A stretch of DNA of 62,014 nucleotides, filler included, from Nemertoderma westbladi (taxonomy: Eukaryota > Animalia > Xenacoelomorpha), in NCBI GenBank assembly GCA_032718475.1. It is 4 parts of 4 records of this genome, joined end to end, with 100 filler letters (N's around TTAATTAATTAA, not from the genome) between each part and the next. Parts side by side here need not be neighbours in the genome. Positions count along the whole stretch, not along the records: positions 41,755 to 53,278 come from JAUCBJ010003851.1; 3 more parts are not named here. One strand, 5' to 3'. Shown here piece by piece: positions 1 to 62,014 of the stretch. Under the pieces are notes generated by a model. That model was not told the DNA's origin, made no database searches, and saw only the letters and a program-made list of their open reading frames with translations. Numbering within the stretch: position 1 is the stretch's first letter; each line of letters opens with the position of its first letter. A program made the position numbers and the translations under genes.

Positions 1-1839
1 GGGCAAAGTAGATGCTAAGGCTCCTACAACCATAGAATTCTGGTATTCATGAGACTTACCTAACCAATCTAGTTGTCTACAGATCTCCTGAATCTCATCG
101 GAAAACTCTATAATCCCGCTGCTAAGAAACTTTCGGGGCGCCATTAATTTCGCATATAAATACCTAGCTATGTTAGTCCTATTACCATACCTGATGTTTA
201 GTGTATCCCAAACTTGTCTTAATCCATCTGGATGTCCAATAAACTTTAACGCCATTAACTTGGGAGATCCTTCCAAGCACTCGATGAGGTATCTAAGTTT
301 TTCTCCATTAGATAGTACAGAGTTCTGTATGTTATCTTTGTAATATTCATTAAAAGGTAACCATTTCATCTCATCTCCATTGAACTTGACGATCTCTCCA
401 ACCTTTACCGCTTGCCGGGCTTCGGTTCTAGCCATTTGACGCGTAAAACTTTCTTGGGCCATCGTGCTATTTAATATCGAGTTATCGGTATATAAATTTC
501 TCGGATTATGATCCGGTCTATAGGGAATATCACTATCAACAGGTCTATAATTACCCTTAATAGGGTTCACTATAGGAGTTTCTACTTCGCTAGCAGTATA
601 GATGCGTGTAGGCTCCACACCTTGCGCATGAGATACTTCAGACCTAACGGGTTGACACATTGTTACAGAGGGTGGTGGTATACCTCTTTGAGTATTTACT
701 AATTTATCGCGCTCTAGCGCGATACTTTGCTGCACTTCTTGCAACTCTAGTCTACTTTCCCTTACTGTGCCCTTGAATTGCTGGACAGTCTCCTGCATCT
801 GCCCGAGCAGGATATCCATCCCCCGCCGTCTCTCGTCCACCCATTCGACCGCCGAAGCGGGAGTCGCCAACGTTGTAGCGGGCGGACGAGGGACAACGGG
901 CGACAAATTGTGAATATTTCGCTCGGGGTCCAGGACCTGAACTGTCTCTTGGGCAGTTCTGCGGGGCACAGGTAGCTTAGTGCTATGCAGAGGGAATTTA
1001 GAAGTAGTTTCAGGGAGCACAGGTGTGTCTATCACCGAAGGGGTGATTTCAAGAACAGGCCTAATTATTTCAGGCTCATCTACTATAGTAGGGAGTCTTT
1101 CTATTTTAATTATTTGGTCTGTGGGCTCTGTACTACCTAAGTTGGTGTTATTTAGTTGCCTTCTAACAGCTGGAGGCAAATCAGGCAATTTCTGACGGTG
1201 GAATGTTCTTTTACGTCTACTTAGACGAGATCTATTTCCTTTGCCTTCAGTATCGGTGGTATCGCCTTCCTCAGATGATGTAAATCCCTGTCTCTTGGAA
1301 GTAGTCCGACTTATCAGCTGCATATCACTAGCCGTTATCTGTTTATTTAAGTAATCGTGCTTCTCTTGAAGATTCTCCAACTCTAGTTGGACCTTTTCTT
1401 CAGATGCCCTCCGTTCCGCTTCTGCCACTGCCACTGCCGCTTTTGCCTCGGCCGCTGCCTCTGCCGCTGCCGCTTTTCTTTCAGCTTCGGCTACTTTCCT
1501 TTCCGCTTCGGCAGCTGCTACTGCTGCTTTCTTTCTGTCTTCTATACGTTTTTTCTTGACTTGTTGTTCCCATTCTCTAACGATGCGGATTCTTTCATCA
1601 ATTTTCGCTCTATTCGCTGCCAACATTTCCGCATCTATTGCGTCCAACACAAACTTGGCTCCTTCGCTATTAGGGTTAAGTCCCTCTAACCTTCTCCTCA
1701 ACTCGTCATCACCTAAAAAACGTTGATAGTCTGACAGATAGATGTCAATGGCATCCCTCTTATGCGGTTTCTCTGCTGTCACTTCGCTCTCGGTTGTATC
1801 TAGTAGACTGTCTGACAGATTCTGCTTTGCGTCAGACAT
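1..1839 (-). CDS. BEL/Pao LTR retrotransposon Gag N-terminal part (coiled coil plus DUF1759-like domain); runs off the window edge
   Basis: Manual translation from ATG at 1839 (MSDAKQNLSDSLLD...) stays open to base 1, so the ORF track omits it. It has an Ala/Glu/Lys coiled coil and KFNGDEMKWLPFNEYYKDNIQNSVLSNGEKLRYLIECLEG...VWDTLNIRYGN, matching the BEL/Pao gag pattern F.GD...W..F...LS..EKL.YL...L.G...W..L..RYG. Confidence 0.85.
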   Translation of the reverse strand, partial: MSDAKQNLSDSLLDTTESEVTAEKPHKRDAIDIYLSDYQRFLGDDELRRRLEGLNPNSEGAKFVLDAIDAEMLAANRAKIDERIRIVREWEQQVKKKRIEDRKKAAVAAAEAERKVAEAERKAAAAEAAAEAKAAVAVAEAERRASEEKVQLELENLQEKHDYLNKQITASDMQLISRTTSKRQGFTSSEEGDTTDTEGKGNRSRLSRRKRTFHRQKLPDLPPAVRRQLNNTNLGSTEPTDQIIKIERLPTIVDEPEIIRPVLEITPSVIDTPVLPETTSKFPLHSTKLPVPRRTAQETVQVLDPERNIHNLSPVVPRPPATTLATPASAVEWVDERRRGMDILLGQMQETVQQFKGTVRESRLELQEVQQSIALERDKLVNTQRGIPPPSVTMCQPVRSEVSHAQGVEPTRIYTASEVETPIVNPIKGNYRPVDSDIPYRPDHNPRNLYTDNSILNSTMAQESFTRQMARTEARQAVKVGEIVKFNGDEMKWLPFNEYYKDNIQNSVLSNGEKLRYLIECLEGSPKLMALKFIGHPDGLRQVWDTLNIRYGNRTNIARYLYAKLMAPRKFLSSGIIEFSDEIQEICRQLDWLGKSHEYQNSMVVGALASTLP

Positions 1840-3204
1840 GCTTATGTGTACAGTTGAATGTCTACTGCTGTATTACAGTTTGAGCAAGTCTAGTAACTCA
1901 GTATTAACTGCTAGCCTAGTAATTAATTACCGGTACTGCTACTCAGTGTAGCGTGATATATATAATATATTAGAATACCGGTATGCTTATAGTATATATA
2001 ACTATTATTACAGACTAGGTTTATCACAGAATACCGGTATAATTTTAGCACAAATATATATAAATATATAATAGGCCTATCGGGAATACCGGTATACAGC
2101 TTACAGTTTGTAGTATATATAATTCTGAAATAGAATTAATTACACGTACCGGTATAATTTCAGCCTAGATTTATAGAAATAAAATAATAGGCCTATCGTA
2201 AATACCGGTATATCAATTATTTTAGAATAATTGAATTTCTGAACTTTAGAGTTACTTGGTTACTTTAACTTACTTTATTACCGTTATTTAAGCAGTAATC
2301 CAACTGATATTGAGACCTAATGGTTTTATGGTAGGCCTACTATTTATAAATCGTTAGATTTGATTTATAATGTATTTATACCCGTTTTAATGGGTTTAGT
2401 CAATGTTTGAAATAAATGTTATTATTTCTGGGGTAATCACTACACAAAGCGGTGCGCTTTTAGTGAAGTGTTACGTATAGGACACTAAAACAAATAATTC
2501 TAATTTACCTAAGTTACTTAATACTACAAATTACATACAATTCGGGTTGAGATTACAATCTCTAAATAAACACAAAAATTTACAAAAACACAAAATACGA
2601 ATTTTTAGGGTAATTTTACAAGAAGTCTACAAACCAGCCTAACAAAGGGTTAGATAACCGATTATTACACGGACAGGGTACTACGGTATTTGAAATAATA
2701 AGTAGTAGTAAATACACTGCGTTGTCTAGATAGGAAAATACCACCGCCTGACGACCTATAGCCGTATCGCTATAGGTTCTACGTTATGTATCACGGAGTG
2801 TTCCTACCTAGAAGTTAATAGAGCTAATCGAATGTGCCTATCAACCACTTTACAACACAGATATAATGCCTACACTAATTACTTCGGAAAGTACTGTACA
2901 CTAAACCCTAAATTAGGTACGAGTACTTGTATAACAGATAATCAGTAGTTAAATATACTTGAACAGCTAAAAGAACCACGGCATCTGCTGGAGTGACCGA
3001 TGCACAAAATCACCAGTCTTTACCTACGCCGAGCAGCCCGTGTAGTACCGGGGTTAATTTAACTATAGCGGTATGTATAACAAACACAATTACTGTAGGA
3101 ACAAACTTGGGGAATGAATGTTGCGAATAATCGCATAAACTCTGAATAATAAATATTACGCTACGCGTACAAACTACTCAAACAAAATGCAGACCGAACA
3201 CTGA

Positions 3205-3720
3205 CAGACTACTATCAAGCCTAAACAAACTACAGGACATGCAGACTCCGAAATGATTAGGGAGTATGCGCTCTAACCCAGTAGTGCGACTTATTCTTTA
3301 GTTGGGGGTTTACCTTACAGCGTTCGCTGCCCCTACTGCCTAACCGTACTTAATCGGACAGATGATCTACACACGCGGCAATCCGTTCAGACCTAATAAC
3401 AGCCAGACAACTATCCAGCCTACAAATTATCTAAGTAAAATTATACGCTACCCGTACAGACTTACACAAACAAAGTACAGACTAAACGATGGCAGACTAC
3501 TCTCAAGCCTAAATAAACTACAGGACATGCAGACTCCGAAATGATTAGGGAGTATGCGCTCTAACCCAGTAGTGCGACTTATTCTTTAGTTGGGGGTTTA
3601 CCTTACAGCGTTCGCTGCCCCTACTGCCTAATCGTACTTAATCGGACAAGTGATCTACACACACTGCAATCCGTTCGGACTTAACAGCAATCAGACAACA
3701 GCTCAGCCTACAAATTGTCT
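3205..3720. repeat. Tandem duplication, ~288-bp period, in the BEL leader
   Basis: CAGACTACT.TCAAGCCTAAA...GCCTACAAATT begins at 3205 and again at 3493, with a near-identical core. Confidence 0.9.
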
Positions 3721-4169
3721 GTACAATCTGATCAGGCTTACACGCCTTCTGTTCAATACTGGCCTACAAACAAATAAAACTTGACAGAAATAAGTAAAAT
3801 CTCAATAAAAAACCAGGGCGGCCGTTCCCTGATTAAATACTAAGACCTACCGGTATACAACAATCAAATCGAATAATACTAATGTACTTATACGGGAAGT
3901 ACCGGTTAGGACAGTTAGGCCTACGGACCTACAGAAGTACCGGTTCTAGCGATTGGGCCTACTGACCTACAGATGTACCGATTCAGGTTTACCGGTTGAC
4001 CAGTACTTTCAACTTTATTGCTTACTGCAACAAAGAAGCTATATCCTTTAATGTTCGCGCTTTCAGACCTTTGGCAGTTTAACCCGCCAAATTAGAATGT
4101 CTTCTAGATAATAAATCGCTTTTTAGCCTATGACAAGTATTTGATTCACTACACTAGTCGAAACCAATC

Positions 4170-5243
4170 TGTGCGCGATCATTCACCCGCTGGATATTCC
4201 CGGGAGATTGGGTTCGACGGTTTAATTTTATTGCTATGTAAGCCTAATGTATTATTCGACTGACAGTATTATATAATCTCTGACAATATTATTCACCTTC
4301 GGTAATATTAACAGTTCCTTTAGGACGTGGCGCTTTATCTATATAAACAGAGTTATGACTTAAACTACTCACAACGATATGGCTTAATTATAATTCACAT
4401 ATATGGCGCATTCTTTAGGAATGCTTCTTTAACAGACTCACTCATACACAATGCTGCACAATACTGCACACTAATCTGCCGATCTTCACTGATTTTAGTC
4501 ACATATAAAAGGAACACAGACTGACTCATGTAGGGTCTATCAAATAACATTAGATTCACTTCAAACCACTTTAACATAAGTCACAATCGTTTATCTGTAA
4601 CCTTTCTCTCTTACCTTCGGTATATCAAGAATATTGGGTGTCGGGGTTATTTCTCGTTATTCCAATATAATAATTCATCAACAAATATAATGAATAACCG
4701 ACAACAAATAGGAGTATGCAGTATTCACAAAGCCAGTTATTAAAGGCCGTGACTACGGTGTGTCAAATGCGAGTTAAATGCGAGGTGCAGTTAAAGGATA
4801 TATGTCCTTATAATTAAACCTACTAGTGTTGCGCTAAAAAGCAGAAAACATAAAACACTAAAAAGCCGTTCTTTTGTGGCTTTGAAAAACTCGTGACTAC
4901 TGCTCTATACGAGGATACCAACTCCCTTATTCCACGAAGCTCCCGTTCAACACAGAGAAAGAGCAGTGAGATAGGAAATTTTCAGTTCAGCAGCTCTGTG
5001 ATAGGTCAAAATCAAGGCTAACTCAAATTCTATTGGGAGATACAAAAACAAGGTTATGACGCAACCTCCCTAGGCTTGTTGGCCGATTAAACAGAGCCCA
5101 GATGCCTGCGTACAGCAAATCAGCCAATAAGCTGGTAACTTGCACTATTTTTAACTATAGATCACTTTGAGAGTATTCTTAGCGACTGGGGGGGAACTGG
5201 CCAACAAGGCAAACGAATCAGTTATCCCACAAAAGCTTTTACA
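4170..5243 (-). repeat. Putative 5' LTR (TGT...ACA)
   Basis: The 5' end at 5243 is supported by the paralogue ending at 32061. The 3' end at 4170 is tentative: minus-strand AATAAA near 4230, then ...GCGCACA followed by GATTGG. Confidence 0.45.
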
Positions 5244-6749
5244 GTAATACTTTTCTTGATTTAAAAAATATATCTGGGGTCTATCATAGCTATTTTTTAA
5301 ATGGAGATAATTACGCAAGACCATAGCAACGGGAGATTTCCCACTTATACACTAATTGTTAGGTGGGATATCTCAAAATTTTGTGAAATATGAACACTGC
5401 AGTATATAGAAATATATTATGGATTAAAATTCCAAAATTAATATATGTTTACTTACTTAGGCCTACGTAAATATAAAGTTTCAGGAGGCCGAAGTACAAT
5501 TGAAGGAATGTACACATCTTTAATTGTCAATATAATATATTATTTTACGAATTATTATTGAAATTATGTTATAACTAATTACGAAATTTCTCAACATTAT
5601 TATGTTTAACCGCATAACAAAATCTGGTCGCAAATCCATTAATATCTCGATTCAATTTTACATTATCAGGAAAATGATAAGTTTACAGCAGCCTTCTCAT
5701 AAAATAATGGCAAAAGCTGCGTCAGAGTAGTACATATGTCTCCTGATATGTATGGCACATGGTACATATGATATGGCCTCTCGGATATGTAGTGATATCA
5801 CAACCATCACCTAGTTGTTGACATGAACACACGAAATAATATTTCGTGTAATTCGTAATTTCGTAATAATAATCTATAGATTCTGGTTGCTAGGCAATTA
5901 TATAAACATTAGGGTTATTCTTCTTACTGTATGCCTCTCTTGACTGTATCTGCTGTCAGGCTTTACCTGTAATAATACAATATATTAATAGTGTCTAAGT
6001 ATGCTTTGTTTACTTTCATAATCGCGGGATGTTACATCCTCACAGGATATATTGCCTCTCATATGTAACACTCTAAGAAAAAAACTTGTTGTTGTCAAAA
6101 ACGCTCTGTTGCTAAGATATGATTCAGGTCGCTATGGTAAATTCGTCGTTGCTATGTAAAACTTACTGTTGCTATGCAAAACCAGCCGTTGCTATGGAAA
6201 GCTTTATCCTGATGCAGGAAACTAAATTTTAAGAAAAAATAAGAAAGCGCAAGTACATAAATAATGAAACATACCCGTTGCTATGGTAACTATATTGACT
6301 GTGCTAGCGGCCATAGACCTCTAGGCCTACTATGTAATGAGCAACTAAGGTATGTGCATGTGATCAAAGTTGAAGTAAACCGAACATGTTTTTTTTAAAC
6401 ATTTTCTCCACATTCCAAATGGTATCGGTTACTATGGTAACAGAGGCAAACTTAAATGGTCGGAAAAGAATTGGCTGGACTTGGCACCATGTAAGACACT
6501 TCAGTAGATCCAGAATTGAATTTTAGTTACAGGTTATTTGGTTACAGGACTTTGGTTACAGGACTACCACAGGTCCATTTAAATTGGTGAACTACTTAGA
6601 AATCAAGAGGGTCTCAGGGACAATATATTTATAATATTAGATGATTATCCCAAATGGGGAACAATTATTAATCAATGGTGTCATATTATTGGGATATTTA
6701 CTGAAAATCGGCCTTTGAAACTCGTTTTTGAAACAGTTGCCATGGTAAC

Positions 6750-9700
6750 GTCAACTAAATAAGTCACTGAGGGCTATAGCGCCTAGGGCACCATTGAAGG
6801 CAAAGGCTTGATACGCATCTGCATTAGAGATGATACAAGCCCCGCCCTGTCTATACTGGATGCTCCTCTACCAGTGATAGGTAACCTAACCCAGGAGGCA
6901 CACTTGGTTCAGGGTGTAACAAATGGACCCCTACAGTCGGCAGCAGGGCTGTAGGCCATGGATAGGCGGAAGGTAATCAACCAACGGCTAGACATGCTGA
7001 CAAGGTCGGCGGAAGGTAATCAACCAACGGCGACCTACTGCGAAGACGCTTGTAGGAGTTGCGACCACAAGCGGTTTACCCCCGCAACTGAAAGATATGA
7101 GTATGAGAACCCTCCAGGAGAAATACCGGCTCGGTCGTCGCCCGGGTCAACAAGGACCGCGTCCCTCAGTGGTACACCAGGCTGGGGTCGATATATTGGC
7201 TACTGGAACAGAAGACAGAGAAGAAAGAAGAACCAACCTGTTGAAATGTAAAAAGACACTAAAGATTGCTACAATGAACGCACGCACGCTGAAAGCACAG
7301 AGCAAACAGGGTGACATGGTCGCTCTGGCAATGGAATATAACATCGACATCATCTGCATCCAAGAACATCGGATTTGTCATGAAGACACTGCCATGAAGT
7401 ACAATGACATTGGAAATGGATGGACGTTAGTAACAAGCTCAGCAGTAAGAAACTCGGCCAATGCATCAATTGGTGGAGTAGGAATTCTGCTAAGCCCATT
7501 TGCACTTAAGACCCTAAACAACATCGAATCTATAAATTCCAGGGTTATGATCGCAACATTTGATGGGAATCCCAAGACAACAGTTATATGTTGCTACAGT
7601 CCAACCAATGCATCAGAGCCAGAACAAGCAGTCAAGTTTTATGAAGAACTGACTGGACTTATTAAGGACATCCCGAAACACAATGTTAAAGTCATTGCTG
7701 GCGACCTGAATGCGCAAATTGGCCCAGAAGACATCAAGGGTTACACCTATAACACCAGTTCTAACAGAAATGGGTACTTACTCTTAGACCTAATGGAAGA
7801 ATGTGAATTGATACCAACAAACAACACATTCGAAAAGAGTAAGGGGAAGCTATGGACCTTTCAATACCCTAATGGAACCAAAGCACAACTGGATTACATC
7901 CTTATAAACAAAAAGTGGAGAAATAGCATGATCAACTGCGAGGCATACAGCTCGTTCAACCTAATTGGTTCGGACCACAGAATTGTGACTGCAGAGATCA
8001 GACTCAGTTTGAGAGCCAGCAAACCCAGGACAAGCAAGCAAATCAACTATGACTGGGAGAAACTCAGAACTGACAATGCTGTAAAGGATGCTTATACAGT
8101 AGAAGTTCAAAACCGCTTTGAAGCACTTCAGTCAATGGATGAAGACCAATCCACCGATTCAATATACCAGAATATAATAACAGCCCACAAGGAATCAGCT
8201 AAGAGGCATATCCCCCAGAAACCTAAACGAAAACAGTATGTGCCATGGCAAAACTCTGAGGTTACTTGTAAGAGAGAAGATCTTAAGATAGCCTACAAAG
8301 TTAAAACCGAACAACCAACAACCGAAAACATTAACAAGGTTGAGAAAGCTAAGGACGATCTTAAATTGGCCTACAACATCAGCCAGGAAAAGTACATACA
8401 GGATAAAACTGAAGCAATTACAACTGCTCACATACAGCAACAATCAAGACTTACCTGGCAAACTGTAAATGAGGTATCTGGTCGGAAAAGTTGTGCAAAG
8501 GGGCGCCTCAAAGCCGATAGTCTTGAAGAACGTGTTGGGAAATGGAAAAATCACTTCAGCAACTTGCTTGGGCAGCCACCAAACATCGAGGTCAGCCCTA
8601 CAAGGAAAATATATGACAAGACACTACCTATAGAAACAGGGGACTTCACACCTGCCGAACTCCAAAGAAGCATTAAAAGCATGTCCAATAATAAAGCGAG
8701 TGGATTAGATGAAATCCCAGCGGAGGTATGGAAAACCGGAGTGCTAAATAGACCATTATTGAATGTTTGCAACCGGATGTTAAAAGGGGAAAAGCCACCA
8801 CCAATTTGGACTAAAGGTCAACTAAAGCCTCTCCCCAAGAAAGGAGACCTCGGCATACCAACAAACTATCGTGGGATCTGTCTGCTTGTGGTAGCTGCCA
8901 AAATATACAATAAAATGATTCTATATAGGATTAGGCCTCACATAGAGAAACTACTGCGTAAGAGCCAAAACGGATTTCGACCAAGTAGATCAACAATAGC
9001 TCAGATACTTGCACTACGGAGACTGATTGAAGGAATCAAGTCAAAGAATCTCCCCGCAGTCATGACTTTTGTGGACTTCAAGAAGGCATTCGACTCCATC
9101 AATAGAGGTAAAATGCTTGAAATCCTAAGAGCTTATGGAATACCAGAAGTAATTGTTGCTGGCATTGGATTGCTATATTGTGACACAGAAGCGCAGGTAC
9201 TCTCACCAGATGGTGAAACTGAGTTTTTCTCAATCCTGGCTGGCGTACTGCAAGGTGACACATTAGCACCATTACTATTTGTAATTGTGCTGGATTACGC
9301 AATGAGGACGGCCACAAAGGGTGAAGATCTGGGATTCACACTTCAAGAACGCAGAAGTAGTAGATATCCGGCAACTACAGTCACAGACACCGACTTTGCG
9401 GATGACATCGCCCTGCTCTCTAATACGCTAGCAGATGCACAGCTTCTACTAAATAAAGTGGAGAGGGCTGCTAAGGAGGTTGGATTGCATATAAATGCTA
9501 CCAAGACCGAATTCATGACCTTTAATGTTGATGGAAACTTGACAACCATTGATAATAATCAACTAAGGCAGGTCGATGACTTCCAGTACCTTGGATCATG
9601 GATAGAGAGTAGCAAAAAGGACATAGAAGTTAGGAAAGCAAAGGCTTGGGAAGCTCTATCAAAAATGGATACCATCTGGAAATCAGATCTCTCCAGGCAC

Positions 9701-10051
9701 CTCAAGACCAAGTTCTTTCGAGCCACAGTGGAAAGTGAATTTTTATACGGGGGTGAGACCTGCCGAGCTTTATGGTACAATACCACCTGTATCAACCACC
9801 CTCCGTGAACGCAGATTAAGATTCAGTGGGCACTGCTGGCGAAGTAAAGACGAGGTCATACCAGATCTACTTCTCTGGCAACCAACTCATGGAAAGCGTA
9901 GTCGTGGACGACCTGCCATAACATATATAGATCAACTTGAAAGGGATACTGAACTTGGGAGAAACGAAATTGCGACAACTATGGAGAATCGGGAAGCCTG
10001 GAAGGATCTCATTTCCACTGTCCGAGTTTGCTCGACCTAGTAGTAGTAGTA
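6750..10051 (+). mobile_element. Near full-length RTE-clade non-LTR retrotransposon
   Basis: 11-bp target-site duplication GCCATGGTAAC (6739-6749 and 10052-10062), (TAG)n 3' tail, single APE+RT ORF. Confidence 0.92.
7097..10040 (+). pseudogene. RTE ORF (APE endonuclease + reverse transcriptase), frameshifted by a deletion near 9762
   Basis: APE motifs ATMNARTL, CIQEHR, GDLNA, LDYIL, SDHR; RT motifs NYRGICLL, QNGFR, FVDFKKAFDS, GVLQGDTLAP, FADD, YLGS. The C-terminus RRLRFSGHCWR...GKRSRGRP lies in another frame (9735-10040). Confidence 0.92.
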
Positions 10052-11221
10052 GCCATGGTAACCGTGTTTTACAAATGACGCGAATAGAATCTCTGATGCT
10101 GATATGTGGGGGGTAGGACAAGGTTAGAAGACTGTAGGTTTAATGGAAACTGGACTTTTGTAATTGACCTCCTGTTGTCATGGTAATATGGGACCGATAA
10201 ATAATGTTGCAAAGTTGGTTCCCCTTAAAAAATGAAAGGTATATGGTAATTGCCTACACCTGTGCCATTTATGGGAAGTTTATCCAGAACGTCCACATTA
10301 ACTTGCTAAGCGACCTAACTATATAGGGCCTACAGTAGGAATAAAACAATTACAGTAGCAATCAACTCCTACAGGCCTGTAGGCCTAATAGTAGGCTTTC
10401 ATCTCACCAGATTTCAAAATTTCCTAGAAACGCCCCACCATCCCTGTGTCACCTGGACCAAGATAATCTGTCAATCACAGTTATTGATTTGTAAACAGTT
10501 ATACATTAATTACAATATATAATTTTATCACTACTATTATTGTCGTCACTCCATTGCCTAGAAACGTGTCAACACAGAACACAGTTCGTCCACGTAGATT
10601 CAGTTTATAGGAATCAATATTATCTGGGACCGTTGCGTCAATGTTCAACTTTGTTGAGCGAAACCACAAGAATTGACTCATGTAAATAAATTCATCACCG
10701 ACATTCTGAAACTGTAGTATTGTAACTTAAACATAAAGCCATGCAATGGGACGGTGGGCGGAAATAATGTATGAGGCGACCTAAGTAACCGGATGCCAGT
10801 ATAACATGATGTTGGGTGGTGCACATTGTGAATGACAGCAAAGTATTGATTTCAAGGTGATGGTGGTCCCTCCAGCATTATTTACTACAAATAAAGTAGA
10901 AAGTACAGCATATCAAAAGTAACCATGGTGTTAAACACAATGGTTAAACACCCATAGAACACTTCCTATAGTGAACACTCTGGACATATTACAATTCACA
11001 TTATCATTTTCCATTACAATTCAACCACGAGTGGTCTTCAATGAGAAAACACAGCTAATGAGTATTAAATAAAAATCCAAAATATGTTAAAACATTGTTT
11101 ACAATCTTTTTATTTTTTTAGAATTTAGTGAATCAGATGACAACCCATCATAGGCTTTGCATCTATACTTCGAAATTATTAACAAGCGTATGCCGTAGTG
11201 TTGGATGTGACAGAACACGTT

Positions 11222-11520
11222 CGTAGGGCGTCGCGCAGCATGCGAGCAAGTTCGAAACAAGTTCGATTTGAACTGGAAGCAAAAGTTTGAGAGGTATTTG
11301 CCCGTAACTTTCAAAAATATTGAAACTTTTTCTCTAGTATGCCCATACAAACTTTGATAAAAAATAAAAATTAAAGTTATTCAAGAGTTCTTCAAAAGTT
11401 ATTTACGAATTAATTTTTCATTATAGACGGACAGACAGACAGACGGACATGAAATTTTGCCATATTTACTAATTATAATTGTGCGCGAAGGCTCGCCCTG
11501 ACTGCGTGGCTTGCCCCATA
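11222..11520 (+). mobile_element. Short DINE-1/Helentron-like (HINE) non-autonomous element
   Basis: 5' GTAGGGCGTCGCGCAGCA, a GACA/GACG microsatellite and 3' GGCTCGCCC...GGCTTGCCCCA. The same end motifs occur at 42912-43328 and 47699-48968. Confidence 0.55.
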
Positions 11521-12716
11521 ACCTAAGCGACAACTTTGTATGGATATTTCCACAGTAATCATGGGACTATCCAATGGAATAACACAATAGGGCCATTGCT
11601 TTATAGTGGGAATTTTGAATCGTATAATTTTATGTTTAAGGGGTGTACGCCTACTGTATGTATGCCTTTGTTTTATGCTGCGTAGTGCAACTTTAAATAC
11701 ATTGCAAACAATTTTTTCTATTATGTCTGACGAAGCTGAAATTGTGAAATTGAAACTGCACTCTTAAAAAAGAATTGTCAAACTGACAAAAAAAAAAGCC
11801 ATTGTGACAATATAATATTGGCAAATGCGTCTGTCAAGAGGTGTTGCTAAACTAACAATATTATATTGTCAAATATTTTACTAATATAATTTTGTCAAAT
11901 TATCCACTTATATTGTTAATTTGTTTTTGTATATTTGCTATATTGCCAATACACAATTGTGACTTGGCAATATACAATGCCAATAATTTTGGCAAAATAT
12001 TTGCTAAATCATTAATATAACCAGTTTACATATATTGCCAAATCTCAAATATAGCTTCACCACGTCCAGGCGACCTCAATTAAAAATCCATTGTTGAAAT
12101 AAGTTAACCCAGAACCCAGTTAATAAAAAGTTTATCTATGCGAAATAACAAGTTGAATATTATATTTAAAATTAAAATCTCACAACGAAATAAAACTAAT
12201 AGTTACAATAAGTTTGGCGTATTTTTCTCAAGTTACAATCAATTAAGCAGGGCCCATAGGGGCAACGAAAATATTTTGGGCTAAATATTAGAAGTATATA
12301 TACTTCTAATAATAAATGAAAAGTAGCAAAACTAATTAATGACTATTTAAAATATACATATATAAAACACATTACTTACTAAAGTACAAAACGTATTAGG
12401 AACCATCTAAAAATAATGTTGCGGTGCGATGAGGGTCAGCAACTTCGTGACAAAACTGTGGCATCGAGGGTGCCGCAAAGGTGATGGCTGAGGGCGAGGG
12501 GGTTTATAATTTCGAGGTACTTAATATATAATTATTATATTTAAAAAATGAAAAATAAGGGAGAGTGGCAGGTGGGTTAAAAGTAGAAGAAACTGCGACA
12601 TAATTTATGAACGGCTCCAAAGTTACAACGAATAATGTACAACGAAAAATAATATTTTATATAAAACAAAAATAACAAATCTATAATTTAAGAATATTTA
12701 AAACATAAGGGACACA

Positions 12717-13840
12717 TTACAGCCTGTGACGCAGAGAAATATATAAGCTATTTTTCTTAGAACGAAGTTTGAGAGGCCACGGTGATAAGAGTAGTTCAAT
12801 TTCATCAATAACTGACAATGGGTTAGTAGGACACTTTTCAACTTCATAGGACTGAAAATGCTCACTATAACCTAAAACTAACAATGGCCTAACAATTATC
12901 TTATACTGATTAGAATCGGTAATTAATATATTATTAATAGAACAAAATATAGGTAGAGAAGAAATATCAAAACCAAAACATACAACATCTCCTAAGCAAT
13001 AGTCAACCGAATACAACTCTATTGCTGAACATGACGTTATCTCCCTTATAATGCCACAATCCAGCAACAGGGAGTTTAATTCTGAAACTTCTGTTAGTCT
13101 TTGCAATTGAGTTGCTGTTGGTTGTTTAATTTGCATATCTACACCACTTATACCACTTATATCTACACACCTGTACAACTAAAGAATTTATATGCCTGGG
13201 ATATTTGATGTCGCGTTGATAAGGTTTTAACTATATTCTTAAAATTACACACAACTGAAGCTGTTTTCTTAAAAGCGGGGCGTGCTTTGCCTCACATCTC
13301 ATGGACCACATTCCTAGAAGAGGGCCTGCCTGAATAATTGCTGTAGGGTAGTGAATCAAATTATGAAATTTAAATTGTAAACGATCAGGGTTGAATGTAC
13401 GTACATATATTTCAAGAAATTCACAAATTAATACAGAAAATAATGATATTTCACTTTGGTTAAAATTCGGTGCCATACTAAAAATAACAATTTCTCTAAG
13501 TTTCAACAACACCTTCCATACAGGATCATTAACAGCTACAAAATCACCAACTAGTAACGGCAAACCAAGTGTAAAATTAAGCATTTGAACCGCAGATAAA
13601 TTAATGTGTTTACTTCGAAGTTTTTCTTCTTGAAAAAATGGCACAGAGGAAGAATGTTCGAACGCAAAACTGTTCACTGATGAGAACATTTTATCAACAA
13701 ATATACATTTGTATAGGGCTGCGGAAATGACATAAATGCATACACCTTCAAATAGGTCATGCATAATGTTAAATGTGGAATTTTTAGACACGTGATATGA
13801 AGGCAGTTAGTTGAAAATAGAAAATTCTTTTATACCTGTC
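12717..13840 (-). pseudogene. EnSpm/CACTA transposase C-terminal half, frameshifted
   Basis: IMHDLFEGV...KFHNLIHYP...GPLLGMWSMRCEAKH in ORF 13231-13791, continued by ORF 12717-13178. Confidence 0.8.
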
Positions 13841-13841
13841 G

Positions 13842-14312
13842 ATGATGGATCGTTACATTGTATATCACTGTCATAATCAGAGTATTTTCCTGATAGATCC
13901 GATATGTATCCTAATAGACTTCAAGAAGCTTATTGAAACCAATAACTTTTCTACTGTATCCCCGAATGTCCTTTTTGAGTCTTCCTTTGAAGATGTGTGT
14001 TTTGATATATTACACTCAATGACTGGAGAACATCGCAGAATGGCGAAACAATATAAAACCGAGGATTCTATCGTAGGACATGCCTTAGCGGGCCTTCCAT
14101 TCAAGTTGTGTAACAGGACGTGGGTGAAACTCCCAGGCTCTTCTAAGCGTAAGATATGGCGGCCAACTCTAGAAGAATGTCTTAATTCCTTTATTATGAC
14201 ATCGGAGGATCATGCCTCACTAGACAGACAGGTTCTTGAAATGTCTAACCGATATGCTTCAATGGAAATATCTCTGGCTCCATTCATAGTATATTTATCC
14301 GACACGAAGTAG
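13842..14312 (+). pseudogene. Fragment of the accessory ORF of the EnSpm element (tentative)
   Basis: Lies inside the TIRs. KIWRPTLEECLNSFI...APFIVY resembles animal EnSpm accessory proteins from recall; not searched. Confidence 0.35.
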
Positions 14313-17231
14313 AAGCGATTATTAATAAAAGCAAAAGTATAACATCTTATATTAGAACTCTATACATTACATAATTACATATTATTTTGCTATGTATAGC
14401 GCCTATCTGCCTATAGTAAGCCTACAATGTATAAAGTAAAGATACAGGGACTTAAATTATTTATCAAATTATAATTATTTATTTAGGCCTATTGTTATTT
14501 ACAATACTGTTAGGCCTAGAAATAATGATTACCGGTACAATGTATTGTCAGTTTGTCAGTGCAGGATGTCTATAATGTCTTGTCAGCTTTCAGCTTGTGG
14601 GTGCCTAAGTTAAAACGTACCGGTACCGGTAGGCCTATCCGAAATGTTTTTTCTTACACTGACTGACTATAAGTAGGCCTATACTTGATACATGTTTATT
14701 TCCTTCAATTAATTTAGATTTAGACAATTAATTATAATAGCATAAACACAGATAGTATCAGTATGTTTGATTGAGGCTGGCTGATTGAGTGATTGCTAAT
14801 AGCATGCGCTAGTGGTTGCAGTCAGCCAGATCAAGTTGCGTGTACAGACAATTAATTACAATATGTAAAAAGGTAAAAGGCGTGAGAAAAAGTGGCGCCT
14901 CTACTACCAGTGAGTGTGATTCCAGATTCCCCGTACTGGCTACTGCCTGGCTTGCTGCCTACCGTATTACAGTATTACCAGACTGAGACATGGAGTGTGG
15001 AGAATGACAGAGCCAGACTGCTGTAGCGCTGTAGCCTGTAGGCAGGTAGGGTACCGGTAGGCTACTGCTGTACTGACCTACAACTGTACAACAATCACCA
15101 CACCATCACAAAATTCTGAAATACAATAAAAATAATTAGGGCCTACCGTATAACACTGTCAGATGATAGGCATTAGGCCTACCGGTGCTGGCTGACAGGT
15201 AGGCCTACCGGTGCCTCTTGCCTCTATTTCTCTACCTGCTGACCTGCAACCTGCCAAAAAAATTAAATACAAAATAATAACAACTACCGGTACAGTAACA
15301 GGCCTATTTCATTCCGGTAGAAAATTGCTGTAGGCCTATTGCTGTATTGTGAATTGTAGTCCTAGTGCATTACATCAGTCAGTAAGTACACAGTAAGCTA
15401 AGTACCGGTACCTTAAAAAAATACCCCAATGCATTGTGGGTAAAAAAATTTCCCATCATGCATTGCGCGCAAAACCATCTAATTATATTGCTGATTTAAC
15501 AATATTTATATTAGGAATACAAATGACAAAATAATGTTGTTGTTTTATATTGTATATTTATTTATATTGTGAAATATACAATATATAGTTTGTCATTTTG
15601 ACAAAACTATTCAAATAAAATATAATTAGCTATATCTTGTAACAAAATAACAATATATATAATTATAATGCCAAAATGCATTTTGTCAAAAATTTGACAA
15701 TCATGAAATTGCCAACTGCGCAATATAATTTTTAAGAGTGTGAGCGACATAACTTCATAAAGACATTACGAGTACTGTAGCCGGAAAGCTGAAAAAGATA
15801 AAATGCTTCCGATTCCGAAGCAGAAAAAGAAACCAACAGTACTGAAAACATCCCATTTGAAGATGAATTGGGGATCGTTGTAACCCTAGAGGGAGCCATA
15901 CCACCGTAGGTAACAATTGTGGAGTTTCAACTAATACTATTGAGCCGATGGAAACAGAGTTTGTGAATTAACCAGCACCCTTGTAGCTGAAGATTGTGTC
16001 GCCCTTAATATTTGTGGCGTCGTGGCGATAGTAGACCTACAGTAATATCACCATATCTGAACAAAATGTAAACGATTTTGACAACGTCTCAGAACTTGAA
16101 AATAATATACTCACATATCTATCACGGACTATAACAACTAGCATTTTAATGTAAATACATGAGCGCATAAAAACGTGTACCAAAACATGTACCAAATATG
16201 TACTAAATGTGATTAAATGTAATCAAAGTTTATAAGCCTTCACCTTCAAACATTTACCGACAGACAGACAACGGTTGAAACAGCGTTTCCCGTGTGCTAA
16301 GGTCGCTTGCTTCGTCGCTCGAACTACAGTAGCTCTTGATTTTAAGCTTGAGCAAACATTACCAAAGAAACCTTGAATCATAGAGCAACAGTTCTGGTTA
16401 GGTCAACAAACCGATATCTGTTCATTTACGGTACCCAAAAAGTTATCAGTAGGCTTACAGGGTTACTTATTTGCCAACCAATCAATGGATATAATGAATA
16501 GTCTTTCAACAATAGCCCCCACCCGCAGTAACGTTGACATTATGCTGTTATTGTAACTAAGTAATTGGTTTGCGTTTCGGCTCAGAGAATTGATACTTTC
16601 GGTGCGTCCATTAGACTAAATCACTATCACTATTGTTATTGCAGGATATCAGTTATGGGCATAACTAGATTGACCTTGTAATATTGTTGTAATATGGATC
16701 TGTATCCATCTACAGAACCACAATAATACCGTATGTTTGATTTGATTTGATTTAATTTGATTGATTATTTGTTTGATTTATATATATGAATGAAATCTTA
16801 AAAATGTAGCTAAATTTGTGCCACTGAATGTTATCGCTGTGAATAATACGATATAATACTGTAATGATGAGCACAGTTGTCTGCTGCCATTCTGTCTGGT
16901 GTTTTGTTGGTCTGTTTTTGTCGTGTCATGTCAAAACCACCATATTATATTTTTTGGTGATGACCAATTTCTAAGTGCAATGCGTTGCACTGCACTGGTT
17001 AGGGCCTTTCAAAAAACAATGATCGATTTATAGGGGGGTGGGGGGTGACGGCATCTCATCAATGAGATATACAAATGTGAGAATATCACTAAAAATAGGG
17101 GAATTCCCTTTTTGAAAAATGATGTTTATTTAATTTTCAGGTTAGACAGTACACACGTGAGTAGTAGAGCAAAATGTATCAATTGATTATGTGATGATTG
17201 ATTATCGAAGATTTTCGATCACTGCAAATAA

Positions 17232-17633
17232 TGGTGCGCGAAAATATTGTTGTGCTAGAAACAATTGAATTAAGGGGTAACCAAAATAAAGGATAATAAA
17301 GGATCGCGTAAATAAAGGATCGCGTAAATAAAGGATCGCGAGATACGGGGTGTTTTTTTGGTTGAATTACAGGGAAATGATTGCATTGCGGGTTTAAGTA
17401 GCCTAAGCCTAGGAAGATAATTTTGAATTTTGAAAATGTGTTATCATTGTGAGGTCAGATCTGCAGAAACCAATCACAGCCGATTTTCAAAATCAATTTC
17501 GCACGATTACTTAAACCCACCATTTCGACCATTTTCTCGTGTTTTTATAAAAACAACACCCTGACACTCGATTCAGGACACCTTGTTACCCCATTTTATG
17601 TTGAATCTTACTCAACAATTTCATCGCGCACCA
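17232..17633. mobile_element. Degenerate MITE-like element
   Basis: Imperfect inverted ends TGGTGCGCGAAAATATTGTTG and CAACAATTTCATCGCGCACCA; internal (AATAAAGGATCGCGTA) repeats. Confidence 0.4.
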
Positions 17634-17865
17634 AACCAACCTATTGCAACAATATTTACTAATTTTATTTATTTATTAATAATTTATTGTTATAAACAAC
17701 AAATTATATCATGAATATTATTGACGAAAACTTATAATGGGCATCTTGTAGTAGAGAGGCAACTAAACTAGCCTTTATGAATAATTATAGAAACTGTCGG
17801 CATTGTAAAAACAGAAGAACTATTTATATCATTGTTTAATGAGATTCAAAAATAATTTTATTATG

Positions 17866-18790
17866 TACTGTATGGGGAGGAGTGGGTCTTACACTGTATG
17901 GGGGGGGGGGGGGGGGGGTAGGGTTTTACACTGTATGGTGAGGATGAGGTCTTACACGTCACTATATGGTGATGATGGGGTGTTACACTGTATGGGTAGG
18001 AGTGGGTCTTACACTGTATGGGTAGGAGGGGGTCTTACACTGTATGGGTAGGAGGGGGTCTTACACTGTATGGGTAGGAGGGGGTCTTACACTGACTACT
18101 GAGTGTATGGGTAGGAGGGGGTCTTACACTGTATGGGTAGGAGGGGGTCTTACACTGACTACTGAGTGTATGGGTAGGAGGGGGTCTTACACTGACTACT
18201 GATTGTATGGGTAGAAGGGGGTCTTACACTGTATGGGTAGGAGGGGGTCTTACACTGTATGGGTAGGAGGGGGTCTTACACTGACTACTGAGTGTATGGG
18301 TAGGAGGGTCTTACACTGTATGGGTAGGAGGGGGTCTTACACTGACTACTGAGTGTATGGGTAGGAGGGGGTCTTACACTGACTACTGATTGTATGGGTA
18401 GAAGGGGGTCTTACACTGACTACTGAGTGTATGGGTAGGGGGGTCTTACACTGTATGGGTAGGAGGGGGTCTTGTCTTACACTGCATGGGTATGAGGGGG
18501 TCTTACAATGTATGGGGGGGGGTAGGGTTTTACACTGTATGGTGAGGAGGGGGTCTTACACTTCACTATATGGTGAGGATGGGGTGTTACACTGTATGGG
18601 TAGGAGTGGGTCTTACACTGTATGGGTAGGAGGGGGTCTTACACTGTATGGGTAGGAGGGGGTCTTACACTGTATGGGTAGGAGGGGGTCTTACACTGTA
18701 TGGGTAGGAGGGGGTCTTACACTGTATGGGTAGGAGGGGGTCTTACACTGTATGGGTAGGAGGGGGTCTTACACTGTATGGGTAGGAGGA
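17866..18790. repeat. G-rich minisatellite, 26-bp unit TGTATGGGTAGGAGGGGGTCTTACAC
   Basis: Direct tandem copies, some with a TGACTACTGAG insert; a poly-G block is duplicated (about 17870 and 18500). Confidence 0.95.
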
Positions 18791-18792
18791 GG

Positions 18793-19018
18793 ACACTTAC
18801 CGAACAAAGATGTTAACACTTACCGAACAAAGGCGTTAACACTTACCGAACAAAGGCGTTAGCACTTCCCGAACAAAGGCGTTAACACTTACCGAACAAA
18901 GGCGTTAACACTTACCGAACAAAGGCGTTAACACTTACCGAACAAAGGCGTTAACACTTACCGAACAAAGGCGTTAACACTTACCGAACAAAGACATTAA
19001 CACTTACCGAACAAAGGC
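18793..19018. repeat. Minisatellite, 23-bp unit AACACTTACCGAACAAAGGCGTT, about 10 copies
   Basis: Head-to-tail copies with no spacers. Confidence 0.95.
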
Positions 19019-20443
19019 AGAGTTAACAATTGCCAAACTATATAAGATATTGCCAAATATTATAAATAAATCTTGATTTCATTTTTTGCCGCAAGGCAAT
19101 AATTATGTCTGAATATTATTTCATTTAGTAGGCCAATACAATATATCATTACCAATTTAGTTTCTGAGAACGTTAAAAAACTCTTCCGTGAGTGACGGGA
19201 GCGTGACTCATTATTTATCATATCAAATTAAATAAATTTGGCGAATATTATTCGAGAAATAAAATGTGAATCCGCAAAATATATTTACATTTCAAACAAA
19301 ATATACAACATCTCAAACATCACAAAATTAATTAAAACCTCTTAGACATTAAATAAAATACTAGGATATGACCGGTTAAAGATCAGCACAGCGCAGTACA
19401 TACGGAATATCGTTAAATGGTGAAACCAATCATAATTATATCTATATAATGTGTGGATCGACCATATCACCAGTTAAACTACAAAACAAACTATTTGTCT
19501 AAAATTAATATATATTAATTGGTCGCTTAAAAGTTTACCGCATAAAATCTGCCTTCAATTATACAGTTCGAAGGACTAAGGCCAATTAATTACCTTATTA
19601 TATAAATACTGGAATGCATTTATTGTGGACCTCAATGTAAAGTATCTGTGTAGCTCAGCAGAATAACATTTAGTGTAAAATTATATAGTCAATCAATCAC
19701 ATTCTCATTGTGACAGAGCCAAACCCACCCACTTGATGGAATTGTGAGTTGGTCGGTACTGGCGAATGGAGCTATCCACACCCAGCGGCGGCTCTCTAAG
19801 AGGGGCCCTGAATTAAATACATCGGAGCTATTCATCAATACGGCGGTTCGAACACCTTCTATTCAACGGCTTCCTAAACGCACCCGACGCATTCGAGCTA
19901 CCTCGGCCTCTTCCTTCTGCCCTGCTGGCACAAACCCTCCCACTATAACAGGGTCTGTCTATCTATATCTGAATAACAAAACATCACTAGTGACGGCGCC
20001 AATGGAGGCAGCTTGAGTGGGGATCACGTGCTTAGTAGCTTTATATGACACAGCCGAGTAATAATATTAAAAGGAGACAATGGCAGTGCAGAGCGGTAGG
20101 TTAAAGCCGGCTTGTAAGCCTGGGAGTTTAGCATAGATCGATAGATCGACATCAAATACCTTTAATAGTAAATGGAAATTAATCCGCATAATAATAAACT
20201 GTAACTCGTCTTGGAAAAGTGTGACAATATAAAACACAATTAACAATAAAAAAATCAATTAGACAACGCGATAATCCAACTTATTTACGTCTCAAATAAA
20301 AAGCATCAAAATAAAATACGTAGGTTTATAATTGCACTTGTCTCTCGTGTCAGCAAGGCGGCCCCCCTCCCTCTCACAGAAAGGAATAGCACTGCAGAAA
20401 AAAAAACAATATACAACCGCATAATTTGAAGTGCCTCGATTAT

Positions 20444-20995
20444 TCAGTTTAATGATTTCGCTCTGTGTGGTTTTGTTTTGGCGGAGGAGGAGTTTGTAGC
20501 CGAGTTCGGCCCGAAGATGGAGTCCAACAGCCGGCGATTCTTAACGCTGCGACATCGACAACGTTTGGGGATCTGAATCTCCCAGACCTCCGTTCGCCCC
20601 GGGCAGTGCAGAGTCACGCGACGCGTGCGAACCTTGGGCTGACACGTCTTCACGTTTTTACGCAGAGTTACGGGTCCTTCGTACTTGTCATTGAAGGGGT
20701 GCATGGCCAATAAATCTAGACAGAGATCCGGGCAGTCAGCCAACCGGTAAATACGCCGACTGCGACACTCTCCGTTGGTGAATCGCGTGCGATTCCTACG
20801 AGTCTGGCAACCGATTGCCAGGGAGGATAGAGTTCGATTCACGACTTCTTCCTTTAAGTTCTCCAATTCCCCGGGGTAGAAAGGAACGCCGGTTTGGGAT
20901 TTGTTGCGTTTCGTGTCGACGTTGGTAATATGTAGCGCAAAATAGATTAATGTTATCAAAACGAACGATCGCAAAATTCCAACCAACATAGTCAT
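20444..20995 (-). CDS. SOSTDC1: Secreted cystine-knot protein, sclerostin/SOSTDC1 (Wise)-like, DAN superfamily
   Basis: Hydrophobic signal peptide; 8 Cys with sclerostin spacing (IGC..R..R..TNGEC.S.......C...C ... C...RT.RV.LHC......I.I...CRC) and a basic C-terminal tail; intronless CDS with higher GC than the flanks. Family call is firm, orthology (SOST vs SOSTDC1) is not. Confidence 0.8.
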   Translation of the reverse strand: MTMLVGILRSFVLITLIYFALHITNVDTKRNKSQTGVPFYPGELENLKEEVVNRTLSSLAIGCQTRRNRTRFTNGECRSRRIYRLADCPDLCLDLLAMHPFNDKYEGPVTLRKNVKTCQPKVRTRRVTLHCPGRTEVWEIQIPKRCRCRSVKNRRLLDSIFGPNSATNSSSAKTKPHRAKSLN

Positions 20996-21106
20996 AACTT
21001 TAACGAAGCCAGCATCTTTATTCTTTTACATAGCTGCAAGCGCGCGGTGGATAACAGGCAGTATATGGTTTCAGTTTCAGTTTCAGAGATATAACCACAA
21101 TCAGGC

Positions 21107-22197
21107 CTGTAGGCAAGATAAATATCACTTTAAATCCATATATTGAATAGCAAATTAACACCTAATTAGATCAACAATATAAATAGATAATTATTGACCT
21201 TTTTAAATATTTTATTAAATAATCTACCGGTAACATAAAATAGGGATAACATGATAATTAAACACAAGGAGCGCTCAACACACTAACCACAAATTAAGAT
21301 ACTGATAATTCAGTAATTAACGAATTAATGGCCGACTATTAATTAACTTAAAGTCTCAAACTAAGACAGCTTTTTGCAACAGGAAATTGCCTTCTGTTTT
21401 AAAATAAAACTGAATTAGAAATACAATGCGACAGTCAGACAGTTGTCTGACTGTCGCTTTGTCGGAAAGTGCCGACAGACACTCTCCGTTAAAGTAATAT
21501 CATTAATTCGTGGCATTTTTTCCACGTTTCTGCATTATTTTCTTTTATTACTGTATTATTTTGAATTTTATTAAATTTATTTTGCTCGTTCGAATTTAAA
21601 CCAGGCCTAATCCAAAATAACTCTCAGAAGAACAGTCTCACCAAGCAGCCATCCATATTTACGTGATAGGTGATATTCCAATTCAATATTTTCCAATAAC
21701 GTTTTGTTTATTTTTGTTTATGTTTACCACGTTTTCACATAGTTAAAACATCACCATGTTACTGTTTATATGTAAAAGTCAAAACCACAGAATCGCACAC
21801 GCCACTCATACTGGCGAACTACGTGCCGGTATGTTACTTTACAAACACCGCTGGGGCCTGATGGTTATAGGTAGAGAATCGACAAGAATTATGTTTACAA
21901 TAATAATATTGAAACCAAAAATCCACAAGCCAAACATATTACAGTATTATCAATAAATCAATTTGTATATAGTCCGCGGGATAAAATAGAAGCGTGAATA
22001 ATTTCGTTTTACCATGCATATCGGTAAATCAGAACATCAAATTAAAAATATTGTTCACGACATGAATTAACTGACAAATCTGTGACAATACTGCAATTCA
22101 ACAATCTGACTAATCTGAGCATATTCCCAATTGAAACTTTATTAGGTGACCAAGTGTATTGACTACCGGTATCAACATATACCCTAAATGCACTCAC
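21107..22197 (-). other. Possible 5'-UTR intron of the sclerostin-like gene
   Basis: Minus-strand donor GTGAGT at 22197, acceptor TTTATCTTGCCTACAG ending at 21107, and a minus-strand CCAAT near 22412. Prediction only. Confidence 0.3.
21428..21457. repeat. Perfect 14-bp-arm hairpin GCGACAGTCAGACA-GT-TGTCTGACTGTCGC
   Basis: Read directly; a second small hairpin TGTCGG...CCGACA follows. Confidence 0.85.
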
Positions 22198-25049
22198 TAT
22201 TCTGCATTGTAATCCTAAGCGCTGTAAGCTGCATGCAATAAACAATGAGCTCGTAGAAGAAACACACACATATTCTAAGAAAACGATGAATGAATTCAGT
22301 TACAAAAGTGTAGTAAGTTCTGTAGTATTATATGCTTCTAAGGGGATATTGTAGTTGGTTTGGTTTGATCGAAGGAGGTGGTTGGCTAATATCCTATAAT
22401 GAGCCATAGTGATTGGCTGGCGGCTGTTCGATATCACCGAGTTTGCGACAAGTGTAGATAATTAAATTTATTTATCAGGATAGGAAATTAACCTGAATTA
22501 TAGAAGTAAATACGAACCAGTGACCGTGGGAATTTTTTATATTAAATGCACATCATATACATTAACATTCTTTCGTATATGATAATCACATTAAACCAAC
22601 CAGAGGGCAACATCTCGTGATGTCGTCTTACACTTCAATAATAAATCACCTTCCTTTTTTCTCATAGAATGGAAGAGATGCCATAATTTAAATACCCGAT
22701 TTCCCATGGTCTTAATGCTATGTAAACTCATTTCGTAAAGACAAGCCGTTAATTTGATTTATGTTACAACTGTAAGGCAATTTCTCCCGAATAAGGTCGT
22801 CAATAAGGATGACGAATTTCTTATAAAATTGCACTGCATTGATGAATATAGTATAGTCGTCTAACTAATATAGCTTTCATGGTTTATAAGTCTCAAAATA
22901 AGAGGCTGCATAAAATATTTAGTATTGCGTGGAATGTAAAAAATTCGCTTCGACTCACATGGACATGATTTTTCCCAAGTATATTGGGTTTTCCGTTTCC
23001 TGCCGCCAATTATTTTTTTATGCCAAATAGTTAATGATCGGTTATAGTGCCTATATATCCTGTCTCATTTCGTAAGAGCTACGGGTGATGTAATAACCTA
23101 GTAAGATGTTAAAGTCTTTGAATGCAAATTCCCACTGCAATGCTTTGTAATCGCCCGACCAACACCATCGCCCGCTGTATTGTATTAATGTAATTCATTG
23201 GATAAATGTCATATAAATATACTAACCACATTATTACCATGTGATACTAATTGTATTGCAAGTGTTCGGAACGTGTAAGGGAACTCCTCTAGTAAATGTT
23301 ACTAGAGGGATATCTTACGTCCGGTGTCTGAGATAATCGAAAGACCCTTATCCGATGCCTTAGTAGGTTCTTCCCTAGTAGAATGCCTACCTCCCTTCCC
23401 ACGTGACTTTCGGTTACGCTCAGGGAACCTGCTGTCGGTCAACCAGTGGCACGTCGAGGATATGCGTTAGACCCCGGAATCAGTGTAACAAATAAGAGGG
23501 TTTGACAGTTTGACTTGCAGTATAATGGCATTTACTAGTTAATTGCTAATATATCTCACCGATAATAGCTATTGCACGTACGGTGCGAATGAGCGTAATA
23601 CCAATAACACAATAATAATCTATAATAAAGAAATATAGGAGAGAAATAAGTGACATTTAATGTAAGAAATGCAGCTAAGAATGACGTTCTAGACCGAAAT
23701 CAAAACATTATACACGCCGCAATATAATCAATAATCGTTACTAAACATCTGACTAATCTCACATTAACACCTTCCACCTGTTATACACCCAAAATGTTAT
23801 CTGTCTCTCAGCCGTGAGTACAATTAATTATTACATGTGAAAGAATATAACTTTTTTTCATTTTTCTCGAGGGATTTTATTTACCGAGCGCCAGCGAGGT
23901 TAATAAAGGGTCGAGAAAACATTGAAAATAAAAATGGTCTACGTTTTTTTTTCCATGTAATACGTAATATTTTACCTGTTCGTATGTTTACAATGCCAGC
24001 AACATAAATTTTGAATTTTAGTAGTTATAGGCAATTGGACGGCTATATAGTAGTTTTCGTTGGGTGCTACAGTAAATTTGAAATTTCGGTTCTGGCACCA
24101 ACTTTTTGCACCCAGTGAAAAGTAGTAGTTCCTTTGGTCTAGATGTGTTTTACTTGGATCAGTAGAATTCCTTACCACAGAAGACGTAAATAAAAATTAA
24201 ATTGATACTATTCAATAAACTTTTACGAAATCGAAAATTTGAAAAAAAAATTTGAAATTTTGGTGCTGGCACACCTTTTTGCACCCAGTGAAAAGTAGTA
24301 TTTTCGTTTCCATGCATGGTAGTATTATAATTTATAACAAGCTTGAAAAAAAGCTCCAAAAAAGCTTAACAAGCTTAAAATAAAAAAAAGCTTAAAAAAA
24401 GCTCAAAAATTCTAGAGAAACAGCTCAAAAAAAGCCCAGAAAACCGCACATAAAAAAGCAGCGCGGAAACGGGCCTTAAAACACCCATACAATGAAATGG
24501 TGCGCTCATTGGATCAACGTGCCACACTACTTTTTTTAATTCAACAATTTAATTAAAAAAATTAAAATTATACTACAAAGGAGCAATGTGTAAGAATAAA
24601 AGGTGTGTTTTGTATTCTACAAATCTTAATTTGATTGCATAAATTTGAAACAAACACGCTGGTTTGACGTTGTACAGTAGTGGGTGAATCTTCAGCTCTT
24701 TTGCTAAGAGCCTTTGAAAAAATATCCTATTGTTTTGTTTTTTGTATCGAACAGGATATAATTTTTCAGGATTACAAAACCTGGTAAAAATATCTGATTT
24801 TGATTAGAAATAGGTGATATATGAGCGCTCGAATAGGGCAGCTTTTTCCACTGTACGAAACAATATATTAATTATATTTTATATTCCCCGCGGACTCACT
24901 CACTGCTAATATATCACAGATAATCACTGAGTATAATATTTGAATATGGAATTTAGTCGAAAAGCTCCTATTCACAAATACGCTTACACTGACCGTTGAA
25001 TGCCGTTAATTGAATTATACTCCTTCTAAAATGTTATAGCCATAATTAG

Positions 25050-25117
25050 CCAATCACAGAATTTTAATATAATTAACCAATGGATAACAAATTCTAGAAT
25101 TTAATCTTCATATATAA
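25050..25117 (+). promoter_or_regulatory. Pol II promoter of the basic-protein gene: two CCAAT boxes and a TATA box
   Basis: CCAAT at 25050 and 25077, TATATAA at 25111, about 100 bp before the ATG. Confidence 0.65.
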
Positions 25118-25210
25118 GAGAAAAACATAGATATAACAGCCGCATTCAAAACAGTTAAATTAAAAGTAAGTTTACAATACAAATATAACTCAATCTGATT
25201 AATAGACGCG

Positions 25211-25501
25211 ATGTCTCAAAGAAACCTCAATGAGAGTGAAAATGGACAGTTGAGTGAGGTTGGGATGGCAAGTAATGACTTAGTCAGCTATAAACAGAAG
25301 GGTTATGTGAGTAGGTCAACCGAAAGGACAGATATGGAGAAAAGGAGACGGAAGAGGCGAAAGGGAAGCAAGGGTGGAAAGGGAAAGAAGAAGGGAGGAA
25401 AGGGGAGCAGATCAAGGAGTCGAAAAGGGAGAAGTCGTGGTAGAAAGGCCAAGGGGAAGAAAGGGAAGAAATCAGGATCGCGGAGACGGGGAAAGAAATA
25501 A
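25211..25501 (+). CDS. Protamine-like / sperm nuclear basic protein precursor
   Basis: 96 aa: a ~43-aa neutral/acidic N-terminal leader, then an almost pure R/K/G/S tail (RRRKRRKGSKGGKGKKK...SRSRSR...RRRGKK). Intronless, with CCAAT/TATA upstream and AATAAA downstream; no signal peptide. Confidence 0.7.
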   Translation: MSQRNLNESENGQLSEVGMASNDLVSYKQKGYVSRSTERTDMEKRRRKRRKGSKGGKGKKKGGKGSRSRSRKGRSRGRKAKGKKGKKSGSRRRGKK

Positions 25502-25634
25502 TAGGGAAAGTCTGCGCTCGAATCTCAGAAGATAAACTGCAATTTATTAGGATTTTCTGATTATCAATTATAGTAATTTGTCAATAATAATAATATATTC
25601 ATAATTTATTATTAAATTATCTTAATATGTAACG

Positions 25635-25660
25635 AATAAATATCGATAGCTAAGAATAAA
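25635..25660 (+). terminator. Tandem polyadenylation signals of the basic-protein gene
   Basis: AATAAA at 25635-25640 and 25655-25660. Confidence 0.55.
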
Positions 25661-25724
25661 AAAACAGTGCGAAACTAAAACAAATAATTTTGTTTTCTAG
25701 AATGTATTTCAGTGATACGGCATA

Positions 25725-27148
25725 GATACCACATGGGGCAAATTTTGTTTCTGCGACTAGTTCCTGAAACAAAAGTTGGTCAGTGTGAGGGGATCAGCAA
25801 AACGTTGCTGGACAGGACAAACTCAGAAACATTGAGCAACAAGAGTTGCTGGAAAGGAAACGCTTAGAAACATTGCACAACAAAAGTTTCTGTGTGTGAG
25901 GAGTCCAGAAACAACTTGCTGCAACATTTTTAAAAAGTTATGTTCCCTAGCTACATTTTTAAAAACTTTTATTACATCACATCTTTCAACTAGCTAATAT
26001 TAGATCATTTGAGTGACTTAATATTATACACCATGACCCGTAATATAGTGTCATTTTCTGATGACACGGACCCCCCCCCCCCCCCCCCAAATTTTTCTAC
26101 AAATCTTTATCATATTGCTTGAAATTTGAAACTCCACTAGTTCCACTCACCGTCGATGACCCCAGGAATCCGGAATTTTCGATTTTGCCTTCAAATTTTT
26201 TAATTAAAAAAAGTGTCTTTTGCGAAATCGCATACCCTCCGTATCGTGGACATTCTTCACATTAGTCGTAATTTTTTCATATCTTTAGAAAGCTTGCGTT
26301 GCAAGGATTCGAAATATGTAACAATATCTGAATTTCGTTGAGAAACAGCTGAGATATAGGCGTTCAAAGATTGCAAGAATTATCGTTCGCTGCAGGCCAT
26401 TTATTCTATTTAATAAATACACAAAATTCTAGAATGTGTTATTTATTTTATAAGCAACAGCGGTATTCCTATCCAATATATCTATTGCGTAGCTATTCAT
26501 TCTTAAACAAAATGTTCCAGAACATTGTGTATTTATTAAATAGAATAAATGGCCTCCAGCGAACGATAATTCTTGCAATCTTTGAACTCCTATATCTCAG
26601 CTGTTTCTCAATGGAATTCAGATATTGTTACAGTATTTTGAATCCTTGCAAGGCAAGCTTTCGCATGATATGTCTACGGCTTATGACTAATGTGAAGAAT
26701 GGCCACGATACGGAGGGTGCGATTTCGCAAAAGACACTTTTTTAAAACGCTTATAAAAAAATTTAAAGGCGAAATCGAAAATTCCGGCTTCATGGGGTCA
26801 TCGACGGTGAGTGGAACTAGTGGTATTTCAAATTTCAAGCAATATGATAAAGATTTGTAGAAAAATCTGGGGGGGGGGGGGGGGGGTGGGGGTCCGTGTC
26901 TTCAGAAAATGACACTATATTACGGGACATGGTGTATTGTATATAAATATGTCTGGAGATGTTGGATATTTATTTTGAAATAATGGTTATTTTATTGAGC
27001 AACAAGTTTCCCACGCGTGAGGTGCCCAGCAACAAGTTGAGGAAACAAGTATACAGAAACAAGTTGCACCAACAAGTTTCCCACGTGTGAGGGGAGGTGT
27101 CCAACAATAAGTTACAGAAACAAATTGATCCGTGCGAGGAAGGCCTTA
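25725..27148. mobile_element. Older MITE-like element with GTGTGAGG and CAACAAGTT subrepeats, hosting the foldback MITE (ends approximate)
   Basis: The same subrepeats occur on both sides of 26029-26934; right end ...CCGTGCGAGGAAGGCC. Confidence 0.4.
26029..26934. mobile_element. Foldback MITE with TA target duplication (Tc1/mariner-type ends)
   Basis: TA|CACCATGACCCGTAATATAGTGTCATTTTCTGA ... TCAGAAAATGACACTATATTACGGGACATGGTG|TA; inverted arms of about 400 bp including poly-C/poly-G. Confidence 0.9.
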
Positions 27149-27319
27149 CAACACAGTTCAGCTTCAGTGATACGACAAACAGACAGACATACATGAACAA
27201 GTTTTTTTTAAAAACTGATAATATTTTTATAAGCACGTGTATTCTTCAAAAAAATATACTTATATTGTACCCGTATACGTACAAGTTCACATGACCTTGC
27301 AATTGAAACAGGCCGATAT

Positions 27320-27560
27320 CATAAAACACCCCGCGACATGAGAGTCTGTACATGTGGTGATGTAGAGGATGAGTTCACGTTCTGGGTAGTTGCCACATTT
27401 ACACAGATATCCGTGGTAAATTTATTTCGATAAACCATAATTTATCACTTAGCGAAATCCTAGAGCTACCCGGTGCACCATCTTACGTATCTCAGATCTT
27501 CCACCATCGTAAATTCAACCGATCCTCAACCTCCACACAGTTTTGACAGCATATTATTAC
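27320..27560 (+). pseudogene. Relic of a LINE ORF2 C-terminal CCHC region
   Basis: CTCGDVEDEF(H, frameshift)...CHIYTDIRGKFI matches the C.C..EDE.H...C..Y..IR pattern. Confidence 0.5.
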
Positions 27561-28505
27561 TGATGCTAACATATCTACATTAATTAAAGGTTACCACTTA
27601 CCAATGCCCTTAATTCTTTGTTAACTTATAACCAAAATGATTATTATGTGTTTTGCTTATTATTTGTGTTATGTTTTGTATATTATTTATGTTAAGTTTT
27701 GTTCGTTATTTGTGTTATGTTTTGTTTGCTATTTGTGTTATGTTTTGTTTGTAATTTCAACCACCATTTTGCTTGAGAACCTAGCAACACTATCACCACT
27801 CTAATTATTTATTGCATTCATTATTTTGTTACGCACTATTTTGTTCTGATTCTTTCATCATTTTGTGCTGTTGTCATTTTACCTACCTGATATACATTAT
27901 TTACTTTACTTATACCCTCTATATACTTTACTTAGTTAGACCTTATATACCATTTAATATTAATACTAGAAAGTTTCAATGACTAACCCCTATAATTCGT
28001 ATTTTCTTTGGACTATATATTTTGTAAATTACAATTATATCTATTTATTCTATTGTGCTATATCATATATATCTTAGTCAATAAATTACATACATACATA
28101 TACATTAATTAGATGCAGAAATTATACAACTCGCGTTTACGTTTATAACAAAAAACATGGTTTTACTTGGTTTAAAACCGATCTAGTACAAAAATCTCCT
28201 AAATCTTGTAGTTTTAACATGTAATTTATTATGTATGTTGAAAATATGAGTATCGTCCTCGTCCATTAGCAGGAGCACTCGCATGTCTCCTAAAATACCG
28301 TCAGTGATGACTCGTGTAAAATCATCGACACCAAACGGAATGTACATACAAAACAAAAAGGGTCCATTGTGCAACCGCCCATCCCCCCCCCCCCCCCCAA
28401 AAAAAAAAAAAACACTACACAAAATGAGAAAGAAAGTTGCAAAATTTCATAAAAATGTAGATGTATTTATAAAAGAACTACGTGATTTGAGTGAAGTAAG
28501 AGTTT

Positions 28506-31500
28506 GAGCTGCTGAGTTTACATAGCATAATCTAACACTGGGACCTAGGGTGCTGGTGAGTTTACATAGCATCATCTAACACTGGGACCTAGGGTGCTGC
28601 TGAGTTTACATAGCATCATCTAACACTGGGACCTAGGGTGCTGCCGAGTTTACATAGCATCATCTAACCCTGGGTCCTTAGGTTGCTGTTGAGTTTACAT
28701 AGCATCATCTAACAATGGGACCTAGGGTGCTGCTGAGTTTACATAGCATCATCTAACCCTGGGTCCTAGGGTGCTGCTGAGTTTACATAGCATCAACACT
28801 GGGACCTAGGGTGCTGCTGAGTTTACATAGCAGCATTCTGGGACCTAGCGTGCTGCTGAGTTTACATAGCATCATCTAACAATGGGACCTAGGGTGCTGC
28901 TGAGTTTACATAGCATCATCTAACACTGGGACGTAGGGTGCTGCTGAGTTTACATAGCATCATCTAACACTGGGACCTAGGGTGCTGCTGAGTTTACATA
29001 GCATCATCTAACAATGGGACCTAGGGCGCTGCTAAGTTTACATAGCATCATGTAACACTGGGACCTAGGGTGCTGCTGAGTTTACATAGCATCAACACTG
29101 GGACCTAGGGTGCTGCTGAGTTTACATAGCATCATCTAACACTGGGACCTAGGGTGCTGCTGAGTTTACATAGCATCATCTAACAATGGGACCTAGGGTG
29201 CTGCTGAGTTTACATAGCATCATCTAACACTGGGACCTAGGGTGTTGCTGAGTTTACATAGCATCATGTAACACTGGGACCTAGGGTGCTGCTGAGTTTA
29301 CGTAGCACCATCTAACACTGGAACCTAGGGTGCTGCTGAGTTTATATAGCATCATATAACACTGGGACCTAGGGTGCTGCTGAGTTTACATAGCATCAAC
29401 ACTGGAACCTAGGGTGCTGCTGAGTTTACATAGCATCATCTAACACTCGGACCTAGTGTGCTGCTGAGTTTACATAGCATCGTATCATGTAACACTGGGA
29501 CCTAGGGTGCTGCTGAGTTTACATAGCATCATATAACACTGGGACCTAGGGTGCTGCTGAGTTTACATAGCATCAACACTGGGACCTAGGGTGCTGCTGA
29601 GTTTACATAGCATCATCTAACACTCGGACCTAGTGTGATGCTGAGTTTACATAGCATCATGTAACACTGGGACCTAGGGTGCTGCTGAGTTTACGTAGCA
29701 CCATCTAACACTGGGACCTAGGGTGCTGCTGAGTTTATATAGCATCATATAACACTGGGACCTAGGGTGCTGCTGAGTTTACATAGCATCAACACTGGGA
29801 CCTAGGGTGCTGCTGAGTTTACATAGCATCATCTAACACTCGGACCTAGTGTGCTGCTGAGTTTACATAGCATCAACACTGGGACCTAGGGTGCTGCTGA
29901 GTTTACATAGCATCATCTAACACTCGGACCTAGTGTGCTGCTGAGTTTACATAGCATCATGTAACACTGGGACCTAGGGTGCTGCTGAGTTTACATAGCA
30001 TCATATAACACTGGGACCTAGGGTGCTGCTGAGTTTACATAGCATCAACACTGGGACCTAGGGTGCTGCTGAGTTTACATAGCATCATCTAACACTCGGA
30101 CCTAGTGTGCTGCTGAGTTTACATAGCATCATGTAACACTGGGACCTAGGGTGCTGCTGAGTTTACGTAGCACCATCTAACACTGGGACCTAGGGTGTTG
30201 CTGAGTTTACATAGCATCATGTAACACTGGGACCTAGGGTGCTGCTGAGTTTACGTAGCACCATCTAACACTGGGACCTAGGGTGTTGCTGAGTTTACAT
30301 AGCATCATGTAACACTGGGACCTAGGGTGCGGCTGAGTTTACATAACATCAACACTGGGACCTAGGGTGCTGCTGAGTTTACATAGCATCATCTAACAAT
30401 GGGACCTAGGGTGCTGCTGAGTTTACATAGCATCATGTAACACTGGGACCTAGGGTGCTGCTGAGTTTACATAGCATCAACACTGGGACATAGGGTGCTG
30501 CTGAGTTTACATAGCATCATCTAACACTCGGACCTAGTGTGCTGCTGAGTTTACATAGCATCATGTAACACTGGGACCTAGGGTGCTGCTGAGTTTACGT
30601 AGCACCATCTAACACTGGGACCTAGGGTGCTGCTGAGTTTATATAGCATCATATAACACTGGGACCTAGGGTGCTGCTGAGTTTACATAGCATCAACACT
30701 GGGACCTAGGGTGCTGCTGAGTTTACATAGCATCATCTAACACTCGGACCTAGTGTGCTGCTGAGTTTACATAGCATCATGTAACACTGGGACCTAGGGT
30801 GCTGCTGAGTTTACATAGCATCATATAACACTGGGACCTAGGGTGCTGCTGAGTTTACATAGCATCAACACTGGGACCTAGGGTGCTGCTGAGTTTACAT
30901 AGCATCATCTAACACTCGGACCTAGTGTGCTGCTGAGTTTACATAGCATCATGTAACACTGGGACCTAGGATGCTGCTGAGTTTACGTAGCACCATCTAA
31001 CACTGGGACCTAGGGTGCTGCTGAGTTTATATAGCATCATATAACACTGGGACCTAGGGTGCTGCTGAGTTTACATAGCATCAACACTGGGACCTAGGGT
31101 GCTGCTGAGTTTACATAGCATCATCTAACACTCGGGCCTAGTGTGCTGCTGAGTTTACATAGCATCATGTAACACTGGGACCTAGGGTGCTGCTGAGTTT
31201 ACATAGCATCATCTAACACTGGGACCTAGGGTGCTGCTGAGTTTACATAGCACATCTAACCCTGGGTCCTAGGGTGCTGCTGAGTTTACATAACATCAAC
31301 ACTGGGACCTAGGGTGCTGCTGAGTTTACATAGCATCATCTAACACTGGGACCTAGGGTGCTGCTGAGTTTACATAGCATCATCTAACCCTGGGACCTAG
31401 GGTGCTGCTGAGTTTACATAGCATATTCTAACACTGGGACCTAGGGTGCTGCTGAGTTTACATAGCATCAACACTGGGACCTAGGGTGCTGCTGAGTTTA

Positions 31501-31617
31501 CATAGCATCATCTAACACTGGGACCTAGGGTGCTGCTGAGTTTACATAGCATCATGCGAGACTGGGACCTAGGGTGCTGCTGAGTTTACATAGCATCATA
31601 TAAGACTGGGACCTATG
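28506..31617. repeat. Satellite, 44-bp unit GGGTGCTGCTGAGTTTACATAGCATCATCTAACACTGGGACCTA (40-bp variants), about 70 copies, running into a gap
   Basis: Period 44 (for example 28561 to 28605); variant monomers recur in a fixed order. Confidence 0.97.
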
Positions 31618-31717
31618 NNNNNNNNNNNNNNNNNNNNNNNNNNNNNNNNNNNNNNNNNNNNTTAATTAATTAANNNNNNNNNNNNNNNNNNNNNNNNNNN
31701 NNNNNNNNNNNNNNNNN
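31618..31717. other. Assembly gap spacer
   Basis: N-run, TTAATTAATTAA, N-run, 100 bp; identical spacers at 41655 and 53279. Confidence 0.95.
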
Positions 31718-32061
31718 GACTTTAGCTCTCTTATTTTCCAAGAATCCCGTTCAACACATGTAATCAGCAGTGAGACAGGATAATTTCAGTTCAGTAGCTC
31801 GGGATTGGTCGAAATCAGAACTAACTCAACGCAGGGCTATGGGTAACTGGGGCAACCTTCCCAAGCCGGCTGGCCAATCGAACAGCTCAGATCCCTCCTA
31901 AAGGATTCCAACGCCTTGGAGGGGGGAACTGGTTAGCAAAGAAAACAAATCAGTCATATCCCAGAAAAACCTTTACAGTAGGTTTCAGAGTATTTTAGCG
32001 TATGGGGGAAAAACTGGGTTGCGGGGCGAAGGGCCAGTTACATCCCACAGAAGCTTTTACA
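31718..32061 (-). mobile_element. LTR fragment related to the BEL LTR at 4900-5243, abutting (probably inserted into) an RTE fragment
   Basis: Shares TCCCGTTCAACACA, GCAGTGAGA.AGGA, TTTCAGTTCAG and GGGGGAACTGG blocks and the CCCACA.AAGCTTTTACA terminus. Confidence 0.7.
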
Positions 32062-32418
32062 CCACCACAACTCCCTATCACCCATGACATTTGCTAGATC
32101 ATCCGCATCTTCAAGGCCAGTGTCCTATAAGATGCGTCTCAAGAAAGTCATGGGCTGTCCATCATGCTTATTCACTCCATGAGGCTGCCAAAGCACAAGA
32201 TTATCCACTGGCTGGTCCTCACGGCGAAAACAATGTCCTGCAAAGCGGAGGCGACTTTGTTCTAGTGTCAAGCTTGAGGGAACCAATGAGACACCTCCAA
32301 TGTTATATAGTGTCTGGTTGGAGATGTGTGCATTGTACTTGACATAATGAACCCGACGTAGCATTCTTGTGAATGTGTCATCCAGAGATTTGGTGTCCTC
32401 AGCAGTTAGAGCCCACAC
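32062..32418 (-). pseudogene. RTE LINE 3' fragment
   Basis: WALTAEDTKSLDDTFTRMLRRV...RLRFAGHCFR; close paralogue of 42040-42390. Confidence 0.85.
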
Positions 32419-34159
32419 CTCACCTAATTAATCACCTAACTGTTTAGTGCCATTGGATATATACTGGGCTGTTGCTAACCAGCAATGGAAGCCAGAAAGT
32501 CCAGGTATATTTGGTTTCCTTGGAAGCATTAAAGTATGCTATATATAGATAAAGTGTGGATGAAAGAGGAAATTGTGGATAGAGTATAGATGAAGTGTTG
32601 AACATGGAGCAATTTATGACCTTTCTGAATTGAGACAGACATCAAACATCTCAGTATATCTGCCTTTGTTGTTGGTGACCTTAAGAGAGTCATAGTTACT
32701 CACCGCCGTTCCCCTGACTAGCCAAGTCATCAGAACGACGGGCATATGCCACCTGCCGTCACTAAGAGCACTCGAATTTCACCGAGGTATATATGCTTTT
32801 CCCATTGACACGCTTCTGAACATGCACCCGGGTGCCGGGTGTTGGTGCCTTTTCCGTGTGTGTAGATTTAGCTACCACATGCGGTTTCTCAAATGGGCAT
32901 ACCAGCTAGTGTTGTGCTCTGGTATGGCAGGATCCCATTGAGTGCGTGGATCAGATGGCAACCCTAGCGAACATAGTTCACCAGACACGGCTTTACGAAT
33001 AAGTTGGAATTACCGTTTTGCAGGTCAGCAATATGCTACTACTGCAGTTGGAGTGCAACAGATGTGATCCCCTTGATTTGCTCTATGGCTTCAGCAAGTG
33101 TGGCTGTCACTCTTGCCAATTGACCGCAATCGAGTTAACTATGTAACCATGGATGATGCACTGACCACGAACCGTAGACCCCAAGCAAGGAGCTATCTAC
33201 TCCAACGACCACCTAGAGCTGTATATTAAACAGTTAGGTTATAGGTTATCAGCAGTAATCGCGGCTCGAAACTAGGGCCACATGTGAGAGGCTGTGGAAC
33301 ACTGAGCCACAAGGTAGGACTCAGTGAGCAGCCTTACATGCATGACCCCAAGCATAACTCCCATATCAACACAGACTCTCATGTTTACTAATGAAGTTAC
33401 CATAGTTGGATGAACACCTATGTCCTTGTGCCATTGCCATCGCCTTGCTAGGTGTGCCAATCCTATTACCAACTCTTACCACAGGGAGGTGGGTGGTTGG
33501 TCTTTTAACACATTATTTCAGTATCACGGAGGGGGTCCCCAAAGGGTCAACATCTTCAATGCGGAGGTGTAGTCAATACCTCACATCCTGGTACAGCAAT
33601 TTAACCACTGTCCTTGTCCAAGTGGCATGTTAAATCTACTTACGCACAGGTTGCTACATCGCAGTTTGCTACCACTTTTTGGGGTCATCTCTGAGTTGCT
33701 AGAGACTGAGACACCACACTTTTACATGCGCACTCACACTCTATTTACCTGAAATACTATCCAGGAGAATGCCTTAGGCACAAAGTCCCTTGGACTGACT
33801 GAATCTGAACCCCCAGGAAGCCTTGGGAACGAGTCCTTCGGACTAATACCTGTGGGTGCAACAACCAAGACCTGCTTTACGCTATCTGATCAAGCCCAAC
33901 TTCCAGTTAATCCCTTTCCTTGCACAGAGTGCCCTGGCAGCCATGAACCGAGGCTATGAAATCATAGGCCATACATTATCCCAACAATATATTATCCTCC
34001 CTCGTGGAAAGGGAAACAGATTTATCCACCCTGGCAATGACCGGAAACTGACACCATCCAGCTCGGTCAGAGACCCTTCCATTGGTTTCACAGTATCATG
34101 GTCCGCATGCCCCATATGTTTGCCTAATATCCCACATATGGGCATCATCTCAATAGAGC

Positions 34160-35960
34160 AATAGAGCCTATGTATCAGAGAAGTGTACTCCTACAATTTC
34201 ACTTAACCCATGAGCTACAAAGCTAGCCTTGCAATTCTCAACAGAACCATCATCTTTATACTTATGTTTAAATACCCATTTATTCGTTATAAACTTAAGA
34301 AGTAAGTTTTACGTGAGATGGCTGATGTTGATATTTTGAATGGTGATCTTGAACCCATTACTTATAATGATGTTGTCAGTAGTGAAAATTCTAATGAGTG
34401 GAAACGGGCAATAATAAGTAAATAATATTACCTGGTCACTAACTACCATTCCAATGCCATACCATTCCAAATGCATGATATATTACCCCAATACTTGGCA
34501 TTATTATCAAAAATATAGAGACCATATAGTAATCCGGTTTATTCCAATTTCTAACAGGTCGTTCTATGACTTCTACATTATCAAAGTGTTCATTATTAAC
34601 ACTCGAAGCCTCGTAATGGATTATGAACTTGAACATCATTATTATCTCTTCCTGCATCGATATCAGCAACCTACTCTATATTGTTATCTCTTCCTAGATC
34701 GATATCAGCAACCTCATCTTCATCATTGAAATGAAGGGATAACTCCTGAAACTCATCAAATTCCTGTCTTGTTCTATCACCACCCTTACCCGCCATCTCA
34801 TTGAAAATCACTTAAAGATATGTAAATACGACCATCAGCAAATATGAGATATCCCCTACTGTTCGTAGAATGACCAACAAATATGTCTGTCGATTGAAAG
34901 TATCTCTAAACACAAAACAAAATCTTTCATAAGGCGTTATTGAATTCAGCAATGAAGAAGAAATACACGATTGCGTATATAACATACAGTATTCACTGTC
35001 CAGTTTCTTCTTAGTCAACTTGGCATGTATCAACATTGCTCTCGCTGACTCAAATAATTCTTAAAACTTTTTACTCAAAAATTTTTATTACTCAAAAAGT
35101 TATAAATAAATGTTCTGCAACACCATTATGTTGTGGTGTATATGGGACTGTGAATTGATGCTTTATACTGTTATCAATACAAAATTTATTCATATTAATT
35201 GATGAATATTCTCCACCACAGTCACTTCTCAAAGTTTCCATTATTAAATCTGGTTTACCCAAATCTGGTTTACCCAAATCTGGTTTACCCAAATCTGGTT
35301 TACCCAAATCTGGTTTACCCAAATCTGGTTTACCCAAATCTGGTTTACCCAAATCTGGTTTACCCAAATCTGGTTTACCATACTCGGCAATAAATTGCTT
35401 TAATGGATCCAAAGCTACTGATTTGTATTTCATATAAAATATGTGACACTCAAATGGTTTATTCGTTTTCCCTTTAGTTTTCTTTGGAATTGGTGCACGA
35501 GTCATCTTAGTTAAAGAACAATCTTCGCAAAAATCCCTTTCTATGTTGATTTTATCCAAATCTGGAAGTGTGGAAAACACACTATTTAAATACTTTGATC
35601 TGACATGTCCCAGTCAAATCTATGAGCCTTCCTTGTCTATATTAAATGATGCCTGACTCTGAATAAGCAATTTTTCACATTTAATGAAATCCACTTTCCA
35701 AAAGCGTTTTTGTTTTTTGTTTTTGTTTTATGTACGTTCATTCCACCGTCTGCGTGGAGTTCATTCCACCATGTTGTTAGCTTTATGTCTCTTCCACTGT
35801 GTTGCTATCTATCATCAATTGTTCATGTTCATTATCGTCCTTCGTATGTCCCATATGTCTTGTATACTGTCTGTATCATTATCTGTTTAATACTCAGTCC
35901 GTATCATTTCATCTCCTGTTTAATAATATCCAGTCCATATATACAATATTAATACTGTGA
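34160..35960 (-). mobile_element. Degenerate Ty1/Copia internal region (pre-integrase, integrase, RT start) with a small internal inversion
   Basis: Integrase LRSDCGGEY...HQFTVPYTPQHNGVAE (35092-35580); RPVRNWNKPDYY; RT start NKWVFKHKYKDDGSVENCKASFVAHG (about 34285-34200). EPITYNDVVSSENSNEWKRAI reads on the + strand at about 34350-34412. Confidence 0.8.
35246..35380. repeat. 15-bp tandem repeat AAATCTGGTTTACCC x9 inside the Copia integrase (GKPDL repeats)
   Basis: Read directly; in frame in ORF 35092-35580. Confidence 0.95.
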
Positions 35961-38916
35961 AAACTAAAACTAGCGGCCCGTGAAGCAAGTCGTAGGAGAC
36001 AGTACGAGTCAAGTAAAAACCTTTTGTTCTGTCTGATAATAAATTAGTGTGAGGGTAGTCCCGGTGGTGTACGAGAAATTTTCTACACAACTTCAAACTA
36101 TAATTATTATGTTGTAATCATCTCATGAATTATAAAAGCTGTTTGTGATCATAGAAGATAAAGAGCAGTTAGCGAAATGATTATTTTGTTCTATCGGATA
36201 GAGTAGTCGGAGTCTCAGAGAGGAGTCGAGGTGTCAATAGATTAATAATAATAACAGCAGTTGTCATGAATTCAATACAATCGCACACAAGAAGTGATAA
36301 GACAAATTCGTTTTTATTTTTGTAATAAATAAAACAAGTTGAGATGTTTCAATGTAAACCGTGATTAACAATTTACACTGTACAATGTAAACCACGATAT
36401 TAATTAAATACAACAATTATATTATAATTATAACAGACTTTTATACTTCAATCTATAATGTTAGCCTTATTTATTTATTTATTTATTTATTTCGTACATA
36501 TTAAATTGCATTACAACAACTAATAGTACAGCATACATAGTGGAAAAGCACAAGAATATGAATATGAGCCTAACTAAATACTGTAGTACAATATTGAATA
36601 TATATATAATGCTAATTACGTAGTACAACTAAATATCAATATAACGATCGCCTAGTTCAACTAGTAAATAGTTACAAAGTGTTTACAATAATTACAAATT
36701 AGATCAACAAATCGATATACATTTACAATCGTCGTATCACATATGAAAAATTGAAAAATCCTATTTAAATTATAATTTCTGGATTATTTCTAAAGGTTAC
36801 GAAGCACATATATAATTTAAAATATCATTAAGTTCTTCTGTGGAGAAACCTGGTACGAATAAATCGTCCTCCCCATGTTTACAATTGACCAATTCACGAC
36901 AAAGATTAATATATGGTAAATTAGAATCATTTATAAACCAAGAAATATTATTGCACATTTTTGCTGTCACACAATGAATAGCTACATTACATTTATTGGC
37001 GATACGCTTAAGATTCGTACCACTAATCGACCTACAGTCGTATAATGTAATATTTGCAAGAAAACGAATACTAGGTTTTGCGCAATTAGAAATTGATGTG
37101 GCAAAATTAACAAAGCGGCTGCATAAACATCGTCATAGGATACGGAAAATTTGAAAGCCCCTCAACAAAAAATCTGTGTGTGTTGTAAGGTAATTTCTAG
37201 GTTAAACGAAAGTTAATATTCCAACTAGTAATCAGCTTATGACAACTATCACTCCAAATATCCCATAGATTACTACCCTAGAAACTTGTAGCAAAAATGC
37301 GCTGAATTTTACAGAAACTGTGTGGCTGAGCAAAGCTAAATTTACGTCTAATACAATTCAATTTACCTATAAATTTACCTCTTTTACATAAAATATCTTT
37401 ATAGAATTTGCCCTCAAAATCAAAAATGTTTCCCAAATGTGTCGCTTCTTTAACCCATGGTAAAATAATGTTACGAATACGAACAGTAGCTACTGGGACA
37501 TTCCAACTGAAATCAAAAGGGATGCACTTCGATTTACTTTTAACCGCGTCACGGTTGGTACTAAACGACATATGAAATTCATCAGCAAACGTGACACATA
37601 TATTTAACATCTGTTGCAACCCGATAATTGACGGGCACACTAAGAAAATATCGTCAGCGTATACGAACGCACCTACAAATCTGGACGCAATGTGGCAACC
37701 AAGGCCACTGGCTCTAAGTTTAATAATTAATTTGTTTATAATAACACAAAACAAAATCGGCGAAGCCACTGAACCTTGTCTGACACCATTGCCAATACTG
37801 AAAGTTCTAGAACATGTTGAACCCCACTTGACAAAACAACATTGACCATTATACATAAATAATAATGTACGCAAAAACAACGGAAAAAACCCTTTATGAA
37901 AAGTTCTAGGAATAACGACTTCCATTCAATCATATCAAATGCCTTAGTTAAATCTAATAAGCATCCAAGTTTGGTCGTTCTTAACAATCTCTTCTCAACA
38001 ATCAATAAGCATCCAAAAACAGGGGTGGAAAATCTACGATAAAATGCAATTGTTTCCTTAGCAGCCCAAGTACACATGGAGGTACTCGAGTTACGCTGAA
38101 AGCCAAATTGCAATTCATCAAGATCGAATGCATCACCTTATGACAATGAACATTTCCCATTCGAATACTTTAACTAATAGTGATGAAATCGCAATAGCAC
38201 GGTAATTGGCTGAATTTGAAATACTCCCTAACTTATCTTTAATTAAAGGTACCAAAGCAAATTTCAATAAAAATAATGGTACATAACCATGCAACAAAAA
38301 TTTGTTAAATAAACACGAAAAATGTATAGCCAAATCAGAGTTAGCATTCTTTAAGCAGTCCAAATTAAAATCGGATTCTACAATCAGATTTAGCAACCTT
38401 TAGCTTATTCAGAGCTAATGATACTAAGTGTGGCGTAATAATATTGCATTCATTCCTACTATAATTATGTAACACTTCATTAATTTTATATTCAATGGAT
38501 GAAGTATCTGACTCATAACCCTGGTTAAATAAATTGTATAAATCGAAGCAAATTGATTCGCAATATCAACATTATCAGTAACCCCATCTACATTAGAACT
38601 ACAATTATTAGAATTAATACCACGCAATTTATTAATTATTGAAAATAAATTAGAACTGGGATCGTTAAGACATGCATGTAACAATTAATCTTTATTTATT
38701 GTATCCACCTGGCGTTGTAAACGCCAAACAGCGTACTGGTACTGCGCTCTAGATGAACGCCGCATGTGGAATAAGTTGCCTACCGAAGCATACGGACGTC
38801 CGGCAGAGACCCAAACGCTATGCCAAAAAATGGCTTCTTCACGGAAAGGCCGAACGTGTTCACAGTGGCGGCGTTAGGGCCCCCCGAACCACCCGATCGG
38901 GTGGGGGGGGGGGGGG

Positions 38917-39087
38917 CGAGCACGCCGGGGCCACGAGCACGCAGGGGCCCCGAGCACGCAGGGGCCCCGAGCACGCAGGGGCCCCGAGCACGCAGGGGCC
39001 CCGAGCACGCAGGGGCCCCGAGCACGCAGGGGCCCCGATCACGCCGGGGTCCAGAGCACGCCGGGGCCCCGAGCACACCAGGGCCCT
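38917..39087. repeat. GC-rich 17-bp tandem repeat CGAGCACGCAGGGGCCC (hAT subterminal)
   Basis: About 10 copies; explains the four overlapping ORFs at 38753-39417. Confidence 0.9.
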
Positions 39088-39375
39088 ACATAGCCAATAC
39101 TTCAATATGAGCCATGGCAACAGAGCCAGACCAAAGGGGCTAGGTGAGTTAGGTATACTCAAGGGCGCGTCTAGGGGGGGGTATGGGGCTCGATCCCCCC
39201 CCCCCCTCCCCACCCCCTCCAAACTGCATGGGCATGGCCTGTCTATTTGAGAACGTTTATTTGGGTATTGTATTAGTTTAATTTTGAGCTGGGTTGAACA
39301 TAATTCGATGAAAGGCAGTGTTATAGTACTATATCCCACGACACAGAAACAAAAGCCTAAGATCCCACCAAACAT

Positions 39376-39820
39376 GGACGGTGTTAGGCAAAAGGGTGTT
39401 ATGCCACAAAAGTTCAATTTGAGATAATCTATGTTTTCAAGTTTTTGTGCTAGAATATAGCATTTTCTCCGAAATATTGATCAAAATGTGGCTTAACACC
39501 TTTTGGAAAACTTCATATTTGGCAAAACGTTAAATTGTCAAAAGGTGTCATACTGTAGGCCTACTTGCAAAAAGATGTCAAGCCACACAATTATTATGTG
39601 GATTAAATCTTTTTTGTAATATTATTTGTGGTTTAACACTCTTTGACTAAATCACAAATCCGGATTGTGGCTTAACTTTCTCGTATTTTTAAGGCATTTC
39701 TTCGTATTATTGGGCAATAGGATCTCATAATTAGGTAGATTACACTTTCCTCTATCGAATGATACCAAAAACTCAATTTCAACAAAATGTTGGATAACAC
39801 CTTTTTGCATAACACCGTCC
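39376..39820. mobile_element. MITE with 4-bp TSD (Sola-like), nested in the hAT element
   Basis: TIR GGACGGTGTTA.GCAAAA.GGTGTTA at both ends; TSD ACAT at 39372-39375 and 39821-39824. Confidence 0.8.
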
Positions 39821-41654
39821 ACATGACTCCCCAGTTATATCAGCCTAGGCTGAGAACACTCCCCAGTTGTCTCAGCCTAGGCTGAAAACACTCCCCAGGC
39901 TTCTCAGCCTAGGCTGAGAACACTCCCCTTAGGCTGAGATAACTCCCCTCTAGTTGCAAAAAATTGTTTGGTTGTTTCTGACTTATAAAACTCTATACAT
40001 AGGATCTAAGTTCGTTTTACCATATACATATACAGGCAGCATAATAAAGCATAATACTTTTTAGCAGTAATTTTTTAAGTCAGTTCAATTTACTTTTTTG
40101 TCCGCAAATTTTTATGAATTTTGCATAATACTTTTGTTGTCCGCAGAATGACTTTTTATGTATGCATTTCTTCAATTAAGAGAAAGGAGCAGGTTACATA
40201 GACGGTCTTTTCTAACCAAAACAATAAACGATAAAATTACCAATTGAAGGAAAGGGGCAGGTTACATAGACGGTCTTTTCTAACCAAAACAATAAACGAT
40301 AAAATTACCAATTGAGGGAAAGGGGCAGGTTACAGAGGCGAGCTTTTCTAACCAAAACAATAAGCAGTTACAATACAAAATGAAAAAAAGAGCAGGTAAC
40401 ATACCAATTGAGGGAAAGGAGCTCCTTTTTTCTTCTTCCTCGGGACCAATTTTGTTTGTTTAGAGGCCCTATTTTTTCTATTTCGGGGGGGTGGGGGGGG
40501 GGGGGGGGGGGGGGGCGCAGACCCTAACGCCGGCACTGCGTGTTCATTCCAGCCCGGTAATGTAAAATTTGCATTCGCATGGTCATTTGACCCACCGGCT
40601 TGCGGCAAAAGTCCAGCGGCTTCATTTAATGCATTAACAATATCATTAGCATACTCATCAATATTAGATATATGTAAGGGGTTTAGATACAAAACATTAC
40701 TGCTGAATTACAATGCAAATTAAGACTACTTAACCGGTTACTCAATGTCTGCTTAAATAAATCCTGCTGATCACTGTTAGCACGAGAGAAATTCGGTTTC
40801 GCCCGAACATTTCTCGGAACCGTGTTATCAACACGTAAATTAACATTAAACTTAAAATATACCGGGCTATGGTCTGAAAGGTTGGCACCGGAATGGACAA
40901 CGCCGGCCTCAAAACTCGCATCTAAAACGGTATCTGAGACCAAAAAATGCTCCAATGTCGATATTGAGATAGTATTATCAGTCTCATATAAATACGTGTA
41001 ATCAACATCATACTTATCCCATGCCACATTTAAATTATAATCTCGAACTAAGTTACGCAGCATATTTACATGTGCTGTTTGGGGTGCAAAGTCCGCATTG
41101 AAGTCTCCCGTTAAAATTACATTACTTGTATCTGAGACTCTAATAATGTCTGTAATATCATTGCACATAGTTAGAAATTCATCGGAAACCGTATCAACAT
41201 GCTTTGTATCAACAGGAAAATAACAGTTAAACAGAAGCTTATCCCTACAATTTGGGAATGAAAGTTTAATAGCTTGAAACCGCCTATTATTAGTTTCTAT
41301 ATTAATCATGTATTTTGATATCGATTTCCGAATTAAAAAGCACAAACCTGCAATTGGCCTACCGGTTTGACCAGTTGCATTGTTATCAGCATAATAAGCG
41401 GGTAGAGAATGACAATTAAAATCCTGCTTAAACCACCGTTTTAAGTAATTTGCATTATCCTTAAGTACAAAGTGTTCTTGAATACAGAAAATATCAGCAC
41501 TGGTAGCTAAAAACTTAGCGAATTCAGCTTTATCGCTGGAGAAACCTCTGCTGTTATAAGATATAATATAAAACTTACTACCATTTTGGGATTGACCAGA
41601 GTCCAACGCCATTGTGCAAGTTTTGGTTTACCGAGCGGGTCCATAGGCATCTTC

Positions 41655-41754
41655 NNNNNNNNNNNNNNNNNNNNNNNNNNNNNNNNNNNNNNNNNNNNTT
41701 AATTAATTAANNNNNNNNNNNNNNNNNNNNNNNNNNNNNNNNNNNNNNNNNNNN
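41655..41754. other. Assembly gap spacer
   Basis: N-run, TTAATTAATTAA, N-run. Confidence 0.95.
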
Positions 41755-41996
41755 GGAATAAACTGCATCGGATAAATCAGATCCCTATCAAATTGAAAGT
41801 AATCAAATATAGGAGTTAAAAAATAAAAAAATATAAAAAAAAATAAATTGGTACGATATTGTTATTATATGCAACTACCGTTTGCACTGGGATCTATCAC
41901 TACTGTGTTATATACCTACCGGTATCGTTATGTTGTTCTCTCTGCATGTGATTACTGTTATTCTGTAGTCATGTTATTATCAGAATATTATACGAA

Positions 41997-42830
41997 TTAC
42001 TGAAATAACAGTGCCGACTTGTCGACAAAATTGCGCCGCCACAACACCCTATCACCCATGACATTTGCGAGATCACCCGCACCCTCAAGGCCAGTTTCCT
42101 TTAAGATGCGTCTCAAGAAAGTCATGGGCTGTCCACCATGCTTATTCAATCCATAAGGCTGCCAAAACACAAGATTATGAACTGGCTGGTCCTCACAGCA
42201 AAAGCAATGTCCTGCAAAGAGGAGGCGATTTTGTTCTAGTGTCAAGCTTGGGGGAACCAATGAGACACCTCCAATGTTATATAGTGTCTGGTTGGAGATG
42301 TGTGCATTGTACTTGACATAATGAACCCGGCGTAGCATTCTTGTGAATGTGCAATCCAGAGATTTGGTGTCCTCAGCAGTTAGAGCCCAGCATGGACTCC
42401 CATAGAGTAGTACTGGAACTACTGCTGCTCTAAATAATCGGACCTGAAGTTTCCGATTAATTCTCGGTGACTTCCAAATCCTGGAAAGCCTATTCAAGGC
42501 TGTCCATGCCTTTCCCTTACGTATTCGAAGGTCCTCACCTGACTTCCGGATCCATGATCCCAGGTAACAGAAGTCGTCCACATGCTCCAGCATACCATCC
42601 TTTGAGCTTATGCTCATCCGATCAGAGACTTGTTGAGGATTTTCAAAGTTAACTGTCAAAATTTTGGTCTTTCTGGAGTTAATAAAAAGTCAACACTAGA
42701 AGCAGCAAGTTCAAATGAGCTGAGGAGCCACTGGGCTCCCTCTAGTGATTCTGAGAGTACTCCTAAGTCATCAGCAAAGTCTAGATCAGTTAGGTACTTG
42801 GCAGGATTTCTTCGTATAATCGTATCGTTC
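41997..42830 (-). pseudogene. 5'-truncated RTE LINE (RT motif C through C-terminus)
   Basis: YLTDLDFADDL, DDFCYLGSW, LFRAAVVPVLLYG, RLLFAGHC. Confidence 0.85.
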
Positions 42831-42911
42831 TAGTATTCCATGGGTGCAGGTTACAGTGGCACATTGCAAGGTATTATAACCGAAACAAAAAATGAAACTT
42901 ATTACTACACG

Positions 42912-43328
42912 TACGTGGGGACTTTGCGTAGAGGTGCAATTAGTGGACCTAGTCATTCGCCCCCTAGCGGCAGACAGATGAACTATAAAAGTCTGTCTCG
43001 GAGGATAATTTCTTTATTCAGCAATGCCCGCAGGTCACTCCTACCAAATTTCAGATGGATCTTACAGTATGGTTGGTTCTATAATTACAGCTACTTTTAC
43101 GTTTCTGTCAATTGGACCCCTAGCGCCAGACAGATGAACTACAGAAGTCTGTCTCTCTGTACAATTTCTAAACTTTTCATATATTACATGTGTCCAAGTT
43201 TGGTTCTATTTCATCAAACATTGACCTACTTATTAGGTATTAGCGTTCAAACATTTACAACAACCACGACAACGACGGCGCATCCATTACGCTAAAGGCT
43301 CACCTGGACTTACATGGCTCGCCCCACA
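42912..43328 (+). mobile_element. DINE-1/Helentron-like element with CCCTAGCGG monomers
   Basis: 5' GTGGGG end, two monomers, ACG/ACA microsatellite and 3' GGCTC...GGCTCGCCCCAC; same layout as 47699-48968. Confidence 0.6.
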
Positions 43329-43329
43329 G

Positions 43330-43642
43330 GCTACTGTTATATTTTGGAAGTAATCAGCTGTCATTGGCGTCAAAATTCCCCTGGAGAGGGATGAATTTAT
43401 AATGCGTCGAAAGTCCCCCCCCCCCCCCCCCCCCCCCCCTCCTCTATCAGAAGTACTGTACCTAACTGATCTAGACTTTGCTGATGACTTAGTTATCTCA
43501 ATATCACTAGAGGGAGCCCAACGGCTCCTCGGCTCATTAGAACAGGCTGCTTCTAGTGTTGGTCTTTTGTTGACTCCAAAAAGGCCAAAATCTTGACAGT
43601 TAACTTTGGAAGTCCTCAGCAAATCTCTGATCGGTTTAGCAT
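43330..43642 (+). pseudogene. RTE RT fragment in inverted orientation relative to 42615-42810
   Basis: YLTDLDFADDL..SLEGAQRLLGSLEQAASSVGL; a diverged reverse complement of the neighbouring copy. Confidence 0.8.
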
Positions 43643-44107
43643 CTCAATGTGCAGTTTCAATGCAGCAGGCCGATTATGGTATACTGTAGTAGTCTATCAG
43701 GGGAATCCCTTACAAGCGCATATGTGGGTGGATACGGATACGGCGAAAAGTTAAACACATTACATAATTTTCGAGTTTAATAGCTCAAAGCTGCAAAATG
43801 ACCGCAAACACAAAATAATTGAAAAATTCTATGACAAATTTACGGTGGCTGAATCAGGCCAAATAAAACCAATTTTCTTAGTCATAAAATCATATAAATC
43901 CACTTTTCTTAGTCGCGGAAAAATCATATAAAACTACTTTTTATGTACCGTGCGAGTTTTAAAAAACATGTAAAACCACTTTTCTCAGTCGAATAAAAAT
44001 CATATAAAACCATTTTTATGTACCGTGGGAGTTTTAAAAAACATATAAAACCACTTTTCTCAGTTGAATAAAAATCATATAGGCCTAAAACCATTTTTCC
44101 AGGTCTA

Positions 44108-45306
44108 TTAAATATCATATAAAACCATTTTTCCAGTCCTATTCACTTTATTATTATCCATAACTATAGCTCGAGGTATAGCACCAACCCCAATTATCGG
44201 TAGCAGGACATACGTAATTTTTTCAATAAAGATATCTGAATCTAATCCTGATACAGCATGGATCTTGAAAATTTTCAGGTTGCCCATAAACTGTACTGTG
44301 CCGCCTGTATACTGGAAGCCTGGTTTTACAAATACCTCGTCGGCAACCACAACAACTTCCTTTTTTCCCGCTTCCAGGCAATTTAATTGTAATGTTAAGA
44401 ATTCTGTGTCACTCAATTTATTGGTATCACTGGTATAACGTTGCAGCTGTCTTATAGATGGCAATGCCATAACACCCACAAGTTCAACATAAACTGAGCG
44501 AGATTTCGTAAATACATGAAATCCCAAAAGTTACATCCTCAAGTGAAAATGGATCGCAAACTGGTTTATTCAAGTTAGAAATCTGTTGAGATATGAATGT
44601 GCATTTTAATTCAGTTTTTCCAATTGGTGTAAAGTTAATTACATGTTTGATAATATTTTCCAATTCTGACCAACAAGTAAAAGTTTTGTGTTTTATAAAC
44701 GGCAGACAACTCCATTGCATGATTATAGCAAGTTATAGTGTGCTTGGAATTATTTATTCCACGGGTAATAAATATGCTAAACTTGTAAACTGAACCCTCC
44801 CGAGTTTTAGATCTCAAAACGATTTCATCGTCCAGTTCCTGAATAGAAAACAGTTCCGTAAAATTGCATTGTTCTTTTAACAATCGATTATATATGTCAC
44901 TGTAAATAAGCGCATCTTGTTCCAAGAATGCTTCCAGTTCATCGGGTATTAAGTTTCGAACTGAAGGAAGAGCGACTGCGGCAGATTCACGAGGAGGAGC
45001 GTTTGGAGATGGCAAACAAGAAGACGGTACCGATTCGAATATGCTGGGTGCGATGATGGGAACATGGGCACCACCTCGAACCACCCTCGTTGCATAACCC
45101 AGAGGCCAGTGTTTCTCACAGATACGTTTATTTTTAGTGAATTCAAACCCAGCATTTGGCAAAACCCGAATCCATGCACTTCGCTCCACTTCATCGTTTG
45201 GGAAGCTAAACACCTTCACTGCGGGTACCGGTACTTCCGACTTTAGGCGAGGCCTATCATCGTTTGAATTGCATCCAAAGACGCAGCGTTTATAGGCCTA
45301 AGGCAT
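44108..45306 (-). pseudogene. THAP-domain P-element transposase, N-terminal part, disrupted
   Basis: THAP: MP(Y)KRCVFGC...VFSFP...W...P...RICEKHW...APSIF. Core start: LPSIRQLQR...VVVADEVFVKPGFQYTGG...AIVMDNNKVN. Frameshifts, and truncated before the rest of the catalytic domain. Confidence 0.85.
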
Positions 45307-46289
45307 CTATTAAGTTGTTAAGGAATTATTACTGGTAAATAAGCAATTAAAAACAATAGACTTGTTGCCAAGCAAATACGTATGATAACAGGCCTAACAG
45401 CCTAATTAAAAAGATCATTTAGATTTTAGACTTATTGCTTTATTGCAGTATTGATTAGTGCTGTAGTGCAAAACCATGTCACAGGCGGTCGCGGTCGTCA
45501 CCCTCTTCCGAAGGAACACAATAAGAGTGGCAGGGGAGGGGACACAGGTATTGTATACTGTATACAGGTATATGCCTACCGGTAATACAGTACTACAGGT
45601 ATAAGATACAACACTACAGCACTACAACAATACTACCAGACCTACAGTGTTTACTGCCTGACAGTGTAAGTCCAACAAGTCAGGCAACGCTAATTCCGCA
45701 GCAAAGTCCTTGTCATGGCCTGTGTGTAGTGCGCCCAGCCCAATAACTGAATACTGGAATAAGCCTATGTCATTCCATCCATAGCACATGCAGACATGGC
45801 AGCATGGTGCCATCAGTGGTAGGCACATTTTGTCTTCAATTTCAACTGTTCAATTTCAATCCGGGATAGGCCCGGGCCTTTAATTTCGGAAGTTCACCTT
45901 TCGATATCGTTATATAGCAAAAGCAAAAAACCCAACACAGCAACACCAAAGGTCACCATAAAATGTTTAAGGTTGATCAGTATTTATTCATGAATGTGGG
46001 TGATATGATAGGCCTAATGATAATACAGTATGCCGTAGCCGTGGGGTGTTGGGGTGCAGCCAGTGGTCTGCTGTAGCAAAGCTAGTATAGATTTCCACTG
46101 GTGCATGACTGTGAAAGGTTTAGTGTACTGATTAGGAGAGGGGGGTGGGGGTGGGGGGGGGGGGGGGGGGGGTTACTCGATAGATTCGAAAGGAGATAAT
46201 TTAGGTGCTCGGAATGTAAAAAGCATGTTTATGAAATAGTTGCTAGCTAGTGGGACCCTTCAGGAATATACTGCACATTGGATATATTG

Positions 46290-46640
46290 GAGATGTTTTA
46301 TTGTATATAAGTCAAACATAGATAAATACAGTATAGGTCTAACTAGAGTATGGACAGTATGCCTAATGTCGCAAAGTGGATACTTTATTTGTGGAATCTT
46401 TACCAGCTTCAAGACAAGGCATCGAGAAAACGTTTTTTTAATTTATTTGCTAGGGCATTTTTAGATAGTGAGTTTTTAAGTTCTAAGGGTAAATCATTCC
46501 AAATTTTAGGTCCTGTATATTTTATAGAATTTTGGGAAAGTTGTAAGCGGACACGAGGGACAAAGAACTTTTGTGTAGAAGCAGAGCGCGTGGAATATTT
46601 GTGTATTGTACTTGTGTGACGGAATATTTTTTGCATGGTT
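46290..46640 (-). mobile_element. 3' fragment of a CR1/L2(Crack)-group LINE inserted in the P element
   Basis: HKYSTRS...SIKYTGPKIWNDLPLELK...KLKKRFL, a typical L2/Crack ORF2 C-terminus. Confidence 0.7.
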
Positions 46641-47462
46641 TCAGTTTTCTTATGTTTGTTAATGTCGTAATGGAAAAGTGACAGAGAAAATCGGTTTTGT
46701 ATGATTTTTGTGGTTTATATATTATATGATTTTTATTCGACTGAGAAAAGTCAGAAAGTGGTTTTATATGATTTTACTCGACCGAGAAAAGTGGTTTTAT
46801 ATGTTTTTTAAAACTCGCACAGAACATAAAAGTGGTTTTATATGATTTTAAGTCGACTAAGAAAAGTGGTTATATATAATATTTAATGGACCTTGAAAAA
46901 TGGTTTTATATAATTTTTAAAACTCGCACAGTACATAAAAGTATTTTATATGATTTTTCCACGTCTAAGAAAAGTGGTTTTATATGATTTTATGACTAAG
47001 AAAATTGGTTTTATTTGGCCTGATTCAGCCACCGTACAAATTTGTTTAATTTAATTAAAAACATTATGGGAAAGGAGCAGGTTACAGTGGGTTTGTTTTC
47101 TAACCAAAACAATAAACTCTTTACATTATTTCAGTTGCGGTCAATTTGCGCTGAAAATCACTATTTTCACGTGATGTTAACGTGCGCCAGTATCTGTAAT
47201 TTCCTAATTGGCATAGTCTTTACAGTCTTACTTGGTTACGGTACAGTACTTCGGTAGTCGCAAAGTGGTCTGTCAGTTCGCCCTGTTTCAGTAGGCTTTA
47301 CAGTATTATTGTCAGATTGTTATTTAATGCGATACTGATTTATTGTTACCCCACCCAGTTAGACCGAATTCATGTAAATGCTGATAGATATATTAAAAGA
47401 TGATAGAAAAAATAAAGTATTGAGGGTCTTTAGCTGGTTATATTATATTAGATAAAGATACA

Positions 47463-47502
47463 ATAGTAAACGTTTTCGACCTACCGGTCTGCATCAGACT
47501 AT
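47463..47502 (-). ncRNA. Minimal type I hammerhead ribozyme-like motif (inverted pLTR copy)
   Basis: Minus strand: ATAGT CTGATG CA GACC-GGTA-GGTC GAAA ACGT TT ACTAT; stem I ATAGT/ACTAT, stem II GACC/GGTC, palindromic stem III AAACGTTT. Confidence 0.7.
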
Positions 47503-47698
47503 GTACTGGCAACTAACAGGAAAAGGTAACTTTGCCGCTTTGCTAACGACCTTCTAGAACCCGCGGTCACTCGCCTGGAGTCTAACTTGAAAGGGACAGA
47601 CGACTTACTTACGACTTAAGGGGTTATCAGCCCTCCCTAGAGATATTGGACCCGACTGCACTCTGATTTCACTGGACGTAGTAGACATGTACACTAAC

Positions 47699-48968
47699 AC
47701 GAAGTGGGGCCTTCGCGCAGCACGTGAAATGAGTTAATGCTAAGTATCAACTCGAAAGGATTATAAAAACATAGGAGAAGATTTTCCCGGAAAACGTTAA
47801 CCCTCTAGCGGGAGACTGGGTAACTGAAGAAGGAAGGATTAGTTTCCCTACAAAGCCACAGCCTATGGTCTATTACATATCTACCAAGTTTCCGATTGAC
47901 GGATCATAAATAACGAAATGTTGGAAGGTTTTCACTTTCATACATTTAGCCCTCTAGCGGCATATTAAAGAACTACGGATCGATCACCTTCCTCACAAAG
48001 ACGAGGCATGTGGTCTAGTACATACCGGTACTGTATATTCCAAAATTCAGCTTAAATAGATTAAGATCAAGGAATTCGCAAAGGTTATCACTTTCCTACA
48101 TTTCGCCCTCTAGCGGCAGACTCGAAAACTCCGGACCGATTACTGTCCACACAAAGACTTAGGATGTCTTCTAGTACATATATGACAAGTTTCAGCGTAA
48201 TCAGATCATAAACAACTAAATGGAAGAATAATTTCACATTCGGGACATTTCGCCCTCTAGCGGCAGACTGGAGAACTGCAGACAGATTAGCCTCCTTTGA
48301 AATTTACAGCTAATGGTCTAGTACATACTTCCCAAGTTTCAGCTTAAACGGATTAAAAGCAAAGAAATGGGTGGCCATTTAATGTTTAGACATGTGGCCC
48401 TCTAGCGGGAGACTGGAAAACTTCGGACCGATTACAATCCACACAAAGACTCAGGATGTCATCTAGTACATATATGACAAGTTTCAGCGTAATCAGATCA
48501 TAAACAACTAAATGGAAGAATAATTTCACATTCGGGACATTTCGCCCTCTAGCGGCAGACTGGAGAACTGCAGACAGATTAGCCTCCTTTGAAATTTACA
48601 GCTAATGGTCTAGTACATACTTCCCAAGTTTCAGCTTAAACGGATTAAAAGCAAAGAAATGGGTGGCCATTTAATGTTTAGACATGTGGCCCTCTAGCGG
48701 GAGACCATTGCACTGATGGTGTCTGAAAGTCTCTCAAAAATCTCAACTTTTGCTTATATTGATACCTACAAATTTTCAACTTGGCAGCTTTAAATCCGAC
48801 AAAGTTATTAGCATGTCAAAATCGTAACGACGACGACAACGACGACGACGACAACGACGACGACGACAACGACGACGACGACGACGACGACAACTATTTG
48901 CATAAATTGACCCACCCCCTAACAGTGTCAATTCGCTAAGGCTCCGCCAACTTCGTGGCTCGCCCCAC
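47699..48968 (+). mobile_element. DINE-1/Helentron-like element with seven ~146-bp monomers, inserted in the Penelope RT
   Basis: It splits MYTN|ITHDVGCRAL. GTGGGGC 5' and GCCCCAC 3' ends; CCCTCTAGCGG at about 47800, 47949, 48105, 48252, 48397, 48544 and 48689; (ACG/ACA)n at 48826-48893. Confidence 0.75.
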
Positions 48969-49253
48969 ATTACCCATGATGTAGGATGTAGGGCACTACG
49001 ACAAGCACTCTCCGAGGACACGCACTTCACACAACAAACACTCATCTCATTAGATAACTTTATACTACTCGTCCGATTTATACTTGAACATAACTACTTC
49101 ACTTTTGATAACACACTATACCTTCAATTACGAGGCGCAGCCATGGGTAGCAGTTTCTCGAAAAACTACGCTAGCCTAACCATATCTAGATTAGAGATAC
49201 ACTTCCTCCACATCCTGAACAACCCCATTAATAACTACCTAAACGCGAGTGTA

Positions 49254-49540
49254 TCAAACAGATTTTCTTCGGCCGCTAGGCCAGGGATTACGCACAAAGT
49301 CTGACGACTTATTTCCAGTGCGGTCCCCCCAGAAATTTACTCCCCAGAGGAAACTCCAGTACTCATTTAGCTACCACTTAAGGATGCAAGGCAGAGATGC
49401 GCCCTGGCTGGTCCCTTTAAAGCATTCGTGCCGAAACGAAAACTGCCCTGGCCCATGTGAGGATCGAACCCACGACCTACAGGAGATGTGAATTCAATGC
49501 AACCACTACACCAAGGTGGAACCTTGGTGTAGTGTGTAGT
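49254..49540 (-). mobile_element. tRNA-derived SINE inserted in the Penelope RT
   Basis: Minus strand A box TGGTGTAGTGG and B box GGTTCGATCC; central GCCTTGCATCCTT...TAAATGAGTAC block (Meta/Sauria-like by recall); 3' GGACCGCACTGGAAATAAG resembling an L2/Crack tail. Confidence 0.75.
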
Positions 49541-49550
49541 AGGTGTAGTA

Positions 49551-50075
49551 ACTACCATAACTACCCATGTAACTAATACAACCACCCATGAAACTAACAT
49601 AACTACCCCCAAAACTACCCTAACTACCCATGAAACTAACATAACTACTCCTGACATTAACATAACTACCCCTGGAACTAACATAACTACCCCTGGAACT
49701 AACAGAACTACCCCTGAAACTACCATAAGTACCCATGAAACTAACATAACTACCCCTGGAACTACCTTAAGTACCCATGAAACTAACATAACTACCCCTG
49801 AAACTAACGAAACTAACATAACTACCCCTGAAACTACCATAAGTACCCATGAAACTAACAAAACTACCCCTGATACTAACGAAACTAACATAACTACCCC
49901 TGAAACTACCATAAGTACCCATGGTACTAACATAAATACCCCTGAAACTAACGAAACTAACATAACTACCCCTGAAACTACCATAAGTACCCATGGTACT
50001 AACATAAATACCCCTGAAACTAACAAAACTAACATAACTACCCCTGGCACTAATATAACTACCCCGGAACCTACC
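49551..50075. repeat. Codon-phased 21-bp-based repeat ACTACCCCTGAAACTAACATA
   Basis: Unit variants are multiples of 3 nt and encode TTPETNI/STHETNI. Confidence 0.9.
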
Positions 50076-51395
50076 CCTTCCACCCCATTCTGTAATAATA
50101 TAACTACCTCAGTAACTTATAAAACTAAACTAGCACCAAACACTACACCTAACCCCGTTTTCTCAGATCCAATAATAACGACCCCAATATCTAACCTTAC
50201 ACCTCCTGATTCCAACATCAATATTCCAGAAACTATCCTATCTATCTCAGATCCTAATATAACCATAACTAACGAAACTACCTCAACCTCGGATCCAAAC
50301 ATAACCCCCCCAGACGATAATACAACTTACCCTATTCCATTCTACAAACGGTTTGTTGACGACAGCTATGGTATAGTACAACGTGTATTAAGTGAACAGG
50401 ACATTCACAACATACAGAAAATCACAATCTCCTCTTGTAACGACTTATTCCAAAACTCTGATATACAATTCACCATTGAATACTCCCACACATCACTCCC
50501 ATTCCTTGACGTCTTGACACAGATTAACAACGAAACACTAACAACTACATTATACAAAAAACCAACTAGCAATAAACTCCCGATTCACTACAATAGCTTC
50601 CATGATAAGAAATTACTACTATCCGTAATTCGTAGCCAACTCCTACGCATCCACCGCAGATGTAGCGAGTCTAACGACTATACCAAACTCAGAGACGAAT
50701 TCCTTGGCGAATGTCTACTCAGGCAGTACCCCCAGAACCTCCTTAACAAACTTAGACAATGGACTCCCCAAACTAGACCTAAAGACACCAACTCGAAACC
50801 CACATTTTACTTATCCACCAACCAACAGATGAAGGGCGTGTTCCAAAATACTGTACGTAGATACTCCAAAAACTACGACCTTGACATCAACATTAATGTA
50901 GTCACGAAGAATCCCACATCACTAGGACAAATACTAACCAAAAATAAAACTCAATTGCAAACACACACAAATAACACCACTAATGAGCCATGTAACTCTA
51001 GCCGCTGCCTTACATGCAAAACTATCACTGACATACAACAGACCCCATGGGGTGAAAAGATAAAAGGACACTATACATGTAAGTCCCACACTGTATGTTA
51101 CTTGGCCTGGTGCCACTGCCACCCTACTCTATACTACATAGGCCAAACGAGACAGAAACTTCACGAACGCTTTAATGGACACCGCAACAACATACGACAC
51201 TACCCCTCACGAGCCAATGACGGAAAAACACACGAAGACATACTCCTAGCTAGGCACATATACGGTTGTGGTTTAGAAAATCTACGCACCGCAACTATAA
51301 AACAATTCACAAACATACCCGAACTACTAGCGACGGAAGCTAACCTAATCTATACATACAACCCCCCACTTAACGTAGCAAGACCAGCCATCTAA
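49551..51395 (+). CDS. Open 3' part of the Penelope ORF: Thr/Pro-rich insert, RT motifs C-E and thumb, Cys linker, GIY-YIG endonuclease
   Basis: The frame of ORF 50514-51395 reads open upstream through FVDD (50352) and the TTPETNI repeats to 49551; RT motif B' at 49080-49250 is in the same frame. Confidence 0.8.
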   Translation, partial: TTITTHVTNTTTHETNITTPKTTLTTHETNITTPDINITTPGTNITTPGTNRTTPETTISTHETNITTPGTTLSTHETNITTPETNETNITTPETTISTHETNKTTPDTNETNITTPETTISTHGTNINTPETNETNITTPETTISTHGTNINTPETNKTNITTPGTNITTPEPTPSTPFCNNITTSVTYKTKLAPNTTPNPVFSDPIITTPISNLTPPDSNINIPETILSISDPNITITNETTSTSDPNITPPDDNTTYPIPFYKRFVDDSYGIVQRVLSEQDIHNIQKITISSCNDLFQNSDIQFTIEYSHTSLPFLDVLTQINNETLTTTLYKKPTSNKLPIHYNSFHDKKLLLSVIRSQLLRIHRRCSESNDYTKLRDEFLGECLLRQYPQNLLNKLRQWTPQTRPKDTNSKPTFYLSTNQQMKGVFQNTVRRYSKNYDLDININVVTKNPTSLGQILTKNKTQLQTHTNNTTNEPCNSSRCLTCKTITDIQQTPWGEKIKGHYTCKSHTVCYLAWCHCHPTLYYIGQTRQKLHERFNGHRNNIRHYPSRANDGKTHEDILLARHIYGCGLENLRTATIKQFTNIPELLATEANLIYTYNPPLNVARPAI

Positions 51396-51923
51396 ACCCA
51401 ACGTTTTATATATTATACCCTATATTCTATATCTTACACAACTACAGTGCCCTCTATAGCGAATTTCAGGGTTTTTATGTGCTTTTCCCCTATCTTCTTT
51501 TTTGTTTTTGTCTTCGGTTTTTCTGTTTCTTGTAATTTTCTTACTCTGTAAAAATTCCCCGGCAATATGTAGACAGTTATCACTATGCTGTATTCTACCT
51601 AACCATACGCTTTAAGTAGATAGCTCATAATCCTATGTAACCTACCTTATCCAACTATACCATTCAGTATGTAGACACATGACCACTCCTGGGATTTCCC
51701 TATCAACTTCTCCCAACCTTGTAACCCAACCTGTAACCCTATATTTGTACTTTAGATTGACAGCTCACAACTAACTCGGTGAATTTTCCCTATCACAATT
51801 ACCTTACAGTTATACAGTACATACATAACGTTAACCTTTCTGGGATTCACCTATCAGGTATTCCCCTTTAAAACTTATATATATATATATAGACCCCCAC
51901 CTTTTCCTGTTAGTTGCCAGTAC

Positions 51924-51963
51924 ATAGTCTGATGCAGACCGGTAGGTCGAAAATGTTTACTAT
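51924..51963 (+). ncRNA. Minimal type I hammerhead ribozyme-like motif in the 3' pLTR
   Basis: ATAGT CTGATG CA GACC GGTA GGTC GAAA ATGT TT ACTAT; one substitution in stem III relative to the 5' copy. Confidence 0.7.
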
Positions 51964-52507
51964 TGTATCTTTATTTAATAAAATATAACCAGCTAAAGGA
52001 CCCTCAATACTTTATATTTTTTTATCATCTTTACACTATGCTGCCGCTGGTGAATGCCTACCACTTCATCCGTTCGTTTAATACATCCTGTACATACAAT
52101 ACAGCAAAATAGTGCTATATATACTAATACCGGTACTGATAGCCAGAGAGAACAGCAGTAGAGAAACCGGTAGCATGGAACCTAACATTAGACTTTTGGA
52201 GGACATAAAAAATAAAAAAAAAAAAGGACAAAAAAAGGATTTAAACGGACAATAACAATTATTGCGGTTATTTAATGCGATACTGATTTATTGTTACCCC
52301 ACCCAGTTAGACCGAATTCATGTAAATGCTGAAAGATATATTGACATCCAAGGTTCCACGTCCAACCTCCTAGCTCCTAACTTGGACTTGTAAATAGCGA
52401 TTTCTTCACTTTGAATAGTGCCGATGGGTAAATGCTGTAGAAAACATTCTTAACTGGATTATAAAGTTACAATTTAATGTAACCGTATAGGGTGGCTGAC
52501 TTGTAGT

Positions 52508-52515
52508 TGACGTCA
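52508..52515. promoter_or_regulatory. CRE/ATF palindrome TGACGTCA upstream of the BRCT exon
   Basis: Exact consensus about 80-110 bp before the candidate ATGs (52593 and 52621). Confidence 0.4.
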
Positions 52516-52620
52516 CAATACACTACTACAGTACTATATTACCGCTACCGGTATTGGTATACTGGTATAGGCCTAGCGAACTATTCGCTTACGATGACAA
52601 TAATTACGACTACCGGTACT

Positions 52621-52935
52621 ATGTCTGGCATAGTAACCGCTCCTCAAAAGACCAAATTATCGGGAAATTTGAAGTCTTCTCAAGGGAAAATATTGTCAAC
52701 ATTGTCTGTAGTTGAAACATCAACTAAAGAAAACAAATTATTGAGCATAAGAAGATCTCCGAATAATGTATCGGATATTACCAATGCTTCCCACATCCAG
52801 AAGAGGACGAAGCTATTATTTTCTGGTTTGCTAATTTCCGTAGATTTAAGCAGCTTACCATATAAAGAGAAGAAATTGGTCGTTGAACGTATTACTAATA
52901 ATGGTGGAACTGTATCATATATTGTTACGAGGAAG
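52621..52935 (+). CDS. PARP4: First coding exon of a BRCT-domain protein, PARP4 (vault PARP)-like
   Basis: LFSGLLISVDLSSLPYKEKKLVVERITNNGGTVSYIVTRK aligns by eye with the PARP4 N-terminal BRCT (IFANCIFCLKVKYLPQQQKKKLQTDIKENGGKFSFSLNPQ). Phase-0 donor AAG|GTTTGT at 52935/52936. Start codon uncertain; no further exons seen. Confidence 0.62.
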
Positions 52936-53278
52936 GTTTGTATATTATTGCACAGTATTAATTATGGGACAGGGGGAAACCGGACGCAAACCCATCTCGG
53001 CAAATTAATTAATATTTCGTCTAAATGTTAAATTACCAATATAGGGAAAGGAGCAGGTTACTCTTTCTAAAACAAAACAATAAACTAAAGACAATAGAAA
53101 AATAGAAAAGGTTAGGCCTACAGTTTTATTTTATTGAGTATTCATCTGTAGTTTGGGTTGATTTCCCCTGGAGACGGATGAATTTTGTCCCTGACCCCGA
53201 AATATATTATGACGAGCGAGCAAAGGCAATAAAGGGTCATAAGGGAAAAGGGGAATTTTTTTTTAACATATTAATAAA

Positions 53279-53378
53279 NNNNNNNNNNNNNNNNNNNNNN
53301 NNNNNNNNNNNNNNNNNNNNNNTTAATTAATTAANNNNNNNNNNNNNNNNNNNNNNNNNNNNNNNNNNNNNNNNNNNN
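53279..53378. other. Assembly gap spacer
   Basis: N-run, TTAATTAATTAA, N-run. Confidence 0.95.
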
Positions 53379-53781
53379 AGTAATTAACTTGAATCCGCGT
53401 TTTACAACCCTTCCCGGATCCAATAAAACATGGTAATTAACTTGAATCCGCGTTTTACACCCCTTCCCGGATTTAATAAAACTTTGTAATAAACCTGAAT
53501 CCGTATTTTACACCCAATCCCGGATTCAGTAGAAAAATGAATCCGCGTTTTACACTCCGTTCAGGATTTAGCCTAAAACATGAATCCGCGCTTTACACTC
53601 CGTTCCGGATCTGAAAAAAAGGCCAATCCGCATTTTACACTCGGTTACGGATTCGGTAAATTTAGCAGTGCACGGATCCGCAGATTACACCCTAAAAATG
53701 TAAATTCAGTCGACTTCCATAGGGACAATGTTAAATGATAGAATCCGGATCCTGATCCGGATCCGCGTTTTACTCTGACCC
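53379..53781. repeat. Degenerate GAATCCGCGTTTTACAC...CCGGAT repeats, probably the end of a non-autonomous DNA element
   Basis: About 8 diverged 43-55-bp units ending ...TTTTACTCTGACCC. Confidence 0.6.
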
Positions 53782-56700
53782 TCTAAACCTTGGGTAAAAT
53801 TTGGGTTAACAAACTGTCTAAACCTTGGGTAAAATTTGAGTTGTCCTTAACAAACTGTCTAAACCTTGGGTAAAATTTGGGTTGTCCTTAACAAACTGTC
53901 TAAACCTTGGGTAAAATTTGGGTTGTCCTTAACAAACTTTTTAAACCTTGGGGAAAATTTGGGTTGTCCTTAACAAATTGTCTAAACCTTGGGTAAAATT
54001 TGGGTTGTCTTTAACAAACTGTCTAAACCTTGGGTAAAATTTGAGTTTTCCTTAACAAACTGTCTAAACCTTGGGTAAAATTTGGGTTGTCCTTAACAAA
54101 CTGTCTAAACCTTGGGTAAAATTTGGGTTGTCTTTAACAAACTGTCTAAACCTTGGGTAAAATTTGGGTTGTCCTTAACAAACTTTTTAAACCTTGGGGA
54201 AAATTTGGGTTGTCCTTAACAAATTGTCTAAACCTTGGGTAAAATTTGGGTTGTCTTTAACAAACTGTCTAAACCTTGGGTAAAATTTGGGTTGTCTTTA
54301 ACAAACTGTCTAAACCTTGGGTAAAATTTGAGTTGTCCTTAACAAACTGTCTAAACCTAGGGGAAATTTTGGGTTGTCCTTAACAAACTGTCTAAACCTA
54401 GGGTAAAATTTGGGTTGTCCTTAACAAACTGTCTAAACCTTGGGTAAAATTTGGGTTGTCCTTAACAAACTGTCTAAACCTTGGGTAAAATTTGGGTTGT
54501 CCTTAACAAACTGTGTAAACCTAGGGGAAATTTTGGGTTGTCCTTAACAAATTGTCTAAACCTTGGGTAAAATTTGGGTTGTCCTTAACAAACTGTCTAA
54601 ACCTAGGGTAAAATTTGGGTTGTCCTTAACAAACTGTCTAAACCTAGGGTAAAATTTGGGTTGTCCTTAACAAACTGTCTAAACCTTGGGTAAAATTTGG
54701 GTTGTCCTAAACAAACTGTCTAAACCTTGGGTAAAATTTGGGTTGTCCTTAACAAACTGTGTAAACCTGGGGGAAATTTTGGGTTGTCCTTAACAAATTG
54801 TCTAAACCTTGGGTAAAATTTGGGTTGTCCTTAACAAACTGTCTAAACCTTGGGTAAAATTTGGGTTGTCCTTAACAAACTGTCTAAACCTTGGGTAAAA
54901 TTTGAGTTGTCCTTAACAAACTGTCTAAACCTAGGGTAAAATTTGGGTTGTCCTTAACAAACTGTCTAAACCTTGGGTAAAATTTGGGTTGTCTTTAACA
55001 AACTGTCTAAACCTTTGGTAAAATTTGGGTTGTCCTTAACAAACTGTCTAAACCTAGGGTAAAATTTGAGTTGTCCTTAACAAACTGTCTAAACCTTGGG
55101 TAAAATTTGAGTTGTCCTTAACAAACTGTCTAAACCTAGGGTAAAATTTGGGTTGTCCTTAACAAACTTTTTAAACCTTGGGGAAAATTTGGGTTGTCCT
55201 TAACAAACTTTTTAAACCTTGGGGAAAATTTGGGTTGTCCTTAACAAATTGTCTAAACCTAGGGTAAAATTTGGGTTGTCCTTAACAAACTGTCTAAACC
55301 TTGGGTAAAATTTGAGTTGTCCTTAACAAACTGTCTAAACCTAGGGTAAAATTTGGGTTGTCCTTAACAAACTGTCTAAACCTTGGGTAAAATTTGGGTT
55401 GTCTTTAACAAACTGTCTAAACCTTTGGTAAAATTTGGGTTGTCCTTAACAAACTGTCTAAACCTAGGGTAAAATTTGAGTTGTCCTTAACAAACTGTCT
55501 AAACCTTGGGTAAAATTTGAGTTGTCCTTAACAAACTGTCTAAACCTAGGGTAAAATTTGGGTTGTCCTTAACAAACTTTTTAAACCTTGGGGAAAATTT
55601 GGGTTATCCTTAACAAACTTTTTAAACCTTGGGGAAAATTTGGGTTGTCCTTAACAAATTGTCTAAACCTAGGGTAAAATTTGGGTTGTCCTTAACAAAC
55701 TGTCTAAACCTTGGGTAAAATTTGGGTTGTCTTTAACAAACTGTCTAAACCTTTGGTAAAATTTGGGTTGTCCTTAACAAACTGTCTAAACCTAGGGTAA
55801 AATTTGAGTTGTCCTTAACAAACTGTCTAAACCTTGGGTAAAATTTGAGTTGTCCTTAACAAACTGTCTAAACCTAGGGTAAAATTTGGGTTGTCCTTAA
55901 CAAACTTTTTAAACCTTGGGGAAAATTTGGGTTATCCTTAACAAACTTTTTAAACCTTGGGGAAAATTTGGGTTGTCCTTAACAAATTGTCTAAACCTAG
56001 GGTAAAATTTGGGTTGTCCTTAACAAACTGTCTAAACCTTGGGTAAAATTTGGGTTGTCCTTAACAAACTGTCTAAACCTTGGGTAAAATTTGGGTTGTC
56101 CTTAACAAACTGTCTAAACCTTGGGTAAAATTTGGGTTGTCCTTAACAAACTGTCTAAACCTTGGGTAAAATTTGGGTTGTCCTTAACAAACTGTCTAAA
56201 CCTTGGGTAAAATTTGGGTTGTCCTTAACAAACTGTCTAAACCTTGGGTAAAATTTGGGTTGTCCTTAACAAACTGTCTAAACCTAGGGTAAAATTTGGG
56301 TTGTCCTTAACAAACTGTCTAAACCTTGGGTAAAATTTGGGTTGTCCTTAACAAACTGTCTAAACCTTGGGTAAAATTTGGGTTGTCCTTAACAAACTGT
56401 CTAAACCTTGGGTAAAATTTGGGTTGTCCTTAACAAACTGTCTAAACCTTGGGTAAAATTTGGGTTGTCCTTAACAAACTGTCTAAACCTTGGGTAAAAT
56501 TTGGGTTGTCCTTAACAAACTGTCTAAACCTTGGGTAAAATTTGGGTTGTCCTTAACAAACTGTCTAAACCTTGGGTAAAATTTGGGTTGTCCTTAACAA
56601 ACTGTCTAAACCTTGGGTAAAATTTGGGTTGTCCTTAACAAACTGTCTAAACCTTGGGTAAAATTTGGGTTGTCCTTAACAAATTGTCTAAACCTAGGGT

Positions 56701-59700
56701 AAAATTTGGGTTGTCCTTAACAAACTGTCTAAACCTTGGGTAAAATTTGGGTTGTCCTTAACAAACTGTCTAAACCTTGGGTAAAATTTGGGTTGTCCTT
56801 AACAAACTGTCTAAACCTAGGGTAAAATTTGAGTTGTCCTTAACAAACTGTCTAAACCTTGGGTAAAATTTGAGTTGTCCTTAACAAACTGTCTAAACCT
56901 AGGGTAAAATTTGGGTTGTCCTTAACAAACTTTTTAAACCTTGGGGAAAATTTGGGTTATCCTTAACAAACTTTCTAAACCTTGGGTAAAATTTGGGTTG
57001 TCCTTAACAAACTGTCTAAACCTAGGGTAAAATTTGGGTTGTCCTTAACAAACTGTCTAAACCTTGGGTAAAATTTGGGTTGTCCTTAACAAACTGTCTA
57101 AACCTTGGGTAAAATTTGGGTTGTCCTTAACAAACTGTCTAAACCTTGGGTAAAATTTGGGTTGTCCTTAACAAACTGTCTAAACCTTGGGTAAAATTTG
57201 GGTTGTCCTTAACAAACTGTCTAAACCTTGGGTAAAATTTGGGTTGTCCTTAACAAACTGTCTAAACCTTGGGTAAAATTTGGGTTGTCCTTAACAAATT
57301 GTCTAAACCTAGGGTAAAATTTGGGTTGTCCTTAACAAACTGTCTAAACCTTGGGTAAAATTTGGGTTGTCCTTAACAAACTGTCTAAACCTTGGGTAAA
57401 ATTTGGGTTGTCCTTAACAAACTGTCTAAACCTTGGGTAAAATTTGGGTTGTCCTTAACAAACTGTCTAAACCTTGGGTAAAATTTGGGTTGTCCTTAAC
57501 AAACTGTCTAAACCTTGGGTAAAATTTGGGTTGTCCTTAACAAACTGTCTAAACCTAGGGGAAATTTTGGGTTGTCCTTAACAAACTGTCTAAACCTAGG
57601 GTAAATTTTGGGTTGTCCTTAACAAACTGTCTAAACCTTGGGTAAAATTTGGGTTGTCCTTAACAAACTGTCTAAACCTTGGGTAAAATTTGGGTTGTCC
57701 TTAACAAACTGTCTAAACCTTGGGGATAATTTGGGTTGTCCTTAACAAACTGTCTAAACCTTTGGTAAAATTTGGGTTGTCCTTAACAAACTGTCTAAAC
57801 CTAGGGGAAATTTTGGGTTGTCCTTAACAAACTGTCTAAACCTTGGGTAAAATTTGGGTTGTCCTTAACAAACTGTCTAAACCTAGGGTAAAATTTGGGT
57901 TGTCCTTAACAAACTTTTTAAACCTTGGGGAAAATTTGGGTTATCCTTAACAAACTTTTTAAACCTTGGGGAAAATTTGGGTTGTCCTTAACAAATTGTC
58001 TAAACCTAGGGTAAAATTTGGGTTGTCCTTAACAAACTGTCTAAACCTTGGGGAAAATTTGGGTTGTCCTTAACAAATTGTCTAAACCTAGGGTAAAATT
58101 TGGGTTGTCCTTAACAAACTGTCTAAACCTTGGGTAAAATTTGGGTTGTCTTTAACAAACTGTCTAAACCTTTGGTAAAATTTGGGTTGTCCTTAACAAA
58201 CTGTCTAAACCTAGGGTAAAATTTGAGTTGTCCTTAACAAACTGTCTAAACCTTGGGTAAAATTTGAGTTGTCCTTAACAAACTGTCTAAACCTAGGGTA
58301 AAATTTGGGTTGTCCTTAACAAACTTTTTAAACCTTGGGGAAAATTTGGGTTATCCTTAACAAACTTTTTAAACCTTGGGGAAAATTTGGGTTGTCCTTA
58401 ACAAATTGTCTAAACCTAGGGTAAAATTTGGGTTGTCCTTAACAAACTGTCTAAACCTTGGGTAAAATTTGGGTTGTCCTTAACAAACTGTCTAAACCTT
58501 GGGTAAAATTTGGGTTGTCCTTAACAAACTGTCTAAACCTTGGGTAAAATTTGGGTTGTCCTTAACAAACTGTCTAAACCTTGGGTAAAATTTGGGTTGT
58601 CCTTAACAAACTGTCTAAACCTAGGGTAAAATTTGAGTTGTTCTTAACAAACTGTCTAAACCTTGGGTAAAATTTGAGTTGTCCTTAACAAACTGTCTAA
58701 ACCTAGGGTAAAATTTGGGTTGTCCTTAACAAACTTTTTAAACCTTGGGGAAAATTTGGGTTATCCTTAACAAACTTTTTAAACCTTGGGGAAAATTTGG
58801 GTTGTCCTTAACAAATTGTCTAAACCTAGGGTAAAATTTGGGTTGTCCTTAACAAACTGTCTAAACCTTGGGTAAAATTTGGGTTGTCCTTAACAAACTG
58901 TCTAAACCTTGGGTAAAATTTGGGTTGTCCTTAACAAACTGTCTAAACCTTGGGTAAAATTTGGGTTGTCCTTAACAAACTGTCTAAACCTTGGGTAAAA
59001 TTTGGGTTGTCCTTAACAAACTGTCTAAACCTTGGGTAAAATTTGGGTTGTCCTTAACAAACTGTCTAAACCTTGCGTAAAATTTGGGTTGTCCTTAACA
59101 AATTGTCTAAACCTAGGGTAAAATTTGGGTTGTCCTTAACAAACTGTCTAAACCTTGGGTAAAATTTGGGTTGTCCTTAACAAACTGTCTAAACCTTGGG
59201 TAAAATTTGGGTTGTCCTTAACAAACTGTCTAAACCTTGGGTAAAATTTGGGTTGTCCTTAACAAACTGTCTAAACCTTGGGTAAAATTTGAGTTGTCCT
59301 TAACAAACTGTCTAAACCTTTGGTAAAATTTGGGTTGTCCTTAACAAACTGTCTAAACCTAGGGGAAATTTTGGGTTGTCCTTAACAAACTGTCTAAACC
59401 TAGGGTAAATTTTGGGTTGTCCTTAACAAACTGTCTAAACCTTGGGTAAAATTTGGGTTGTCCTTAACAAACTGTCTAAACCTTGGGTAAAATTTGGGTT
59501 GTCCTTAACAAACTGTCTAAACCTTGGGGAAAATTTGAGTTGTCCTTAACAAACTGTCTAAACCTTTGGTAAAATTTGGGTTGTCCTTAACAAACTGTCT
59601 AAACCTAGGGGAAATTTTGGGTTGTCCTTAACAAACTGTCTAAACCTTGGGTAAAATTTGGGTTGTCCTTAACAAACTGTCTAAACCTTGGGTAAAATTT

Positions 59701-60985
59701 GGGTTGTCCTTAACAAACTGTCTAAACCTAGGGGAAATTTTGGGTTGTCCTTAACAAACTGTCTAAACCTAGGGTAAATTTTGGGTTGTCCTTAACAAAC
59801 TGTCTAAACCTTGGGTAAAATTTGGGTTGTCCATAACAAACTGTGTAAACCTAGGGGAAATTTTGGGTTGTCCTTAACAAACTGTCTAAACCTTGGGTAA
59901 AATTTGGGTTGTCCTTAACAAACTGTCTAAACCTAGGGGAAATTTTGGGTTGTCCTTAACAAAATGTCTAAACCTTGGGTAAAATTTGGGTTGTCCTTAA
60001 CAAACTGTCTAAACCTTGGGTAAAATTTGGGTTGTCCTTAACAAATTGTCTAAATCTAGGGTAAAATTTGGGTTGTCCTTAACAAACTGTCTAAACCTTG
60101 GGTAAAATTTGGGTTGTCCTTAACAAACTGTCTAAACCTTGGGTAAAATTTGGGTTGTCCTTAACAAACTGTCTAAACCTAGGGGAAATTTTGGGTTGTC
60201 CTTAACAAACTGTCTAAACCTTGGATAAAATTTGGGTTGTCCTTAACAAACTGTCTAAACCTAGGGGAAATTTTGGGTTGTCCTTAATAAACTGTCTAAA
60301 CCTTGGGTAAAATTTGGGTTGTCCATAACAAACTGTGTAAACCTAGGGGAAATTTTGGGTTGTCCTTAACAAACTGTCTAAACCTTGGATAAAATTTGGG
60401 TTGTCCTTAACAAACTGTCTAAACCTAGGGGAAATTTTGGGTTGTCCTTAACAAGCTGTCTAAAGCTTGGGTAAAATTTGGGTTGTCCTTAACAAACTGT
60501 CTAAACCTAGGGGAAATTTTGGGTTGTCCTTAACAAACTGTCTAAACCTTGGATAAAATTTGGGTTGTCCTTAACAAACTGTCTAAACCTAGTGGAAATT
60601 TTGGGTTGTCCTTAACAAACTGTCTAAACCTTGGGGAAATTTTGGGTTGTCCTTAACAAACTGTCTAAACCTTGGGTAAAATTTGGGTTGTCCATAACAA
60701 ACTGTGTAAACCTAGGGGAAATTTTGGGTTGTCCTTAACAAACTGTCTAAACCTTGGGTAAAATTTGGGTTGTCCAAAAACAAACTGACTAAACCTTGGG
60801 TAAAATTTGGGTTGTCCTTAACAAACTGTGTAAACATAGGGGAAATTTTGGGTTGTCCTTAACAAACTGTCTAAACCTTTGGTAAAATTTGGGTTGTCCT
60901 TAACAAACTGTCTAAACCTTTGGTAAAATTTGGGTTGTCCTTAACAAACTGTCTAAACCTAGGGTAAAATTTGGGTTGTCCTTAA
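53782..60985. repeat. Satellite, 41-bp unit AAACCTTGGGTAAAATTTGGGTTGTCCTTAACAAACTGTCT, about 175 copies
   Basis: Period 41 (56041 to 56082); homogeneous centre with higher-order variant blocks; resumes at 61992-62014. Confidence 0.98.
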
Positions 60986-61991
60986 AGTGCACCAGACCAT
61001 AATTATACGCTCCCCTAGACGATAAGTTAAGAATAACAATTTTCATGTACCTGTATCTCAAGAATGGCTAGACCAATTGGTCTGAAATTTTCACCACATA
61101 GTTTGTGATAGATGATCTCCATTTGGAACTACAATCAGTGAGATAACACGAAGGGTTCTCTAGATATCCATGAAACCATTTTTTTGCCATTCATAATTTA
61201 GGCAATTTCTCTACTAAACAAAAACTGATACCCAGAAGTTAAAGATTCTAGTTCCAATTAATGCATAACGTTCACCGAAGCAACACAGAAAATTTCAGCC
61301 AAAACCATTCCGGGGTATCTTCAGATATAGGTACATGAGCAATCCATCCTTCGCGAAAACATGATTCCGAGTAAATCAAGTTTAAAGTTCGGAGTTTAGA
61401 AAAAATCACCAAGAGTAAAATATAACATATATAATGCGATTTCTCAAGATTCAAGAGGTATTAGGTAATATAAATGATGACTATGATGACTGAGAGAGCT
61501 GTTGATAAAGGATTGTTCAACATTATTAACTAGAATTGACCAGCCCCATATTCACTATCATCTTCTTCATCGACTCGCTCCTTCCTTTTCTTGTCTCCTT
61601 TTGCCGAAGATTCTATCTTAAATAATTCACTATTGGCTTTGTCTACTCGAATTCTATCAAGATAAGAGAGACCATTCATACAATTAGATCCAGGAACAAT
61701 TCCCATATTCTTTAGAACATGAACTCTCGAAGAATTTCCATCATTGAAGCAGGATACAGCATCATATGCTCCCAGTTCTAAGGCTGTCATACAGACAAAG
61801 ACTCGTTTTGGGCATCGTGCCCAAATGACATTATTCAAACTCTCATTATTGTTCTGAGTTTTACCATGTAGGCATCTGCTCAGAAGAGTGACATCTGAAA
61901 GGTCCCTGAAGATAGGCCCTAGCTCATCCATAATAGCAATTGGTATGCTATTTTTATGGGAATATGCTTCTCCAGATATATGAATATGCTA
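60986..61991 (-). mobile_element. Truncated Kolobok-type DNA transposon inside the 41-bp satellite
   Basis: Begins TTAA|AGTGCACC at the satellite's TTAA, contains a transposase C-terminus, and the satellite resumes at TTAA (61993). Confidence 0.65.
61530..61980 (-). pseudogene. Kolobok/Mutator-like transposase C-terminal fragment
   Basis: YSHKNSIPIAIMDELGPIFRDLSD..LLSRCLHGKTQNNNESLNNVIWARCPK...AV..FNDG motif. Confidence 0.8.
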
Positions 61992-62014
61992 CTTAACAAA
62001 CTGTCTAAACCTTG

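Follow-up and report, generated by a model that had tools for sequence, protein, structure and literature searches.

Palindromic insertions at TA in the genome of Nemertoderma westbladi are probable excision footprints of several transposon families

Introduction

Why should a handful of short palindromic words, each bounded by TA, recur again and again in the DNA of the xenacoelomorph Nemertoderma westbladi, in transposon remnants, in tandem arrays and upstream of open reading frames? The question arises from a stretch of 62,014 nucleotides (hereafter the window; assembly GCA_032718475.1), for which a first-pass annotation had read TA-GGCC-TA, TA-CCGG-TA and TA-CTG-TA as small insertions at TA that resemble the footprints of departed transposons. 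Every motif that it named is present where it had been placed.

Such footprints have a well-understood chemistry. IS630-Tc1-mariner-type transposases duplicate TA at insertion and, at exit, cut one strand 2–4 nt inside each end, which leaves two 3' overhangs that are joined by the host. The overhangs consist of the element's first bases, and CAG ends accordingly give TA-CAG-TA or TA-CTG-TA. For Sleeping Beauty, the canonical excision footprint is described as TACAGTA or TACTGTA, and footprints in general as two TAs that enclose the first or last 2–4 bases of the element (PMC6943129).

Results

Three TA-bounded words and one five-base class exceed expectation

Words were counted in the 47,489 bases of the window that were left once tandem arrays had been masked, with expectations taken from an order-3 Markov model. 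TACCGGTA (TA-CCGG-TA) occurs 22 times against 0.88 expected and TAGGCCTA (TA-GGCC-TA) 20 times against 1.22, an excess of about 15–25-fold, while TACAGTA and TACTGTA together occur 38 times against 12.75. In 40 local dinucleotide shuffles the corresponding means were 0.6 (maximum 2), 0.48 (maximum 2) and 9.7 (maximum 21). TACCGGTA and TAGGCCTA are the top two among the 256 eight-base palindromes and rank just below poly-C among the 20,973 8-mers observed in the masked window. After sites with alike flanks had been merged, 18 of 22, 19 of 20 and 33 of 38 sites remained for TACCGGTA, TAGGCCTA and TAC(A/T)GTA, respectively. The comparison with a Markov background that the first-pass annotation had suggested therefore places the words far above chance within the window.

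A fourth class consists of five bases, CAG or CTG, and the same five bases again (27 sites against 1.6 expected). This class, a 5-bp duplication around a CAG/CTG core, had been overlooked by the earlier reader, as had the hotspots shared between classes that are described below. The excess is limited to the three TA-core-TA words and this one five-base class. Related words in the window show none: TAG(G/C)CTA occurs 6 times against 5.5 expected, TAC(C/G)GTA 6 times against 5.0, and TAGGTA/TACCTA 25 times against 30.8. Two- and three-base cores derived from GG/CC ends, the expected shorter by-products, are likewise not enriched in the window; the sole shorter by-product form above expectation is TAGGCCCTA/TAGGGCCTA (3 against 0.25).

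Empty sites in a THAP transposon remnant

Several scars lie in a THAP-domain DNA transposon remnant with long inverted repeats (43,842–47,035, minus strand), bounded by 8-bp direct repeats at 43,834–43,841 and 47,036–47,043, which we infer to be P-like. It was compared with contigs from four runs (X1–X4); two further runs, X6 and X7, represent other organisms and have almost no words in common with the window. The first-pass annotation had pointed to four internal controls for insertion, at 45,293, 44,080, 48,023 and 43,454.

At 45,293–45,300, TA-GGCC-TA falls in the third codon of the minus-strand THAP frame (ATG at 45,306–45,304) and reads as a stop. Exactly 6 nt are missing here from the X2 and X3 contigs, which carry 4 and 6 further differences in about 273 nt, whereas X1 and X4 have the insert. 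Because the scar-free spacing of Met and the first Cys position (four residues) is kept in 28 of the 30 parsed THAP relatives, of 150 listed, the long form is derived and the site is an insertion, as had been claimed. These relatives came from a profile-free HMMER search with 483 matches; a word-seeded search of longer proteins for the THAP region gave no match in 161 candidates. The insert reads as an in-frame stop and may, as the accompanying claim has it, have disabled the THAP gene, but the frame is broken at other places as well.

The TA-GGCC-TA at 44,080–44,087 is part of one subrepeat in the element's left inverted repeat. Its 6 nt are found in one of the 12 listed subrepeat copies, the other 11 being free of the motif, and are missing from the X2 and X3 contigs, in agreement with the earlier reading. 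At both sites the GGCC class is an insertion at TA that doubles the TA, and the empty site is a plain TA. Two members of the five-base class, each five bases, CAG and the same five bases, are 8-nt insertions: at 45,612–45,624 the 8 nt are missing in X2 and X3, and at 46,747–46,759, within one of the subrepeats that make up the right inverted repeat, there is an 8-nt gap relative to the sister subrepeats. A TA-CCGG-TA at 45,226–45,233 is a candidate insertion; it lies, in frame, within a THAP loop whose length varies from 9 to 28 residues among relatives, and it was found in all four listed contigs that span the site.

One 798-nt contig of X4, from another sample and another year, carries all 10 motifs of 44,931–45,700 with a single difference and no gap. 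Between copies over 45,160–45,700 there are 2 scars versus 11–15 substitutions, and most scars are common to all copies seen. At 45,226, 45,293 and 45,577, no joint or loose end that would betray a copy still occupied by an element appeared among those listed from the four runs, in contigs, which drop rare variants. Among the 12 of 141 indels listed for 41,760–49,500, in which high-copy repeats dominate, none corresponds to any of the four controls.

A double scar in a repeat family, and a discarded control

At 48,023–48,035, one monomer of a ~147-bp array carries the chained double scar TA-CCGG-TA-CTG-TA. This monomer is 11 nt longer than five sister monomers and two distant ones, the motif being missing in 7 of 8 monomers, and relative to its sisters the double scar is a TA-doubling insertion. 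The gain of 11 nt noted by the first-pass annotation is thus real, but it is not private to this monomer: contigs spanning the site unchanged (0–1 differences) reach a depth of 5286 in X2 and 464 in X4, where low-copy DNA has a depth of about 10–30, and the double scar therefore belongs to a high-copy family and not to one copy.

The TACTGTA at 43,454–43,460, on the border of an RTE-type fragment, had also been taken for an insertion. On the 5' side of the motif, homology to the sister RTE copy comprises just 3 bases and then ends, and the site was dropped as insertion evidence. For lone CCGG words and lone CAG/CTG words, no empty site was seen in the window and contig comparisons.

Scars of different classes share hotspots

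The scars are unevenly distributed. The densest hotspot (14,402–15,410) holds 20 GGCC, CCGG and five-base scars, including a triple chain at 14,618–14,637, and no adjoining ORF start was found there. Another, upstream of the THAP start (45,393–46,016), contains 10 scars of the five-base CAG/CTG class together with TACCGGTA at 45,577 and TAGGCCTA at 46,009. Nine words at 1,928–2,339 lie upstream of a minus-strand coiled-coil ORF and were partly copied through a tandem duplication of about 115 bp. Six scars at 21,225–22,171 lie upstream of a minus-strand DAN/sclerostin-like ORF, and six at 52,128–52,618 stand directly before a plus-strand ORF, which has no Pfam match and which may be BRCT-like. 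ORF starts thus adjoin four of the five hotspots, a clustering that was noticed post hoc, and the hotspots likely mark gene starts. That part of the counts stems from duplication of existing scars, in tandem or through a repeat family, had escaped the earlier reader.

The five-base class and the GGCC and CCGG words occupy common hotspots. Twelve of 19 GGCC words lie within 300 nt of a CCGG word (shift control mean 2.5, p 0.002), while TAC(A/T)GTA is without such clustering (10 of 33; shift control mean 7.4, p 0.17). Of the 42 GGCC/CCGG words, 2 lie in a set of 19 chosen long ORFs that contain 934 of the 4490 TAs, and of the 27 five-base scars none does. Each scar creates a new TA, so that scars can chain; five adjacent pairs were observed versus 1.4 (global) or 2.7 (local) expected, which is weakly above the local expectation. 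Beside the TA of CCGG sites, T is rare (4 of 39 sides versus 30.5%, p 0.003), in line with a purine-TA-pyrimidine target; an excess of G at the same sites falls short of significance when chains are left out (p 0.10).

Search for donor elements

The claim of insertion at TA stands for the 6 nt at 45,293 and 44,080 and the 11 nt at 48,023, but the window contains no donor. The earlier suggestion to look for TA-flanked inverted-repeat families with matching termini brought none to light within the window, nor did the window hold any TA-flanked element with CCG, GG or CAG ends. An inverted-repeat search of the window for TA-flanked elements yielded one real element (26,029–26,934); it has CAC ends and was rejected as a donor, its predicted cores not being among the enriched words. 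Single-end patterns for Passer- and pogo-type ends gave only chance-like matches in the window.

Described families were considered as sources of the GGCC class. Zator elements duplicate 3 bp, TWA. Both Zator and TAA-duplicating Fot elements were rejected, because the empty sites differ by 6 nt and not 7; the bases beside the TA of scars also vary freely, at odds with TWA-duplicating donors. The ISL2EU group of PHIS transposons is described as having GG ends and a 2-bp target duplication, in animals only, but it duplicates AT in A|AT|T (PMC4482050). It was rejected since the scars here double TA, and ATGGCCAT is absent from the window (0 against 0.8 expected). Slippage and hairpin fill were discarded because the cores of the scars do not copy their flanks.

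Discussion

We consider it likely that the words are footprints of end-joining, left in the germ line by the excision of elements from several IS630-Tc1-mariner/pogo families that target TA. Several cut-and-paste families would have inserted at TA and later excised, with host end-joining leaving the footprint. CCG-ended Passer/pogo elements would give TA-CCGG-TA, most simply if two CCG overhangs paired by their terminal CG and were then filled in; GG-ended elements may give TA-GGCC-TA by a like route or by the keeping of two bases from each end; and the fourth class could come from yet another enzyme, one that acts on CAG ends and duplicates 5 bp of target. Scars would gather where insertion is easy and tolerated, probably open DNA at gene starts, and may then be multiplied by duplication of the DNA that bears them, as in the tandem copies at 1,928–2,339 and the repeat family at 48,023.

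Set against the known ends of TA families, the CAG/CTG core matches, CCGG is compatible, and GGCC has no animal GG-ended match among the rows listed. Sleeping Beauty and Tc1-mariner elements leave the same 7-base words, with TA doubled around the end bases (PMC6943129). The Sleeping Beauty footprints described there are experimental, from cells and somatic tissue, whereas those in the window are inherited and exceed background by about 25 in 47 kb; unlike the Sleeping Beauty case, the window shows no donor and no clean empty site for the CAG/CTG word. Passer (PS, DD35D, pogo superfamily) is described with CCG ends and TA duplication across animals (PMC7386202), its ends being CCGTA, for which a table has 150 places (PMC7386202 supplement 3), and with footprints of 0–4 bp (PMC9976928), all of which is compatible with the CCGG class. 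Its target is given as AAGTACTT (AAG-TA-CTT), and it favours promoters and 5' gene ends (PMC7386202, PMC9976928), unlike Sleeping Beauty, whose insertion is nearly random; the clustering in the window of CCGG and GGCC words, but not of TAC(A/T)GTA, would agree with this difference. TACCGGTA is a predicted product, the paper's text giving 0–4 bp alone, and the window is without a Passer copy. GG-ended Fot and Fot-like elements belong to the same pogo superfamily; the rows listed are fungal, algal, oomycete or amoebal, mostly with TAA/TAAA duplications, and at least one, from Entamoeba, duplicates TA, but those rows do not describe footprints, and none among those listed (7 of 99 GGG places and one further part of the table) is from an animal (PMC7386202). 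The rare TA-CATG-TA of C. elegans Tc1 is put together in a two-plus-two fashion, like TA-GGCC-TA and TA-CCGG-TA (bioRxiv 10.1101/2025.10.09.681459, PMC3520976). With its short overhang, however, Tc1 leaves a two-base core in 78% of footprints (bioRxiv 10.1101/2025.10.09.681459), whereas the four-base core is found here unaccompanied, and TACATGTA shows no excess in the window (1 against 1.6 expected). Most natural excisions in rice are messy, with 8 of 94 perfect (PMC4423477), whereas the cores here are uniform and by-products few. These differences count against the footprint reading, as does the want of a donor in the window. Literature searches on mass natural footprints found no paper.

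Several other explanations have to be weighed. The palindromes are perfect, gather upstream of ORF starts and are rare inside ORFs; they might be binding sites for transcription factors that selection has maintained or newly established in promoters, the reading preferred over a Tc1 footprint for the like word TACATGTA in Phytophthora (PMC3520976). We judge this very unlikely here, as the words arise as whole 6-nt, TA-doubling insertions, also in transposon repeats and as a stop, and the co-clustering five-base class cannot be one binding word because its arms are variable. Slightly less improbable, though still unlikely, is a transposon-independent repair of TA sites broken or nicked in open DNA, in which a host polymerase or hairpin opening always adds the same palindromic filler. 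A single host process could account for the sharing of hotspots by three classes, and the uniform cores, few by-products and want of a donor in the window would suit it; against it, hairpin opening and slippage copy flanks, which the cores do not, and the cores equal the transposon ends CAG and CCG. We know of no repair pathway with a fixed filler of this kind.

The long forms could instead be ancestral, or copied from few founders, with the short forms being deletions between TAs and the enrichment a product of repeat families. The high-copy family at 48,023, the tandem duplication at 1,928–2,339 and the sharing of most scars of 45,160–45,700 by all copies speak for such a history, but flanks are unrelated at 18–19 sites per class, the motif is missing in 11 of 12 inverted-repeat subrepeats and 7 of 8 monomers, and the long form at 45,293 is a stop and breaks a spacing kept by 28 of the 30 parsed relatives; we hold it to be as improbable as the binding-site reading. 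AGGCCT and ACCGGT, both contained in the words, are restriction-enzyme sites and might hint at an assembly or library artefact. To this we give next to no credence: independent runs refute it for the motifs of 44,931–45,700, all 10 of which recur in the X4 contig, and for the double scar at 48,023, which X2 and X4 carry.

Excision footprints thus remain our preferred reading. Their chemistry is textbook; what is new is the scale, the co-occurrence of four classes and the shared hotspots. Far more tentatively, it is possible that at least four transposase types revisited the same few promoter-like regions, where scar gain would rival point mutation; that one of them is of an undescribed type (5-bp target duplication, Sleeping-Beauty-like 3-nt inner cut); and that scar density is a fossil map of germ-line-open DNA and a main route of regulatory-sequence turnover in this animal.

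If the footprint reading is true, the commonest non-satellite eight-letter words here count past transposon visits and not protein-binding motifs, which would matter wherever motifs are sought in the promoters of invertebrates. Traffic of cut-and-paste elements would have been far above what surviving copies suggest. Each scar class would predict the ends and cut geometry of one enzyme, for two of which we found no matching described family: GG ends on TA in animals, and CAG ends with a 5-bp duplication. Hotspots common to unrelated enzymes could then mark germ-line-open DNA from sequence alone.

Enrichment and clustering of scar-like words

All word counts refer to the window alone. In the masked window (47,489 bases remaining once tandem arrays are masked), an order-3 Markov model predicts 0.88 copies of TACCGGTA, 1.22 of TAGGCCTA and 12.75 of TACAGTA/TACTGTA, where 22, 20 and 38 are present; the first two rank 1 and 2 among 256 palindromes. 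The maxima in 40 local dinucleotide shuffles were 2, 2 and 21, respectively. Some sites are mutual copies because of a ~115-bp tandem duplication within the 1928-2339 cluster. When sites whose flanks resemble each other are merged, the counts fall to 18, 19 and 33 and remain far over expectation. The excess over a Markov background that the first-pass annotation had anticipated is thus borne out within the window for the GGCC, CCGG and CAG/CTG words, and its motif positions are all correct. Compared with shuffles of the window, no enrichment was found for TAG(G/C)CTA (6 against 5.5), TAC(C/G)GTA (6 against 5.0), TAGGTA/TACCTA (25 against 30.8) or TACATGTA (1 against 1.6); TAGGCCCTA/TAGGGCCTA occur 3 times against 0.25.

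A scan for any k bases-core-same k bases gave a fourth class, five bases-CAG/CTG-same five bases (27 in the window against 1.6 in 15 shuffles), which includes only 4 of the 38 TAC(A/T)GTA words. None of the four classes occurs inside the window's 44-bp (28508-31615, 72 copies) or 41-bp (53782-60985, 176 copies) satellites.

These words are unevenly distributed: 22 of the 27 fourth-class scars have a GGCC or CCGG word no more than 300 nt away (circular-shift mean 5.8, p 0.0003), and 12 of 19 GGCC words lie equally near a CCGG word (shift mean 2.5, p 0.002). Clustering of TAC(A/T)GTA words with the other classes was not found (10 of 33, shift mean 7.4, p 0.17). Five hotspots hold 55 of the 69 GGCC, CCGG and five-base words. 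In a link drawn post hoc, four of them lie directly 5' of an ORF start, namely those of a coiled-coil ORF, a single-frame DAN/sclerostin-like secreted-protein ORF (20444-21025, minus strand), the THAP gene and an ORF at 52620; no ORF start was found adjoining the densest (14402-15410).

Empty sites in independent runs

Contigs from four sequencing runs (X1-X4) were compared with the window; X1 may be the window's own source, and X1 and X3 are recorded as one sample. Because contigs merge near-identical copies, alleles and paralogues are indistinguishable among the empty copies, that is, those without the extra nucleotides.

The clearest case lies in the THAP element (43842-47035, minus strand), a DNA transposon remnant. 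At 45293, where a 6-nt insertion had been proposed, the contigs of X2 and X3 that cover 45160-45438 are short by precisely those 6 nt and otherwise differ at 4 (X2) and 6 (X3) places; X1 and X4 contigs carry them. The long form is derived, since 28 of 30 THAP relatives parsed by the spacing pattern (150 listed) have four residues between Met and the first Cys position, as does the frame without the 6 nt. The insertion turns the third codon into a stop, as the ORF-disabling claim holds, but the frame is broken at further places too, so this scar need not be the cause of gene loss. An in-frame gain of two codons was also raised as a possibility for 45226; the motif there is present in each of the four listed contigs that span it, the loop measures 9-28 residues in THAP relatives, and neither contigs nor loop length support the addition.

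Within the same element, the insertion proposed at 44080 is confirmed: the 6 extra nt occur in 1 of 12 listed inverted-repeat subrepeats and are missing from X2 and X3 contigs. Fourth-class empty sites are found at 45612 (8 nt missing in X2 and X3) and 46747 (8-nt gap relative to sister subrepeats). At 44115-44140, loose ends and inserted letters reveal other genomic subrepeat copies bearing a TACAGTA-containing insertion absent from the window. In the hotspot at 45160-45700, 2 of the 10 motifs are definitely missing from variant copies, against 11-15 substitutions, and a third, 8-nt gap, its position not displayed, is likely; from these very few events, scars would arise roughly once per 5-8 substitutions.

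The monomer at 48023 (HINE in the first-pass annotation) is indeed 11 nt longer than five sister and two distant monomers, but this is not private to one copy. Contigs across it (0-1 differences) reach a depth of 5286 in X2 and 464 in X4, low-copy DNA lying at ~10-30; the double motif was therefore gained by the founder of a later-multiplied family. The ~147-bp monomer element (47696-48967) is itself an insertion into a repeat that occurs without it. In each of the four runs, contigs skip these 1270 nt and connect the sequence on either side. The remaining control, 43454, was dropped: similarity to the sister RTE copy extends only three bases 5' of the motif before the two diverge, and the site is the margin of a truncated RTE copy.

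Sequence context

The window is repeat-rich animal DNA, probably of an invertebrate, with RTE- and Penelope-type retroelement pieces and satellites alongside the DAN/sclerostin-like ORF. An ORF with a threonine-rich repeat front (49533-51395, no Pfam match) belongs to what we take to be a Penelope-like element, around which lie inverted 132-bp arms (47396-47527 and 51899-52032) and a 76-bp direct duplication (47319-47394 and 52267-52342). A very high-copy unit of ~50 bp (47068-47117; also 40173-40403 and 53022-53109) is bordered on each side, in every run, by hundreds of loose ends. The C-terminal parts of two opposite-strand ORFs (12717-14312, no Pfam match) meet near 13810 and resemble a transposase of the CACTA type together with its partner gene. 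The 100-letter N spacers with central TTAATTAATTAA (31618-31717, 41655-41754, 53279-53378) are not biology.

Candidate donors and alternative explanations

Inverted-repeat and end-pattern searches found no donor with matching ends within the window. The THAP element, other copies of which have lost 131 and 85 nt internally, is flanked by 8-bp direct repeats (43834-43841 and 47036-47043). It starts with ACGG, unlike P elements, which start with CA; an alternative reading of its ends is TA-CGG...CCG-TA. A non-coding fold-back element of 906 bp (26029-26934) has long inverted arms and TA on each side; its CAC...GTG ends rule it out as the source of the enriched cores. As GGCC donors, ISL2EU has GG ends yet duplicates AT (PMC4482050), and Fot-like GG-ended elements are non-animal among the rows listed; Sailor duplicates TATA (PMC8533490).

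Ten motifs recur in an independent 798-nt contig, which rules out an assembly or library artefact. That the words are transcription-factor binding sites, the reading favoured in print for TACATGTA of Phytophthora (PMC3520976), is very improbable here given their insertion as whole blocks, the stop codon created at 45293 and the variable arms of the fourth class. Ancestral motifs, with the short forms as deletions, would account for one control in part but fail for 18-19 unrelated sites per class, and we give this explanation hardly any credence. A host repair signature without transposons, which would fit the missing donors, is unlikely.

Transposon excision as the probable origin

The feature is real, and most probably consists of transposon excision footprints. 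Tc1/mariner transposases duplicate TA; their cut on the non-transferred strand falls a few bases in from the element's end, and the first or last 2-4 bases of the element stay behind, as in the TACAGTA or TACTGTA of Sleeping Beauty (PMC6943129). Passer elements (pogo superfamily) have CCGTA ends and a TA duplication, and range from sponges to fish among the 23 of 150 matches listed (PMC7386202, supplement 3). Passer leaves 0-4 bp footprints and prefers promoters and 5' gene ends, whereas Sleeping Beauty inserts nearly at random (PMC9976928), a contrast that mirrors the clustered CCGG/GGCC and unclustered CAG/CTG words of the window.

Two CCG overhangs could pair through their terminal CG and be filled to CCGG, which would explain why shorter cores are few. 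Alternatively, keeping two bases of each end would yield the same word; by analogy with Tc1, whose excisions leave 78% two-base cores (bioRxiv 10.1101/2025.10.09.681459), this route should also give TAGGTA/TACCTA, and neither is in excess. For the GGCC word the donor would have to start with GG: GGC ends could pair as CCG does, while two-plus-two joining would be required for GGG ends. Either kind of end is compatible with the three five-base-core sites. Counting against excision, only 8 of 94 natural excisions in rice were perfect (PMC4423477), unlike the tidy, uniform cores here.

In the open literature (subscription papers and repeat-database reports aside), no paper was found with TAGGCCTA as a whole word, nor, in text as opposed to figures (including the Passer footprint letters), any account of footprints of these kinds arising in large numbers in nature; the available parts of PMC9179366 and PMC12730594 hold nothing decisive for them. 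What the window newly provides is empty sites in independent runs for two classes, and four classes side by side with hotspots common to three.
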